Shown here piece after piece: positions 1 through 48,836 of a stretch of 48,836 nucleotides of DNA; positions within the stretch are counted from its first letter, which is position 1; each line of letters starts with the position of its first letter. Source of the stretch: an uncultured Thermococci archaeon. GTDB lineage: Archaea > Methanobacteriota_B > Thermococci > Thermococcales > Thermococcaceae. Made by a program: the position numbers and the translations under genes. Location: NCBI GenBank assembly GCA_964615185.1, contig CAZTOS010000006.1, positions 1-48,836 on the forward strand. Direction: 5' to 3'. The notes under the pieces were generated by a model. That model did not search any database, was not told where the DNA came from, and saw only the letters and a list, made by a program, of their open reading frames with translations.

Positions 1-908
1 CTTCCGTTTAGGGCAGCTATTGCTTTAGCCGTCTTTATCGTGGCTATCTCAGCCCTGTTAGTTTTAATTCCTAAATTAATCACAGTCTCAGCTAAAAGCT
101 TCAGCAAATCGTCGCTTATCTCGACCTTCGGCAGAACCTCCCTCGCCTTAACAATTCTCTCCGTAAGCTTTTTCTCTTCGCTCTCAAACTTCTTATAGAA
201 GCTTATCGGATCTTCATGAAACTCTTCAACTCTCTTAACTATCTCTATTCTCTCCTCTGGGTTCATTGGAGCGCTTACCTCAACGCATAAACCAAATCTA
301 TCAAGAATTTGAGGTCTGAGCTCACCCTCCTCTGGGTTCATGCTTCCAACCAGGATGAACCTCGCCGGATGCCTAAAGGAAATTCCTTCCCTCTCTATCG
401 TGTTCCATCCCATTGCTGCAGCATCCAAGAGTGAATCGGCTATGTAGTCATCCAAGAGGTTCACTTCATCAATGTAGAGCACGTTTCTGTTTGCTTCTGC
501 CAAAATTCCGGGCTGTAATGCCTTTCTTCCTTCTTTTAAAAATCTCTCCACATCAACGGTTCCAACGAGTCTGTCTATTGTAACGCTTAAGGGTAAATCC
601 ACAACACGCATCTTCCTCTTTGCCACTGGCAGTCCTTCTCCCCTCCCGTATCGCTCGTAGCAGCTGTCGCACATCTCCAAAGGATTCCTCGGATTGCAGT
701 TGAAGGGACAGCCATCAACAACCTCAATTTCAGGCAAAACGTTAGCCAAAGCCCTAACTAAGGTCGATTTTCCCGTTCCCTTATCTCCTTTAAGCAAAAC
801 ACCACCAATCAGCGGATTAACGGCTACACAAAGTAAAGCTAACTTAGCCTTTTCCTGCCCAACTATTGCAGAGAATGGAAAGACTAAGCGTTTTTCACGA
901 GCTTCCAT
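1..908 (-). CDS. chlI: Mg/Co chelatase AAA+ ATPase subunit (ChlI/BchI family), 3' end runs off the window
   Basis: Not in the ORF track; translated by hand from ATG at 908: [54 protein letters not shown]...CPFNC...[21 protein letters not shown]...[35 protein letters not shown], which are ChlI signatures. GGAGGTGG RBS upstream. Confidence 0.93.
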
Positions 909-922
909 ATTTTATCCACCTC

Positions 923-3900
923 CTAAATCTCTTCTTCAAGCATTCCATCCAGCTCAAGATATTTGTCCTCAAGTTCCTCTAAAATTTCCTCGTCCGCTTT
1001 CCAGTAGCCCCTCCTATTCGCTTCAAGGAGCCTTTCGAGTATTTCCTTTGTCGCATATGGATTGCTTTCCTTTAGCCTCTCAAATATCTCCTCATCAAAC
1101 ACGAATCTTTCAGCAACTCTATCCCACACCCAGTTTTCCACGGCGTTTGTAGTTGCCGCCAAACCGAGCAGGTTCTCAACTCTCTCGGCTATTTTTTGCA
1201 CCCCTAAAAACTCATGTTTCAGCATCTCATTTATCCACTTTGGATTGAGGGTCCTTGTTATGGTTCCTCTTTCTATCGCCTCTTTAACGCTCTCAACTTT
1301 CACCACCTCCCTTGTAGTGTCCGCTATGAGCATTTCTGGCTTCTCGCCCCTTAAGATTTCAACGGATTTCGAGAGGCCGCCAAAAAACTCATAGTAGTGA
1401 TCTAAATCTGTAATTTCATAGTCGTGAGAGTCCCTCACCTGAGAAACAAGATCAACTTTCCTCAAGAGGCCTTTGAAGAGCTCATGCGCCTCCTGTGAGT
1501 AGTGTCCCTTTGTGTATACGTAGCCCATGGAAGAGATGTAAGCTTCTGCCAGCTCTCTTTCTTCGCCCCAAATGCCATCCTCGACGAGTTGGAGTAATCT
1601 CGTGTTGTATTCTGTTGAAGTAGGCCCAAAAATTCTCGCCTTTGCCAGCTCTCCATAGTTACCTAACTCTTTCACATGTTTTTTCACAAAGTTCATTTCT
1701 TCTGGCTCATCAAGCTCCACGACCATTCTAAATGCTTTATCAAGAAGCTCCATGACGTTTGGAAACATCTCCCTAAAGAAGCCGCATATTGTAACGACAA
1801 CGTCTATTCTCGGCCGTCCAAGCTCCTCAAGCGGGATCACTTCAAGCTTCTTCTCCCAGGGGCTTACGTGAACTACCCTGACCCCAATGTATTCCAGTAT
1901 CTGAGCTACTGTCTCCCCATAGGTTTTTGCCGTTTCAAACCCCCAAAGAACTACACCGACGCTTTCCGGATACTTTCCATGTTTTTCTAGGTATTTCTTT
2001 ATTGTTATCTCCGCTATTCTCCTTCCTCTTTCAACGGCTGACTCTGTTGGAACTTTTAGTGGATCAAACGCATAAATGTTCCTCCCCGTTGGCAAGACCT
2101 CTGGGTTTCTTATAACGTCTCCTCCAATGGATGGCTCTATATATAGCCCGTTCAAACCTTCAATCAAGTTTTCAAGCTCCAAAGAGTTATCTGCAAACTT
2201 TTTAGCAACCTCAAGAGCGTGTTTCAATGTCTTTTCATACTCCGGGAATCTTTCGCCTTTTAAAAATCGCTTAACAATTTCTTTCGCCTCTTCTTCGATT
2301 TCTTTGAGTTTTGATGGGTTATTGACTACCTCTTCGTAGTTTAACCCTTTCTTCTCGGTGATTAACCTGTTCAGGGACTTTATCTCCCCTCTATCGTATC
2401 TTGCTATGAGTGTTATAAAGTCTTCCAATTCCTCCAAGCTGTATTCCTCTCCTATTACGTGCAGGCCCTTTGGGATTATTGAGCGTTTGTATTCGTAGAG
2501 TTTTGCCTCTATTTCGTCCAGGTTGCCCCCAAGATTCAACTTTTCCGCAAGCTCTAACGCCTTTTTCTTTGCTATCTCCGCCCTCGGCTCATCTTTGCCC
2601 GAGGCCTCCCTGTACTCATTTAAGAGCTCATCAAGCCTTGCATATTCCTCGTAAAGCCCGGAGGCCGTGTATGGAGGGGAGTTGTAGCTGATTAAAGTAC
2701 CGTAAAGTCTCCTTTTGGCTATCGTTGCTTCAGAGGTGTTTATAACATGGTAGATGTAGAGGTTTGGTATCGTTCCGATTAAAATGTCCGGGAAGCATTT
2801 CGAACTCAATCCTACTTCCTTCCCTTTCATAAACTCTGCCAGCCCGTGAGTTCCAACGTGAATAACACAATCTGCCCCGAAAACATTCTCAATCCATTTG
2901 TAGAATGCTATGTACTGGTGGTGAGGCGGCTTAGTTTGGTCGTGAATTGCCGAATAAAGATCCTCACCGCTCAGCGGGGGTCTTGAAGGCTGAACACCAA
3001 TGAAGACGTTTCCTAAAATTACTCCGGGGATTAAAATGCCCTCTTCATCAACCATTATTTCTCCCGGCGGCTCTCCCCAGAATTTTATAACTTCCTCCCT
3101 AACGTCCTCCGGCAGCTCGTTGAAGTATCTTAGATACTCTTCAAGGCTCATTCTCGGACATTCGATTTTTTCTGGGGGATAAAGCTTTGGATTGAAGAGC
3201 TTTCTTTCTATGAACAGATCCTTTATTCTGGCCTTTTCAACTTTGTAGCCTTCCTTTTCAAGCCCTTCAAGAATCCTCTCAACGCTCGCAAAGGTGTCTA
3301 TGTAGGCCGCACTGCCGAGATTCTCTTCTCCAGGAGGATAATTGTAGATAATTATTGCCACCCTCTTCTCTTTATTTGGCTTCCTTTTAAGCTCAAGCCA
3401 TTTGTTCACTCTATTGACAAACTTATCGACCCTATCCACTATGGGGATAACTTCACAGTTCCTCACGCCGCAGATAGGGATGGGCTCAACCCCACCATCC
3501 ATCTCCGGCAGTTCAACAGTAGTTATGGTCTGAAGGACATTTAATCCCCTTTCGCTCCTTTCCCAATCCTCTATCTCCTGCATCAGCATTATGGCCGGCG
3601 TGAAGAGCTTTGCCTTCCTTCTCTTCAGAAGCTCTATCGTCGGCCTCGGGTCGCCTCCCAAAGGCCCCCCCATTCAGCCTGAACCACAGCAAGCTGATTA
3701 TGCAGTCAATGTCATCCTTAAAGTACTCCCTCATGGCTTTCAGATTCACAATCCCGTCGGAGTATACGGGGATTATATTCGCGTCCAGCCTGTTTATGAT
3801 CTCCCTAAGTGTCGGTATGCAGGATTCGAGATGCATCCCGCCGTAAAAGATTATTCCAACAGTTGGCTTGCTTGGATCGATTTGGGGCTTATAACCGTAC

Positions 3901-4478
3901 CCATAATCTGGGTGATACAGGCCAATCTCTGGATATTCAATTGGGTCTTCAGCTTTGGCGTCCAATCCCTTTATTTTGCAGATAAAGAGAAGCATATTCT
4001 TGTAGTTCTCATAACCTCCGTTGGCCCAATACTTCACAATCCTGATGTAGCTCCTAGCGTCCCTAAAAACTCCAAAAGGCAGAATCTTTCCCATCGTCTC
4101 TATAATGGTCTGAATTCTGTTTATCCACTTCTTTACGCTTTCAGGATTTGTTCCGTAAGACATGTTGGCTCCTTTTACCTTGCTCATTCTAAAATTGCCA
4201 AGCTTTGCAAGGGAAAACAGGGAAGATCCGCCAACTAAGATTACAACGTCTTTATCTTTATAATTGAGCTCTGTAAGCGAGAGAGGATCCCCTCTAACGT
4301 CTATTAAAATTATGTCTGCCCAATCAACATAGCTCTGGAGGTTATCCACCTTGTGAAGGTCGTGAGCAAATATTAGCTTGACATCTGCATGCTCTTTAAC
4401 ATCCTCAATTGCCTTCACGATGCTTCTGTTCACAATGGTCGAGATTAGGAGTATCCCCACTCTTTTATTTTCTCCCAT
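923..4478 (-). pseudogene. CobN/ChlH-family chelatase large subunit, split by a +1 frameshift in a G7 run (3665-3671)
   Basis: ORFs 3513..4478 and 923..3673 join into ...LWFRLNGG|PLGGDPRPTIELL... if one G is removed. Motifs HVGTHGLAEF, LPTGRN, ELGRPRIDV and LNPKWI are present. May be a sequencing error rather than a true pseudogene. Confidence 0.85.
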
Positions 4479-7400
4479 AGTTCTTCCACCTCCCCAATCT
4501 TTTCACTCCAGTGCTCATCCCCCTCAGCTGTGTAAATTTCAATTGTCCCACCTTGGACTTCTCCTTCACCAAGGCTCTCTTCCAAAATTCCCTCAATCTC
4601 GGAATAAACCTCCATGAGCTTTTCAATTAATCCATCCCTCGTCTTCCATAAGCCGCGCTCATAAGCTTCAATTAAACGCCTTGCAATTTCCTCAATAGCG
4701 TAGGGATTGTGCTCCTCGAACCATCTCCTCATTTCTTCATCCAGGACGTATTTCCCTGCTATCTTATCAAAAACCCAATCTTCAACGAGCTTCGTCGTTG
4801 CCTCCCAGCCGTACAAGTGAAGAATCTTCTTGGAGAACTCGCTCGCTCCTCTGTAGCCATGCTTTTTCATTTCCTCAATCCACCTATCATTGAGGAGTTT
4901 TGTCCTAACGACCCTTTCAAGCTCAACTTTCATGTCAACTATTTTGGCATCGCTTATGTCCCTTGTGTCTGTCTGAACCACTTCAACGTTCTTGCCTGTT
5001 AAGGCATCAACAGCCGTCTTAAAGCCCCCGTGATAAGCGAAGTAAGAGCAACAGTTCGTCGGGTCATGCTCATCACTTATGTGGTTTCTGTTGATTACAT
5101 CTACCTCTTTCAAGTTCAAAACCAATGATTCATGAGCCTCAACTCCAAAGGCATCTTTTCCATAAGCGTAGCCACTCCACTGAACCCACACTTTAGCCAA
5201 GTCTTCTTCGCCCTTCCAGCCCGATGATTCAACTGCTAAATTCACCCCAGCCCCGTAAGCCCCTGGTGGAGCTGAGAAAACTCTAAACCTTGCAAACCTT
5301 TGGGCTTCTTCAAAGCTCTTTCCGAGCTCAATGAGCCTTTTAATGTGCTCAATGTAGTGCTTTTTGATGTAGTTCATCTCCAAAGGCTCATCCAGCATAA
5401 CGACCTTCTCTATAGCCTCATCAATTAGGTAGATGTAGTTTGGTAGGGTATCCCTCACGATTCCACTTATTCTAACCAGAACGTCAATCCTTGGTCTTCC
5501 GAGCTCCTCCAAGGGTATGACTTCAAGCCCAGCAACTACATCTCCTTTCCAAACCGGCCTAACCCCAATCAAATAGAGGATTTGAGCTATTTGTTCGCCA
5601 TCTGCCTTATAACCGTCTATGCTCCAGAGAACCTGCCCGACACTCTCCGGGTATTTCCCGTGCTTTTCTTTGTAAGCTTTCAAAAGTTTTTCAGCAGTTT
5701 CAACTCCTATCTGCCATGCTGCCTTAGTTGGTAGAGTTCTTGGGTCAACCGCATAGAAATTCCTCCCCGTCGGTAAAATCTCAAACTTCCCCCTCGTTAT
5801 CGCCCCAGAGGGGCCAGGCTTGATGTATTTCCCGCTCAGTCCTTTCAAGAATCCTTTATGCTCCTTTTTACACTCAATTATTTTCTCTGCAACTTCAAGG
5901 GCTTTTCTAAACGTTTCTTTAAGCTTTTCTTTCTCCTTAACTTGGAATCCAAACTTCTCAATTTCTTCTTTAATAACCCCAAAGTCCTCCCCTTTAAGCA
6001 GGCGCTCTAAGCTCTTGACGGCTATCTTGTGGAAAATCCCCAATAGTTCTCTGTTCGTAAATCCATTTGTAGTCTCCAAAGGGTTCTTTCTTATTTCGTC
6101 ATAGTCCAAGCCTATTGCTTCAGCTATAACGCGCCTAATTGAAGGGGAAGCGTAGGAATCATAGGCCATTGCCGTGGCAATATATTCCGCCAATCTTTCG
6201 GGCTTTTTTGGTGGATGTCCAAAGATGTGAAGGCCGAGATTTATTTGAGAACCCCTCATCAGCTCAACATAATGATGAATTTCCTCTATCGTTTGCTCTT
6301 CATCTTCTGGATTCACTATTCTCAGCTTGTTCTCCTCAGCTTTCTCTAAAATCTGCTCGTAAATCTTCCTTCTCCTTGCTTCATCTCCTAAGTTCTTTGC
6401 CTTTACATACTGGGTTAGGAGAGAATCCAAATCATCTAAAACCTCTGCCATCCCCATCGGAGGATAGATGTGGTCTATAAACGTTGCATAACTTCTTCTC
6501 TTGGCTATGACACCCTCCATTGGATTTGAAACTACGTAAACGTATAAATGGGGAACGTCATCCAAACTTGCCTCAGGGACGCATGAAGGAGAAAGCCCAA
6601 CACCTTTTCCGGGTCTGAACTCCAAGGCGCCGTGGGTTCCAAAGTGTATCATTACATCAGCCTTAAATTTGTGCGTTATCCACCTATACACTGCCCACCA
6701 CTGGTGCGGTGGGACTATTGTTGGGTCATGCAAAATTCTGCACACCCTTCCATCGCATCTCGGTCCAGCACAGCCGAACTTTGGCTGAGGTGTTATGAAG
6801 ACGTTTCCGAACCTCACCCCCGGAACGACAAACTTCCCGTCATAGACCATTCCAACCAATGCTTTGTCAACTTTCCCAGCTAAGACATCCTCTGGCTTTC
6901 CCCAATCCTTGATAATTCTCTCCCTCAAATCCTCCGGAAGCTCGTTGAACCACTCCAGATACTCCTCCAAGCCTACAAAGTCAATTGCTCCTCCGCTTTT
7001 GACTATCTCCTCAACGCTTGTCCATCTGAACTCGCTTATCGCTTTCTTCTCCAAAATCAGTTTTATCAGCTCTTCCCCATTCTTTGGCAAATCTTCGCCA
7101 ACATAGTAGCCTTCCTCCTTAAGCTTGTGCAGAAGTCTAACGATGCTCTCCGGAACATCCAAACCAAGTCCAACACCGATGTTCGCCTCAAGCCCTTTAC
7201 ATGGAGGGTTTATCAGAACGATTGCTATCCTAACTTTATCCTTGGGCTTCTTCCTGAGCTCAATCCACTTCTTCACCCTTCTGGCTAAATATTTCATGTG
7301 CTCTTCGTAAGGCTCTCCAACCTTGTAGCCTTCGATGTTTCTGGTCCCAGCTATAAAAATCGGCTCAATTGCTCCTGCAACTTCTGGGATTATCACTCCA

Positions 7401-8212
7401 TAAACCTGAGTCATATAGTCAACGCCTTGTTCGCTCTTCTTCCACTCTTCAAGGGACTGGTAGTAAGACCTTATCGGAGCAAAAACTGGAACGTTAAGCT
7501 TTTGCAGATTCTTTAAATCAACTGCCCCAAAGGAAATTAAGCTCACAAGGGCATCTATAATCGGCTTTCCATCCTTCATGAAGAACTCTTCAACAGCTTC
7601 ACTCTTCTCCCTTCCAATCCCCGTCGTCGAGTCTTTCCCATAGGTAAACACTGGAATTACACCGAAGCCTTCTTCTTCAAGAGCTTTGATGAGCCCTCCA
7701 ATTGGTTTAAAATCCTTATAAAGCCAGACACTTCTCCAGAAGAGGACTCCAACAAGCGGTCTTTTCTTGTAAACCATTAAATATTCGTCTAAGCTTTCAA
7801 AAACTCCAAAATTCGGGTGATAGATGCCGTGCATGGGGACTTCTTCTGGTTCTTCATATTCAATTGCCTCTCCAGATAAGCTTGCTAAAAATCTGACCAT
7901 ATTCCTAAGATTCTTCTCGCCTCCGAGGACATAATATGTCTTCGCTTTGATTATGACTTCTTCTGGAACGTTGGTTAGGCTTTCAAGCCCAGCACAGGCG
8001 ATGACTTTAGCTTTACTCTCTCTAATTTTCTCCTCCACTATTTCAGGAAGCTCATGGGCATAGATGAAGATTACCTCAGCCCTCTCTACCTTATCCAGCT
8101 CCCTCTCACAGTTCTGGTCAGTGAGCACAATCCCCTTTATTCCTTCTTCTCTAAGGATTTCCTGAAGCAAAGGCAAAGCCCTTGCCCCGTAACCTATGAT
8201 TAAACATATCAC
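4445..8212 (-). CDS. cobN: CobN/magnesium chelatase family large subunit (1255 aa)
   Basis: Motifs HFGTHGALEFRPGK, LPTGRNFY, ELGRPRIDVLVRISG, GAYGAGV and WIEEMKKHGYRGA. Confidence 0.92.
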   Translation of the reverse strand: MICLIIGYGARALPLLQEILREEGIKGIVLTDQNCERELDKVERAEVIFIYAHELPEIVEEKIRESKAKVIACAGLESLTNVPEEVIIKAKTYYVLGGEKNLRNMVRFLASLSGEAIEYEEPEEVPMHGIYHPNFGVFESLDEYLMVYKKRPLVGVLFWRSVWLYKDFKPIGGLIKALEEEGFGVIPVFTYGKDSTTGIGREKSEAVEEFFMKDGKPIIDALVSLISFGAVDLKNLQKLNVPVFAPIRSYYQSLEEWKKSEQGVDYMTQVYGVIIPEVAGAIEPIFIAGTRNIEGYKVGEPYEEHMKYLARRVKKWIELRKKPKDKVRIAIVLINPPCKGLEANIGVGLGLDVPESIVRLLHKLKEEGYYVGEDLPKNGEELIKLILEKKAISEFRWTSVEEIVKSGGAIDFVGLEEYLEWFNELPEDLRERIIKDWGKPEDVLAGKVDKALVGMVYDGKFVVPGVRFGNVFITPQPKFGCAGPRCDGRVCRILHDPTIVPPHQWWAVYRWITHKFKADVMIHFGTHGALEFRPGKGVGLSPSCVPEASLDDVPHLYVYVVSNPMEGVIAKRRSYATFIDHIYPPMGMAEVLDDLDSLLTQYVKAKNLGDEARRRKIYEQILEKAEENKLRIVNPEDEEQTIEEIHHYVELMRGSQINLGLHIFGHPPKKPERLAEYIATAMAYDSYASPSIRRVIAEAIGLDYDEIRKNPLETTNGFTNRELLGIFHKIAVKSLERLLKGEDFGVIKEEIEKFGFQVKEKEKLKETFRKALEVAEKIIECKKEHKGFLKGLSGKYIKPGPSGAITRGKFEILPTGRNFYAVDPRTLPTKAAWQIGVETAEKLLKAYKEKHGKYPESVGQVLWSIDGYKADGEQIAQILYLIGVRPVWKGDVVAGLEVIPLEELGRPRIDVLVRISGIVRDTLPNYIYLIDEAIEKVVMLDEPLEMNYIKKHYIEHIKRLIELGKSFEEAQRFARFRVFSAPPGAYGAGVNLAVESSGWKGEEDLAKVWVQWSGYAYGKDAFGVEAHESLVLNLKEVDVINRNHISDEHDPTNCCSYFAYHGGFKTAVDALTGKNVEVVQTDTRDISDAKIVDMKVELERVVRTKLLNDRWIEEMKKHGYRGASEFSKKILHLYGWEATTKLVEDWVFDKIAGKYVLDEEMRRWFEEHNPYAIEEIARRLIEAYERGLWKTRDGLIEKLMEVYSEIEGILEESLGEGEVQGGTIEIYTAEGDEHWSEKIGEVEELWEKIKEWGYS

Positions 8213-9081
8213 AACACCACCCCCATAACAGCGATAATCACGCTCCTCGTTGTCATTGAGATGAGCATGAGCTTTGTTCCATCTTTTGGACCATAAAGCC
8301 CGACATAATAAGGAATCAACACCCTTAGGAAGGTTATATTTGCGAAAATTGAACCGAGAAGAAGAGCCCTTATTAGGGCTTTTTCACTTATTAAACCAGC
8401 TTTTAATAGGTTTGCGCCGAGAGTATAAGCCGCTATACTGCTTGCCATTGCACTTAGAGCCACACTCAGCTCCTCTGGCGAAAATGGTAAGGACTCTGCA
8501 AAGCTCCTCACAAGGTCACTTAGATGATTGAAAAATCCAACTGCTATGAGCAGAGCCGTTATGTAAGTCACTATAATCATGGTCTTCAAAATTGGGGTTG
8601 AAGTTTTCTTTGTTTTTGCCAAAGCATTCCTTGGATTTTTAATCAAAATCTTCCCAGCCACTGCAAAAACCGTTGTCTGGATTAGTCCTATGAAAACCAA
8701 AATTCCAAAGTAGAGCAAGCCAAGCCTTCCGAGTGTAGCCAAGAGAACGGGAATTAGAGAATTCCAATGTCTGACCATTGCTGGAAAAGCGTTCATGAGC
8801 GAGGCAATGTAGAGTTCCCTCTTTCCAATTTTGCCCTCTCTATAAAAATCCACAAGCATGGCATTAGCGGCTCTCGTGTTCAAAAAAGCTGTTGCGAAGG
8901 TTAATGCACACTCTGCTGGTAAGTTTGAGAGCTTAACGAATGGTTTACCAATGAATGAGACTTTCTCCACTATGCCCTTCTCGATTAGAAGCTCAGCTAT
9001 GAATATCCCAATAAGTAACCCGGAGACAGAGCGCTTTAGGAAATTGAATGCAATTCCAGCTGAAATTATCAGCAATTCCAC
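8209..9081 (-). CDS. Polytopic membrane protein, nucleoside-recognition (Gate) domain-like
   Basis: Multiple hydrophobic segments. Likely GTG start at 9081 behind a GAGGTGG RBS (ORF track extends to 9165). Stop overlaps the cobN start. Confidence 0.7.
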   Translation of the reverse strand: MELLIISAGIAFNFLKRSVSGLLIGIFIAELLIEKGIVEKVSFIGKPFVKLSNLPAECALTFATAFLNTRAANAMLVDFYREGKIGKRELYIASLMNAFPAMVRHWNSLIPVLLATLGRLGLLYFGILVFIGLIQTTVFAVAGKILIKNPRNALAKTKKTSTPILKTMIIVTYITALLIAVGFFNHLSDLVRSFAESLPFSPEELSVALSAMASSIAAYTLGANLLKAGLISEKALIRALLLGSIFANITFLRVLIPYYVGLYGPKDGTKLMLISMTTRSVIIAVMGVVL

Positions 9082-9082
9082 T

Positions 9083-9853
9083 TTAAACCACCTCTGTTTT
9101 TGGAAGTATAAGTCTGAATCCGTTGAATTCAAGAATGCATATCGGGACGCCATACACTTCCTCAAGAATCTCTTTCTTCAGAATTTCATTCGGCTTTCCA
9201 AGGGCTCTAATTCTGCCTTCTTTAACAAGGGCAATCCTGTCTGAATAAAGCGAGGCTAAATTCGGGTCGTGGAGTGTCATAACTGCAGAGATGCTTTCCT
9301 CTTTTGCCAACCTCTTCACAATCCCAAGAACCTTCACCTGATTCTTAAAATCCAAATGGGCAGTGGGCTCATCTAAGAGAAGGACTTTTGGTTCTTGCAC
9401 GAGAGCCCTTGCTATGAGGACAAGTTGCAACTGACCTCCACTCAGCTGTGTGTAGGGCTTATCCTTAAAGCGCTCCATTCCTATGAGCTTAAGCTTCTCC
9501 AAAGCCTTTTGATAGTGCTCTTCCCTTGGGCTTTCAAAAACCTCAAGCTGAGAGGCTAAGCCCATAACCACAACATCCAAAACAGTATAAGGGAAGGGAG
9601 GATGATGAGACTGAGGGACATAACCAGCTAACTTAGCCCTTTCCTTTAAAGAGAGTGAGTGAAAGTCCTTACCATTTACGAAGACACACTTTTTCTCTGG
9701 TTTCAGCAATCCGTAAATGCTTTTCAGAATCGTTGTTTTCCCACTACCATTTGGACCTAACAAACTTAAAATCTCTCCCTCTCTCACCTCAAAGCAGACA
9801 TCCTCAACGCTGAAATCACCGTAGCTGAATGATAAGCCTTTGACTTCAAGCAT
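9083..9853 (-). CDS. ABC transporter ATP-binding protein (FepC/BtuD iron-chelate/cobalamin type)
   Basis: Walker A GPNGSGKT, signature LSGGQ, Walker B LLLDEPTAHLD, and HDPNLA. Probable ATG at 9853. Confidence 0.93.
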   Translation of the reverse strand: MLEVKGLSFSYGDFSVEDVCFEVREGEILSLLGPNGSGKTTILKSIYGLLKPEKKCVFVNGKDFHSLSLKERAKLAGYVPQSHHPPFPYTVLDVVVMGLASQLEVFESPREEHYQKALEKLKLIGMERFKDKPYTQLSGGQLQLVLIARALVQEPKVLLLDEPTAHLDFKNQVKVLGIVKRLAKEESISAVMTLHDPNLASLYSDRIALVKEGRIRALGKPNEILKKEILEEVYGVPICILEFNGFRLILPKTEVV

Positions 9854-10892
9854 TCCAACCACCGCCCGTCTTCCTTAGCAGATACGCAAAGAATGGAATT
9901 CCAAGGATTGTTGTCAAGATGCCAATTGGAATCTCATAAGTGGCAATTGACCTCGCCAATGTATCAGCTAAGACCATGAACGAAGCTCCCACAGTTATTG
10001 TTAGGGGTATCAGTGTTTTGTGATCTGGCCCAAATGCCATTCTAACAATGTGCGGAATCATCAAGCCTACCCAGCCAATTATCCCGCAGAAAGCAACTGA
10101 AACAGCGGTTATTAGAGAGATTATTATGATAAAAGCAAACTTCAACTTTTCAGTTTCGACTCCAACGATTTTAGCCTCTTCCCCAAAAGACAAGACGTTT
10201 AATTGCCAGCGCATTAGATAAATCAACATACATCCAAGGAAGATTACAGGAAATGCAACTTTGACTGAATGCCAGTCAGCGTCTGCAAAACTTCCCATGA
10301 GCCAGTAAACAACACTTGCCAGCTTTTCATGCTCCATCAAAAACTTTAACAGAGAAGTTAACGCCGAAAAGAACGCATTAACAATTACTCCAGCAAGAAC
10401 GAGCGAAACAGGGGTTATTCTTCCACCGATTTTGGCCAGAGAAGTTGTCAAGAATACAGCGAGTATAGCAAAGGCAAAGGCTAAGGGTGTTATTCCTAAG
10501 CTTAGAGAAAGTCCTATAGCCAAAGCAGCGCCAAAAGCAGCCCCCGCTGAGATTCCTAAAATATAGCTGTTAACAAGGGGATTTCTGAATATGGCTTGAA
10601 GAACCGCTCCAGAGACTGCTAAGGCTGAGCCAACAATCATAGCTAAAAGAACCCGGGGAAGTCTTATTTTAAAGAGAACCGTTTGATAAACGCTTGGATA
10701 TGGGATTTGAACATCAAAATAAAGCTTTCCAAGGGTTATTTTAGCCAAAATTCCAGAAATGATCTGAAGAGTCTTTAATATCACCATGTTCACGATGGCA
10801 AAAAATGGCATGTGATATGCCCCGATAAATAGGCTTATGAAGAATGCAAAGATTGGAGAGACTAAAAGAAAAAGAAAGAGGAATCTTCTCAT
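9846..10892 (-). CDS. FecCD/BtuC-family ABC permease
   Basis: IRLPRVLLA, QAIFRNPLV..ILGISAGA, GIIGWVGLMIPHIVR and EIPIGILT motifs. Confidence 0.94.
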   Translation of the reverse strand: MRRFLFLFLLVSPIFAFFISLFIGAYHMPFFAIVNMVILKTLQIISGILAKITLGKLYFDVQIPYPSVYQTVLFKIRLPRVLLAMIVGSALAVSGAVLQAIFRNPLVNSYILGISAGAAFGAALAIGLSLSLGITPLAFAFAILAVFLTTSLAKIGGRITPVSLVLAGVIVNAFFSALTSLLKFLMEHEKLASVVYWLMGSFADADWHSVKVAFPVIFLGCMLIYLMRWQLNVLSFGEEAKIVGVETEKLKFAFIIIISLITAVSVAFCGIIGWVGLMIPHIVRMAFGPDHKTLIPLTITVGASFMVLADTLARSIATYEIPIGILTTILGIPFFAYLLRKTGGGWNA

Positions 10893-10896
10893 CCTT

Positions 10897-12978
10897 TCAC
10901 CTCTTCATTTCCCTGTAGCTTATTCCATAGAACTTGTTAAAGAGTCTCTCCGCCGTGGCATTGAAATCAATATCCTTCAATTTATCTGGGTAGCAACACT
11001 CAGCTAATGCGATAATCCTCAGTGGAATACCTGCTGGCTCCCAGCCTCCAAATCCTTTCTCGACATATCCTCTAAGGTCGCATATCTTCCTTTCTTTAAC
11101 TGCTTTTAAATCCTGCCAGGCTGGATCATTGTATAGGCTTTCTGGTGAGGGCTCTTTCATATGCCTGTAAAACAGGATTATGACATCGGGATTTAACGTA
11201 TAAAGTTGTTCCAAGCTTACTTTTGGGTATTTCTGTGAGAAATTCTCCGTTACTGGAATTGCATTTATCATTTGTAAAATCTGCGTGTTAATGCCTCCTT
11301 TTCCTTCACTTACCATCATATTGTCTTTGATTTCATAGGTTAGGAACACCCTGACTTTTTCATCTGAAATCTCTGAAGTGCGTGATGTAACTTCCTCAAT
11401 TTCCTCCTTTACGCTGTTTACTATTTCCTTTGCCTCCTCTTCTTTATTGAATATCTCTCCGAAAAGTTTGATTCCATTGTAGAAATCATCTATTGTTTTA
11501 AAGTCTATGGCTATAACTGGAATACCTGTAGCTTCCTCGATGTGTTGTATCTTATCAATATCAGCCTTACCGTATGCCCACACGATGACACAGTCAGGGT
11601 TAAGAGCCTCCAGCATCTCCAGATCCACTCCTGACCATAAACTTCCAAGGTTTGGCATATCCTTGGGAATCTTTCCTTTCTCCATTAATACCTGAATGGT
11701 CGGATTTTTCCAGTGATACTTGCCTACGCCAACGACATGATCATATGCACCAAGTGCATATATGATAAGCTCATAATATGAGTTCAAAACAACAGCCCTC
11801 ACGCCTCTTTTTGGTATTTTTACCTCCCTTCCGAGTGAGTCTCTGATGGTTTTATAGAAACTTTCACCATAGAACTGCTGTAAAAGCTCATCAGCCAATT
11901 TCTGCCATTTTGGATAGTACTCAGGATAAATTAGTCCACCCATTTGATAGACTCCCACGACTATCCTTGGTCCCCAATCCAAGAACCCTTTAGAACCAGC
12001 TAAAATTCCGTAAACATGCCCTTCTTTCACAGCCTTAATCTCTCTCCATCTTGGGTCATTCTTTATGCCGTTTATGACTTTATCGAGCTTTTTCTGGCTG
12101 AATGAAACAACTATTATAACATCAGCCTTGTCTCCCCAGTAGGCTATTATCTTCTCCAAGTCAAGCTTCGGCCACGGGGTGTCAAACTCCTTGTCAAAAG
12201 CCAAGTTGTGAGCACCGACGAGCTCTACCATGCTCGCCCATGCGCTTCCTTTGGCATAAACAGTGATTGGACCGCCTATATCTTTCGGAGCGCTTATAAG
12301 AAGAACGTTATTTTTCTTATCTGCTGGAATCTGACTGGCTATTTTGTTGACCTCATCCAGCTTTTCCTTCATCCAGCTTGCAAGTTCCTCAGCTTTCTCC
12401 TCTTTTCCTAAAACTTTTCCCAAGAGCTCAACAACCTTAATATTATCCCCAACACTCTTTGCACTCAGGGCTATGACAGGTATCCCGAGCTCTTCAGCTT
12501 TCTTAATCGTCTCAGCGTCTTTGTACTTTCCTCCATACCAGTCCACGATTATCAAATCTGGATTCAAGCTTGCAACAGTTTCCCAGTTCAAGCCTTTGAA
12601 TGTGCTTCCCACAACAGTTTTCTTTTTGACATCATCTGGAATGTACGGATCGTAAGGGATGTACTTTCCAATACCTACAATCTTATCTTGAACCCCAAGG
12701 ATACACAAAATTTCGGCCCAGTAACTGGAGAGCACTACAACTCTCTCTGGTGGCTTTTCTATTGTTACAGTTCTCCCAGCAAGGTCTGTAAGTGTTATCG
12801 GATACTTAGCTTTGCTTGTAGTTGTTTCAGGTTTCTGTTCCTGAATGCCTTGAGTAGTGGAGGATTTAGTCGTGACCTTGCTTGTTGTTCCTGTCTGGTA
12901 GTTTTGACTTATACACCCAACACTGAAAACTAAAACTGACAGCACAAGCAAAGCCAAAAATTTCTTGCTACTCTTCAT
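10897..12978 (-). CDS. Lipoprotein ABC substrate-binding protein with two tandem FepB/BtuF-type (class III) domains
   Basis: Lipobox-like VGC and a Thr-rich linker. Two repeats begin ITLTDLAGRTVTIEKPPERVV and TIRDSLGREVKIPKRGVRAVV, each with a later W..(I/L)KAVKE motif. ATG 12978 follows GGTGA; alternative start 12987. Confidence 0.88.
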   Translation of the reverse strand: MKSSKKFLALLVLSVLVFSVGCISQNYQTGTTSKVTTKSSTTQGIQEQKPETTTSKAKYPITLTDLAGRTVTIEKPPERVVVLSSYWAEILCILGVQDKIVGIGKYIPYDPYIPDDVKKKTVVGSTFKGLNWETVASLNPDLIIVDWYGGKYKDAETIKKAEELGIPVIALSAKSVGDNIKVVELLGKVLGKEEKAEELASWMKEKLDEVNKIASQIPADKKNNVLLISAPKDIGGPITVYAKGSAWASMVELVGAHNLAFDKEFDTPWPKLDLEKIIAYWGDKADVIIVVSFSQKKLDKVINGIKNDPRWREIKAVKEGHVYGILAGSKGFLDWGPRIVVGVYQMGGLIYPEYYPKWQKLADELLQQFYGESFYKTIRDSLGREVKIPKRGVRAVVLNSYYELIIYALGAYDHVVGVGKYHWKNPTIQVLMEKGKIPKDMPNLGSLWSGVDLEMLEALNPDCVIVWAYGKADIDKIQHIEEATGIPVIAIDFKTIDDFYNGIKLFGEIFNKEEEAKEIVNSVKEEIEEVTSRTSEISDEKVRVFLTYEIKDNMMVSEGKGGINTQILQMINAIPVTENFSQKYPKVSLEQLYTLNPDVIILFYRHMKEPSPESLYNDPAWQDLKAVKERKICDLRGYVEKGFGGWEPAGIPLRIIALAECCYPDKLKDIDFNATAERLFNKFYGISYREMKR

Positions 12979-12996
12979 AAATTTCACCCACCATTT

Positions 12997-13024
12997 GTGC
13001 TACTGATTTTAGATTTCGTATTAT
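12997..13024. promoter_or_regulatory. Putative NikR-type operator GTGCTA-N16-TATTAT in the leader of the ABC/chelatase operon
   Basis: Imperfect inverted repeat with 16-bp AT-rich spacer, resembling the NikR architecture GTATGA-N16-TCATAC. Lies between a minus-strand TATA-like element (~13046-13056) and the start codon. Confidence 0.4.
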
Positions 13025-13207
13025 CAAATGGGAATTAAAATGCCAATTTTTAACGCTTTTCAAAACGGTAGGTGTATAACATAAGGTTAAAAATAATCCA
13101 AAAAGCTTCTTTAAGCTTCTGCACAAATCTAAGAATTGGGATTAATCTAGAGAAATACTAAGATACTCACAGCATCTAAATTCCAAAAACAAGGCTCCAT
13201 ATTACTA

Positions 13208-13630
13208 TCATTCATCTTTTCTGGCATATTCTATTGTTGAGAGATATTTCACGTACTCCATTGTCTTCTTGGGGTTGAGTATTTCCCTTAATAGGTTCTG
13301 GAAGTAGTTGTTCTTGTCATAAGCAACTTCATAGTTAACTGCAACGTCCAAGTAAGAGGGGTGAAAGTTCTCTGCTTCTTCCTTTGTGTAGAGCTCAAAA
13401 GCTATGAAATACCCAAACTTGTCCTCAATAGGCCCTTTAACGTTCTCTATGAACTCAGCAACTCTGTTAACTTTCACTGAATCAGTAGGCTTATCTATAA
13501 TCACCAAAACATCAATCTCATCAAGCTTTCCTTTCAAGTGTGCACCATAAAAGACTACAGAGAGTAAATTATCCCCGTAGAATTCTCTGAGCCTCTTAAA
13601 AAGTGCCCTTTTTGCTTCTTCAATGCTCAT
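13208..13630 (-). CDS. Minimal nucleotidyltransferase (MNT) domain protein
   Basis: LLSVVFYGAHLKG...DEIDVLVI resembles the G-S...D-x-D motif; 140 aa. Confidence 0.75.
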   Translation of the reverse strand: MSIEEAKRALFKRLREFYGDNLLSVVFYGAHLKGKLDEIDVLVIIDKPTDSVKVNRVAEFIENVKGPIEDKFGYFIAFELYTKEEAENFHPSYLDVAVNYEVAYDKNNYFQNLLREILNPKKTMEYVKYLSTIEYARKDE

Positions 13631-13646
13631 GCTTTCACCTCTGCAA

Positions 13647-14012
13647 CTGACCTCCTCCCCTTTGCGAGGGTTCGGCTTAACTCCCTCGCTAATGACGGGA
13701 GGTTTGCGGGCTCATCACCATGAGGTTCAGCCTGCAGGCCCGGTCTAAGGCCCATTACCCCTACCGCAGGACGGCTCAGGGTTATCGCTTAGAGGCCATC
13801 CTTAGAGTTTTCAACCGCTCGAAGGCGGTTTTTGAAAGGACGCTTAACAGCGTCAACCCTCCAATGCTGGAGGGTAACATGAAACCCCTCATCTCATTGG
13901 GTTGTTCTTTGGTGGCCTCTTCGAGGCCTTACTACGTTCAAGAGTTTAAAAGGGTTTCTATTCGAATGCCGATTTTAGAATCACTGCATCCCCGCCCCGA
14001 GGCTTTCACGAG
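13647..14012 (-). mobile_element. Non-autonomous IS200/IS605(tnpB)-derived element, copy 1, with internal promoter and structured-RNA body
   Basis: Minus strand begins GAAAGCCTCGGGGCGGGGATGCAG, carries AAACCCTTTTAAA (13945-13957), and ends GAACCCTCGCAAAGGGGAGGAGGTCAG. Homologous to 21028-21291 and 28704-29060; a 64-bp block is identical to copy 3. No credible ORF. Confidence 0.8.
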
Positions 14013-14074
14013 GTAAAAACCAGTCATGAAGACTTTAAGTTTTTGGTTACCCTCAAAAATACAGCTTAGATAAG

Positions 14075-14091
14075 GTTTCAAACACAAAGTT
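14075..14091 (+). promoter_or_regulatory. SurR box GTT-N3-AAC-N5-GTT upstream of hypCD
   Basis: GTTTCAAACACAAAGTT matches the Thermococcales SurR long motif exactly and abuts the BRE/TATA AAAGTTTTAAAA. Confidence 0.75.
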
Positions 14092-14140
14092 TTAAAAACA
14101 CGTATAAAGCCCGTTCACTAACAAAGAGTGGGTGGGGAAT

Positions 14141-14365
14141 ATGTGTTTAGCAGTCCCAGCTAAGGTTCTTGAAATTAATGGAAAAGTTGCAATTGTTGAT
14201 TTCGGTGGCGTAAAGAGAGAGGCACGGCTTGATCTACTTCCTGATGTTAAAATTGGCGATTATGTGATTGTGCACACGGGGTTTGCAATAGAAAAGTTAG
14301 ATGATAAAACCGCAAAGGAGATTCTGCAGGCATGGGAAGAAGTTCTAAAAGTATTGGAGGAGTGA
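14141..14365 (+). CDS. hypC: [NiFe]-hydrogenase maturation chaperone HypC
   Basis: MCLAVPAKV...VDFGGVKRE...GDYVIVHTGFAI. The N-terminal Met-Cys places the start at 14141. Confidence 0.96.
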   Translation: MCLAVPAKVLEINGKVAIVDFGGVKREARLDLLPDVKIGDYVIVHTGFAIEKLDDKTAKEILQAWEEVLKVLEE

Positions 14366-14367
14366 AC

Positions 14368-15480
14368 ATGGAAGCCTTTAGCGTTTTTAGGGACAAAGAA
14401 CTTGCTCAAAAGATAACAAGACTCATTCACAAGGAGGCTGAAAAAATAGGAAGGACAGTTAAGCTCATGCACGTCTGCGGAACCCATGAGGATACGGTAA
14501 CAAGGAGCGGAATCCGCTCGCTCCTGCCAGAAAACGTTAAAATCGTCAGCGGGCCTGGGTGTCCCGTCTGCATAACCCCAGTTGAGGACATCGTGAAGAT
14601 GCAAGAGATAATGAGGAAAGCCTACAAGGAAGGGGAGAGAATAATTCTAACGACATTTGGCGACATGTATAAAATTCCCACGCCAAGAGGAAGTTTTGCT
14701 GACTTGAAAAGTGAAGGATATGACGTTAGGATAGTCTATTCAATTTATGACGCATACAAAATTGCCAAAAACAATCCAGACAAACTGGTTGTTCATTTCT
14801 CTCCGGGCTTTGAGACCACAACTGCTCCAACTGCTGGAATGCTTAATGCAGCTGTCGAGGAAAATGTGGAGAACTTTAAGATTTATTCTGTCCACCGATT
14901 AACACCTCCCGCTGTTGAAGCTCTCGTAAAGCAGGGAACAGCCTTCAACGGACTCATTACCCCCGGTCATGTTTCCACAATAATAGGAGTTAAGGGCTGG
15001 GAGTACATTACGAAGGAGTATGGAATCCCCCAAGTTATTGCTGGCTTTGAACCCGTTGACGTGTTGATGGGAATCTTAATGCTTCTGAGAATGATAAGGA
15101 AGGGGGAGGTAAAAATAGAGAACGAATACACGAGAGCCGTAAAATATGAAGGAAATGTTGAAGCCCAAAAGTTGATAAATAAGTTCTTTGAAGTTGTAGA
15201 TGCAAAATGGAGAGCCTTAGGAGTGATTCCAAAGAGCGGGCTTGAGCTTAAAGATGAATACAAAAACCTGGAAATAAGAACTTATTATGACGTTGAAGTT
15301 CCTAAGTTGCCTGACTTGGAGAAAGGGTGCCTTTGCGGCGCAATACTCCGCGGATTAGCGTTACCCCCCCAATGTCCTCACTTTGGAAAGACCTGCACTC
15401 CAAGAAATCCAGTTGGACCGTGTATGGTTTCATATGAAGGAACATGTCACATTTTCTATAAGTATGGGGCCTTGTTCTAA
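14368..15480 (+). CDS. hypD: [NiFe]-hydrogenase maturation protein HypD
   Basis: CGTHE, GPGCPVC, GFETT and PGHVS motifs, plus the C-terminal Cys cluster and GPCMVSYEGTC. Confidence 0.97.
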   Translation: MEAFSVFRDKELAQKITRLIHKEAEKIGRTVKLMHVCGTHEDTVTRSGIRSLLPENVKIVSGPGCPVCITPVEDIVKMQEIMRKAYKEGERIILTTFGDMYKIPTPRGSFADLKSEGYDVRIVYSIYDAYKIAKNNPDKLVVHFSPGFETTTAPTAGMLNAAVEENVENFKIYSVHRLTPPAVEALVKQGTAFNGLITPGHVSTIIGVKGWEYITKEYGIPQVIAGFEPVDVLMGILMLLRMIRKGEVKIENEYTRAVKYEGNVEAQKLINKFFEVVDAKWRALGVIPKSGLELKDEYKNLEIRTYYDVEVPKLPDLEKGCLCGAILRGLALPPQCPHFGKTCTPRNPVGPCMVSYEGTCHIFYKYGALF

Positions 15481-15508
15481 TCCCCATTTTTAGTTGAAAA
15501 TTAAAGAG

Positions 15509-16411
15509 CTATACTAAAAGATCACCATCTTCAACATTTATTGTTTCTGGAGTTCTCCAGATAAATGCTCCTTTGCCTTTCAAAACTCGTTTCCTCATGG
15601 CACCTGGGGGAACACCATTTGACTCATATATTAGACTCTGAATATCTGGATCGGTATACAGCATAAGCGTTGGCCCTGAGATGTTGAGGATTGACTCAAT
15701 AGCATATCTTGTTGCCAGTGCCGTTGCCCTTCCTCTCATTGGCTGAGTTAAGAGCGGGATAGCAGCGCTTCCAGCAGGGGTGTACGCCAAAACTGCCGCA
15801 TCATCCAAACCTATGAAAATGTGCCTCCTTTTCCTTACAACTGCCGCAACAATAAGAAATGCCATACCAACAATTGTGATGCTGTGTGCATCACTGAGAT
15901 CTACAAGAATGGAATTTCCAAAATTGGGAGTGCTTCCCTGAAAGAAAGTCTCATCAAGAGAGGTATAACTTTCCTTAATAACCTCTGCATATTTCTCTTC
16001 AGCTGATGCTGCTTGAGGCACACTCTCAATTTTGCCGAACAAAACATCAGCATAAAGCTTTTCCGTTAGACTCCTGTCCAGCTCATAGATTGTTTGAACT
16101 ATTGTTACTGCCGTATATGGATCATCTATTATTCCTTCCTTAGCCATTTTTATTGGGTCAAGACCAGTGGGTTTTCCATCTTCAATTTTTATTATGCTCT
16201 CAAAGCCTTCCTTTGGATAATCACCTGTAGTATCAAAGATTACTATTCCATAATCCTTTTCAAGGTATTTATCTGCCAAGTACTTTATCATTTTTGTTGG
16301 ATCATTATCAATACCAAATATCTTCAGTGTTCTGCCGTGATAAACCGGATCATAATAGATTATCTGCTCCACTCCTTTAAGCAGTTCAACAGCAAGTTTG
16401 CTATATTTCAC
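15509..16411 (-). CDS. Hypothetical protein with degenerate HerA/VirB4-like P-loop fold
   Basis: YYDP...LKIFG(IDNDPTK)...IVIFDTTGDY...GLDPI...IFIGLDDA follows the HerA/VirB4 motif order without GxGKS. Likely GTG start at 16411 behind GGTGA. Confidence 0.55.
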   Translation of the reverse strand: MKYSKLAVELLKGVEQIIYYDPVYHGRTLKIFGIDNDPTKMIKYLADKYLEKDYGIVIFDTTGDYPKEGFESIIKIEDGKPTGLDPIKMAKEGIIDDPYTAVTIVQTIYELDRSLTEKLYADVLFGKIESVPQAASAEEKYAEVIKESYTSLDETFFQGSTPNFGNSILVDLSDAHSITIVGMAFLIVAAVVRKRRHIFIGLDDAAVLAYTPAGSAAIPLLTQPMRGRATALATRYAIESILNISGPTLMLYTDPDIQSLIYESNGVPPGAMRKRVLKGKGAFIWRTPETINVEDGDLLV

Positions 16412-16483
16412 ACAGATCACCATTTTAACTATGCACTTCATGATATAAACGGATATCGGTACATTCATCTTTTGGAGGGAGGA

Positions 16484-17611
16484 TTACAGAACTTTTACAA
16501 TTCGTTCTTTCCATGGACCTATCCTGACCCTAATATATCCCCTAAATCTTTTGTCAACTTCCCTGTCACCTGTATACACCCTTATTGGCTTTTCTACTTT
16601 TGATGGAGTTGCAACGACAATGATGTTTTCCTTTGGAATGTGCCTAAGAACATCTGCAGAGAACTGCTGGTTGCCCCTTCCAAAGAGAAAATTAACACCC
16701 CCCACAACTGTGACAATTATTTTTGGGTTTTTATCAATGAACTTCAGCAAATCCCTTTCTTGAGCATCTTTGACCAAAAGCTTAGCCCTCCCGTCTTTAA
16801 TTTCAACGAGGTCAACCCCCAAAAGAGTTCCATCAATGCCAAGCTTATCCTTAATCCTCTTTATTGTTGAACCTGCTCCCAAGAAGTAGATTCCATCTTC
16901 CAGCTCTTCAACAATAGCTTCAGCCAAAACTTCAAGCTCCTCACTTTCATCAACGTTTGTTGGCTCTTTGGAGCCCTGAACTAAGGTTTCAAGATAAGGA
17001 GTTAGTGCTGTGCCATAAAGCTTGGCTTTTATCTCATCATGTCTGTAAGCGTTTTCATCCAAATCTAAAATTTCACGTTCAACAATTCGAGCATTTCCTT
17101 TAAGGAATTCAACTAACAGCTTAGCAGCATCTTCTGGAGATGAAGCAAAAACTCCTGAAAACATCTTTACTCCCGTTGGAATTCCAAGGATTGGGACTTT
17201 CCTATTAACTGCCGAATATACATCCCTCGCAGTTCCATCTCCCCCTGCAAAAATCAAAATATCAACTTTATCTGCCATCAACTTTGCTAAAGTTTTTGTG
17301 TCTTCACCTGTGGTGTCAGGAATCCTAACTCCAAAAATCTCCTTATAACCAATTTCTCTGTGCTTGAGGACCTGATAAGAAAAATTAAATCCTCTGAGGG
17401 CATATTCACCAAGCTCTTTAGGGCCTGTGAAGAATTCTATGTCCTTAGATTCACCGCAATGTGAAAGCTCACTTAAAAAGAGCTTAGCCAAATCTAATGC
17501 TATCGGCTTAGCTCCTCTTCTTATCGCTTCTTCGACAACTCCATCCGTGCCTTTTAAGGCAACTTTTCCTCCCATTCCAGCTATCGGGTTTACTATTAAA
17601 CCTATCCTCAT
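16484..17611 (-). CDS. ATP-NAD kinase-like protein (COG3199 type)
   Basis: IVNPIAGMGG.VALKGTDG, GGDGTARD, GIPTGVKMFSGVFA and FLFGRGNQQ motifs. Confidence 0.85.
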   Translation of the reverse strand: MRIGLIVNPIAGMGGKVALKGTDGVVEEAIRRGAKPIALDLAKLFLSELSHCGESKDIEFFTGPKELGEYALRGFNFSYQVLKHREIGYKEIFGVRIPDTTGEDTKTLAKLMADKVDILIFAGGDGTARDVYSAVNRKVPILGIPTGVKMFSGVFASSPEDAAKLLVEFLKGNARIVEREILDLDENAYRHDEIKAKLYGTALTPYLETLVQGSKEPTNVDESEELEVLAEAIVEELEDGIYFLGAGSTIKRIKDKLGIDGTLLGVDLVEIKDGRAKLLVKDAQERDLLKFIDKNPKIIVTVVGGVNFLFGRGNQQFSADVLRHIPKENIIVVATPSKVEKPIRVYTGDREVDKRFRGYIRVRIGPWKERIVKVL

Positions 17612-17615
17612 TTTT

Positions 17616-19067
17616 TCACCTCATATATCTCCTTGCAAAAACTGTTAACAGCACCGCCCACATGAACATTCCAAATATAGCTTCACCAGAAGCCAGAACT
17701 CTTCCAATTCCAACCGGATGCAGATCTCCATAACCAAGTGTTGTTGCAGTAACCATGCTGAAGTACACATAATCCAAAAAAGACTTCAAAGGAACTCCAC
17801 TTCCCTCAACACTTTTTGTAATGTAAAAGAGTATCGGGAATATTATATTCACGGTGATAATCCAGATTACAATTGGTCTCTTCCAAGTGGTTCCATATTT
17901 GCATGTTAAATCAGCCAGAAGCAACTCAACATAAGGTTCGAGCAGAAAAATTTTTCTTTTTCCTTTTCTGTATGCCATCATGCGTTGCTTTCTCTTTGCA
18001 ACCATCTCCTTATAATAATATTCATCAGCCTTATCTTTATCTCCTCCCTTTTCCCATGAAGTTCTGGCTAACCGATAGAAAATTTCCTCAATATGAGGAT
18101 TATTAAATTGACACTCCTCCAGAAGTATAAAGCCTTCAACATCCAACTCCGCCACAAGATTAGGTAGAACAGTTAGATTCCAAGTGACATCACTGTAGAA
18201 GCGGACTTTCCGAAAAATTATATTGTTCAGAATTTTGACGTGAACGAACTCCGGTAACTTAATCTTACTTTGAGTTACTTGGACATGACCTGGAATCTCA
18301 AGGTTCTCCATTAACATCTGCCCATCAAATCCTCTAATTAAAATCCTGACCTGTCGTTTAAATCGTGGATTCTCATCAAAGTGAACTCCCCTTAATACAA
18401 GTATCTCAGCTTTAGCATGCTTCCTTGAAGTTTCATTAATTTTAATTCCATGCTCCTCAAGAATTCGTTTTAAAAGGGGGTATCTTGAGTTAATTCCAAT
18501 CCTCCTAACACCACTTAAATTGGTGAGCTCAATTCTCCCATAGGCTTTGCTTCTTTCCCCGTATTCTTCCTCACTTGGTATCTCCTTACCCCGGACATAA
18601 TGGAAAGAATTCATCATTATATATCTGATTTCACTGTTTTTAAGATAAAGAGATCCAGAAAAATTAATTCTAAGCACGTTAACCCCGAATATTGTAGATT
18701 TTGCCACCATAAGAGTTTTTAAAGAGGTTTCAAGTATGATTACCCTTTCAATTGATGAACCATAGATAGTAAGTCCACCGATGTCTGAATTGTCTATTAT
18801 GAGGGTTTTTATTTTTGAATTCTTAAAGACTATCGTCTGCTCGCTTTTAAGGTCTGAAATCCGAACATCATAAAGATAAACGCCCTCAAAATAGGTAATC
18901 CCTCTCCTTATTTTTTTGAGGAAAGCTTTTTTCTTTATCTCTTTGATTTTCTCCCCATATAAGAGCTCGCCCTCATCATAAGGAATATGAAGTGAGCAGA
19001 AATTGGAGCCTTTAAGGGGCTTTGTCCTGCATTTCTGACCATTCTCATATACATATTCACACATCAT
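17616..19067 (-). CDS. Potassium-channel-family protein (2-TM pore at C-terminus) with long repetitive beta-type N-terminal region
   Basis: YFSMVTATTLGYGD pore filter flanked by two hydrophobic helices; N-terminal C-x8-C-x10-C-xx-H. Confidence 0.82.
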   Translation of the reverse strand: MMCEYVYENGQKCRTKPLKGSNFCSLHIPYDEGELLYGEKIKEIKKKAFLKKIRRGITYFEGVYLYDVRISDLKSEQTIVFKNSKIKTLIIDNSDIGGLTIYGSSIERVIILETSLKTLMVAKSTIFGVNVLRINFSGSLYLKNSEIRYIMMNSFHYVRGKEIPSEEEYGERSKAYGRIELTNLSGVRRIGINSRYPLLKRILEEHGIKINETSRKHAKAEILVLRGVHFDENPRFKRQVRILIRGFDGQMLMENLEIPGHVQVTQSKIKLPEFVHVKILNNIIFRKVRFYSDVTWNLTVLPNLVAELDVEGFILLEECQFNNPHIEEIFYRLARTSWEKGGDKDKADEYYYKEMVAKRKQRMMAYRKGKRKIFLLEPYVELLLADLTCKYGTTWKRPIVIWIITVNIIFPILFYITKSVEGSGVPLKSFLDYVYFSMVTATTLGYGDLHPVGIGRVLASGEAIFGMFMWAVLLTVFARRYMR

Positions 19068-19843
19068 TACTCACCCTTAAGCTCCATTTCCTCTTGCATT
19101 GCTCTAATTTTTGCTTTTTCGACTGCCTCTTCATGCTCAATCTTACCCTTGATTCCTTTAACTCTCTTTGAGAGATTCAATATGACATCCTCTGGTCCAT
19201 AAAGAACAACCAAATCTCCAGGAAAAATCTTCGTATCACCACTTGGAGCACCAAGATAAACTTCTTTTCCTCCAACTTTTCTGTAAATTCCAAGAACGAG
19301 AACACCTTCTTTATCCAATTGCAGTTCCCTCAAAGTTTTATTTGCAAGCCAGCTGCTTTTTCTAACTTTTATCTGACCAATTGAATACCCTCGACTTATA
19401 CCCAGAAGCTGATTATAGTCATAGATTTTAAGTGAAGGGAAGAATCTATTAAGAAGTCTCCGAATCACCTTTCTCATCATTTTATCTATCCATTTAGACC
19501 TCACAAAAAGATACAAAGCTAATAAACCACTCAAAAGTATAACAAAATTCTGTTTAACCTCCTCAGCACTCTTGCCAATGAATGTCAACACAAGAGTTGC
19601 TATAGCCGAAGTTATTCCTGCACTGCCCAGAAAAATTAGAATTCTAATTATCTTTCTTCGTATTGGATGCGAAACAACATATTCCGACTCCGAAGTAGTA
19701 AAGCCAGTTCCAGAAAAAGCAGACTGAGCCTGAAAAGCTGCAACATCTCTTGAGAGCCCAGTCATCTCTAATGCAACCGCTCCAATTCTAACAATTATGA
19801 TTGAAATAAGAACAACCAACAGGAATGATATGAGGGCTATCAG
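19067..19843 (-). CDS. Membrane protein with TrkA-C (RCK_C) domain
   Basis: ALEMTGLSRDVAAFQAQSAFSGTGFTTSESE followed by WLANKTLRELQL..EGVLVLGI...GDLVVLYG. The RBS-proximal start appears to be CTG at 19843; the ORF track uses TTG 19819. Confidence 0.85.
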   Translation of the reverse strand: MIALISFLLVVLISIIIVRIGAVALEMTGLSRDVAAFQAQSAFSGTGFTTSESEYVVSHPIRRKIIRILIFLGSAGITSAIATLVLTFIGKSAEEVKQNFVILLSGLLALYLFVRSKWIDKMMRKVIRRLLNRFFPSLKIYDYNQLLGISRGYSIGQIKVRKSSWLANKTLRELQLDKEGVLVLGIYRKVGGKEVYLGAPSGDTKIFPGDLVVLYGPEDVILNLSKRVKGIKGKIEHEEAVEKAKIRAMQEEMELKGE

Positions 19844-19885
19844 AGGACATCACCTTCCAGATTATGTATCTCAGATAGAACATAA

Positions 19886-20836
19886 TTAAAGATTTCTGCT
19901 CTTGAGCTTCCTCATGTAAAACTTTCTGCCTTCATATTCAAGCTCAATAATCTTTCCTTCCTTTAAAAGTCTCTCAACAACACTCCAATCTGCATCGGCC
20001 TTTTTGAGAAAGTCTTCAACGGCATCTTCTCTCATCGGGTGGACAGCTGTTATGCTCAGTAAATCTTCCTCAACATTTCCTGTAAAAGCGAATGCATTCC
20101 CCTCATAGCCAATGAGGTACTCCACTCTATCACTTCCTAAAGCCTTGGCAAAAATCTGAAACGCCCTGTTTATCGTCTCCTCATTAGCTGGCTTAACCCA
20201 TCTCTCTGCTGGAGGCCTCGTTGGGATAGCTATGTAAGCTATATCTGGTTCAAGCTCCTTCAAAAACTCAGCAATCTTCTCGAATTCGTCTCCATAATCA
20301 ACTCCGTCGATGAGCATAGTCTCTGTTACGAGTTTTCCTTTGAACTCTTTTCTAAATTTGAGCATTCCATCAAGGATTTCATCAACCTTTAAGCTTTTAT
20401 GAGGTCTGTCAATTTTTCTCCATAGTTTCTCACTTACAGCATCAAGCTTTAGGGAGACAAAATCAAACTTCATTAAATCTTCCCTAACATCCTCCCTCCA
20501 GATTAGGGAGGAGTTCGTTAGAATTGCCAAAGGTATTCCAAGTTCTTTCAACAGCTCAGCTTCCTTTCCAAGGTTAATGTCCAAAGTTGGTTCGCCATCT
20601 GGAACGAATGTGACGTAATCAACGTGCTCTCCTTTTGCTCTGGCTTTCTCAACTTTTTCTTTAACTTCCTTGAGGATTAGCTCTGGGTTATAAAATGCCC
20701 TCCTTTCAATTTCCATCTTAATTGTCCTCCCAATTTGGCAGTAAACACAAGCATATGAGCATACTTTGTCTGGAATGTTGTTTATGCCCAAGCTTTTTCC
20801 CAATCTGCGAGATGGAACAGGACCAAATGCCATCAT
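19886..20836 (-). CDS. Radical SAM Fe-S oxidoreductase (COG0731-like)
   Basis: FGPVPSRRLGKSLGIN, CSYACVYC and GEPTL motifs. Confidence 0.88.
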   Translation of the reverse strand: MMAFGPVPSRRLGKSLGINNIPDKVCSYACVYCQIGRTIKMEIERRAFYNPELILKEVKEKVEKARAKGEHVDYVTFVPDGEPTLDINLGKEAELLKELGIPLAILTNSSLIWREDVREDLMKFDFVSLKLDAVSEKLWRKIDRPHKSLKVDEILDGMLKFRKEFKGKLVTETMLIDGVDYGDEFEKIAEFLKELEPDIAYIAIPTRPPAERWVKPANEETINRAFQIFAKALGSDRVEYLIGYEGNAFAFTGNVEEDLLSITAVHPMREDAVEDFLKKADADWSVVERLLKEGKIIELEYEGRKFYMRKLKSRNL

Positions 20837-20850
20837 TGACTTTCACCAAA

Positions 20851-20866
20851 ATTAGGTAAACCTAAT
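20851..20866. promoter_or_regulatory. DtxR/MntR-type palindrome ATTAGG-TAAA-CCTAAT
   Basis: Inverted repeat between the minus-strand TATA (CTTTATA, ~20871-20877) and the RBS of the radical SAM gene. Same core as the feo promoter boxes. Confidence 0.6.
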
Positions 20867-20930
20867 GGTGTATAAAGGTTTCGAATAGATTTATGAAGTT
20901 TGAACAAAACAAAAAAATAAGACTGAAGAT

Positions 20931-21029
20931 TCAAGTATGCTTTGACTTCTTCTCTTCAACTTGCTTCCAAAGCTCTTCAAAGCTTTCAATAGCCCTTTGA
21001 AGTGCTAAACTTAGATCCCTCGTACTCCT
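20931..21029 (-). pseudogene. Orphan 3' gene fragment abutting the right end of element copy 2
   Basis: Open frame RSTRDLSLALQRAIESFEELWKQVEEKKSKHT* with no start, followed by a T-rich terminator-like tract. Confidence 0.35.
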
Positions 21030-21291
21030 AACCTCCTCCCCTTTGCGAGGGTTTCAGCCCCTCGCCAGTGGCGGGAAGGTTTGCGAGCCCATTACTCCCC
21101 AATAGGTTCGGGGTTATCGCTTAGAGGTCACTCCAATGATTTCAACCACTTAAGGGAGGTCTTAAAAGGACGCTTTACAGCGTCAACCCTCTGAGAGCAG
21201 AAGGTAATGTGAAACCCCTTTGAGGGGTATGGGGCTTTTTCAATGCCATTACACTGACTCTCTGCATCCCTCGCCCCAAGGCTCTCAAAAG
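21028..21291 (-). mobile_element. Non-autonomous IS200/IS605-derived element, copy 2 (shorter, promoter block missing)
   Basis: Minus strand TTTTGAGAGCCTTGGGGCGAGGGATGCAG...GACGCTGTAAAGCGTC...GCGATAACCCCGA...GAAACCCTCGCAAAGGGGAGGAGGTTAG is colinear with copies 1 and 3. Confidence 0.78.
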
Positions 21292-21301
21292 AAAAAAGTA
21301 A

Positions 21302-21665
21302 AGATAGTCTGTGGAGAGGATGAAGTTATCCACTGCAAGACACATGGACAAGAAGGTAATTGGCTACGAAGTTCATCTCCAGATGAACCATGAAAATGTC
21401 ATCGATGAAGAAGATGGTTTTTGAAGATAATTTACACGCCAAGACATACCTCTGGGAGCATGTATATCTACGAGCCGAGAAAGAAGATACTGTTTTCAGG
21501 AGATACTCTTTTTGCAAATAGTGTTATATCAAACATTTACGACTCTGGGAGCTTGGGAGAATACTTCAACTCCTTGAGAAGGCTCAACACCCCAAGATAA
21601 AACTTCTGCTCCCGGGACATGAGTGGATTTCAGAGAACGTCGAAGAAGACATAGAAAAAAAAAAC
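21302..21665 (+). pseudogene. Metallo-beta-lactamase-fold hydrolase remnant (C-terminal half, frameshifted)
   Basis: Hand translation: LKIIYTPRHTSGSMYIYEPRKKILFSGDTLF...GSLGEYFNSLRRLNT / KIKLLLPGHEWISENVEEDIEK, giving the TPGHT.GS, FSGD and PGH motifs. No HxHxDH half. Confidence 0.75.
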
Positions 21666-21730
21666 GATTAAAGGAGTTATAAACAGATTTCCAGAGGCTG
21701 AGAAAACTCAAAAAGGTTATTTTATTAAGA

Positions 21731-22333
21731 TTAAATTCGCCTCCCCTCCATCACGTAAATTGCCGATCCTCCAATGTACTTTGCATGGTCGCTCATCCTC
21801 TCAAGGTGCCTGAGTATCAAAGCCTCAACGGCCTTACAAATATCCAAATCTTCCTTGAGCTCCTCTATGCTGGTTATATAAAGCTCATCCACCTTTTTGT
21901 CCAATTCTAAAAGCCTTCCGGTAGATACCTCATCTCTTTCGAGAAACGCTCTGAGTGCAAGCTCAATCATTTCCCTGACAATCCTGAGTGCCTGTTTTGA
22001 CTTCTCAAACTCACAGCTGGCACCGGTTATTTTCAGTGTCCCCTCTATCTCCATGGCATATCTTGAGATCCTATACAGGTCGTAACTGACATCTATCGAT
22101 GCCTGGATGTATCTGAGATCAGACGCCATTGGCTGATACCTTATGAGCAGTTCGGTTGCTATCTCAACAAGCTCATCCCTGAGGATGTGAAGCTTGCTTG
22201 ACTTGTCCTCTATGCTATCACTCCCACCCTCTAAGATATTTTCGAGGGAGTCAATGCACTCCAAAACCGTGCTTCCCATCTCTTGGAGTAGCTTCTCAAT
22301 CTGCTTTAATCCCAAATCCAACAACTTTCTCAT
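21731..22333 (-). CDS. phoU: Phosphate uptake regulator PhoU
   Basis: [10 protein letters not shown] and [11 protein letters not shown] motifs; last gene of the pst operon. Confidence 0.92.
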
Positions 22334-23094
22334 CCTAACGCCCCCGTAACATACTGTTCGGTAAGCTCATGTTCAGGATTTTCAAACACCCTCTTTGTAG
22401 GACCAACCTCTATCAGCTCGCCAAGGTAAAGGAAAGCAACATAATCACTCACACGGGCAGCTTGTGCTGGAGAATGGGTAACTAAAATTATCGTGTATTC
22501 CTTTTTGAGTTCAAACAATAGCTCTTCTATCTTCTTCGTTCCAACGGGGTCTATGTTTGCCGTCGGCTCATCCATCAGTAGAATCTTTGGCTTCATTGCA
22601 AGAGTCCTCGCGATTACCAACCTCTGCCTCTGCCCACCACTTAGGTTTGAGGGATAATCATCAAGCCTATCCTTCACCTCATCCCACAACGCCGCCTTCT
22701 TCAGCGCCCATTTAACCCTCTTGTCTAGCTCTTCTTTTGACCTCACAAGCCTATTGAGCTTCAGTCCTATGGCAACATTATCGTAAATCGTTAGATGGGG
22801 AAAAGGGTTGGGATACTGAAAAACCATGCCAACTTCTCTCCTAACTTCAATCGGATCAACATCTGGAGCGTAGATGTTCCTTCCAAAGATTCTAACCTCC
22901 CCTTCCACTCTCGCTTCGCTGTTGAGCTCAAGAAGCCTGTTGAATGTTCTGAGCATGGTAGATTTTCCACAGCCACTCGGCCCCATCAGAGCAAAGACCA
23001 CATTTTTTGGAACTTTCAAGTTCACATCTTTGATCACCATGTTTTTACCATAGTAAACCTTCAGATCCTTAGTTTCAAGGACAAGCTCGATCAT
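22330..23094 (-). CDS. pstB: Phosphate ABC transporter ATPase
   Basis: [36 protein letters not shown] and TEQYVTG motifs. Confidence 0.96.
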
Positions 23095-23924
23095 AGCTTC
23101 ACCTCCCTAAGACTGAGCCTTACCGGGATGAATATCCCAAGGAATATTAAAAGTAGAATCAGCGATGCTCCCCATGCCATCTCGTGGTACTCCTTTGCGG
23201 GGCTCTGAATTAGGGTATATATGAGTAGAGGAATCGCCCCTACAGGTTTTGTGATTCCAATCTGATACGTCTGGTATGAGCCACCAACTGTGAAAAGGAG
23301 GGGAGCTGTTTCACCAGCTACCTTCGCAATTCCTATGAGGACACCAGTTAAAATTCCTCTCTTTGCCATTGGTACTAAAACCCTGAAAACCGCCTTTACC
23401 CTTGTGAGTCCAAGGGAGAAAGCTGCCTCTCTATATGCGAACGGAATTTGTCTCATTGCTTCATGCGTGTAAACTGCAACATAGGGCATCATTATTATCG
23501 CCAGTGCCAGTGCCCCAGCAAGAGCTGAGTACGTGCCCATTGGGACAACCAAAATCTGCATGACGAAGACTCCTACAAGTATCGTCGGAAATTCAAGCAT
23601 TATCTGGAGCAGAGACTTAGTTGCCTTTCCGAGCGTACTCTCTGGATACTCGTAGGCATAAATTCCCACGAGGAAAGCAACTGGGAGACCAATGAGAGAG
23701 GCTAGAAAAACTAAAATAAACGTTCCAATAATAGCTGGTCCTATCCCACCATCGGAGAGCGTTCCGGTTATGAATGTTGCCCCCCTATTCAAGATTACAT
23801 GGATACCATTCTTAAACACGCTGTAAATTATGTGAAAGAGGGGAAAGAACATTAGCACGGTTAAAGCGCCAATAAGGAACAGGAACAGCTTTTCTTTGAG
23901 CTTTCTGACGTTATAGCCTGACAT
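23091..23924 (-). CDS. pstA: Phosphate ABC transporter permease
   Basis: [18 protein letters not shown] and [10 protein letters not shown] motifs. Confidence 0.95.
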
Positions 23925-24825
23925 TTGCCTCCCACCTCCTCAAGAGGTAAATCCCCGCCAAATTAACAACCAGACCTATTGCAAACAGAACTAAACCAGC
24001 GGCAAACAGAGCTGAGGTCATGTACTCGTATATGAAGGCATTTCCAAACTGGTTTGCTATCAATGAGGATATCGTGTAGCCAGGAGCGAATAAAGCCAGG
24101 CTCAAGTTGAAGGTGTTCCCTATAACCAGGCTGACCGCCGCGGTCTCCCCAATAGCCCTCCCAAATGCTAAAATTATGCCTGAGTAAATAGCTGGCTTTA
24201 CATAGCCAAGTAAGATTTTTGTCGCCTCAAGTCTGGTTGCACCAAGGCTGTAAATTGCTTCACGATATGTGAACGGAATCATCTGGTATGCCTCCCTTAT
24301 TATGGCTGAGGCAAATGGAGTTACCATTATTCCGAGCAGAATACCTGCGGAGAGGTAGCTGAATCCCGTTATCGGGGGATAAGAAAACAGGGGCAGAAAA
24401 GACAGGTGATCGTGTAAAGGTTGCATAACAATCTTTTTTAAAAGGGGAACAAGAACAAAAACTCCCCATATTCCATAGATTATTGTTGGCAAACCCGCCA
24501 TAACATCCGAAAGGATTATCAGCCAGGTTTTAATCCTCTTTGGAGCATAATCAACAACAAAAACCGAGTAAGCCAAGGAAAGCGGCAGGGTTATCAATAT
24601 TGCTATCACTGACGTATAGATGCTTCCCCATATCGCCGCCAATACACCGTAATGTTCTCTACTCGGCTCTTCTGGGGCTTTCCAGACGTTTTTTAGATAG
24701 ATGTCAAGTCCTTCCCTGTGAAATATTGGCATTGAATTATAGAAATAAACCAGAAGCATAAGGACAAAAAGGCCTAAAACAAAACCTACAAAGGGAAGCA
24801 AGATGTGCTTCAGATCAACCTTCAT
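23911..24825 (-). CDS. pstC: Phosphate ABC transporter permease
   Basis: AGLPTIIYGIWG, GRAIGETAAV and TISSLIANQFG motifs. Confidence 0.95.
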   Translation of the reverse strand: MKVDLKHILLPFVGFVLGLFVLMLLVYFYNSMPIFHREGLDIYLKNVWKAPEEPSREHYGVLAAIWGSIYTSVIAILITLPLSLAYSVFVVDYAPKRIKTWLIILSDVMAGLPTIIYGIWGVFVLVPLLKKIVMQPLHDHLSFLPLFSYPPITGFSYLSAGILLGIMVTPFASAIIREAYQMIPFTYREAIYSLGATRLEATKILLGYVKPAIYSGIILAFGRAIGETAAVSLVIGNTFNLSLALFAPGYTISSLIANQFGNAFIYEYMTSALFAAGLVLFAIGLVVNLAGIYLLRRWEANVRL

Positions 24826-24830
24826 TTACC

Positions 24831-25558
24831 TCACCCAGTAGTGTCATTCAGTAGTATCATTTTACTTTCAACGTTACTTTTTCCAACCCTAACAATCCTT
24901 ATGGTTCCTTCATCTCCCCACCTATTCCACCAGCTTCCTGAAAGGGAAGCAGTTTGCACCTCGGGAAATCCCCACCTAAGGGTAAGCTCATTCTGTGGAG
25001 GTGGCCGCTAAAGAAACCATTAATCTCTCCATCTAATATTCCAATGACGTCTTCCTTCCTCTTCCATAAAGAGAGGGGGTAATGGGAAAAGAGGAGAGAG
25101 TTGGGTTTTATTATTTTACTGAGCCACTCCAACAGCTCATCACTTGGCTTGCACTTTCTTGCCTTAATCTTGGGGGTTACAAAGATTAACCTCGTTCCAT
25201 TGAAATCAACGTAGTAGTTCTCTTCCCCAAATATCATCCTATATACATCCAATCCAAATGCCTTGTTGATGTCGTGGTTACCTGGAATTGTGAAGACCTT
25301 TATCCCGTTCCTCTCAAGTGGTTTTATGAAAAATTCTTTAAACGTTAGGTACCAGCACAACACCCGATCGACATAACTTTTTTCAGCCATCGCCGCTATG
25401 TCTCCCGTTACCGCTACAAATTCCGGTCTCAGGGAGATAATTTTTCTTGCCACTCCCAGAAATAACCTTTTCGGATCAACGCTCACACCGTAGATTGCCC
25501 CGCACTCTTCGGCAGTTGTAACGGCGTGGATGTCGGTTACATGGACAAACCTCATCAT
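24831..25558 (-). pseudogene. Calcineurin-like metallophosphoesterase with -1 frameshift near 24991
   Basis: DIH, GD, GNHD and GHLH motifs. Adding one A after GHLHR gives NELTLRWGFPEVQTASLSGSWW...GTIRIVRV...NDTTG*, which ends at 24831 over the pstC RBS. Confidence 0.75.
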
Positions 25559-26361
25559 ACCACCCTGCTGGCTTTTATTGGGAGGCCTACCTCCACATAC
25601 TTAACCCTCTTAACCGAAAGGATGCTCTTCAAAACATTTTCCTTGCTCCAGTAGTTCCTTATCTCCCAGATCACGTTCTTTGGCTTCAAGGACAGTATTT
25701 TTGGAATTAAACTGTCAAACTTGATGCATCCTTCACCTAGAGCCTTGTGCTCATCCCTTGCCCCGTTGTTGTCGTGAAGATGGACATGCTCTATTCCGGG
25801 CAGGAGTAGGTACTCTTCCATGCTGAATCCATATTTAAGTGATGTTATAAACGCATGTCCTATATCAAAGCACACGTCAAGAAATGGAATTAACTCATGT
25901 GGAAAAGCGCCAACCCTGTTGTCCGTTAAGTTTTCAATGACCAGCTTGACCCCATACTCCTCAGCTACTGCAGAAAGCTCCATCATCTGTTTCCTTGTGT
26001 TTATAAACGCTTTGTGGTACTTATCCTTAATATCACCACCATGAACAACGACGTATTTTGCATCAAGCATCTGGGCTATCTTAAAAACATTTTCCATAAT
26101 CTCTACATTCTTTCTTGAATTTACACCGAGGTCAACGCTGACGTTCCTTCCATCCGAACACAGACCATAAATGGTGAAATCAACATCAAGAGTTAGGAGG
26201 TCATGAAGGATTTCCCAGTCTATGCCTTTCTCAGTTAGAACCCCAACATTCTCAAAGCCGAGCTCAACAACATCAATTGGTAGTTCGTCAATAGAAAATC
26301 CCTTTCCTGAAATCTCCTTGATTATATAGGAGTTTACCCCGATTTTCATATCCATCACCAC
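25555..26361 (-). CDS. Sugar-phosphate isomerase/AP endonuclease 2 (TIM barrel) family protein
   Basis: VVVHGG, IENL, CFDIGHA, HVHLHDN and DEH.ALGEG motifs. Start may be 26349-26361. Confidence 0.85.
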   Translation of the reverse strand: MVMDMKIGVNSYIIKEISGKGFSIDELPIDVVELGFENVGVLTEKGIDWEILHDLLTLDVDFTIYGLCSDGRNVSVDLGVNSRKNVEIMENVFKIAQMLDAKYVVVHGGDIKDKYHKAFINTRKQMMELSAVAEEYGVKLVIENLTDNRVGAFPHELIPFLDVCFDIGHAFITSLKYGFSMEEYLLLPGIEHVHLHDNNGARDEHKALGEGCIKFDSLIPKILSLKPKNVIWEIRNYWSKENVLKSILSVKRVKYVEVGLPIKASRVV

Positions 26362-26381
26362 TATATAAGGAAAAGAAAAGA

Positions 26382-27557
26382 TCAGCCTTCTTGAACCATC
26401 TCAACGGCCCTGAGACCTATCTCAGCAACTTCCTTTGGTAGTCCAACATATCCGGGTGCAATGTTTTCTGGCTTTTGTCCTTCTGTAAGAACCCACCTGA
26501 GGAACTCTTTGATTGCTCTAGCTTTCTCCGGGCTGTAGTGCTTTCCACCCTTGTTCTGCCAGACAAGGAGATGTGTGAATGCAACAATTGGATATGAGTT
26601 CTCCCCTGGTGCATCCAATAACTGCTTAAGATCTTCCTTGTAGCCCTCTGTTGGATCTGGAATGAAAGCTTTAACATTCGCAACTGCGGCTTTAATCGTC
26701 TCCTCTGTTGGTTTAACGAATTTTCCAGCTTTGTTTTCCAAGGCTACAACGGGAAGATTTTCATTTATTGCGTAAGACAGCTCTGTATATGCTATGCTAT
26801 ATTTTGTTTGCTTTAGAGCCGCAACAACACCTGAATTACCTTTTCCACCAATTCCCCTTCCCATCTTGTCCACTGGCCAATCTACAACTTTACCGGCACC
26901 AACCTTTTCCGCCCACTCCTTGCTTATCAGGCTGAGGTATGTGGTAAATATGGCAGTTGTTCCGCTTGAATCACTTCTGTGAATAACGATTATCTTTTCG
27001 TGGGGGAGGTTTGCATTTGGGTTGAGCTTCTTTATTGCGGGGTCATCCCAATACTCGATTTCACCAAGGAATATCTTTGCGAGAACATCCCTGCTGAGCT
27101 TCAGCTCATTAACACTAGGCACGTTGAAAACAACGACGACAGCTCCAACAACTTCTGGAAACTGAAGTGGTTGGTCTCCAGCTTCAAGGAACTTTTTCCA
27201 AGTTGATTCTTTAACCGGCGGATCACTTCTTCCAATGTCTGTGAGTCTTTTTAGAAAAGCCTCTTGACCATGTCCACTTCCACCACCTTCGTATTCAATT
27301 TTAACATTCGGATTAAGCTTCTGGTAGATTTCAATCCATTTCTGAATTTGGTACATTGGAAAGGTCGCACCAGTGGTACGTATAATTATCTGTTGCTGGG
27401 GAGCTTGTTTGGTTTTAGTTGTGGTCTCAGTGATTGTTTTGGTATTTGTAACGGTTTTAGTAATCGTTTTTTCTCCTTGTTCTTGGCTTATGCATCCACT
27501 AGCTACAAGTCCGAGAGCCAATACAAACACCAACACGAGGCCGACAAACTTTTTCAT
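26382..27557 (-). CDS. pstS: Phosphate ABC transporter substrate-binding lipoprotein
   Basis: Lipobox ASGC; TGATFP, GGGSGHG, HRSDSSGTT and YPIVAFT motifs. Confidence 0.96.
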   Translation of the reverse strand: MKKFVGLVLVFVLALGLVASGCISQEQGEKTITKTVTNTKTITETTTKTKQAPQQQIIIRTTGATFPMYQIQKWIEIYQKLNPNVKIEYEGGGSGHGQEAFLKRLTDIGRSDPPVKESTWKKFLEAGDQPLQFPEVVGAVVVVFNVPSVNELKLSRDVLAKIFLGEIEYWDDPAIKKLNPNANLPHEKIIVIHRSDSSGTTAIFTTYLSLISKEWAEKVGAGKVVDWPVDKMGRGIGGKGNSGVVAALKQTKYSIAYTELSYAINENLPVVALENKAGKFVKPTEETIKAAVANVKAFIPDPTEGYKEDLKQLLDAPGENSYPIVAFTHLLVWQNKGGKHYSPEKARAIKEFLRWVLTEGQKPENIAPGYVGLPKEVAEIGLRAVEMVQEG

Positions 27558-27800
27558 AAGGTATCACCAATCTTTCTTATTTTAACACAAAAATATAAAG
27601 ATTGTCGCAATAGAATATATTCAAACTAATATCTATATAGAGAGCTCTATATTCAATATAGCTACTCATTTACACATTCCCAAATGTTTCTCCTTTCTAT
27701 TTTCCAGTTATTGCCTTTTTAACCTCTAAAAGAGTTTTTAATCCATCTATTATTGGCTTTTCTGGATTTTAACCTTTGGTTATACTCAAATTTGTCCAAC

Positions 27801-27830
27801 AAAGTTTTTAAACTTTTTTGCATATGCACA
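27801..27830 (+). promoter_or_regulatory. BRE/TATA plus TGCATATGCA palindromic operator (site 1)
   Basis: AAAGTTTTTAAAC-TTTTT-TGCATATGCA-CA, then GGGGTGA RBS and ATG 27846. Confidence 0.65.
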
Positions 27831-27845
27831 TAATGGGGTGATGTC

Positions 27846-28451
27846 ATGAGAATCGCAGTACCGAGTTCAAGAAGTGGGGGATTAGAAGACACAATTTCAA
27901 TAGTCTTTGCGAGGGCTCCTGTGTTCACAATTGTTGATATAGAGAATGGAGAGATTAAAGACGTTAGAATTATCAAAAACGAAGCTATGAATGTTCCAAG
28001 TGGGGCAAGTCCAATAGTTGTGCAAATGCTCATTAAGGAAGGGGTTGATGCAGTGGTTGCCCCTCAACTTGGCCCAAACGCAATGGCTACTCTGCAAGCT
28101 GCAGGAATTAAGGTTTACACATTTCCACCGGGAACCCCAATAAAAGAAGCTGTTGAAAAGATAAGCAAAGGCGAAGCTCCACAATTACCTGAATACCCAC
28201 AACCTTTCCAGGCACCCTATCCACCTCAACAATCTCAAGCTCCGCCATATTACCCACCCGCTCCTCAGCCACAAGCTTATTATCCTCCATTCCCAATACC
28301 AGCAAGGCCACCAATACCAGAGCCACCAAGGCATAAGGATTGCATCCACTATAAGGATGGCAAGTGTGAATTTTGGAATTTAGCTGTTCACGCCGATGAT
28401 CCCGCCTGCCCGTTTTTCGTCCCAAAGAATGCCCCTTGGAGGTGGTGGTGA
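27846..28451 (+). CDS. NifB/NifX (dinitrogenase FeMo-cofactor-binding-like) domain protein with Pro/Gln/Tyr-rich linker and Cys-rich C-terminal module
   Basis: MRIAVPS...FARAPVFTIVDI...GPNAMATLQAAGIKVY, then PYPPQQ-type repeats, then HKDCIHY.DGKC...DDPACPFF. Confidence 0.85.
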   Translation: MRIAVPSSRSGGLEDTISIVFARAPVFTIVDIENGEIKDVRIIKNEAMNVPSGASPIVVQMLIKEGVDAVVAPQLGPNAMATLQAAGIKVYTFPPGTPIKEAVEKISKGEAPQLPEYPQPFQAPYPPQQSQAPPYYPPAPQPQAYYPPFPIPARPPIPEPPRHKDCIHYKDGKCEFWNLAVHADDPACPFFVPKNAPWRWW

Positions 28452-28657
28452 TGCCGTGGGGTTGGGGCTGGTATTGGTGGAAGCCCTGGCCTGGAAGGGG
28501 CCCATTCAGCTGGCTCCCGCCATGGCTGAGGCCTGGATGGGTTTTTGGAAGAGGAGCGTGCTGGTGGCTCTTTAGAGGACCATGGGGATATTATGCATGG
28601 CTTAGGAATTACTATCCATACTACCACCCCTGGTGGGGTTACTGGTGGGAGTGGTGA
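28451..28657 (+). CDS. 68-aa Trp-rich small protein (18 Trp)
   Basis: ATG overlaps the TGA of the upstream gene, with a GGAGGTGG RBS. Core PWPGRGPFSWLPPWLRPGW is shared with the paralog at 35512. Confidence 0.8.
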   Translation: MPWGWGWYWWKPWPGRGPFSWLPPWLRPGWVFGRGACWWLFRGPWGYYAWLRNYYPYYHPWWGYWWEW

Positions 28658-28703
28658 ATTCTTTCCTCTGAAATTTTTATTTTTGCGTTAGATTTGGTCA
28701 AAA

Positions 28704-29060
28704 CTGACCTCCTCCCCGCCCTTAAGGGCGAGGGTTCGGCTTAACTCCCTCGCCAGTGACGGGGAGGTTTGCGGGCTCATCTCCTACTCCCGTTGCCGGT
28801 TTCGGCTCAGCCCGCAGGCCCGGTCTTAGGCCCATTACCCCTACCGCGCAGAGCGGCTCGGGGTTATCGCTCGAAGGCGGTTTTTGAAGGGACGCTTAAC
28901 AGCGTCATCCCTCCCAACGAGGAGGGACACGATAAACCCTTTGGAGAGGGTATCTGACGGTGGCCTCTTCAAGGCCCTACTACGTTCAAGAGTTTAAAAG
29001 GGTTTCTATTCGAATGCCGATTTTAGAATCACTGCATCCCCACCCCAAGGCTTTCAAAAG
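28704..29060 (-). mobile_element. Non-autonomous IS200/IS605-derived element, copy 3 (intact right-end hairpin)
   Basis: Minus strand ends GAACCCTCGCCCTTAAGGGCGGGGAGGAGGTCAG (subterminal hairpin CGCCCT-TA-AGGGCG). Internal AAACCCTTTTAAA at 28993-29005. No credible ORF. Confidence 0.85.
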
Positions 29061-29181
29061 AAAAAGGAAGGACCAGTCTCTGTCCTTACACATATTATCC
29101 TTAATGATCTCTTTGATTTTTTGAAGAGAAAATCATTAACCACAGAAAACAAGAAAAACCTCGGGTGATCATGGAGTACTT

Positions 29182-29332
29182 TCACAATCTTGGGGACCAG
29201 CTGGATGCTCTGAGGTCGTCTGAGACTATTTCCATCACTCCGCCGCTTTTCAGCTTTATACTTGCTTTCCTTACTTTTTCCTGCCTTTCTCTTGGCTCTA
29301 ACCCTCTAGCATCCACAACCTCCGTTTTTCAT
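29182..29332 (-). pseudogene. DUF2249/TusA(SirA)-like small protein remnant
   Basis: GAGGTG-ATG, then an A5 run. Removing one A gives MKTEVVDARGLEPRERQEKVRKASIKLKSGGVMEIVSDD, followed by a second apparent shift. Confidence 0.5.
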
Positions 29333-30506
29333 CACCTCTTGTTTTGCCAGTTAATGAGATGTAAGAGCGGAGAAAATCAAGACTCATTAAGTAAACAAGC
29401 GTGTTTGCCCAGAACAGGCCTTTAGGTAGTAGTGTCATGTTTTTACCTTTAAGCCCGATCCATCCCTCGTTAAGTGCGACTTGGAGGGATGCTGCAAAGT
29501 TCCCCGGAAGAATTTTTACATTTCCCTTTAGCATTGATGCAATAACCCTAACTCCGCAGAACACTTCTTCGGGCATTGAAAAAACATTGACCCTGTAAGG
29601 ATCCATTATATATCTTTTCACCCCCGGCGGGTGAAATGTTTCATAATTCTTAATGTGACCTCCAGCTCCTGGACCGATTCCGAGGAGGGGCATTCCTAGG
29701 TGCGTGAAATACTCAGAGTAGAGAAATTTATCCTTCCCGTTAGAGAAGTGGTTTATTGAAATATGTTTGTAACCGCGCTCCGTTAGATAATTATAGGCTT
29801 CTAAGAAGTTCTGCTCGTTCTCTTCTACATTTGGGTGTGGATACGATTGCATGGTGGTGTTATAGACGAGGGGATAAATGGATAACCCGTCAACATTAAG
29901 CTCTACCGCTTTTTTCACATCTTCTTGCAGGGTATTGCCATATGGGAGGTCATAAAGGAGATCGATGGAAACTATTTCAAAGTGTTTTCTCGCCAGCTTG
30001 AGCTTTTCGATAACCTCACTCTCGGGGGATCTCCTCCCGAGGAGCTCTCTCTTCTTGTTGTTGAAGCTCTGAACTCCGAAGCTTATCCTGTTGATACCAA
30101 GGGATGCCATTTCCTCGGCTTTTTTCTCATCGAATTCGCTCACCGTGGTTTCGATGGTTATCTCCTTTATTCTTCCCCTCTTCTCAATGGAATCGAGGAT
30201 TCTGCCGAGCTCCGCAGTCGGCAGGAGCGTCGGTGTTCCTCCTCCAAAATAAACCACCTCCGGCCGGAAGCTCCTGTATTTTCTCATCTCCCTGATGAGT
30301 GCACTGACAAAGTGCTTATACGGCACGTTTGGACATTCGCGATAGAGGATGCAGAACCTGCACCTTCCCACACAGAAGGGGATGTGTATATATAACGCTC
30401 CCTTCTTGTTTGCGAACAGCTTTGTTGCCTTCGTGTGCGCTCTTTCTTTAAACCTGTTAAACGGTGCCAGTGCCTGGTGATGTGTCTTTATCCACTCAAT
30501 TCTCAT
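29298..30506 (-). CDS. HemN/ChuW-like (class C) radical SAM protein
   Basis: LYIHIPFCVGRCRFC, YFGGGTPT, NRISFGVQSF, SIDLLYDLP and LGIGPGAGG motifs. Confidence 0.88.
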   Translation of the reverse strand: MRIEWIKTHHQALAPFNRFKERAHTKATKLFANKKGALYIHIPFCVGRCRFCILYRECPNVPYKHFVSALIREMRKYRSFRPEVVYFGGGTPTLLPTAELGRILDSIEKRGRIKEITIETTVSEFDEKKAEEMASLGINRISFGVQSFNNKKRELLGRRSPESEVIEKLKLARKHFEIVSIDLLYDLPYGNTLQEDVKKAVELNVDGLSIYPLVYNTTMQSYPHPNVEENEQNFLEAYNYLTERGYKHISINHFSNGKDKFLYSEYFTHLGMPLLGIGPGAGGHIKNYETFHPPGVKRYIMDPYRVNVFSMPEEVFCGVRVIASMLKGNVKILPGNFAASLQVALNEGWIGLKGKNMTLLPKGLFWANTLVYLMSLDFLRSYISLTGKTRGDEKRRLWMLEG

Positions 30507-30566
30507 TTTCTCACCTTATTTCTCACCACAGTAAAAAAGAAAAAATCTCCACATTCACCAATTTTC

Positions 30567-31463
30567 TCAGAGATTTCCCCTCTTATAGCGCCATATAACT
30601 CCAAGTATAATACACCCTACAAGTATGGATAGAAATGTAACCGCACCCCTTATGTTTCTCTCAGGTTCTGGCTTTTCAATTTCCTCGAATAACTCCCAGT
30701 CAGGTTTCGTTAGGAAAGCATTTCTGATGCTTTCCCATTCCTTTCTGAATTTATCCACTTCTTCTTTGCTCGCCTTCTCTGGCACTCCATACTTCACCTT
30801 CTTTCTCAGAACAAAGTAATCCTCTGGGAACACATCGTCTTTGACGTCAACTGTGAAGCACTCGCCTGTGGATTTTCGGCAGATAGTAAAGTGGTAGTAG
30901 CTGGCGTTGTTGCTTATTCCAACCTTTTTTAAGTTCTTAGGGCTCATGTTCTTTATCTCTGTTCCATTTGGCAAGATTATGTGGAACTCACCTTTGGTCC
31001 GAGGGGCTGGTTTCATCTTTGGGGCGTTTCCAGTTATGTACTGGAAACATTGGCATGAGCCCGGTGTTGGTAAATTGCTGATTATCTTTATGTCATCTCT
31101 TTTCGGTATCTCGTCCCCCCAGAGCTTTTTTATTCCCAGAAGTGCCGCTCGGAATGAAATTACAACGCAGGGACATATTCCAGTTGCGTTTGCAAACTCC
31201 TTCTCTATTATTGCCTTTATTTCCTCATCTGTTTTTCCCTGCTTCTTCAGCATCTTTATTCTCATTTCTTTTGCCCATTCGTTGTGATAGCTCCCAACTT
31301 CCTCTAGTGTTATGTTTATTATCTTTCCCCCGTCATCAATCACAATCGGTTCCAATTCAAATTTGGGTGGGGGAGATGCCCCCGGCATGTGAGCTTCCGC
31401 CGGTAGAGATGCCACTAACACTACGAGCAAGCTAAGTATTACAACTTTACTGCCTCCATTCAC
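30567..31463 (-). CDS. Exported, C-terminally anchored FmdE-like putative metal-binding protein
   Basis: Signal peptide ending AEA-H; YH...ICPC...FRAA and SCQCFQYITG resemble the FmdE H-x-C-P/C pattern; C-terminal TM helix with basic tail. Confidence 0.55.
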   Translation of the reverse strand: MNGGSKVVILSLLVVLVASLPAEAHMPGASPPPKFELEPIVIDDGGKIINITLEEVGSYHNEWAKEMRIKMLKKQGKTDEEIKAIIEKEFANATGICPCVVISFRAALLGIKKLWGDEIPKRDDIKIISNLPTPGSCQCFQYITGNAPKMKPAPRTKGEFHIILPNGTEIKNMSPKNLKKVGISNNASYYHFTICRKSTGECFTVDVKDDVFPEDYFVLRKKVKYGVPEKASKEEVDKFRKEWESIRNAFLTKPDWELFEEIEKPEPERNIRGAVTFLSILVGCIILGVIWRYKRGNL

Positions 31464-31996
31464 TCTTCCACCCCCTTGGGCAGGCTATACTTCATCGGGG
31501 AAAGCTCCTCTAGGAAGCCCTTCATCTTTGGATAGAATAGGACAAGCAGTAAGCCAAAGACTAAGTGCGGTGCAATTCCCCATGCATCCCCTGCCAATGA
31601 CCATCCTTCCTCTACTTCTCCTCCCCACACGAGGGGATAATAAGTATCTAAGATGTCCGCGACCATTACTAGGATGTTTAGTGCCATCAGGAGCATTGCC
31701 ATGGCCCAGCCAACAAACACATATCCATAGTATTTTTTGTCGCCTTGATGCCACATATAAACCCCTTTCAGCAGTAAAGTCCCTACCGTGAAAAGCGCCA
31801 GACCTGAAAAGATGCTGGGAAATGCAAAGGGTATGTATGTCCCCAGCACTGGAACCCCTATTTGTAAAGTTCCTCCCAGATGGGATACCCATCCTGTCAT
31901 TCCATTGTAAAACTGAAGCACTCCGTACACCAAGTAAAGTAGGGATATTATAAAGATATAGATGCTTTCATTCGTTCCTATTTTTAGCTTCTTCAT
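31460..31996 (-). CDS. Hypothetical membrane protein (~4 TM)
   Basis: Hydrophobic segments; translationally coupled to feoB and to the downstream gene. Confidence 0.75.
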   Translation of the reverse strand: MKKLKIGTNESIYIFIISLLYLVYGVLQFYNGMTGWVSHLGGTLQIGVPVLGTYIPFAFPSIFSGLALFTVGTLLLKGVYMWHQGDKKYYGYVFVGWAMAMLLMALNILVMVADILDTYYPLVWGGEVEEGWSLAGDAWGIAPHLVFGLLLVLFYPKMKGFLEELSPMKYSLPKGVEE

Positions 31997-33970
31997 TTAT
32001 ATCACCCCCATCAGATGTCCAAATCCTAAGACAAGCCATGCCATTATGTATGCAAGCAAAATCTCATAAATTACGGTAAACGCTGCCCATTTCGTTCCTG
32101 CCTCCTGCTTTATAGCTCCGATGGTCACTATGCAGGGGACGTAAATCAAGATGAAGACCAAGTATGAATACATCTGCAAAGGTGTATACATGGTAGCCAT
32201 CTTCGCTGCTATTGTCTCCTCCGATACCCCATAAAGCAAAGCAGAGGCCCCGAGGACAATCTCCTTTGCTACAATTCCAAACAATGCTGCTACGAGCAGT
32301 CTCCAGTCCCATCCAAGTGGCTTAACCAATGGAAGAAGTGCCTTTCCGAGGGCTGCTGCCAAACTCCCCTCTGCATTCTCAGTGTATGTAAGGTTGGTGC
32401 TTGCTATAAGCAATATTCCAAGCAGTAGTATTCCTGGCAGTATTACCTTTCCCGCTTTTGTGAAAAACAGCTTTCCTCTTTCCCATGCCTTAAGTAGGGA
32501 CACCCCTGGAACTGGCATCTGATATGGCGGGAGTTCCAAGATAAATGGAGATGCTCTTCCTTTCAACACTGTTTTTCTGAGGGCAATTGCCACGAGGAAA
32601 GCAAGCACTATCCCCAATAGATAAAGCGACAGAAGGACATCCCCCGCTTTATCTCCCCAGAATGCATCAACTATGGCGGCGAAGAACACCAGCCTTGCAC
32701 CGCAGAGCATCAATGGGTTAACTAATATTGCAACAAGCCTATCCTTCTCGTCAGGTATTGTTCTCGTTGCATAAATTGCGGGCACGTTACATCCAAATCC
32801 CAATATCATTGGAATTATTGCCCTTCCCGAGAGGCCCAATTTTCTCATTATTTTGTCCATGAGGAATGCGGCTCTTGCCATGTATCCAAAGTCTTCAACA
32901 AGGGATAATGCGAAGTACAGCAGAAAGATTAGTGGGACAAAGCTCAAGACCATGCCGATTCCGTTTAGCACTCCGTAGTCTCCAAAGAGCAGGTAATCGA
33001 GCCATCTAACCCCCGTAATTCCTGAGAGAGCGGAAGATACTTCTGCAAAACCGTCTCCAAGGAAATCACAGAAAGGTGCTGATACCATAAAGCCAAACTG
33101 GAAAATCATCCAGAGCACGGATACGAATATTGGTATTCCGAGGTATTTGTCGAGGAGAACGCTGTCTATGATATCCGAGACCGTAACTTTTTTCTCTTTT
33201 ATTATGACGTCTTTGCATATCTCCTTTATCAATTCGTATCTTGCATCTGCAAGTGCTACTTCTGGGTCACCGACTTCGTTCCTCATCTTTTCTCTTACTT
33301 CTTCGCACCTTAAGAGTAAATCCCTGTCAATTCTTCTCTTAACCTCATCGTCGTTTTCAAGTATCTTGATTGCAACCCATCTCGGGTTTAGATCTTCAAT
33401 TTTTCCGTCTATTATCCTCCTGACATCATCTATGTATTTTTCTATTTTTTCATCATACCCAATTTCTCTCTTTACAGGGTTCTCCGCGTATTTTATTATA
33501 GCATCCAACAGCTCCCTAATTCCTTCCTTTCTTGGGGCGACCATGGGTATTACTGGAATTCCCAGTATCTTTTCCAGTTTTTTGACGTCTATTTTTGTAT
33601 TTTCCCTTTCGGCCAGATCCATCTTGTTTAAGGCGATAATTACGTTTGCTCCAAGTTCCAATAGTTGCAGTGTGAGATAGAGGTTTCTCTCCAAGTTTGA
33701 TGCATCAACGACACTAACCACGACGTCTGGCTTCTCCTGAATTATGTAATCTCTCGCGATCAATTCCTCCACTGAGTATGCCGTTAGACTGTAAGTGCCC
33801 GGTAGGTCTATGACGTATATTTCGTTTCCCTTGTAGTTTAACGTTCCTTCTGCTTTTTCCACTGTCTTTCCGGGCCAGTTTCCTATGTGTTGATGTCCCC
33901 CAGTTAAGTTATTGAAGACCACTGATTTTCCAACATTTGGATTTCCAGCAAGTGCAACCCTTATCTTCAT
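31997..33970 (-). CDS. feoB: Ferrous iron transporter FeoB
   Basis: GNPNVGKS, GNWPGKTVE, DLPGTYSL, NKMD, GFGCNVPA and ELPPY motifs. Confidence 0.97.
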   Translation of the reverse strand: MKIRVALAGNPNVGKSVVFNNLTGGHQHIGNWPGKTVEKAEGTLNYKGNEIYVIDLPGTYSLTAYSVEELIARDYIIQEKPDVVVSVVDASNLERNLYLTLQLLELGANVIIALNKMDLAERENTKIDVKKLEKILGIPVIPMVAPRKEGIRELLDAIIKYAENPVKREIGYDEKIEKYIDDVRRIIDGKIEDLNPRWVAIKILENDDEVKRRIDRDLLLRCEEVREKMRNEVGDPEVALADARYELIKEICKDVIIKEKKVTVSDIIDSVLLDKYLGIPIFVSVLWMIFQFGFMVSAPFCDFLGDGFAEVSSALSGITGVRWLDYLLFGDYGVLNGIGMVLSFVPLIFLLYFALSLVEDFGYMARAAFLMDKIMRKLGLSGRAIIPMILGFGCNVPAIYATRTIPDEKDRLVAILVNPLMLCGARLVFFAAIVDAFWGDKAGDVLLSLYLLGIVLAFLVAIALRKTVLKGRASPFILELPPYQMPVPGVSLLKAWERGKLFFTKAGKVILPGILLLGILLIASTNLTYTENAEGSLAAALGKALLPLVKPLGWDWRLLVAALFGIVAKEIVLGASALLYGVSEETIAAKMATMYTPLQMYSYLVFILIYVPCIVTIGAIKQEAGTKWAAFTVIYEILLAYIMAWLVLGFGHLMGVI

Positions 33971-34194
33971 TCTCGCACCTCCACAAACACTTTCATGCTT
34001 ATTCCCCTGCCTAAGGCAATCTTTGAACCTCTCAGCTCCAGTAAAATTGGCCCTCCACCAGTGGATTTTATTACCCTTGTGGTTGAACCAGGAAACAGAC
34101 CAAGGTCTGCAAGCCTTCGCACAACTCCTCTACCTCCCCTTATGCCAACAACTCTCAAAATTTTCCCTTCTGGAGCCAAGGCAAGGGGAATCAT
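33967..34194 (-). CDS. feoA: Ferrous iron transport protein FeoA
   Basis: RRLADLGLFPG...GPILLELRGSKIALGRG. Confidence 0.93.
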   Translation of the reverse strand: MIPLALAPEGKILRVVGIRGGRGVVRRLADLGLFPGSTTRVIKSTGGGPILLELRGSKIALGRGISMKVFVEVRE

Positions 34195-34427
34195 CTCTTC
34201 ACCTCCACGATTATTGTATTTGCCTCTTTTCTTTTCAATGACAGGTTGTATCCCTTCACTTCAAACTCCACAGGGTCTTTGAGAGGGGCGCTTCTTATCA
34301 TCTTGACTCGCTCCCCTTTTGTCATTCCCATCTCAATGAGTCTCCTTATCGTTACTGGGTCTCCATCTGCAAAACCAACGATCACACCTTCTTCTCCAGG
34401 CTTTAGTTCACCCAGCCTAACCCTCAT
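34191..34427 (-). CDS. feoA: Ferrous iron transport protein FeoA
   Basis: RRLIEMGMTKG...APLKDPVEFEVKGYNLSLKRKEA. Confidence 0.94.
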   Translation of the reverse strand: MRVRLGELKPGEEGVIVGFADGDPVTIRRLIEMGMTKGERVKMIRSAPLKDPVEFEVKGYNLSLKRKEANTIIVEVKR

Positions 34428-34503
34428 TTACATCACCTCTCCTATGGACTCCGCTTCATCTTTCTCGGGGATTTTTCCCCATGTATACTTTTGTATATTC
34501 TAC

Positions 34504-34620
34504 TTAGGTTTCCCTAATAATTTCAGAGTAGACTAACCTAATAATTGTTTATATGTTTTTCTATTCGTCAAGGAATACAGTTAAGTTTGAAAAGAATGGA
34601 ATTAGGTTAGCCTAACCTAA
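34504..34620. promoter_or_regulatory. Cluster of DtxR-type iron boxes upstream of feoAAB
   Basis: TTAGGTTAGCCTAACCTAA at 34602-34620 is a canonical 19-bp DtxR/IdeR palindrome. TTAGGTTTCCCTAA at 34504-34517; 15/19 match at 34523-34541. Confidence 0.85.
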
Positions 34621-34730
34621 TTGAAATGTCCAGAAATTTACATTATTAGGTTTCTTTGAGGAACTATGGAAGTTCCATAAAATGCCTCCAATTATTTAAA
34701 TACCTCATAGGCTCTCCAGATTTGCTCCTT

Positions 34731-34765
34731 ATGTGCATATGCACATTTTTCTGCTTAAAAACTTT
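34731..34765 (-). promoter_or_regulatory. BRE/TATA plus perfect 16-bp palindrome ATGTGCATATGCACAT (site 2)
   Basis: Minus strand reads AAAGTTTTTAAG-CAGAAAA-ATGTGCATATGCACAT and points toward the feo operon. Confidence 0.65.
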
Positions 34766-34857
34766 ACCCTTTTAACATCCTACTGCCAATCATACCAGTT
34801 ACTTATTTTTGTGGCACAAAGTTTAAAGTTGGTAATGTTATATACAAAGTCCGGTAA

Positions 34858-34876
34858 TTATGATAGCCTAACCAAA
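34858..34876. promoter_or_regulatory. Additional DtxR-like box before a short plus-strand ORF
   Basis: TTATGATAGCCTAACCAAA matches the box at 34602 in 16 of 19 positions. Confidence 0.55.
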
Positions 34877-35467
34877 TTTTGGGATGATATTATGCAAATA
34901 GTAAAACTTGGGGTAAGCTGGATTGGAGGCATACTACCTCATGGCTTCCTACTAAACACCTCCACCCTCGTGAGCGACCTCGGTGGTTCTGGTAAGCCCT
35001 TAATAGGCTACATCTTTGCTTCGAGATGAGTGAAGAACAACAGTAACAGGTATTTCTACTCACAAGTACTACCATCGAATACTTGAAAAACACCATGAGA
35101 ATCCTCAAGACTGATCTGGATGAATACTTCGGTAGGGTCTTTTTCATTGAGCTTGATCACCTGATAGGTGGTATTAAAATAGTTTCGAACGCTCATATCT
35201 AAGGCAAACTTTGTAAAAACCTGATGTATTGGACGAGACTCTGGCTTTAGCAAATATTATACTGAGTAATGCACCCAGCGAGCTTCTCCCTAAAGGTTTA
35301 AACGTGTATCTTAATAACAAAGTTGGCTTAAACTTTCGCTGAACTCTTTTTTCTCGACTCTCTCCCCTTTACAATTTGGAATGCACCTCTATCTTTAACC
35401 ACCTTTACTTAACTCACAAAAAAGCTTTCGATGCTTTAGCCTCTGGTTATACCCAAAATTGCCCAAT

Positions 35468-35500
35468 AAACTTTATAAGATTTTTTTGCATATGCACAAA
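35468..35500 (+). promoter_or_regulatory. BRE/TATA plus TGCATATGCA operator (site 3)
   Basis: AAACTTTATAAG-ATTTTTT-TGCATATGCA-CAAA, then GGTGA RBS and ATG 35512. Confidence 0.65.
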
Positions 35501-35511
35501 TGGTGATGCTC

Positions 35512-35679
35512 ATGCCAAGAGGATGGAGAAGAGGTAGAAGATGGTTTGGTAGAGGCAGATGGATTGGACCCTGGCCAGGAAATGGGCCTTTTAGTTACCT
35601 TCCACCCTGGCAAAGGCCTGGATGGATTTATGGTAGAAGAGCATACTGGCCATATAGGACACCAATTTGGTATTATTGA
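35512..35679 (+). CDS. 55-aa Trp/Arg/Gly-rich small protein, paralog of 28451..28657
   Basis: Not in the ORF track. Hand translation: MPRGWRRGRRWFGRGRWIGPWPGNGPFSYLPPWQRPGWIYGRRAYWPYRTPIWYY*. Has its own promoter, RBS and T-rich terminator. Confidence 0.8.
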   Translation: MPRGWRRGRRWFGRGRWIGPWPGNGPFSYLPPWQRPGWIYGRRAYWPYRTPIWYY

Positions 35680-35760
35680 GCCTTCTTTTTGTTTCTGAAG
35701 ATTTTTAATCTACTATAAACCTCCCATCATCCCTTATCTTTGAAAGTTTATGAATATTGT

Positions 35761-35798
35761 TTTTCAAGCCTCGCCTTTCAGAACGGGGAGTAGGTCAG
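35761..35798 (+). mobile_element. Minimal IS200/IS605 end remnant (PATE-like)
   Basis: TTTTCAAGCCTCGCCTTTCAGAACGGGGAGTAGGTCAG resembles a left-end start (AAGCC) fused to the right-end hairpin/GGGGAGGAGGTCAG of copies 1-3. Confidence 0.6.
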
Positions 35799-36047
35799 TT
35801 TTCAATAGTTCCACCTCCTTTCAATCTTTAATCCAACAACTTTTTATCTGCTTCTGATTGAAGTTTTGGCACTTTAGTTGAATCCAATGATAAGATTTCA
35901 CCAAGAAAACAGTCAGTTCCTCCTTTAAAGCTCCTTCTTCTTTATTTCCCAGCAAGGGAATGAATATTGATGTTCATCAAAGTCCTCTTCTTTTCAGCAA
36001 CCTTTATAAACCTAAACCTGCCCTTCACCAGCCTCGTGGTGATTTGA

Positions 36048-37301
36048 ATGAGTCAAAGAATAAACGCCACAATGCATGCAAAGAAGGTCTCTCATAGGTA
36101 TTATGGAATATCAAAGGTTCCTAAGTGGTTTTACTCCTTCGTGCCTTTCAAGATCTCAACTGGCGGAAGCTCAATCCTAATGCCCCTCTACCTCCTCCAG
36201 CTCGGTGGAAATGCTCAGATGGTTGGAATAATGAACTCTCTTGCAAGCTTGTCCTCAATGATCGGCAGTCTATTTTGGGGAAAGCTGAGCGATAAGACAT
36301 TGAGGAGAAAGGTCTTCATACTCCTCGGATTCCTCAGCGTGAGTGTATTCCTAACAGCCCTTTCTTTCACAAACAGTCCAGTTGAATTTATTTTACTCAA
36401 CGCAATCTACTCATTTTTCTTAGCTTCGACGATTTCCGTACCAATAGTCCTCGTTCTCAGAAGTGTCAGAAAGCACAGCTGGGACTATGGAATAGGAAAG
36501 TTCAATGAGATAAGCGGTTGGGCGTGGGTTTTTGGACTTGGTTTAGGCTTCATTTTATCTCAGTATCTCACAATAAGACAACTCTTGCTCCTCTTTGCTA
36601 TCCTCAATATTCCGTCACTCGTCTGGGGAGCCAAAACAATTAGAGAGATTCCGATTTACGTGAATAGAAAGAGCATTATGATTTTTGGAAATTACGTGGT
36701 TGAGAAAATCCGCTACGTGCCAACTTTCATGCTACATATAAATCTCAGAAAACCAAAATTTGGGAAGTTTTACTTTGCATCATTCTTATTCTGGATATCC
36801 TCTGGGATGTATTTCTCACAGCTTCCAGTGCTATTAGCAGAAAACGGTTTTGAGAGAAGATATATTTATTTGGCAGCAATAGTTAACTCTTCAGTTTCAG
36901 CTTTTATGTATTTGAGAGTTGGATTGATGCTTGAAAACAGAGACAAGCTGAGGGTTTTAAAGGAAGGTATAGCACTGAGACTTATCGGAGTTACAACCAT
37001 CCTTGTAGGAACATTTATAGTTCCATATCTCTTACCATTAGCCTTTCTTTCATACTTCCTTGCTGGTTATTCATGGTCATTCATAAGCATTTCATCAACT
37101 TCAATTGTTGGAAAACTTGCTGGCGAGAAGGAAAAAGGAACAGCAATGGGAACATTTAACTTAATCAACTCACTCGGGTACATAATAGGGAGCTTTGCCA
37201 GTGGATTCTTAGTTTACGCGGGTGGATTTACAGCAAATTTTGGAGCATCTTCACTATTTGCCCTCTTGAGCCTAATGCTACTGAAAAAGGTGAGGATTTA
37301 A
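36048..37301 (+). CDS. MFS transporter
   Basis: About 12 hydrophobic segments; WGKLSDKTLRRK (motif A) and KGTAMGTFN. Confidence 0.9.
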   Translation: MSQRINATMHAKKVSHRYYGISKVPKWFYSFVPFKISTGGSSILMPLYLLQLGGNAQMVGIMNSLASLSSMIGSLFWGKLSDKTLRRKVFILLGFLSVSVFLTALSFTNSPVEFILLNAIYSFFLASTISVPIVLVLRSVRKHSWDYGIGKFNEISGWAWVFGLGLGFILSQYLTIRQLLLLFAILNIPSLVWGAKTIREIPIYVNRKSIMIFGNYVVEKIRYVPTFMLHINLRKPKFGKFYFASFLFWISSGMYFSQLPVLLAENGFERRYIYLAAIVNSSVSAFMYLRVGLMLENRDKLRVLKEGIALRLIGVTTILVGTFIVPYLLPLAFLSYFLAGYSWSFISISSTSIVGKLAGEKEKGTAMGTFNLINSLGYIIGSFASGFLVYAGGFTANFGASSLFALLSLMLLKKVRI

Positions 37302-37305
37302 AAAG

Positions 37306-38631
37306 TTAGAACTTCAAAACCCTTGCCAGCACTATTAGTGGATCCCATACTGGTGCAAAAGGAGGAGCATATGCTAAATCAGCAAAGAATAAATCTTTTG
37401 TCGTAAAGCCAGCTTGTAGAGCTATGGTAAATGCATCAATCCTTGGCAATACATCTGAACCAACTGCTTGTAGCCCCAAAAGCCTGTTTGTTTCTTTATC
37501 TGCAACTGCCTTGAGCCAGATTTTCCTTCCACCGGGATAGTAGTGAGGCTTTGTTCTTGCCTCAATGAAAGCAGTTTTAACGTCATAGCCCTCTTTAAGA
37601 GCCTCTTCTTCAGTTAGTCCTGTCTTTCCGATTTCCAAGTCCATAAACTTCGTTATTGAAGTGCCAAGAACACCAAGGAAGTGAATTTCCTTTCCAGCTA
37701 TGTTGCTACCTGCAACGTAACCCATTTTGTTTCCTGGAGGGGCTAAAGGAATCCAGACTCTCCTCCCAGTAATTATGTGCTTTGTCTCGGCAACATCTCC
37801 AGCCGCATAAACATTCTCAATGCTTGTCTGCATCTTTTCGTTTGTCCATATTGCACCAGTTTCTCCAATTCTAACGCCAAGCTGCTTTGCCAGTTCAATG
37901 TTTGGCTTTATTCCCGTTGCTATCACAACTAAATCAGCCTTGTACTTGTTTGCATCAGTAACGACTTTCTCAACCCTCTCTTTGCCTTCAATTCTTATTG
38001 TTAGCTCCTGCAGGCGGAGATTTATATGCCCCCTAAGCTTTGCTTCAACTATATCTGTGATTTCTTTGTCATAGCTTTTCCTCAGAACTCTTTCGCTCCT
38101 CCCAATGAGCGTTACATTCTTTCCTTGAGCAGCAAAGGCTTCAGTTATTTCCAGTGCTATGTGTCCTGTTCCAATAACTACCACATCTTTAACATCATAT
38201 TTCTGCATATATTCCCTTATCGCAACTGCATCGGGAGGCAAATCAGCTGTAAAAACTCCCTCTAAGTCAATTCCTTCAATTGGTGGAAGCTTAGGGGAAG
38301 CTCCATTGGCAAAAACTAAGTAGTCCCACTCATATCTGTGCTTACCATCTTTTTCTTGAACCCTAACTTGTCCTTGCTCAACTTCCACAACTTTAGCATT
38401 TAAGTGCAAATCAATGCCCCTCTTCTTTATGAAGAACTCTGGCGGATAGTGCATCAGCTTTTCTTTTGGTGAAATTCCTTCGACAACGTAGGGAACTCCA
38501 CAAGGAGCATGGCTTACCCATTCTGTGGCTTCGAAGACTTTAACATCCCACTCAGGCTTTAAACGCTTGACCCTTGAAGCAGCACTCATTCCAGCAGCTC
38601 CACCACCGATGATTACAACTCGTTTGCTCAT
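37306..38631 (-). CDS. cdr: CoA-disulfide reductase / CoA-dependent NAD(P)H:sulfur oxidoreductase (NSR)
   Basis: [20 protein letters not shown], active-site SHAPCG, YAAGD and DLAYAPPF motifs. Confidence 0.92.
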
Positions 38632-38649
38632 TTTTCTTCACCACTAAAG

Positions 38650-38666
38650 GTTCAAAACCAAAGGTT
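38650..38666. promoter_or_regulatory. SurR box GTT-N3-AAC-N5-GTT in the cdr/nsr promoter
   Basis: GTTCAAAACCAAAGGTT lies between the minus-strand TATA (TTTTTAAA ~38665-38672) and the RBS, a repressor position. Confidence 0.8.
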
Positions 38667-38699
38667 TAAAAAGTTAGCGAGTAAAATGTGGAAAAGCTA

Positions 38700-38975
38700 A
38701 AGATTTAGAGGGAACTTTACATAATCTAAAACGCTTTCTCTGGCTTTTTAATCTCAATGTGCTCAACTAAATCCTTAAACTAACCTCCCAAGAGGCCATC
38801 GCCGATTATTGCACTCCCTTGAGCAGCCTCTTTACCTAACCACAGGCAAATCAAACTTTCCTCGAAGAGATTTTTAACATCTTCCCTAAGCTCTTTGATG
38901 CACATAAGCCTCAGCATTGAACTCTTCAATGGCTTTTATCATTTTACTTGGCTCTTCAGCAACAACCTCACATTT
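38700..38975 (-). pseudogene. Heavily deleted remnant of a DUF1464 (butyrate-kinase-like) gene
   Basis: Pieces in shifting frames: EVVAEEPSKMIKAIEEFNAE / IKELREDVKNLFEE / KEAAQGSAIIGDGLLGG*FKDLVEHIEIKK / ESVLDYVKFPL. Confidence 0.55.
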
Positions 38976-39021
38976 TATCATCAAGGAAATGGAAACGCCA
39001 AGAATTATAAAAGTTACAAGA

Positions 39022-40182
39022 CTATCCCTTTTTCCCCTCAACGTAGTATTTGCCCTTAATTTTCACGAGCTTGTAAATCTCACCTTCCTTCAGATCAATC
39101 TTCGGTCTCTCAATCTCAAATGTTTCATAGTTTTCCATATCCATGAATTGAGCTTCTTTGGGGGTTAAGCTTGTGAGCATGGCTTCTTTTTTCTCGTGTT
39201 CAATCAAATTCACTCCGTCCCTTTTTATAGTCTTCCAGTCTTTGTGCTCACTTTCATGGGTTGCCAAGTTTGTAAGGTTCATACCTTTTCCGTTAACCTC
39301 ATCGACCCGATATATGTTCCCATTCTTGTCACTAACGATGTCTCCCCTTCTGAACTTGGGCAGTCTAACACTCACACTTGTCCTATAGACTTCTTTGCTT
39401 GTCTGTCTGTCAAGACCAACGAGCTCATAGGCTTCACTTATTGTTCCACCATATCTGTCTCTTATCGCTTGAGCAAGCCTTCTTGCCGACCTTGTGGAGC
39501 CCATGTAAAAGTCAATTCCTTCCTCAAGCTCAACAGTATCTTGAATAAACCCCATTCTGTCCTTCTTCATTATCTCATCCACTTTCTCTTGGACAAGCTT
39601 GACTATTTCATCCCTCTCCTCCTTGGTCAGCTCTCTCTCCTCAGCCCTCACCTGTAAAATAGCCTCAAAATAGCCCCCAAGGAACTTTTGACACCTTGGA
39701 CAAACTGTTTGCCTGACATAAACTGTAACAGTCTTTTTTTCATGATGAAGCTCTCTTTGAAGTTCATGTATACGAGCTTTAATTTCAATTTCATAAATTA
39801 CAATTGCCGGGAAATAATCAATATGCCAGTTAACTGGTTCATAACTTAAGTATGCAACGCCAGCTGGAAGTTCTTCAATTCCATTTAGTTCCTCTCTTGA
39901 TACAATCCTTGTTTCTCTAACACGCTCATCTAATGCTAAATTTTCAAGCAGAGCATTTTCAGCAACCTCAAATATCAACTGATCAAGTTCGTAATTTTGT
40001 GGATCAACCCATACCCCTTTCTTCTTGTAGCTCCCACAGTTCTGGCACAACTCAGTGTTAATCTCACTCTCCATTAATAATACGGGATTTTCTTTTCTAA
40101 AGCAGACTTGACACAATCCATCTATTAGAGGCCCTCCCTCACTTTCACTTATCCCACATCTGTAGCAGAATCTCTCACTCAT
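39022..40182 (-). CDS. nmd3: Archaeal NMD3 family protein
   Basis: Four CxxC pairs (CYRC, CQVC, CQNC, CPRC) and GGYFEAILQVR. ATG 40182 follows GGAGGTGA. Confidence 0.93.
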   Translation of the reverse strand: MSERFCYRCGISESEGGPLIDGLCQVCFRKENPVLLMESEINTELCQNCGSYKKKGVWVDPQNYELDQLIFEVAENALLENLALDERVRETRIVSREELNGIEELPAGVAYLSYEPVNWHIDYFPAIVIYEIEIKARIHELQRELHHEKKTVTVYVRQTVCPRCQKFLGGYFEAILQVRAEERELTKEERDEIVKLVQEKVDEIMKKDRMGFIQDTVELEEGIDFYMGSTRSARRLAQAIRDRYGGTISEAYELVGLDRQTSKEVYRTSVSVRLPKFRRGDIVSDKNGNIYRVDEVNGKGMNLTNLATHESEHKDWKTIKRDGVNLIEHEKKEAMLTSLTPKEAQFMDMENYETFEIERPKIDLKEGEIYKLVKIKGKYYVEGKKG

Positions 40183-40198
40183 GCTCTCACCTCCAAGC

Positions 40199-40501
40199 TC
40201 ACCATAACATTTTGGCCATCTGTGCATGGGGAACTCCCTGAATGTATAAAACCCTATCCTCGCTGACATAACCAAGCTCAATGGCCTTACTAACGCATTT
40301 CTCCCCCACAAGATTGGCTATTGTCGCCTCCTCCAAAAGCCTCTCTAAATCCTCAATATCTCTAAGTTCGCCTTTGTAAAATCTCTCCTTAACCTCTAAC
40401 TTAAGCTCGCCCTCCCTAAAAGTCTTACCAAGTAAATTTTCATCACAAGCCGCTAACAAAATCTCACCTTGAACACGATAAATTTTCACATATATTTTCA
40501 T
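40199..40501 (-). CDS. DUF424 family protein
   Basis: LLAACDENLLGK.F.EG...FYKG...ATIANLVG...GVPHAQ. Confidence 0.88.
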   Translation of the reverse strand: MKIYVKIYRVQGEILLAACDENLLGKTFREGELKLEVKERFYKGELRDIEDLERLLEEATIANLVGEKCVSKAIELGYVSEDRVLYIQGVPHAQMAKMLW

Positions 40502-40548
40502 TTGAGCTCACCTTAATAGAAGAGAGGGTGGAGGATTTAAAAATCTAA

Positions 40549-40965
40549 TCAAGCTTTGCGAACAATGAGTTTTATACCATCAACATCAACTACAACAACT
40601 TCATCTCCTTCCTTAACGTCATCGAGAGGTTTAGCAAGCCATTCCTCTCCCTCGAGCTCAACCCAAACTTCATCTTCCCTAACTTTCTTCACTTTTCCTC
40701 TTTTCCCTTTAAGCTCGAAGGTGTATTTGGGCTTTCCAATATCAACAGTTTCTCTCTTTATTAATCTGGCAAAGAGCTGATAACTAACAACGGCAGCAAC
40801 TAATGATAATACAAATGCAATGTTGAAATTCACACCGAATCCAAGTAACAAACCGAGAGTGGCAAAGGCTATCCCAATCGGTGTTATAAACGCTGCAACC
40901 ATCATATCAAGGACTATGATCAGCAAGCCTAAAATTAAAAGTAAAATGGGGAAATAATCCATCAT
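40549..40965 (-). CDS. NfeD-like (short, OB-fold C-terminal) stomatin partner
   Basis: N-terminal TM helices, then VELEGEEWLA...GDEVVVVDVDGIKLIV; adjacent to the SPFH gene. Confidence 0.88.
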   Translation of the reverse strand: MMDYFPILLLILGLLIIVLDMMVAAFITPIGIAFATLGLLLGFGVNFNIAFVLSLVAAVVSYQLFARLIKRETVDIGKPKYTFELKGKRGKVKKVREDEVWVELEGEEWLAKPLDDVKEGDEVVVVDVDGIKLIVRKA

Positions 40966-40968
40966 ACG

Positions 40969-41928
40969 TCACTCCCATATTTTCTTCAGCTCTTCTACGT
41001 TTTTATTATTTTCTGTTTCTGCTGGAGAATTCTTTGATGAACCTTCAGGTGGGTTCTCTTTTGGCGTTGGCAGCTTTGTTTTACTGACTTTTTGGAGAAT
41101 TCTTAACAAGCCAATTAGGGCTTCTGTGTCATACGGGACTATCAGGTTGCCGTACTTAGCCAGCTCCGGAAGCTTCTCAATGTATTGGAGCGTTAGATAC
41201 TTTTCATCAGCCAATTTTAAAGCCTCAAGAACTTTCTTTATAGCCTCAGCTTGACCTTCAGCAATAAGGATTTGTTCCTGCTTTATACCTTCAGCTCTTA
41301 AAATTCTTGCCTGCTTTTCACCTTCGGCTTGCTTTATTGCGCTCTCCTTCTTACCTTCAGCTATCAAAATCATTGCTCTCTTTTCTCTCTCGGCAGTCAT
41401 TTGCTTAGCCATTGCCTCTTGTATATCCCTTGGTGGGTCAATTCTTTGAATTTCAACCCTTGTAATCTTTACACCCCAGCGGTCAGTGATCTTGTCCAAC
41501 TCTTCCCTCAAGCGAGCGTTTATGATGTCCCTCCCGCTTAGTGTCTCATCAAGCTCCATCTCACCAATTATTGCTCTTAAGTTCGTTTGTGCAAGCTTGA
41601 TGATAGCTAAGAGAAAGTCGCTGACGTTATATGCAGCCTTTACGGGATCCAATATTTGATAATACACAACAGCATCAACTGTAACAACGACATTATCCTT
41701 ACAGATAACCTCTTGCGGTGGAATATCAATAACATGCTCTCTCATGTCTATTATCCTTACCCTCTCCATAAATGGTATAATGAAGTGTATTCCTGGTTCT
41801 AAGATTCTGTTGAACTTTCCAAGTCTTTCAACGAGGCCCTTTTGGTATGGTCTGATAACTTTAACACTCAAAACAAGCATCAACAAGAGGAAGACACCTA
41901 ATATTACAAGTGCAAAAGTTGCTGGCAT
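40969..41928 (-). CDS. SPFH/Band 7 (stomatin-like) protein
   Basis: VERLGKF, QEVICKDNV, AQTNLRAIIG, WGVKITRVEI and AEREKRA motifs. Start 41928 or 41934. Confidence 0.94.
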   Translation of the reverse strand: MPATFALVILGVFLLLMLVLSVKVIRPYQKGLVERLGKFNRILEPGIHFIIPFMERVRIIDMREHVIDIPPQEVICKDNVVVTVDAVVYYQILDPVKAAYNVSDFLLAIIKLAQTNLRAIIGEMELDETLSGRDIINARLREELDKITDRWGVKITRVEIQRIDPPRDIQEAMAKQMTAEREKRAMILIAEGKKESAIKQAEGEKQARILRAEGIKQEQILIAEGQAEAIKKVLEALKLADEKYLTLQYIEKLPELAKYGNLIVPYDTEALIGLLRILQKVSKTKLPTPKENPPEGSSKNSPAETENNKNVEELKKIWE

Positions 41929-42051
41929 TACCACCCCTCCATGTACTATTTTGAACTTTTATCAGTAAAACGTAATATAAAGTTTTCGCTAATTAAAAGT
42001 TGCATCTCAAAAACGAATAAAAAGAACAGAAAAGGTAACAAAAGAAAGAAT

Positions 42052-45000
42052 TTAGGAAGCCTCAGCTTCCTCTATGGCTTTACTGAGGATCTCCACGGCT
42101 TTCTTGAGGTTGAGATATGCTTTCCGTAATGATGCCATAACCCTTGGATTGTTAAGGTTTTGTACTACTGGACCAAATTGCTTGGCTTTCTCATAGTATT
42201 GCTCTGCAAGCTCCTTGTAGTGTAACGCCTCTTGGATAGTTTCATTATCAATTCCAAGCTCAATGCTCTTGTTGTAGAGTTCATCAAATTTCTTGATTCC
42301 TTTATTGTACCACATGTAATAGATGAAGTTAAGGGTTGCTATTGAAATTCCTTCTTCCTTTTCTGGAAGTTCGTATATGACTGTTATCTCTGCCGGTGAG
42401 TGTAACCTAATCTCCAATGTTAAGAGGGCATAGGTCTCATATCTTGTAAGTTCCTCTCCTAATAAATCTGCATTGTTTACTATGACCTTATAACTCTTAA
42501 TGTCCTTTGGAAGGATTACTACAAGCTTGACAGTTGCATTGTGTTCGCCATCAACTGTTATTGAAATGGCTGGCTTTCCATCCACTGTTGTGTTCTTAGC
42601 CTCTTTAATTTCCGCGGTACCATTTATTGTTTCTTGAACAAATACTGGCGCTTCAATTCCTTCTTCCTCAAGCTCCTCAGTAACCTCTGGTGTCTCTTTA
42701 GGTGTTCCATAGTAAATGTAGAGTTTTGAACCATTCTTAATGGCAAGGATTATCTCCAGTGTTACGTTGTCTTCTAAGAGCCCTTTGGAGATTATTGTGG
42801 CATTTTTGCCCTCTACTGAGTAGAATGTCCAGTTCTCTGGAAGCTTGACAAACACTCCTACTAAGGCACTGTCTTCTGGAGTTGCAAACGTGGCAGTCAT
42901 TTCGCCTGTCCTACTTGTGACATTTACAATCTCTGCATCTCCAATGCTCCACATCAGTTCGGTTCTTTCAACTGGTTGCATGGCTCTAACTTTTATTACT
43001 TTAATGTTATTGTCTTTAACGAAGTCATATGGATACTCGAGCACAACCTTGAACTCATGCATATCCAAGTCACTGAGTGTAACGTTGAATGAAACTAAGT
43101 CATCCTCACCTGCTACTATCTCTTTTCTCTCTGAGCCTACCTCCGTAAGTCCGTCTCTAATCAGCTTAACAGGCACAGATGCATTGTTCGGTCCATAGTT
43201 CTTGATGTGGACATTGATGGTGAAGAGCTCTCCGACCCCTGGTGGAACGGGCCCTATTCCGATGCCTACTATTCCAAAGTCGGTAATGTACGGATTTGGT
43301 GCAATTTCTATTGGCACATCGAAGAGCTCTCCGGTTCTTGTTCCTCCAATTTTTATATTACCTTTGTATATGGTGGTGTTCGGAAGTGATGTTAGGTTGT
43401 AGCCATAGGTTACGATGTATTCTCCGTTTACCTTAGTAATGTTCTTGACAAAGAGTTCTCCTCCAGATACTACCAGGGATGCGGTTATGTTGTAGTGTGT
43501 CTCTCCCGGAGCCGGGTTATAGTAACTCTCAACGATCGCAGCATACGAGCCCTCTGCTGGCTCTGGAATCACAACTTCCTCATCTGCTGTCCATGAGTAC
43601 GAGCCCCCAAGATACTCCCACTCACCTGTTATCTCATTGTAGTAGTACACTTCTAAATCTATGTCAAGTCCATAGTTATCGTCGTCTTCGCTTTCAGTCT
43701 TAACAACAAGTGCATTTGCATGTTCTGCCACCTCAAAGTAGTGAACTGTGTAGTTGTCAGTCTCTGGAGCCTCGACATTTTGTTCCTTGAATATATCCTT
43801 GGTCTTACCTGGTGTGATGCCAACCTCCAAGTCAAAAGTTGCCTCTCCTGGCTTTGGATTCTTGTATCCGTAAACCTCAATGATGTATATTCCATCTTTT
43901 GGCATTGTAACTACTACCCTTTCATTTGCTGTCCATGTCTCTGATTCTCCAACTTCCTCCCAGTCTCCCGTTGATTCGTCGTAGTAATACACGAAGAGGT
44001 CTATGTCCAGCTTGTCCCATGTGCTCGACGTCTCCACCCTGAGCTGGGTTGCATTAACAACGGTTACGTTGTAGTACCATGATTCACCAGTTGCTGGAGC
44101 CGTAATCCCTGTCTTCCTTGTGAGCCTCTCAAATCCGACTCCATATGCTGTTAAGTTTCCAACGAAGTCTGGTATCTTTACTCTTATCTGACCTTCCCCT
44201 TCCTTGGATTCAGCAATCATTGTGACTTCTGATGGAGTGACTTTTGCCATGCCAACTTTGCCGTAGAACGTTGTGTAGCTTGCATTAATTTCGCTGTTGT
44301 GTAGCCACATTGCATGTAATCCTGGGACTGCCTTTGCCACAAGTATACTCTCATTTGATGCAATAAGCTTTCCTGTTGCAGTGTGTGCTAGTGTGTGAGG
44401 TCCAAATATTCCTTCATAGTACACACTCCACATATCACTTGATGGTTGGAGCAGATATGGGGTTATTACCGCTGTATCATCATTCCATGAGATATCCGCT
44501 ATAACGTAGGTACCATTTGTATCTTCTGTTGGAACATTGAAGTAGAACAGTCTCCAGTCTCCTCCATAGATATCTCCTCCATAGACGTTTGAATTGTCGT
44601 ACAATCCACTAGCCTCAGTCTTTCCTCCAAATTCGAACTCTGCTCCTGGTGATGCCACGACTACGCTGACTGGTATTGTCGTTACATGATTGTCATACTT
44701 GACATAAATCGCTCCCTCATAAATTCCAAGTGGTGTATCTTCTGGAACTGTTATTGTTGCAGTGAATGTTCCCTCTCCCTTAGCTGGCAAATGAAGCGCT
44801 TCTTTGTCTAAAGTGACCCAGCTCCATGGTACCCTCTTGTAGAACTCGAGCTTAACTTTGCCGTCATATGGATACCCTTGGTACATTACATCCCTAACCT
44901 GTAGGAACAACTGCTCGGCTCTTGCCCTTGGGTTCCTAACTGTGAAGGATGCAACGTTTGTTCTGTATCCACTACCCCCGTTAATTAACTTAAGCTGATC

Positions 45001-48000
45001 ATCTTTGTATCCATAGATTCTCACGAGAATGTAGTAGTATGGGTTATCCACATCTGTATAGAATGACACCTTCATGAGTTCTGCATCCTCTGGAATTGCA
45101 TATGTTACCGGTATCATCTGTGGTTCGTCTGTTATTCCCATAATTGGTATCTCAACTTCTCCAATCTTCTCGAATACTTCTGCAGAAATCTCTACATCTT
45201 TGGCATCTCCGTAGTTAACTAATGTGAATTCCTGTGTATCGCTTTCTCCTGGATAAATCACAGATGGGAATGCCTTGTACTTGTGACCCATGTACGAGCC
45301 AGCTTGCCACTCACTTGGCGAGACTTTGACACCGTCAACTTCCAACGCTATTTCAACTGCTCTCGTTGCATTCAGGTATCCAGCGCCCTGGAGGAAGGCA
45401 TCATTGTTTGTGTCTTCTGCGGCGGACTTCAATATTTCCTTTAATTCCTCGGCGGTTGGATATCTTCCATGAGTCTTGTAGAATGCTTCTTCGACTAAGG
45501 CACCAACACCAGCTGCCATTGGGGTAGCTAAGCTTGTTCCGGCCCAAATTTCATTGGCATAGCGACCATTTATTATTGGCTGCATCCTCCAGTACTGCAT
45601 ATTTAGAGGTGTGCTCCCAAGCCCAAACTTTCCTGTTGCTAATATATCAGGCTTGACCTGTCCTAAGGTATTAGGTCCTCTGCTTGAGAAGTCTACGACA
45701 TCTCCGTATTCCGCTTCATAGTCCCATCCTACTGCCTTTCTATAACCGAATTCTGTTGCTGCGCCTACTGTTATGACTCCTGGGGAAGCACCGTTGCTTG
45801 AGTCGGTACCGTATCCTGAACCCTCATTACCTGCTGCGAAGAAGTGTGCCGTGTACGGAGCGTACACCTCCGATAACCATGTAAGGAACCTGTCCTCCCA
45901 GTTGAACCCTCTATCTATGGCGTAACTCAGATAATAACCGTAACTGTTGCTTGTTATTCTTGCCTCATCTCCGGTGTTTGGGATTCCATCGTAGCCCTCC
46001 GTCGCGAAGAGCATCATATCTTCCCACTCTGCCAGTGAAGTGTACAGGTCTCCTTCAGCTATCAGTTTTGCACCCTTTGCGTTACCATATGTTGGATACA
46101 TTTGTGATTCATCATCAGTAAATTCCTCTGGGCCAATTGTCCTTCCCCTTGCACCAACGGCAGCCGCACAGAGTGTTCCGTGTTCAAGACCTCCTGCATA
46201 GATTGTTCCAATCATGAATGCCACCAAATCACCGTTTCCGGGAACTGTCTTGTTCTCCGGAACTCCGTATTCTCCAAGGTTCCATCTGTTGTAAACTATT
46301 TGTGAGTATGGAATTGGGGTTTCTCCATCAGCTATGTAGTAGATAAGTCCACCTGAGATGTCATCGTATCCGTCCTCTCCAATTGTGCCGTCCGCCTTGA
46401 CGATGTCCCATGCAATCACCGGGTTCTCTTTAGTATGACCAACATCTTCATTGAAGTCTATGAAGTATCCCCACTCACTTGTTAGGTCAACATAAGCTTT
46501 GTCGTATTTAGAGTCTCCGTCCGAGTCGACTACAAGCACCCAACCCGGCTCGAGGTAGTAGTCCCATGGTGGAGTGTTAATTAGTGCCAGTGCCAAGTCT
46601 GGGTGGAATCCTATCTTGACATAGCCGGTGTATGGGAGTGTTAAGTTCTCATTGAGTGGTAACCTAATTGGCCATACCGTGTCCTCTTCAATGTCGTATG
46701 GTAAAGCCATGTATGTTGTCACGAGTACACTTGCATTTTCATCTGGAACTACAAAGTCTGCGAATATGTCTGAATATGCTGGCCTTAGAAGTGGAAGCTC
46801 TAAGTACCAATAGGTGTAATAGGTAACATTTGCCACACCCCTGTTTACAGCGCCAATTCTGAATCTCTCTCCATTCGTTTCACCCACTGAAGCTACACCC
46901 CGGTCTTGGTAGTAATATGTGGAAGCATTTACGTGCAGGTATTCTCCAGCGAACTCTGAGGGAACAAGCTCCCCTTCTTTCTCTACGGTGACGGTTATGT
47001 TATAAGTATATTCTCCAGGCTTATCATTAGTCCAAGTATAGACCTCTACCATATACTCTCCAAGCTCTGGGTTTTCAACTGTTATTGTCTCATTTGGTCC
47101 CCAATTTAATGAATAACCAATCTTTTCCCAGTCATCTCCAACCTTGTAGTAGAGACGTATGTCAATATCAAAGTCAGTACTCGAATCATCTGTCCCATAT
47201 TGGCTTGTTGTAGTGACAGTAAGCTGGGAAACGGGCTCAGTTAAGTTGAAGTAGTGATATTCATAATCTCCTTCTTCTGGGGCAGTCACATTTGTTTGCT
47301 CGTATATAATTTGTATTGATGGAACGAATCCCTTCTCATAGAGGAAGTCAGTACTTATGAGGAATAATTTTCCCCCACCGTTTAGATATGCTTCAAGGTT
47401 TGCAATGTCCTCATCAGTGAGGGTGTCCTCCCAGTATTCACCTGTGAACCATATAACCACGTCATATTGGCTTAAAACTGTTGCATTTGGCCCGCTTTCG
47501 TGTGCTAGAACCCTATAGATTGTGTAGTTGTAGCCAAGAATATCCAATGCCTCAACATAATATGGATCGAAGTCAAAGAAGTCACCACCGTTGTCCTTAC
47601 CGTTGTCGTCGTCAACGAGGAGTATATTTCCTTCAAAGCTACCGTTGGAGAGGAATGTGAGTGTGTTGTTGATCACTTTAGCCCTCTCAAGTGGATCCTG
47701 AATGTTTGCAAGCTCCATTCCAGAGAATGCTGTTGAGAAGTTTGATCCATAATAGCCAATAACAGCTGGGTCTTGGAGAATTACTGGAATACCGGTTATG
47801 AGGGACGTGTTTGTGTACCACGTCTGCGTTTCCGGGAATGCATAATCATGCTGTAGGTAAGCCATCATTGAAGCGCTGTCAAATGCAATTGGCCATCCAT
47901 AGTAAGGTGACTCCGGATTAGTATCAACTGCATAGGCATCCTGCAGGTCCGGGTTCCCAAAGTCGATACCGCTGTCGATTATCGCAACGTTGATTCCACT

Positions 48001-48753
48001 ACCGGTAATGTTGTACTTGTCCCACGCTGTCACTGAACCCATGTGGGTAACTGCATAGATATCCTTAGGTATTGGAGTTCTTTCCTTCATGATCTTGAGA
48101 AGATATTGCATTGCATTCTTTGTTCTTAGTGGGAACCTTCCGATGAGGCTTCTTGGAGAAGCCACTCTATAATCTCCAATTCTTTGAGGCACTGTAAATA
48201 TCCTGTTTAACATTAGATCTTTTCTGCCCTTTAAGCTCTCAATGATTTTCTCGTGATCAAGCTCTTCCTTTGACATGTCTTCTAATAGTGGCTTAACTGG
48301 GCTGAACGTTGTTATGTATTCAACTCCCTTTGTACTTGCAAGTTTCCTGAGTCTTTTGAGTGCATCAGACGTAATCTGCAATTCGGCCAAATATATGTAT
48401 TTTCCTGCAATATTTGCCCTCCCTATTATCTTTACGCCTTGGACGTCTAACTTTCTTATCTCTCCAGAGGCAAATATCTTGATTGGTAATTTTACTTGTC
48501 CGTTCATGTTACTAAATTCTTTAACTAATTCCAGCAGTTCTGGATCAATTTTCTGAGTTGGCGGTATGTTTATTGGCTTTGAAACTTTCTCAGAAGTCTT
48601 ATTTGTTTCTTTGATAGGAAGCACTATGGGGGTAGGCGCTTTAGTGGAAGTAGTGGAGCTTTCAGCAGTCACTAGCCCTACTGGTAGTGCTACTGGCACT
48701 GCTGACAGTATCATCAGCATCACGATCAAGAGAGTTATAGCCCTTCTACTCAT
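42052..48753 (-). CDS. Large secreted S8 subtilase (pyrolysin/stetterlysin-like), 2233 aa
   Basis: Signal peptide; triad IIDSGID / HGTLCA / GTSLATP; oxyanion AAGNEG; three PPC-like repeats (DID...YY...WE..G.S..W...E); CARDB-like domain; pyrolysin-type helical C-terminal tail. Confidence 0.93.
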   Translation of the reverse strand: MSRRAITLLIVMLMILSAVPVALPVGLVTAESSTTSTKAPTPIVLPIKETNKTSEKVSKPINIPPTQKIDPELLELVKEFSNMNGQVKLPIKIFASGEIRKLDVQGVKIIGRANIAGKYIYLAELQITSDALKRLRKLASTKGVEYITTFSPVKPLLEDMSKEELDHEKIIESLKGRKDLMLNRIFTVPQRIGDYRVASPRSLIGRFPLRTKNAMQYLLKIMKERTPIPKDIYAVTHMGSVTAWDKYNITGSGINVAIIDSGIDFGNPDLQDAYAVDTNPESPYYGWPIAFDSASMMAYLQHDYAFPETQTWYTNTSLITGIPVILQDPAVIGYYGSNFSTAFSGMELANIQDPLERAKVINNTLTFLSNGSFEGNILLVDDDNGKDNGGDFFDFDPYYVEALDILGYNYTIYRVLAHESGPNATVLSQYDVVIWFTGEYWEDTLTDEDIANLEAYLNGGGKLFLISTDFLYEKGFVPSIQIIYEQTNVTAPEEGDYEYHYFNLTEPVSQLTVTTTSQYGTDDSSTDFDIDIRLYYKVGDDWEKIGYSLNWGPNETITVENPELGEYMVEVYTWTNDKPGEYTYNITVTVEKEGELVPSEFAGEYLHVNASTYYYQDRGVASVGETNGERFRIGAVNRGVANVTYYTYWYLELPLLRPAYSDIFADFVVPDENASVLVTTYMALPYDIEEDTVWPIRLPLNENLTLPYTGYVKIGFHPDLALALINTPPWDYYLEPGWVLVVDSDGDSKYDKAYVDLTSEWGYFIDFNEDVGHTKENPVIAWDIVKADGTIGEDGYDDISGGLIYYIADGETPIPYSQIVYNRWNLGEYGVPENKTVPGNGDLVAFMIGTIYAGGLEHGTLCAAAVGARGRTIGPEEFTDDESQMYPTYGNAKGAKLIAEGDLYTSLAEWEDMMLFATEGYDGIPNTGDEARITSNSYGYYLSYAIDRGFNWEDRFLTWLSEVYAPYTAHFFAAGNEGSGYGTDSSNGASPGVITVGAATEFGYRKAVGWDYEAEYGDVVDFSSRGPNTLGQVKPDILATGKFGLGSTPLNMQYWRMQPIINGRYANEIWAGTSLATPMAAGVGALVEEAFYKTHGRYPTAEELKEILKSAAEDTNNDAFLQGAGYLNATRAVEIALEVDGVKVSPSEWQAGSYMGHKYKAFPSVIYPGESDTQEFTLVNYGDAKDVEISAEVFEKIGEVEIPIMGITDEPQMIPVTYAIPEDAELMKVSFYTDVDNPYYYILVRIYGYKDDQLKLINGGSGYRTNVASFTVRNPRARAEQLFLQVRDVMYQGYPYDGKVKLEFYKRVPWSWVTLDKEALHLPAKGEGTFTATITVPEDTPLGIYEGAIYVKYDNHVTTIPVSVVVASPGAEFEFGGKTEASGLYDNSNVYGGDIYGGDWRLFYFNVPTEDTNGTYVIADISWNDDTAVITPYLLQPSSDMWSVYYEGIFGPHTLAHTATGKLIASNESILVAKAVPGLHAMWLHNSEINASYTTFYGKVGMAKVTPSEVTMIAESKEGEGQIRVKIPDFVGNLTAYGVGFERLTRKTGITAPATGESWYYNVTVVNATQLRVETSSTWDKLDIDLFVYYYDESTGDWEEVGESETWTANERVVVTMPKDGIYIIEVYGYKNPKPGEATFDLEVGITPGKTKDIFKEQNVEAPETDNYTVHYFEVAEHANALVVKTESEDDDNYGLDIDLEVYYYNEITGEWEYLGGSYSWTADEEVVIPEPAEGSYAAIVESYYNPAPGETHYNITASLVVSGGELFVKNITKVNGEYIVTYGYNLTSLPNTTIYKGNIKIGGTRTGELFDVPIEIAPNPYITDFGIVGIGIGPVPPGVGELFTINVHIKNYGPNNASVPVKLIRDGLTEVGSERKEIVAGEDDLVSFNVTLSDLDMHEFKVVLEYPYDFVKDNNIKVIKVRAMQPVERTELMWSIGDAEIVNVTSRTGEMTATFATPEDSALVGVFVKLPENWTFYSVEGKNATIISKGLLEDNVTLEIILAIKNGSKLYIYYGTPKETPEVTEELEEEGIEAPVFVQETINGTAEIKEAKNTTVDGKPAISITVDGEHNATVKLVVILPKDIKSYKVIVNNADLLGEELTRYETYALLTLEIRLHSPAEITVIYELPEKEEGISIATLNFIYYMWYNKGIKKFDELYNKSIELGIDNETIQEALHYKELAEQYYEKAKQFGPVVQNLNNPRVMASLRKAYLNLKKAVEILSKAIEEAEAS

Positions 48754-48836
48754 TTAGGCACCTCCCTATGTAATTGTTCGATGATATACTACTTCGATCA
48801 AGAATATAAACATTTCTATGAGTAAAGTTTCATTTC

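Follow-up and report, generated by a model that had tools for sequence, protein, structure and literature searches.

Protein-free IS200/IS605 mini-transposons of the Thermococcaceae combine an omega-RNA core with their own 5' RNA domain and are probably mobilised in trans

The stretch analysed here (the window, 48,836 nucleotides from an uncultured Thermococci archaeon) raises the question of what three homologous elements on its minus strand, E1, E2 and E3, are. An earlier note had taken them for stand-alone guide-RNA genes loading TnpB, or a nuclease-dead derivative, in trans. The three copies, their motifs and their three differing 3' flanks all lie where that note had placed them. E1 and E3 align with 75% identity over 389 columns (E=1e-73) and share the reported 64-bp identical block exactly (13993-13930 = 29041-28978), and E2 matches E1 in two separate pieces (E=5e-15 and 5e-9). 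A tblastn search with TnpB of the source genome gave no match in the 480 bases preceding the right ends of E1, E2 and E3, in agreement with the claim that no tnpB frame is left. The elements lack tnpA and tnpB coding sequence, contain a 5' domain that cannot be aligned to the parent IS, and have subterminal hairpins and 4-nt DNA guides at both ends, which are common to a tnpA-tnpB element on contig C16. The left ends consist of AAAG or CAAG and a hairpin, the right ends of GAAC, a hairpin and TCAG. E1, E2 and E3 are ORF-less IS200/IS605 mini-transposons (PATEs) of a single family.

A full copy measures 350-410 bp and is ordered as a TTAC or TGAC target motif, left end, tnpA promoter (BRE/TATA), structured domain of ~135 nt, TnpB omega-RNA core and right end with TCAG. 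E1 is complete (13647-14012, minus strand, 366 bp); exactly these bases are absent, without target duplication, from the orthologous site of the relative G002 (C6 33666|33667), and this empty site fixes the left boundary at 14012. The following parts of E1 are likewise on the minus strand. The target motif TTAC, which is the left cleavage site and predicted TAM, lies at 14013-14016, as seen from the empty site. The left end (13984-14012), with the DNA guide AAAG (14006-14003) and a shortened subterminal hairpin, can be aligned, together with the promoter, to the C16 element. The promoter (13945-13958) occupies the place that the promoter of tnpA has in the autonomous element. The cassette-specific 5' RNA domain (13788-13922), with a start predicted at 13922 from the spacing, precedes the omega-RNA core and right end (13647-13786), which contain a K-turn-like stem (13732-13708), GAAC (13673-13670), a hairpin and TCAG (13650-13647). 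The predicted guide (13627-13646) is host DNA and covers the ribosome site and start of an ORF (13208-13630).

The other copies are not equivalent to E1. E2 (21028-21297, minus strand) is a decayed cassette next to TTAC (21301-21298), in which the promoter and the mid-core are deleted and the end reads TTAG; the same promoter deletion is found in copies on C2, C34, C38 and C106. E3 (28704-29065, minus strand) is flanked by TTCC (29069-29066) and combines a promoter (29006-28993), a predicted start at 28970 and a shortened 5' domain with a full core including a GNRA/loop-E arm. The left boundaries of E2 and E3, read from the target motif, replace those given previously, whereas that of E1 stands. 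A fourth remnant, absent from the earlier note, is a lone right-end hairpin ending in TCAG (35765-35798, plus strand).

The family extends well beyond the three copies first described. A whole-genome search detected the cassette 5' domain at 19 sites in the source genome, although promoter, core and right end are all kept at only eight of them, and copies are present in 15 of 36 same-family genomes. In a tree, 45 of 47 standalone cores fall into one branch (99/98). Co-occurrence with tnpB is weak (8/10 genomes with the 5' domain versus 6/11 without).

The origin of the variable 3' flanks can be read from relatives, which hold exact empty sites with the target motif joined directly to the 'guide'. 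At three of seven loci (E1, C1, C31), two-sided empty sites document that the element went in 3' of a fixed motif of 4-5 nt without duplicating the target; only the right junction was recovered for E2 and E3, and neither these two nor C3 and one C4 locus yielded a clean two-sided empty allele. The E1 guide stands in G002 directly after TTTAC (18/20 identical, first 12 exact). The host DNA at the guide position of E2 (21008-21027, minus strand) is preceded by TTTAC in G002, G003, G004, G006 and G007, and that of E3 (28684-28703, minus strand) by TTTAC in G002 and TTTGC in G006. Of 47 non-CAAG copies, 34 have TTAC 4-14 nt upstream of the guide at the left end, against a background of 3.5%, and the left guide covaries with the target motif (AAAG with TTAC, 30/43; CAAG with TGAC or TGAT, 3/4). 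Since the guides correspond to orthologous host DNA at the empty sites, each guide is the insertion-site sequence and not an acquired spacer.

This finding makes it most improbable that the cassettes form a CRISPR-like or regulatory guide repertoire, directed by TnpB or a dead derivative against viruses, plasmids or host promoters. The 37 right-end flanks do provide many different guides on compatible scaffolds, and standalone omega-RNAs are reported to be trans-active in the available text of PMC10691335. However, CRISPR-like guides would derive from foreign or distant DNA. A motif-adjacent genome match of at least 14/16 exists for only one of the 37 flanks, which is the level of the controls (1.7% of 300), and the sole perfect target within the genome turns out to be the unoccupied allele of that flank's own locus. 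Viral scans gave no match with the E1 and E2 guides and two with the E3 guide, where the likeness ends at 20 AT-rich bases. The element is absent from the phage and plasmid collections searched, and its arm was not found in viral contigs, one of which carries a tnpB that shares the right end but lacks the 5' domain. TldR-type proteins have lost RuvC residues and target promoters; here, most of 30 TnpB homologues retain the D/E/D catalytic motifs, and distant motif-adjacent targets do not exceed the control. Thus, neither the scattered guide set nor the nuclease-dead partner of the earlier note is upheld, and its other option, domesticated ncRNAs, is unlikely, the three window sites being empty or rearranged in the seven same-genus genomes searched.

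The source genome contains one tnpA and 9-10 tnpB matches, with cassette-like ends and core. An intact tnpB with the same ends, for which the earlier note had advised a search, exists as a complete 424-aa frame on C56; a tnpA-linked copy is located on C16, and the others are frameshifted or cut by contig ends. A mutational knock-out of the C16 tnpB start was considered and rejected, as the same junction occurs in 4/4 tnpA-linked copies. In this TnpB clade, the RuvC-II E is replaced by G, with a second E further on and an NADxxG motif, so that D, an alternative E and D are kept. Judged by sequence, the TnpB of this genome appears to match the cassettes. Trans action by the cassettes is plausible because one genome unites the IS605 ends, the promoter and the omega-RNA homology with cognate tnpB and tnpA.

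The IS605-like ends, the promoter and the omega-RNA homology are well founded. E1 left end and promoter align to the left end of the C16 element with a score of 54 (shuffled maximum 33), and the E1 core matches four tnpB elements at their 3' ends with alignment scores of 86-92 (shuffled maximum 30-34). As in standalone omega-RNAs, E1 and E3 join a scaffold homologous to the tnpB 3' end and right end to a guide at the junction; the core of E2 is broken. Across 47 copies, identity is 0.82 in the promoter columns versus 0.63 and 0.66 in two adjoining spacers, and the TATA lies 27-31 nt from the 5' strand in 39. In the model of the E1 5' domain, a long-range helix closes off four hairpins, one of which contains a K-loop-like motif. 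An origin of this domain in the parent IS is ruled against by eight comparisons without an alignment above shuffles and by the absence of profile matches in 30 tnpB loci. Mimicry of tRNA is not favoured either: a run of ARAGORN on the window gave no gene, and the loop of the last hairpin lacks the conservation of a T-loop.

GNRA loops, loop-E-like motifs, TATA spacing and compensatory changes are features of RNA. One arm loop is GNRA in all 40 copies having the arm, in four spellings, and the GNRA/loop-E-like combination is rare in tnpB-linked cores (2/35). Covariation was counted on a set of mutually related copies picked for their similarity to E1: the core is 99.0% paired with 58 double changes versus 12.8 in shuffles, and the 5' domain 90.7% paired with 100 versus 40.3 (0/500 shuffles for both; slid controls lower). 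G-U cells exceed A-C cells by only 135 to 63. The first hairpin has a median length of 17 nt in cassettes and 30 nt in the tnpB-linked parents.

These data are probably best explained by a Thermococcaceae lineage of IS200/IS605 mini-transposons (omega-RNA PATEs) that encodes no protein and propagates itself, and that would be mobilised in trans and retained by RNA-guided homing, given expression and TnpB loading. Insertion 3' of TTAC or TGAC via intact IS605 ends is directly visible. From knowledge of the family, TnpA of a tnpA-tnpB element elsewhere in the genome is expected to move the cassette. The kept tnpA promoter would drive an RNA of ~275 nt plus flank, comprising the 5' domain, the omega-RNA core and a guide of 16-20 nt from the host flank. 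TnpB of the clade with the rearranged RuvC-II would bind this RNA in trans and cut at motif plus guide, a combination present only at the empty allele, and repair would copy the element back. The comparative data favour such guarding of its own insertion site over an immune set. In the weakest step, the 5' domain would most likely stabilise the RNA by burying its 5' end and offering an L7Ae site, which would help it to compete for TnpB against cis-made omega-RNAs.

A stronger version regards the cassette as an RNA-gene hyperparasite with an evolutionary line of its own in the Thermococcaceae, in which the newly gained ~135-nt module and the GNRA/loop-E arm are dedicated to actively processing, stabilising or loading the guide RNA and outcompete cis-made omega-RNAs for TnpB. 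We consider this possible but rather doubtful; if true, thermophilic TnpB would have a natural 'enhanced sgRNA' in the cassette, which would also contain a new functional RNA domain. Many copies, including E2, are decayed DNA-only passengers: five copies with the shared promoter deletion nevertheless spread or persisted, and therefore RNA is not needed for movement. This raises the alternative that all cassettes are DNA-only miniature elements, in which the ends matter and the RNA is a passive relic, its hairpins kept by descent, gene conversion or help to a single-stranded DNA intermediate. Promoter-less and core-deleted copies in at least five places, minimal fused left and right ends of ~46 bp, segments homogenised between copies, and the persistence of cassettes in G033, where neither tnpA nor tnpB of the matching clade was found, are consistent with it. 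We nevertheless regard it as unlikely in view of the conserved TATA with its fixed spacing, the compensatory changes, and the GNRA-only loops beside a loop-E-like motif mostly missing from tnpB-linked cores. The cassette hairpins might also form in a single-stranded DNA intermediate.

Two further alternatives, both very improbable, assign the transcript another role. It could be an abundant decoy that sequesters TnpB and restrains the parent element, either favoured by the host or in competition. Support for it would be inferred from the excess of cassette sites (19) over tnpB matches (9-10) and from the strong promoter-like site; yet the exact right end and guide junction are what targeting requires, and a decoy is compatible with homing rather than exclusive of it. 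Alternatively, the cassette could be a host-tolerated portable promoter or cis-leader, kept for a transcript that reads into the next gene. E1 ends 17 nt upstream of a same-strand ORF, 21 of the 37 flanks face or lie in same-strand ORFs, and sRkB of P. abyssi reads into PAB0571 according to the available text of PMC3124441. On the other hand, for 16 flanks the ORF faced or entered is on the opposite strand, G002 has an identical gene order around the unoccupied E1 site, and a leader accounts for single copies but not for conservation of the core.

Elements of this kind have been published as PATEs or standalone omega-RNAs, as P. abyssi sRkB/C and as HgcC; new is a single Thermococcaceae-wide lineage distinguished by a GNRA/loop-E arm and a covarying 5' domain of its own. 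As far as the available texts go, PMC10055086 states the omega-RNA PATE model, PMC10691335 reports standalone omega-RNAs functional in trans, and the systems of these papers and PMC4615843 share with the cassettes the absence of ORFs, both IS ends, a kept omega-RNA, enzymes in trans, a flank-derived guide and the empty donor joint as target. Cassettes differ in keeping the tnpA promoter and adding the ~135-nt domain and the arm; those texts, in their available parts, describe no added domain. The parent family corresponds to IS605/IS1341 elements with RIIr-5-type TnpB (available text of PMC10691335), with the same ends, core and RuvC-II traits, a membership based on motif likeness; unlike cassettes, these elements encode TnpB, some also TnpA or a small upstream ORF. 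In the available text of PMC3124441, P. abyssi sRkB/sRkC and sRk48/sRk52 are dispersed Thermococcales repeats from orfB/tnpB 3' ends, transcribed where BRE/TATA is present and silent where it is not, with 3' ends just within the variable flank, K-turns binding L7Ae and a proposed loop E; that text offers no guide-RNA reading, in contrast to the one given here. Their conserved ends, GGAAACGG and CCAGAACGG, differ from the cassette GGAGGTCAG, a separation of families made by eye.

The Rfam HgcC consensus (RF00062) has the same right-end hairpin and GAGGAGGUCAG as the cassettes, without a counterpart of the 5' domain. No Rfam family reaches the gathering score in the window; a permissive scan yields only sub-threshold HgcC (E3 at 38.1 bits, cut-off 50; neither E1 nor E2 among the matches at E<=1) and sot0042 on a tnpB locus. 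HgcC1-3 of T. kodakarensis derive from transposase genes, HgcC4-5 do not (available text of PMC4247193). In the open-access literature on such elements and related RNAs, no naming of the cassette family was found; of the 15 supplementary files of PMC4247193, the 12 searched do not contain the motif, and the main text of PMC3849170 contains none of five queried terms. Older Thermococcales 'repeat ncRNAs' (sRkB/C, HgcC4-5) may be read as the same kind of element. The cassettes offer a well-bounded archaeal system in which to ask what role standalone omega-RNAs play, and the 5' domain and arm particular to this lineage represent natural variation on a thermostable scaffold for TnpB guides.

A composite transposon formed by E3 and the 35765-35798 remnant is opposed by their differing orientations and by the lack of a visible matching left end. 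The G002 counterpart of the remnant flank follows TTAC and an upstream host segment of ~420 bp, which is missing from the source genome. The left flank of E3 was not found among seven same-genus genomes, and comparison with relatives indicates that the left flank of E2 derives from another place than its right flank. The elements appear to adjoin deletion or rearrangement joints of the chromosome.

The window carries three ORF-less IS200/IS605-type cassettes on the minus strand, E1 (13647..14012), E2 (21028..21297) and E3 (28704..29065), present with the motifs and flanks described in the earlier note. E1 and E3 align with 75% identity (E=1e-73), and the 64-bp block reported as identical between them (13993-13930 in E1, 29041-28978 in E3) is exact. 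The full layout comprises a target motif, a left end, a BRE/TATA tnpA promoter, a 5' domain of ~135 nt, a TnpB omega-RNA core and a right end closing with TCAG, followed by the 'guide', 16-20 nt of host flank. BLAST matches, a count that takes in tnpB-linked ends, occur in 27 of 36 genomes of the window's own family and in none of 24 outside it. A covariance model of the 5' domain matches 15/36 same-family genomes versus 0/34 others of the class, and a profile of this domain finds 19 sites in the window's own genome (G000). Eight of these keep promoter, core and right end (the script pattern behind this count overlooked the K-stem of E1, which E1 does carry), three are cut by contig ends, and a promoter deletion is common to five, E2 included. 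No Rfam family reached its own cut-off in the window, and no cassette was found in the phage and plasmid collections searched.

The family is real and mobile, and its insertions are scarless. In G002, a same-genus genome, the flanks of E1 adjoin: 14012-13647 is precisely absent and TTTAC is joined to the 'guide' without duplication. At the empty site of a copy on contig C1, the flank follows TTGAC in G002, G003, G004 and G007 and TTGAT in G006, while a copy on C31 has a two-sided empty site in G003, G004, G006 and G007, with TTGAT or TTGAC as motif. The right flank of E2 is preceded by TTTAC in 5/7 same-genus genomes and that of E3 by TTTAC (G002) or TTTGC (G006); because their left flanks derive from elsewhere, E2 and E3 lie at deletion or rearrangement joints. 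No clean junction was seen in relatives for the C3 and C4 loci. Pairing between left guide and target motif is the target-choice rule of IS200/IS605 elements. TTAC lies 4-14 nt upstream of the left-end guide in 34 of the 47 non-CAAG copies (51 full elements extracted; background 3.5%), and copies with a CAAG left guide have TGAC (two), TGAT (one) or TTAT (one); the target-choice model is that of the available text of PMC10055086.

A broken gene piece with several stops in all frames (21298-21736) is cut at the left end of E2, and its DNA runs on in G005 and G001. The blocks beside E3 (29061-35440) and E2 (21737-27750), containing radical SAM genes and phosphate ABC transporter and PhoU genes, respectively, have no counterpart in the syntenic regions of G002-G005 or G007; 29061-30600 was found in 0/7 same-genus genomes. 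A lone right-end remnant (35765-35798, plus strand) stands in place of ~420 bp of host DNA of G002, where its flank comes after TTAC. G000 also holds minimal elements of ~46 bp (C32:14405-14453, C13:26045-26092 and C67:~795-828), in which one hairpin serves as left and right end; two of the three directly follow TTAC. A 2233-aa ORF (42052-48753, minus strand) shows patchy likeness to relatives (63-75%).

Promoter and RNA structure were analysed in an alignment (A2) of 47 of the 51 extracted elements, from which E2, L035, L037 and L154 were excluded as short or deleted. Column identity is 0.82 in BRE/TATA versus 0.63 and 0.66 in the neighbouring spacers. The sample covers elements with both ends detected, so that 14 right ends lacking a left end fall outside it, and copies from relatives entered it by resemblance to E1, a choice that favours intact elements. 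TATA lies 27-31 nt upstream of the GRAGAGG strand in 39/47 copies. With the spacing given for T. kodakarensis in the available text of PMC4247193 (TATA 23 and BRE 33 nt upstream of the start), transcription would begin at about 13922 (E1) and 28970 (E3). A conserved palindrome (13928-13914, minus strand; A2 columns 96-110) spans the predicted start; its upstream arm lies outside the predicted transcript, yet is 0.88 conserved, which may reflect an operator in the DNA or a different fold. The predicted fold of the E1 transcript has z=-4.68. Pairing reaches 99.0% in the core, with 58 double changes against 12.8 in shuffled alignments; for the 5' domain the figures are 90.7% and 100 against 40.3. 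In both, 0/500 shuffles reach the observed value and slid controls are lower, although kinship and the derivation of the structure from the same rows inflate these figures. The weakest helix of the 5' domain is a long-range one (85.9% paired). One arm bears a GNRA loop in all 40 copies having that arm (GCAA 22, GTAA 11, GCGA 6, GTGA 1), and a loop-E-like GAA/AGTA pair is present in 36/47. A K-turn-like stem is seen in 42/47 and a K-loop-like hairpin in 22/47, labels given by general resemblance to such motifs. The GNRA/loop-E arm is present in E3, absent from E1 and found in 2/35 tnpB-linked cores.

G000 encodes one Y1 tnpA (C16) and has 9-10 tnpB matches, most of which carry the same core and TCAG end at their 3' end. 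The E1 core aligns to four tnpB elements with scores of 86-92 (shuffled maximum 30-34), and its left end and promoter align to the left end and tnpA promoter of the C16 element (score 54, shuffled maximum 33); a C4 copy scores 71 (shuffled maximum 28). The tnpB frame on C56 is complete (424 aa); other G000 copies are frameshifted or cut by contig ends. Of 30 homologues, 29 show the RuvC-I motif, 29 a G where the RuvC-II glutamate would stand, 29 the second glutamate motif and 28 the NAD/NSD motif. By motif likeness, this clade is akin to the rearranged RIIr-5 clade, predicted active in the available text of PMC10691335. Among 21 genomes common to both searches, tnpB was found in 8/10 with the 5' domain versus 6/11 without. 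G033, a same-family genome with cassette copies, some having a broken TATA, yielded no tnpA and no tnpB of this clade.

Further features were seen at the tnpB loci. In all four tnpA-linked tnpB copies read (L188, L193, L196, L203), no ATG is in frame and ACG follows a run of TTAAAA, possibly pointing to a -1 frameshift (TnpA-TnpB fusion) or a non-ATG start. A short ORF, ribbon-helix-helix-like by eye, precedes tnpB at C42:~9740-9980, C113:~2700-2970 and C56:~80-235. The C42 and C113 elements have CAAG/TGAC-type left ends; G000 holds two target-motif types. On viral contig L218 (IMGVR_UViG_648936722_000001), a tnpB 49.5% identical is accompanied by the same core and right end, and by no 5' domain.

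The 5' domain shows no alignment to the parent elements, and its profile lies at a tnpB in none of the 19 G000 sites and in 0 of 30 tnpB loci of relatives. In a midpoint-rooted tree of 82 cores, 45/47 standalone cores gather in a single branch (99/98; the bootstrap had not settled completely). There are two standalone copies with tnpB-type cores and two tnpB elements with a standalone-type arm. Core tree and 5' domain distribution therefore indicate one lineage of long standing that exchanges modules, rather than recurrent decay of tnpB copies. Such exchange also shows at two sites common to G030 and G033, where left-end/promoter segments track the genome (91/91 identical within G033) and not the locus (70-75%).

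The earlier note had suggested that the guides could form a CRISPR-like repertoire acting in trans. Of 37 right-end flanks of G000, one had a TTAC/TGAC-adjacent match of at least 14/16, compared with 1.7% of 300 controls; this perfect match (20/20, after TTGAC on C27) is the C1 locus in its empty form, within a 15.5-kb stretch that shares 99.6% identity with C1. The guide is the insertion flank, and the idea of a CRISPR-like set fails. Viral scans gave 0, 0 and 2 matches for E1, E2 and E3, both E3 matches ending at 20 AT-rich bases. The duplicate stretch (C27:10841-26405 and C1:21-15581) is bounded by a tnpB element and the cassette site (filled in C1, empty in C27); the right flanks beyond it differ by 11%, that of C27 being nearer G002. 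The pair may reflect either a duplication or another strain within the assembly.

The trans-acting part of the claim is likely, in view of the promoter and core homology and the enzyme genes in G000. Weighing against it are the minority of G000 sites that keep promoter, core and right end together, the promoter deletion common to five, the G033 copies and the weak co-occurrence of tnpB with the 5' domain. TnpA would move the cassette in trans, and the cassette would be transcribed, its RNA loading TnpB in trans. TnpB would cleave the empty allele, with repair copying from the filled copy. Thermococcales are polyploid, which would supply filled templates. These last steps are proposed by likeness to Geobacillus elements, for which they are demonstrated in the available text of PMC10055086. 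The 5' domain may serve RNA stability, L7Ae binding or competition for TnpB.

Omega-RNA-bearing PATEs, mini-transposons without tnpA/tnpB, are a known kind: the sections available state that they often encode omega-RNAs needing TnpB in trans (PMC10055086), that standalone omega-RNAs act in trans in a role as yet unknown (PMC10691335), and that a PATE is transcribed in Halobacterium (PMC4615843). Elements of the same design are transcribed in P. abyssi (PMC3124441), in sequence families that by eye look different. The long-lived standalone lineage with its own ~135-nt 5' domain is new; the accessible parts of PMC12558985, 10.1101/2023.03.06.531077 and 10.1101/2023.11.20.567912 hold nothing specific on it, and the bioRxiv and PMC10691335 supplements may list it. 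HgcC (RF00062) has its right end in common with the cassette, which scores under the HgcC cut-off of 50 bits. A second, HgcC-type element family sits on this right end in G000 at C114:1985-2087 and C31:7618-7719 (60.4 and 48.2 bits), in one case inverted upstream of the C31 tnpB.
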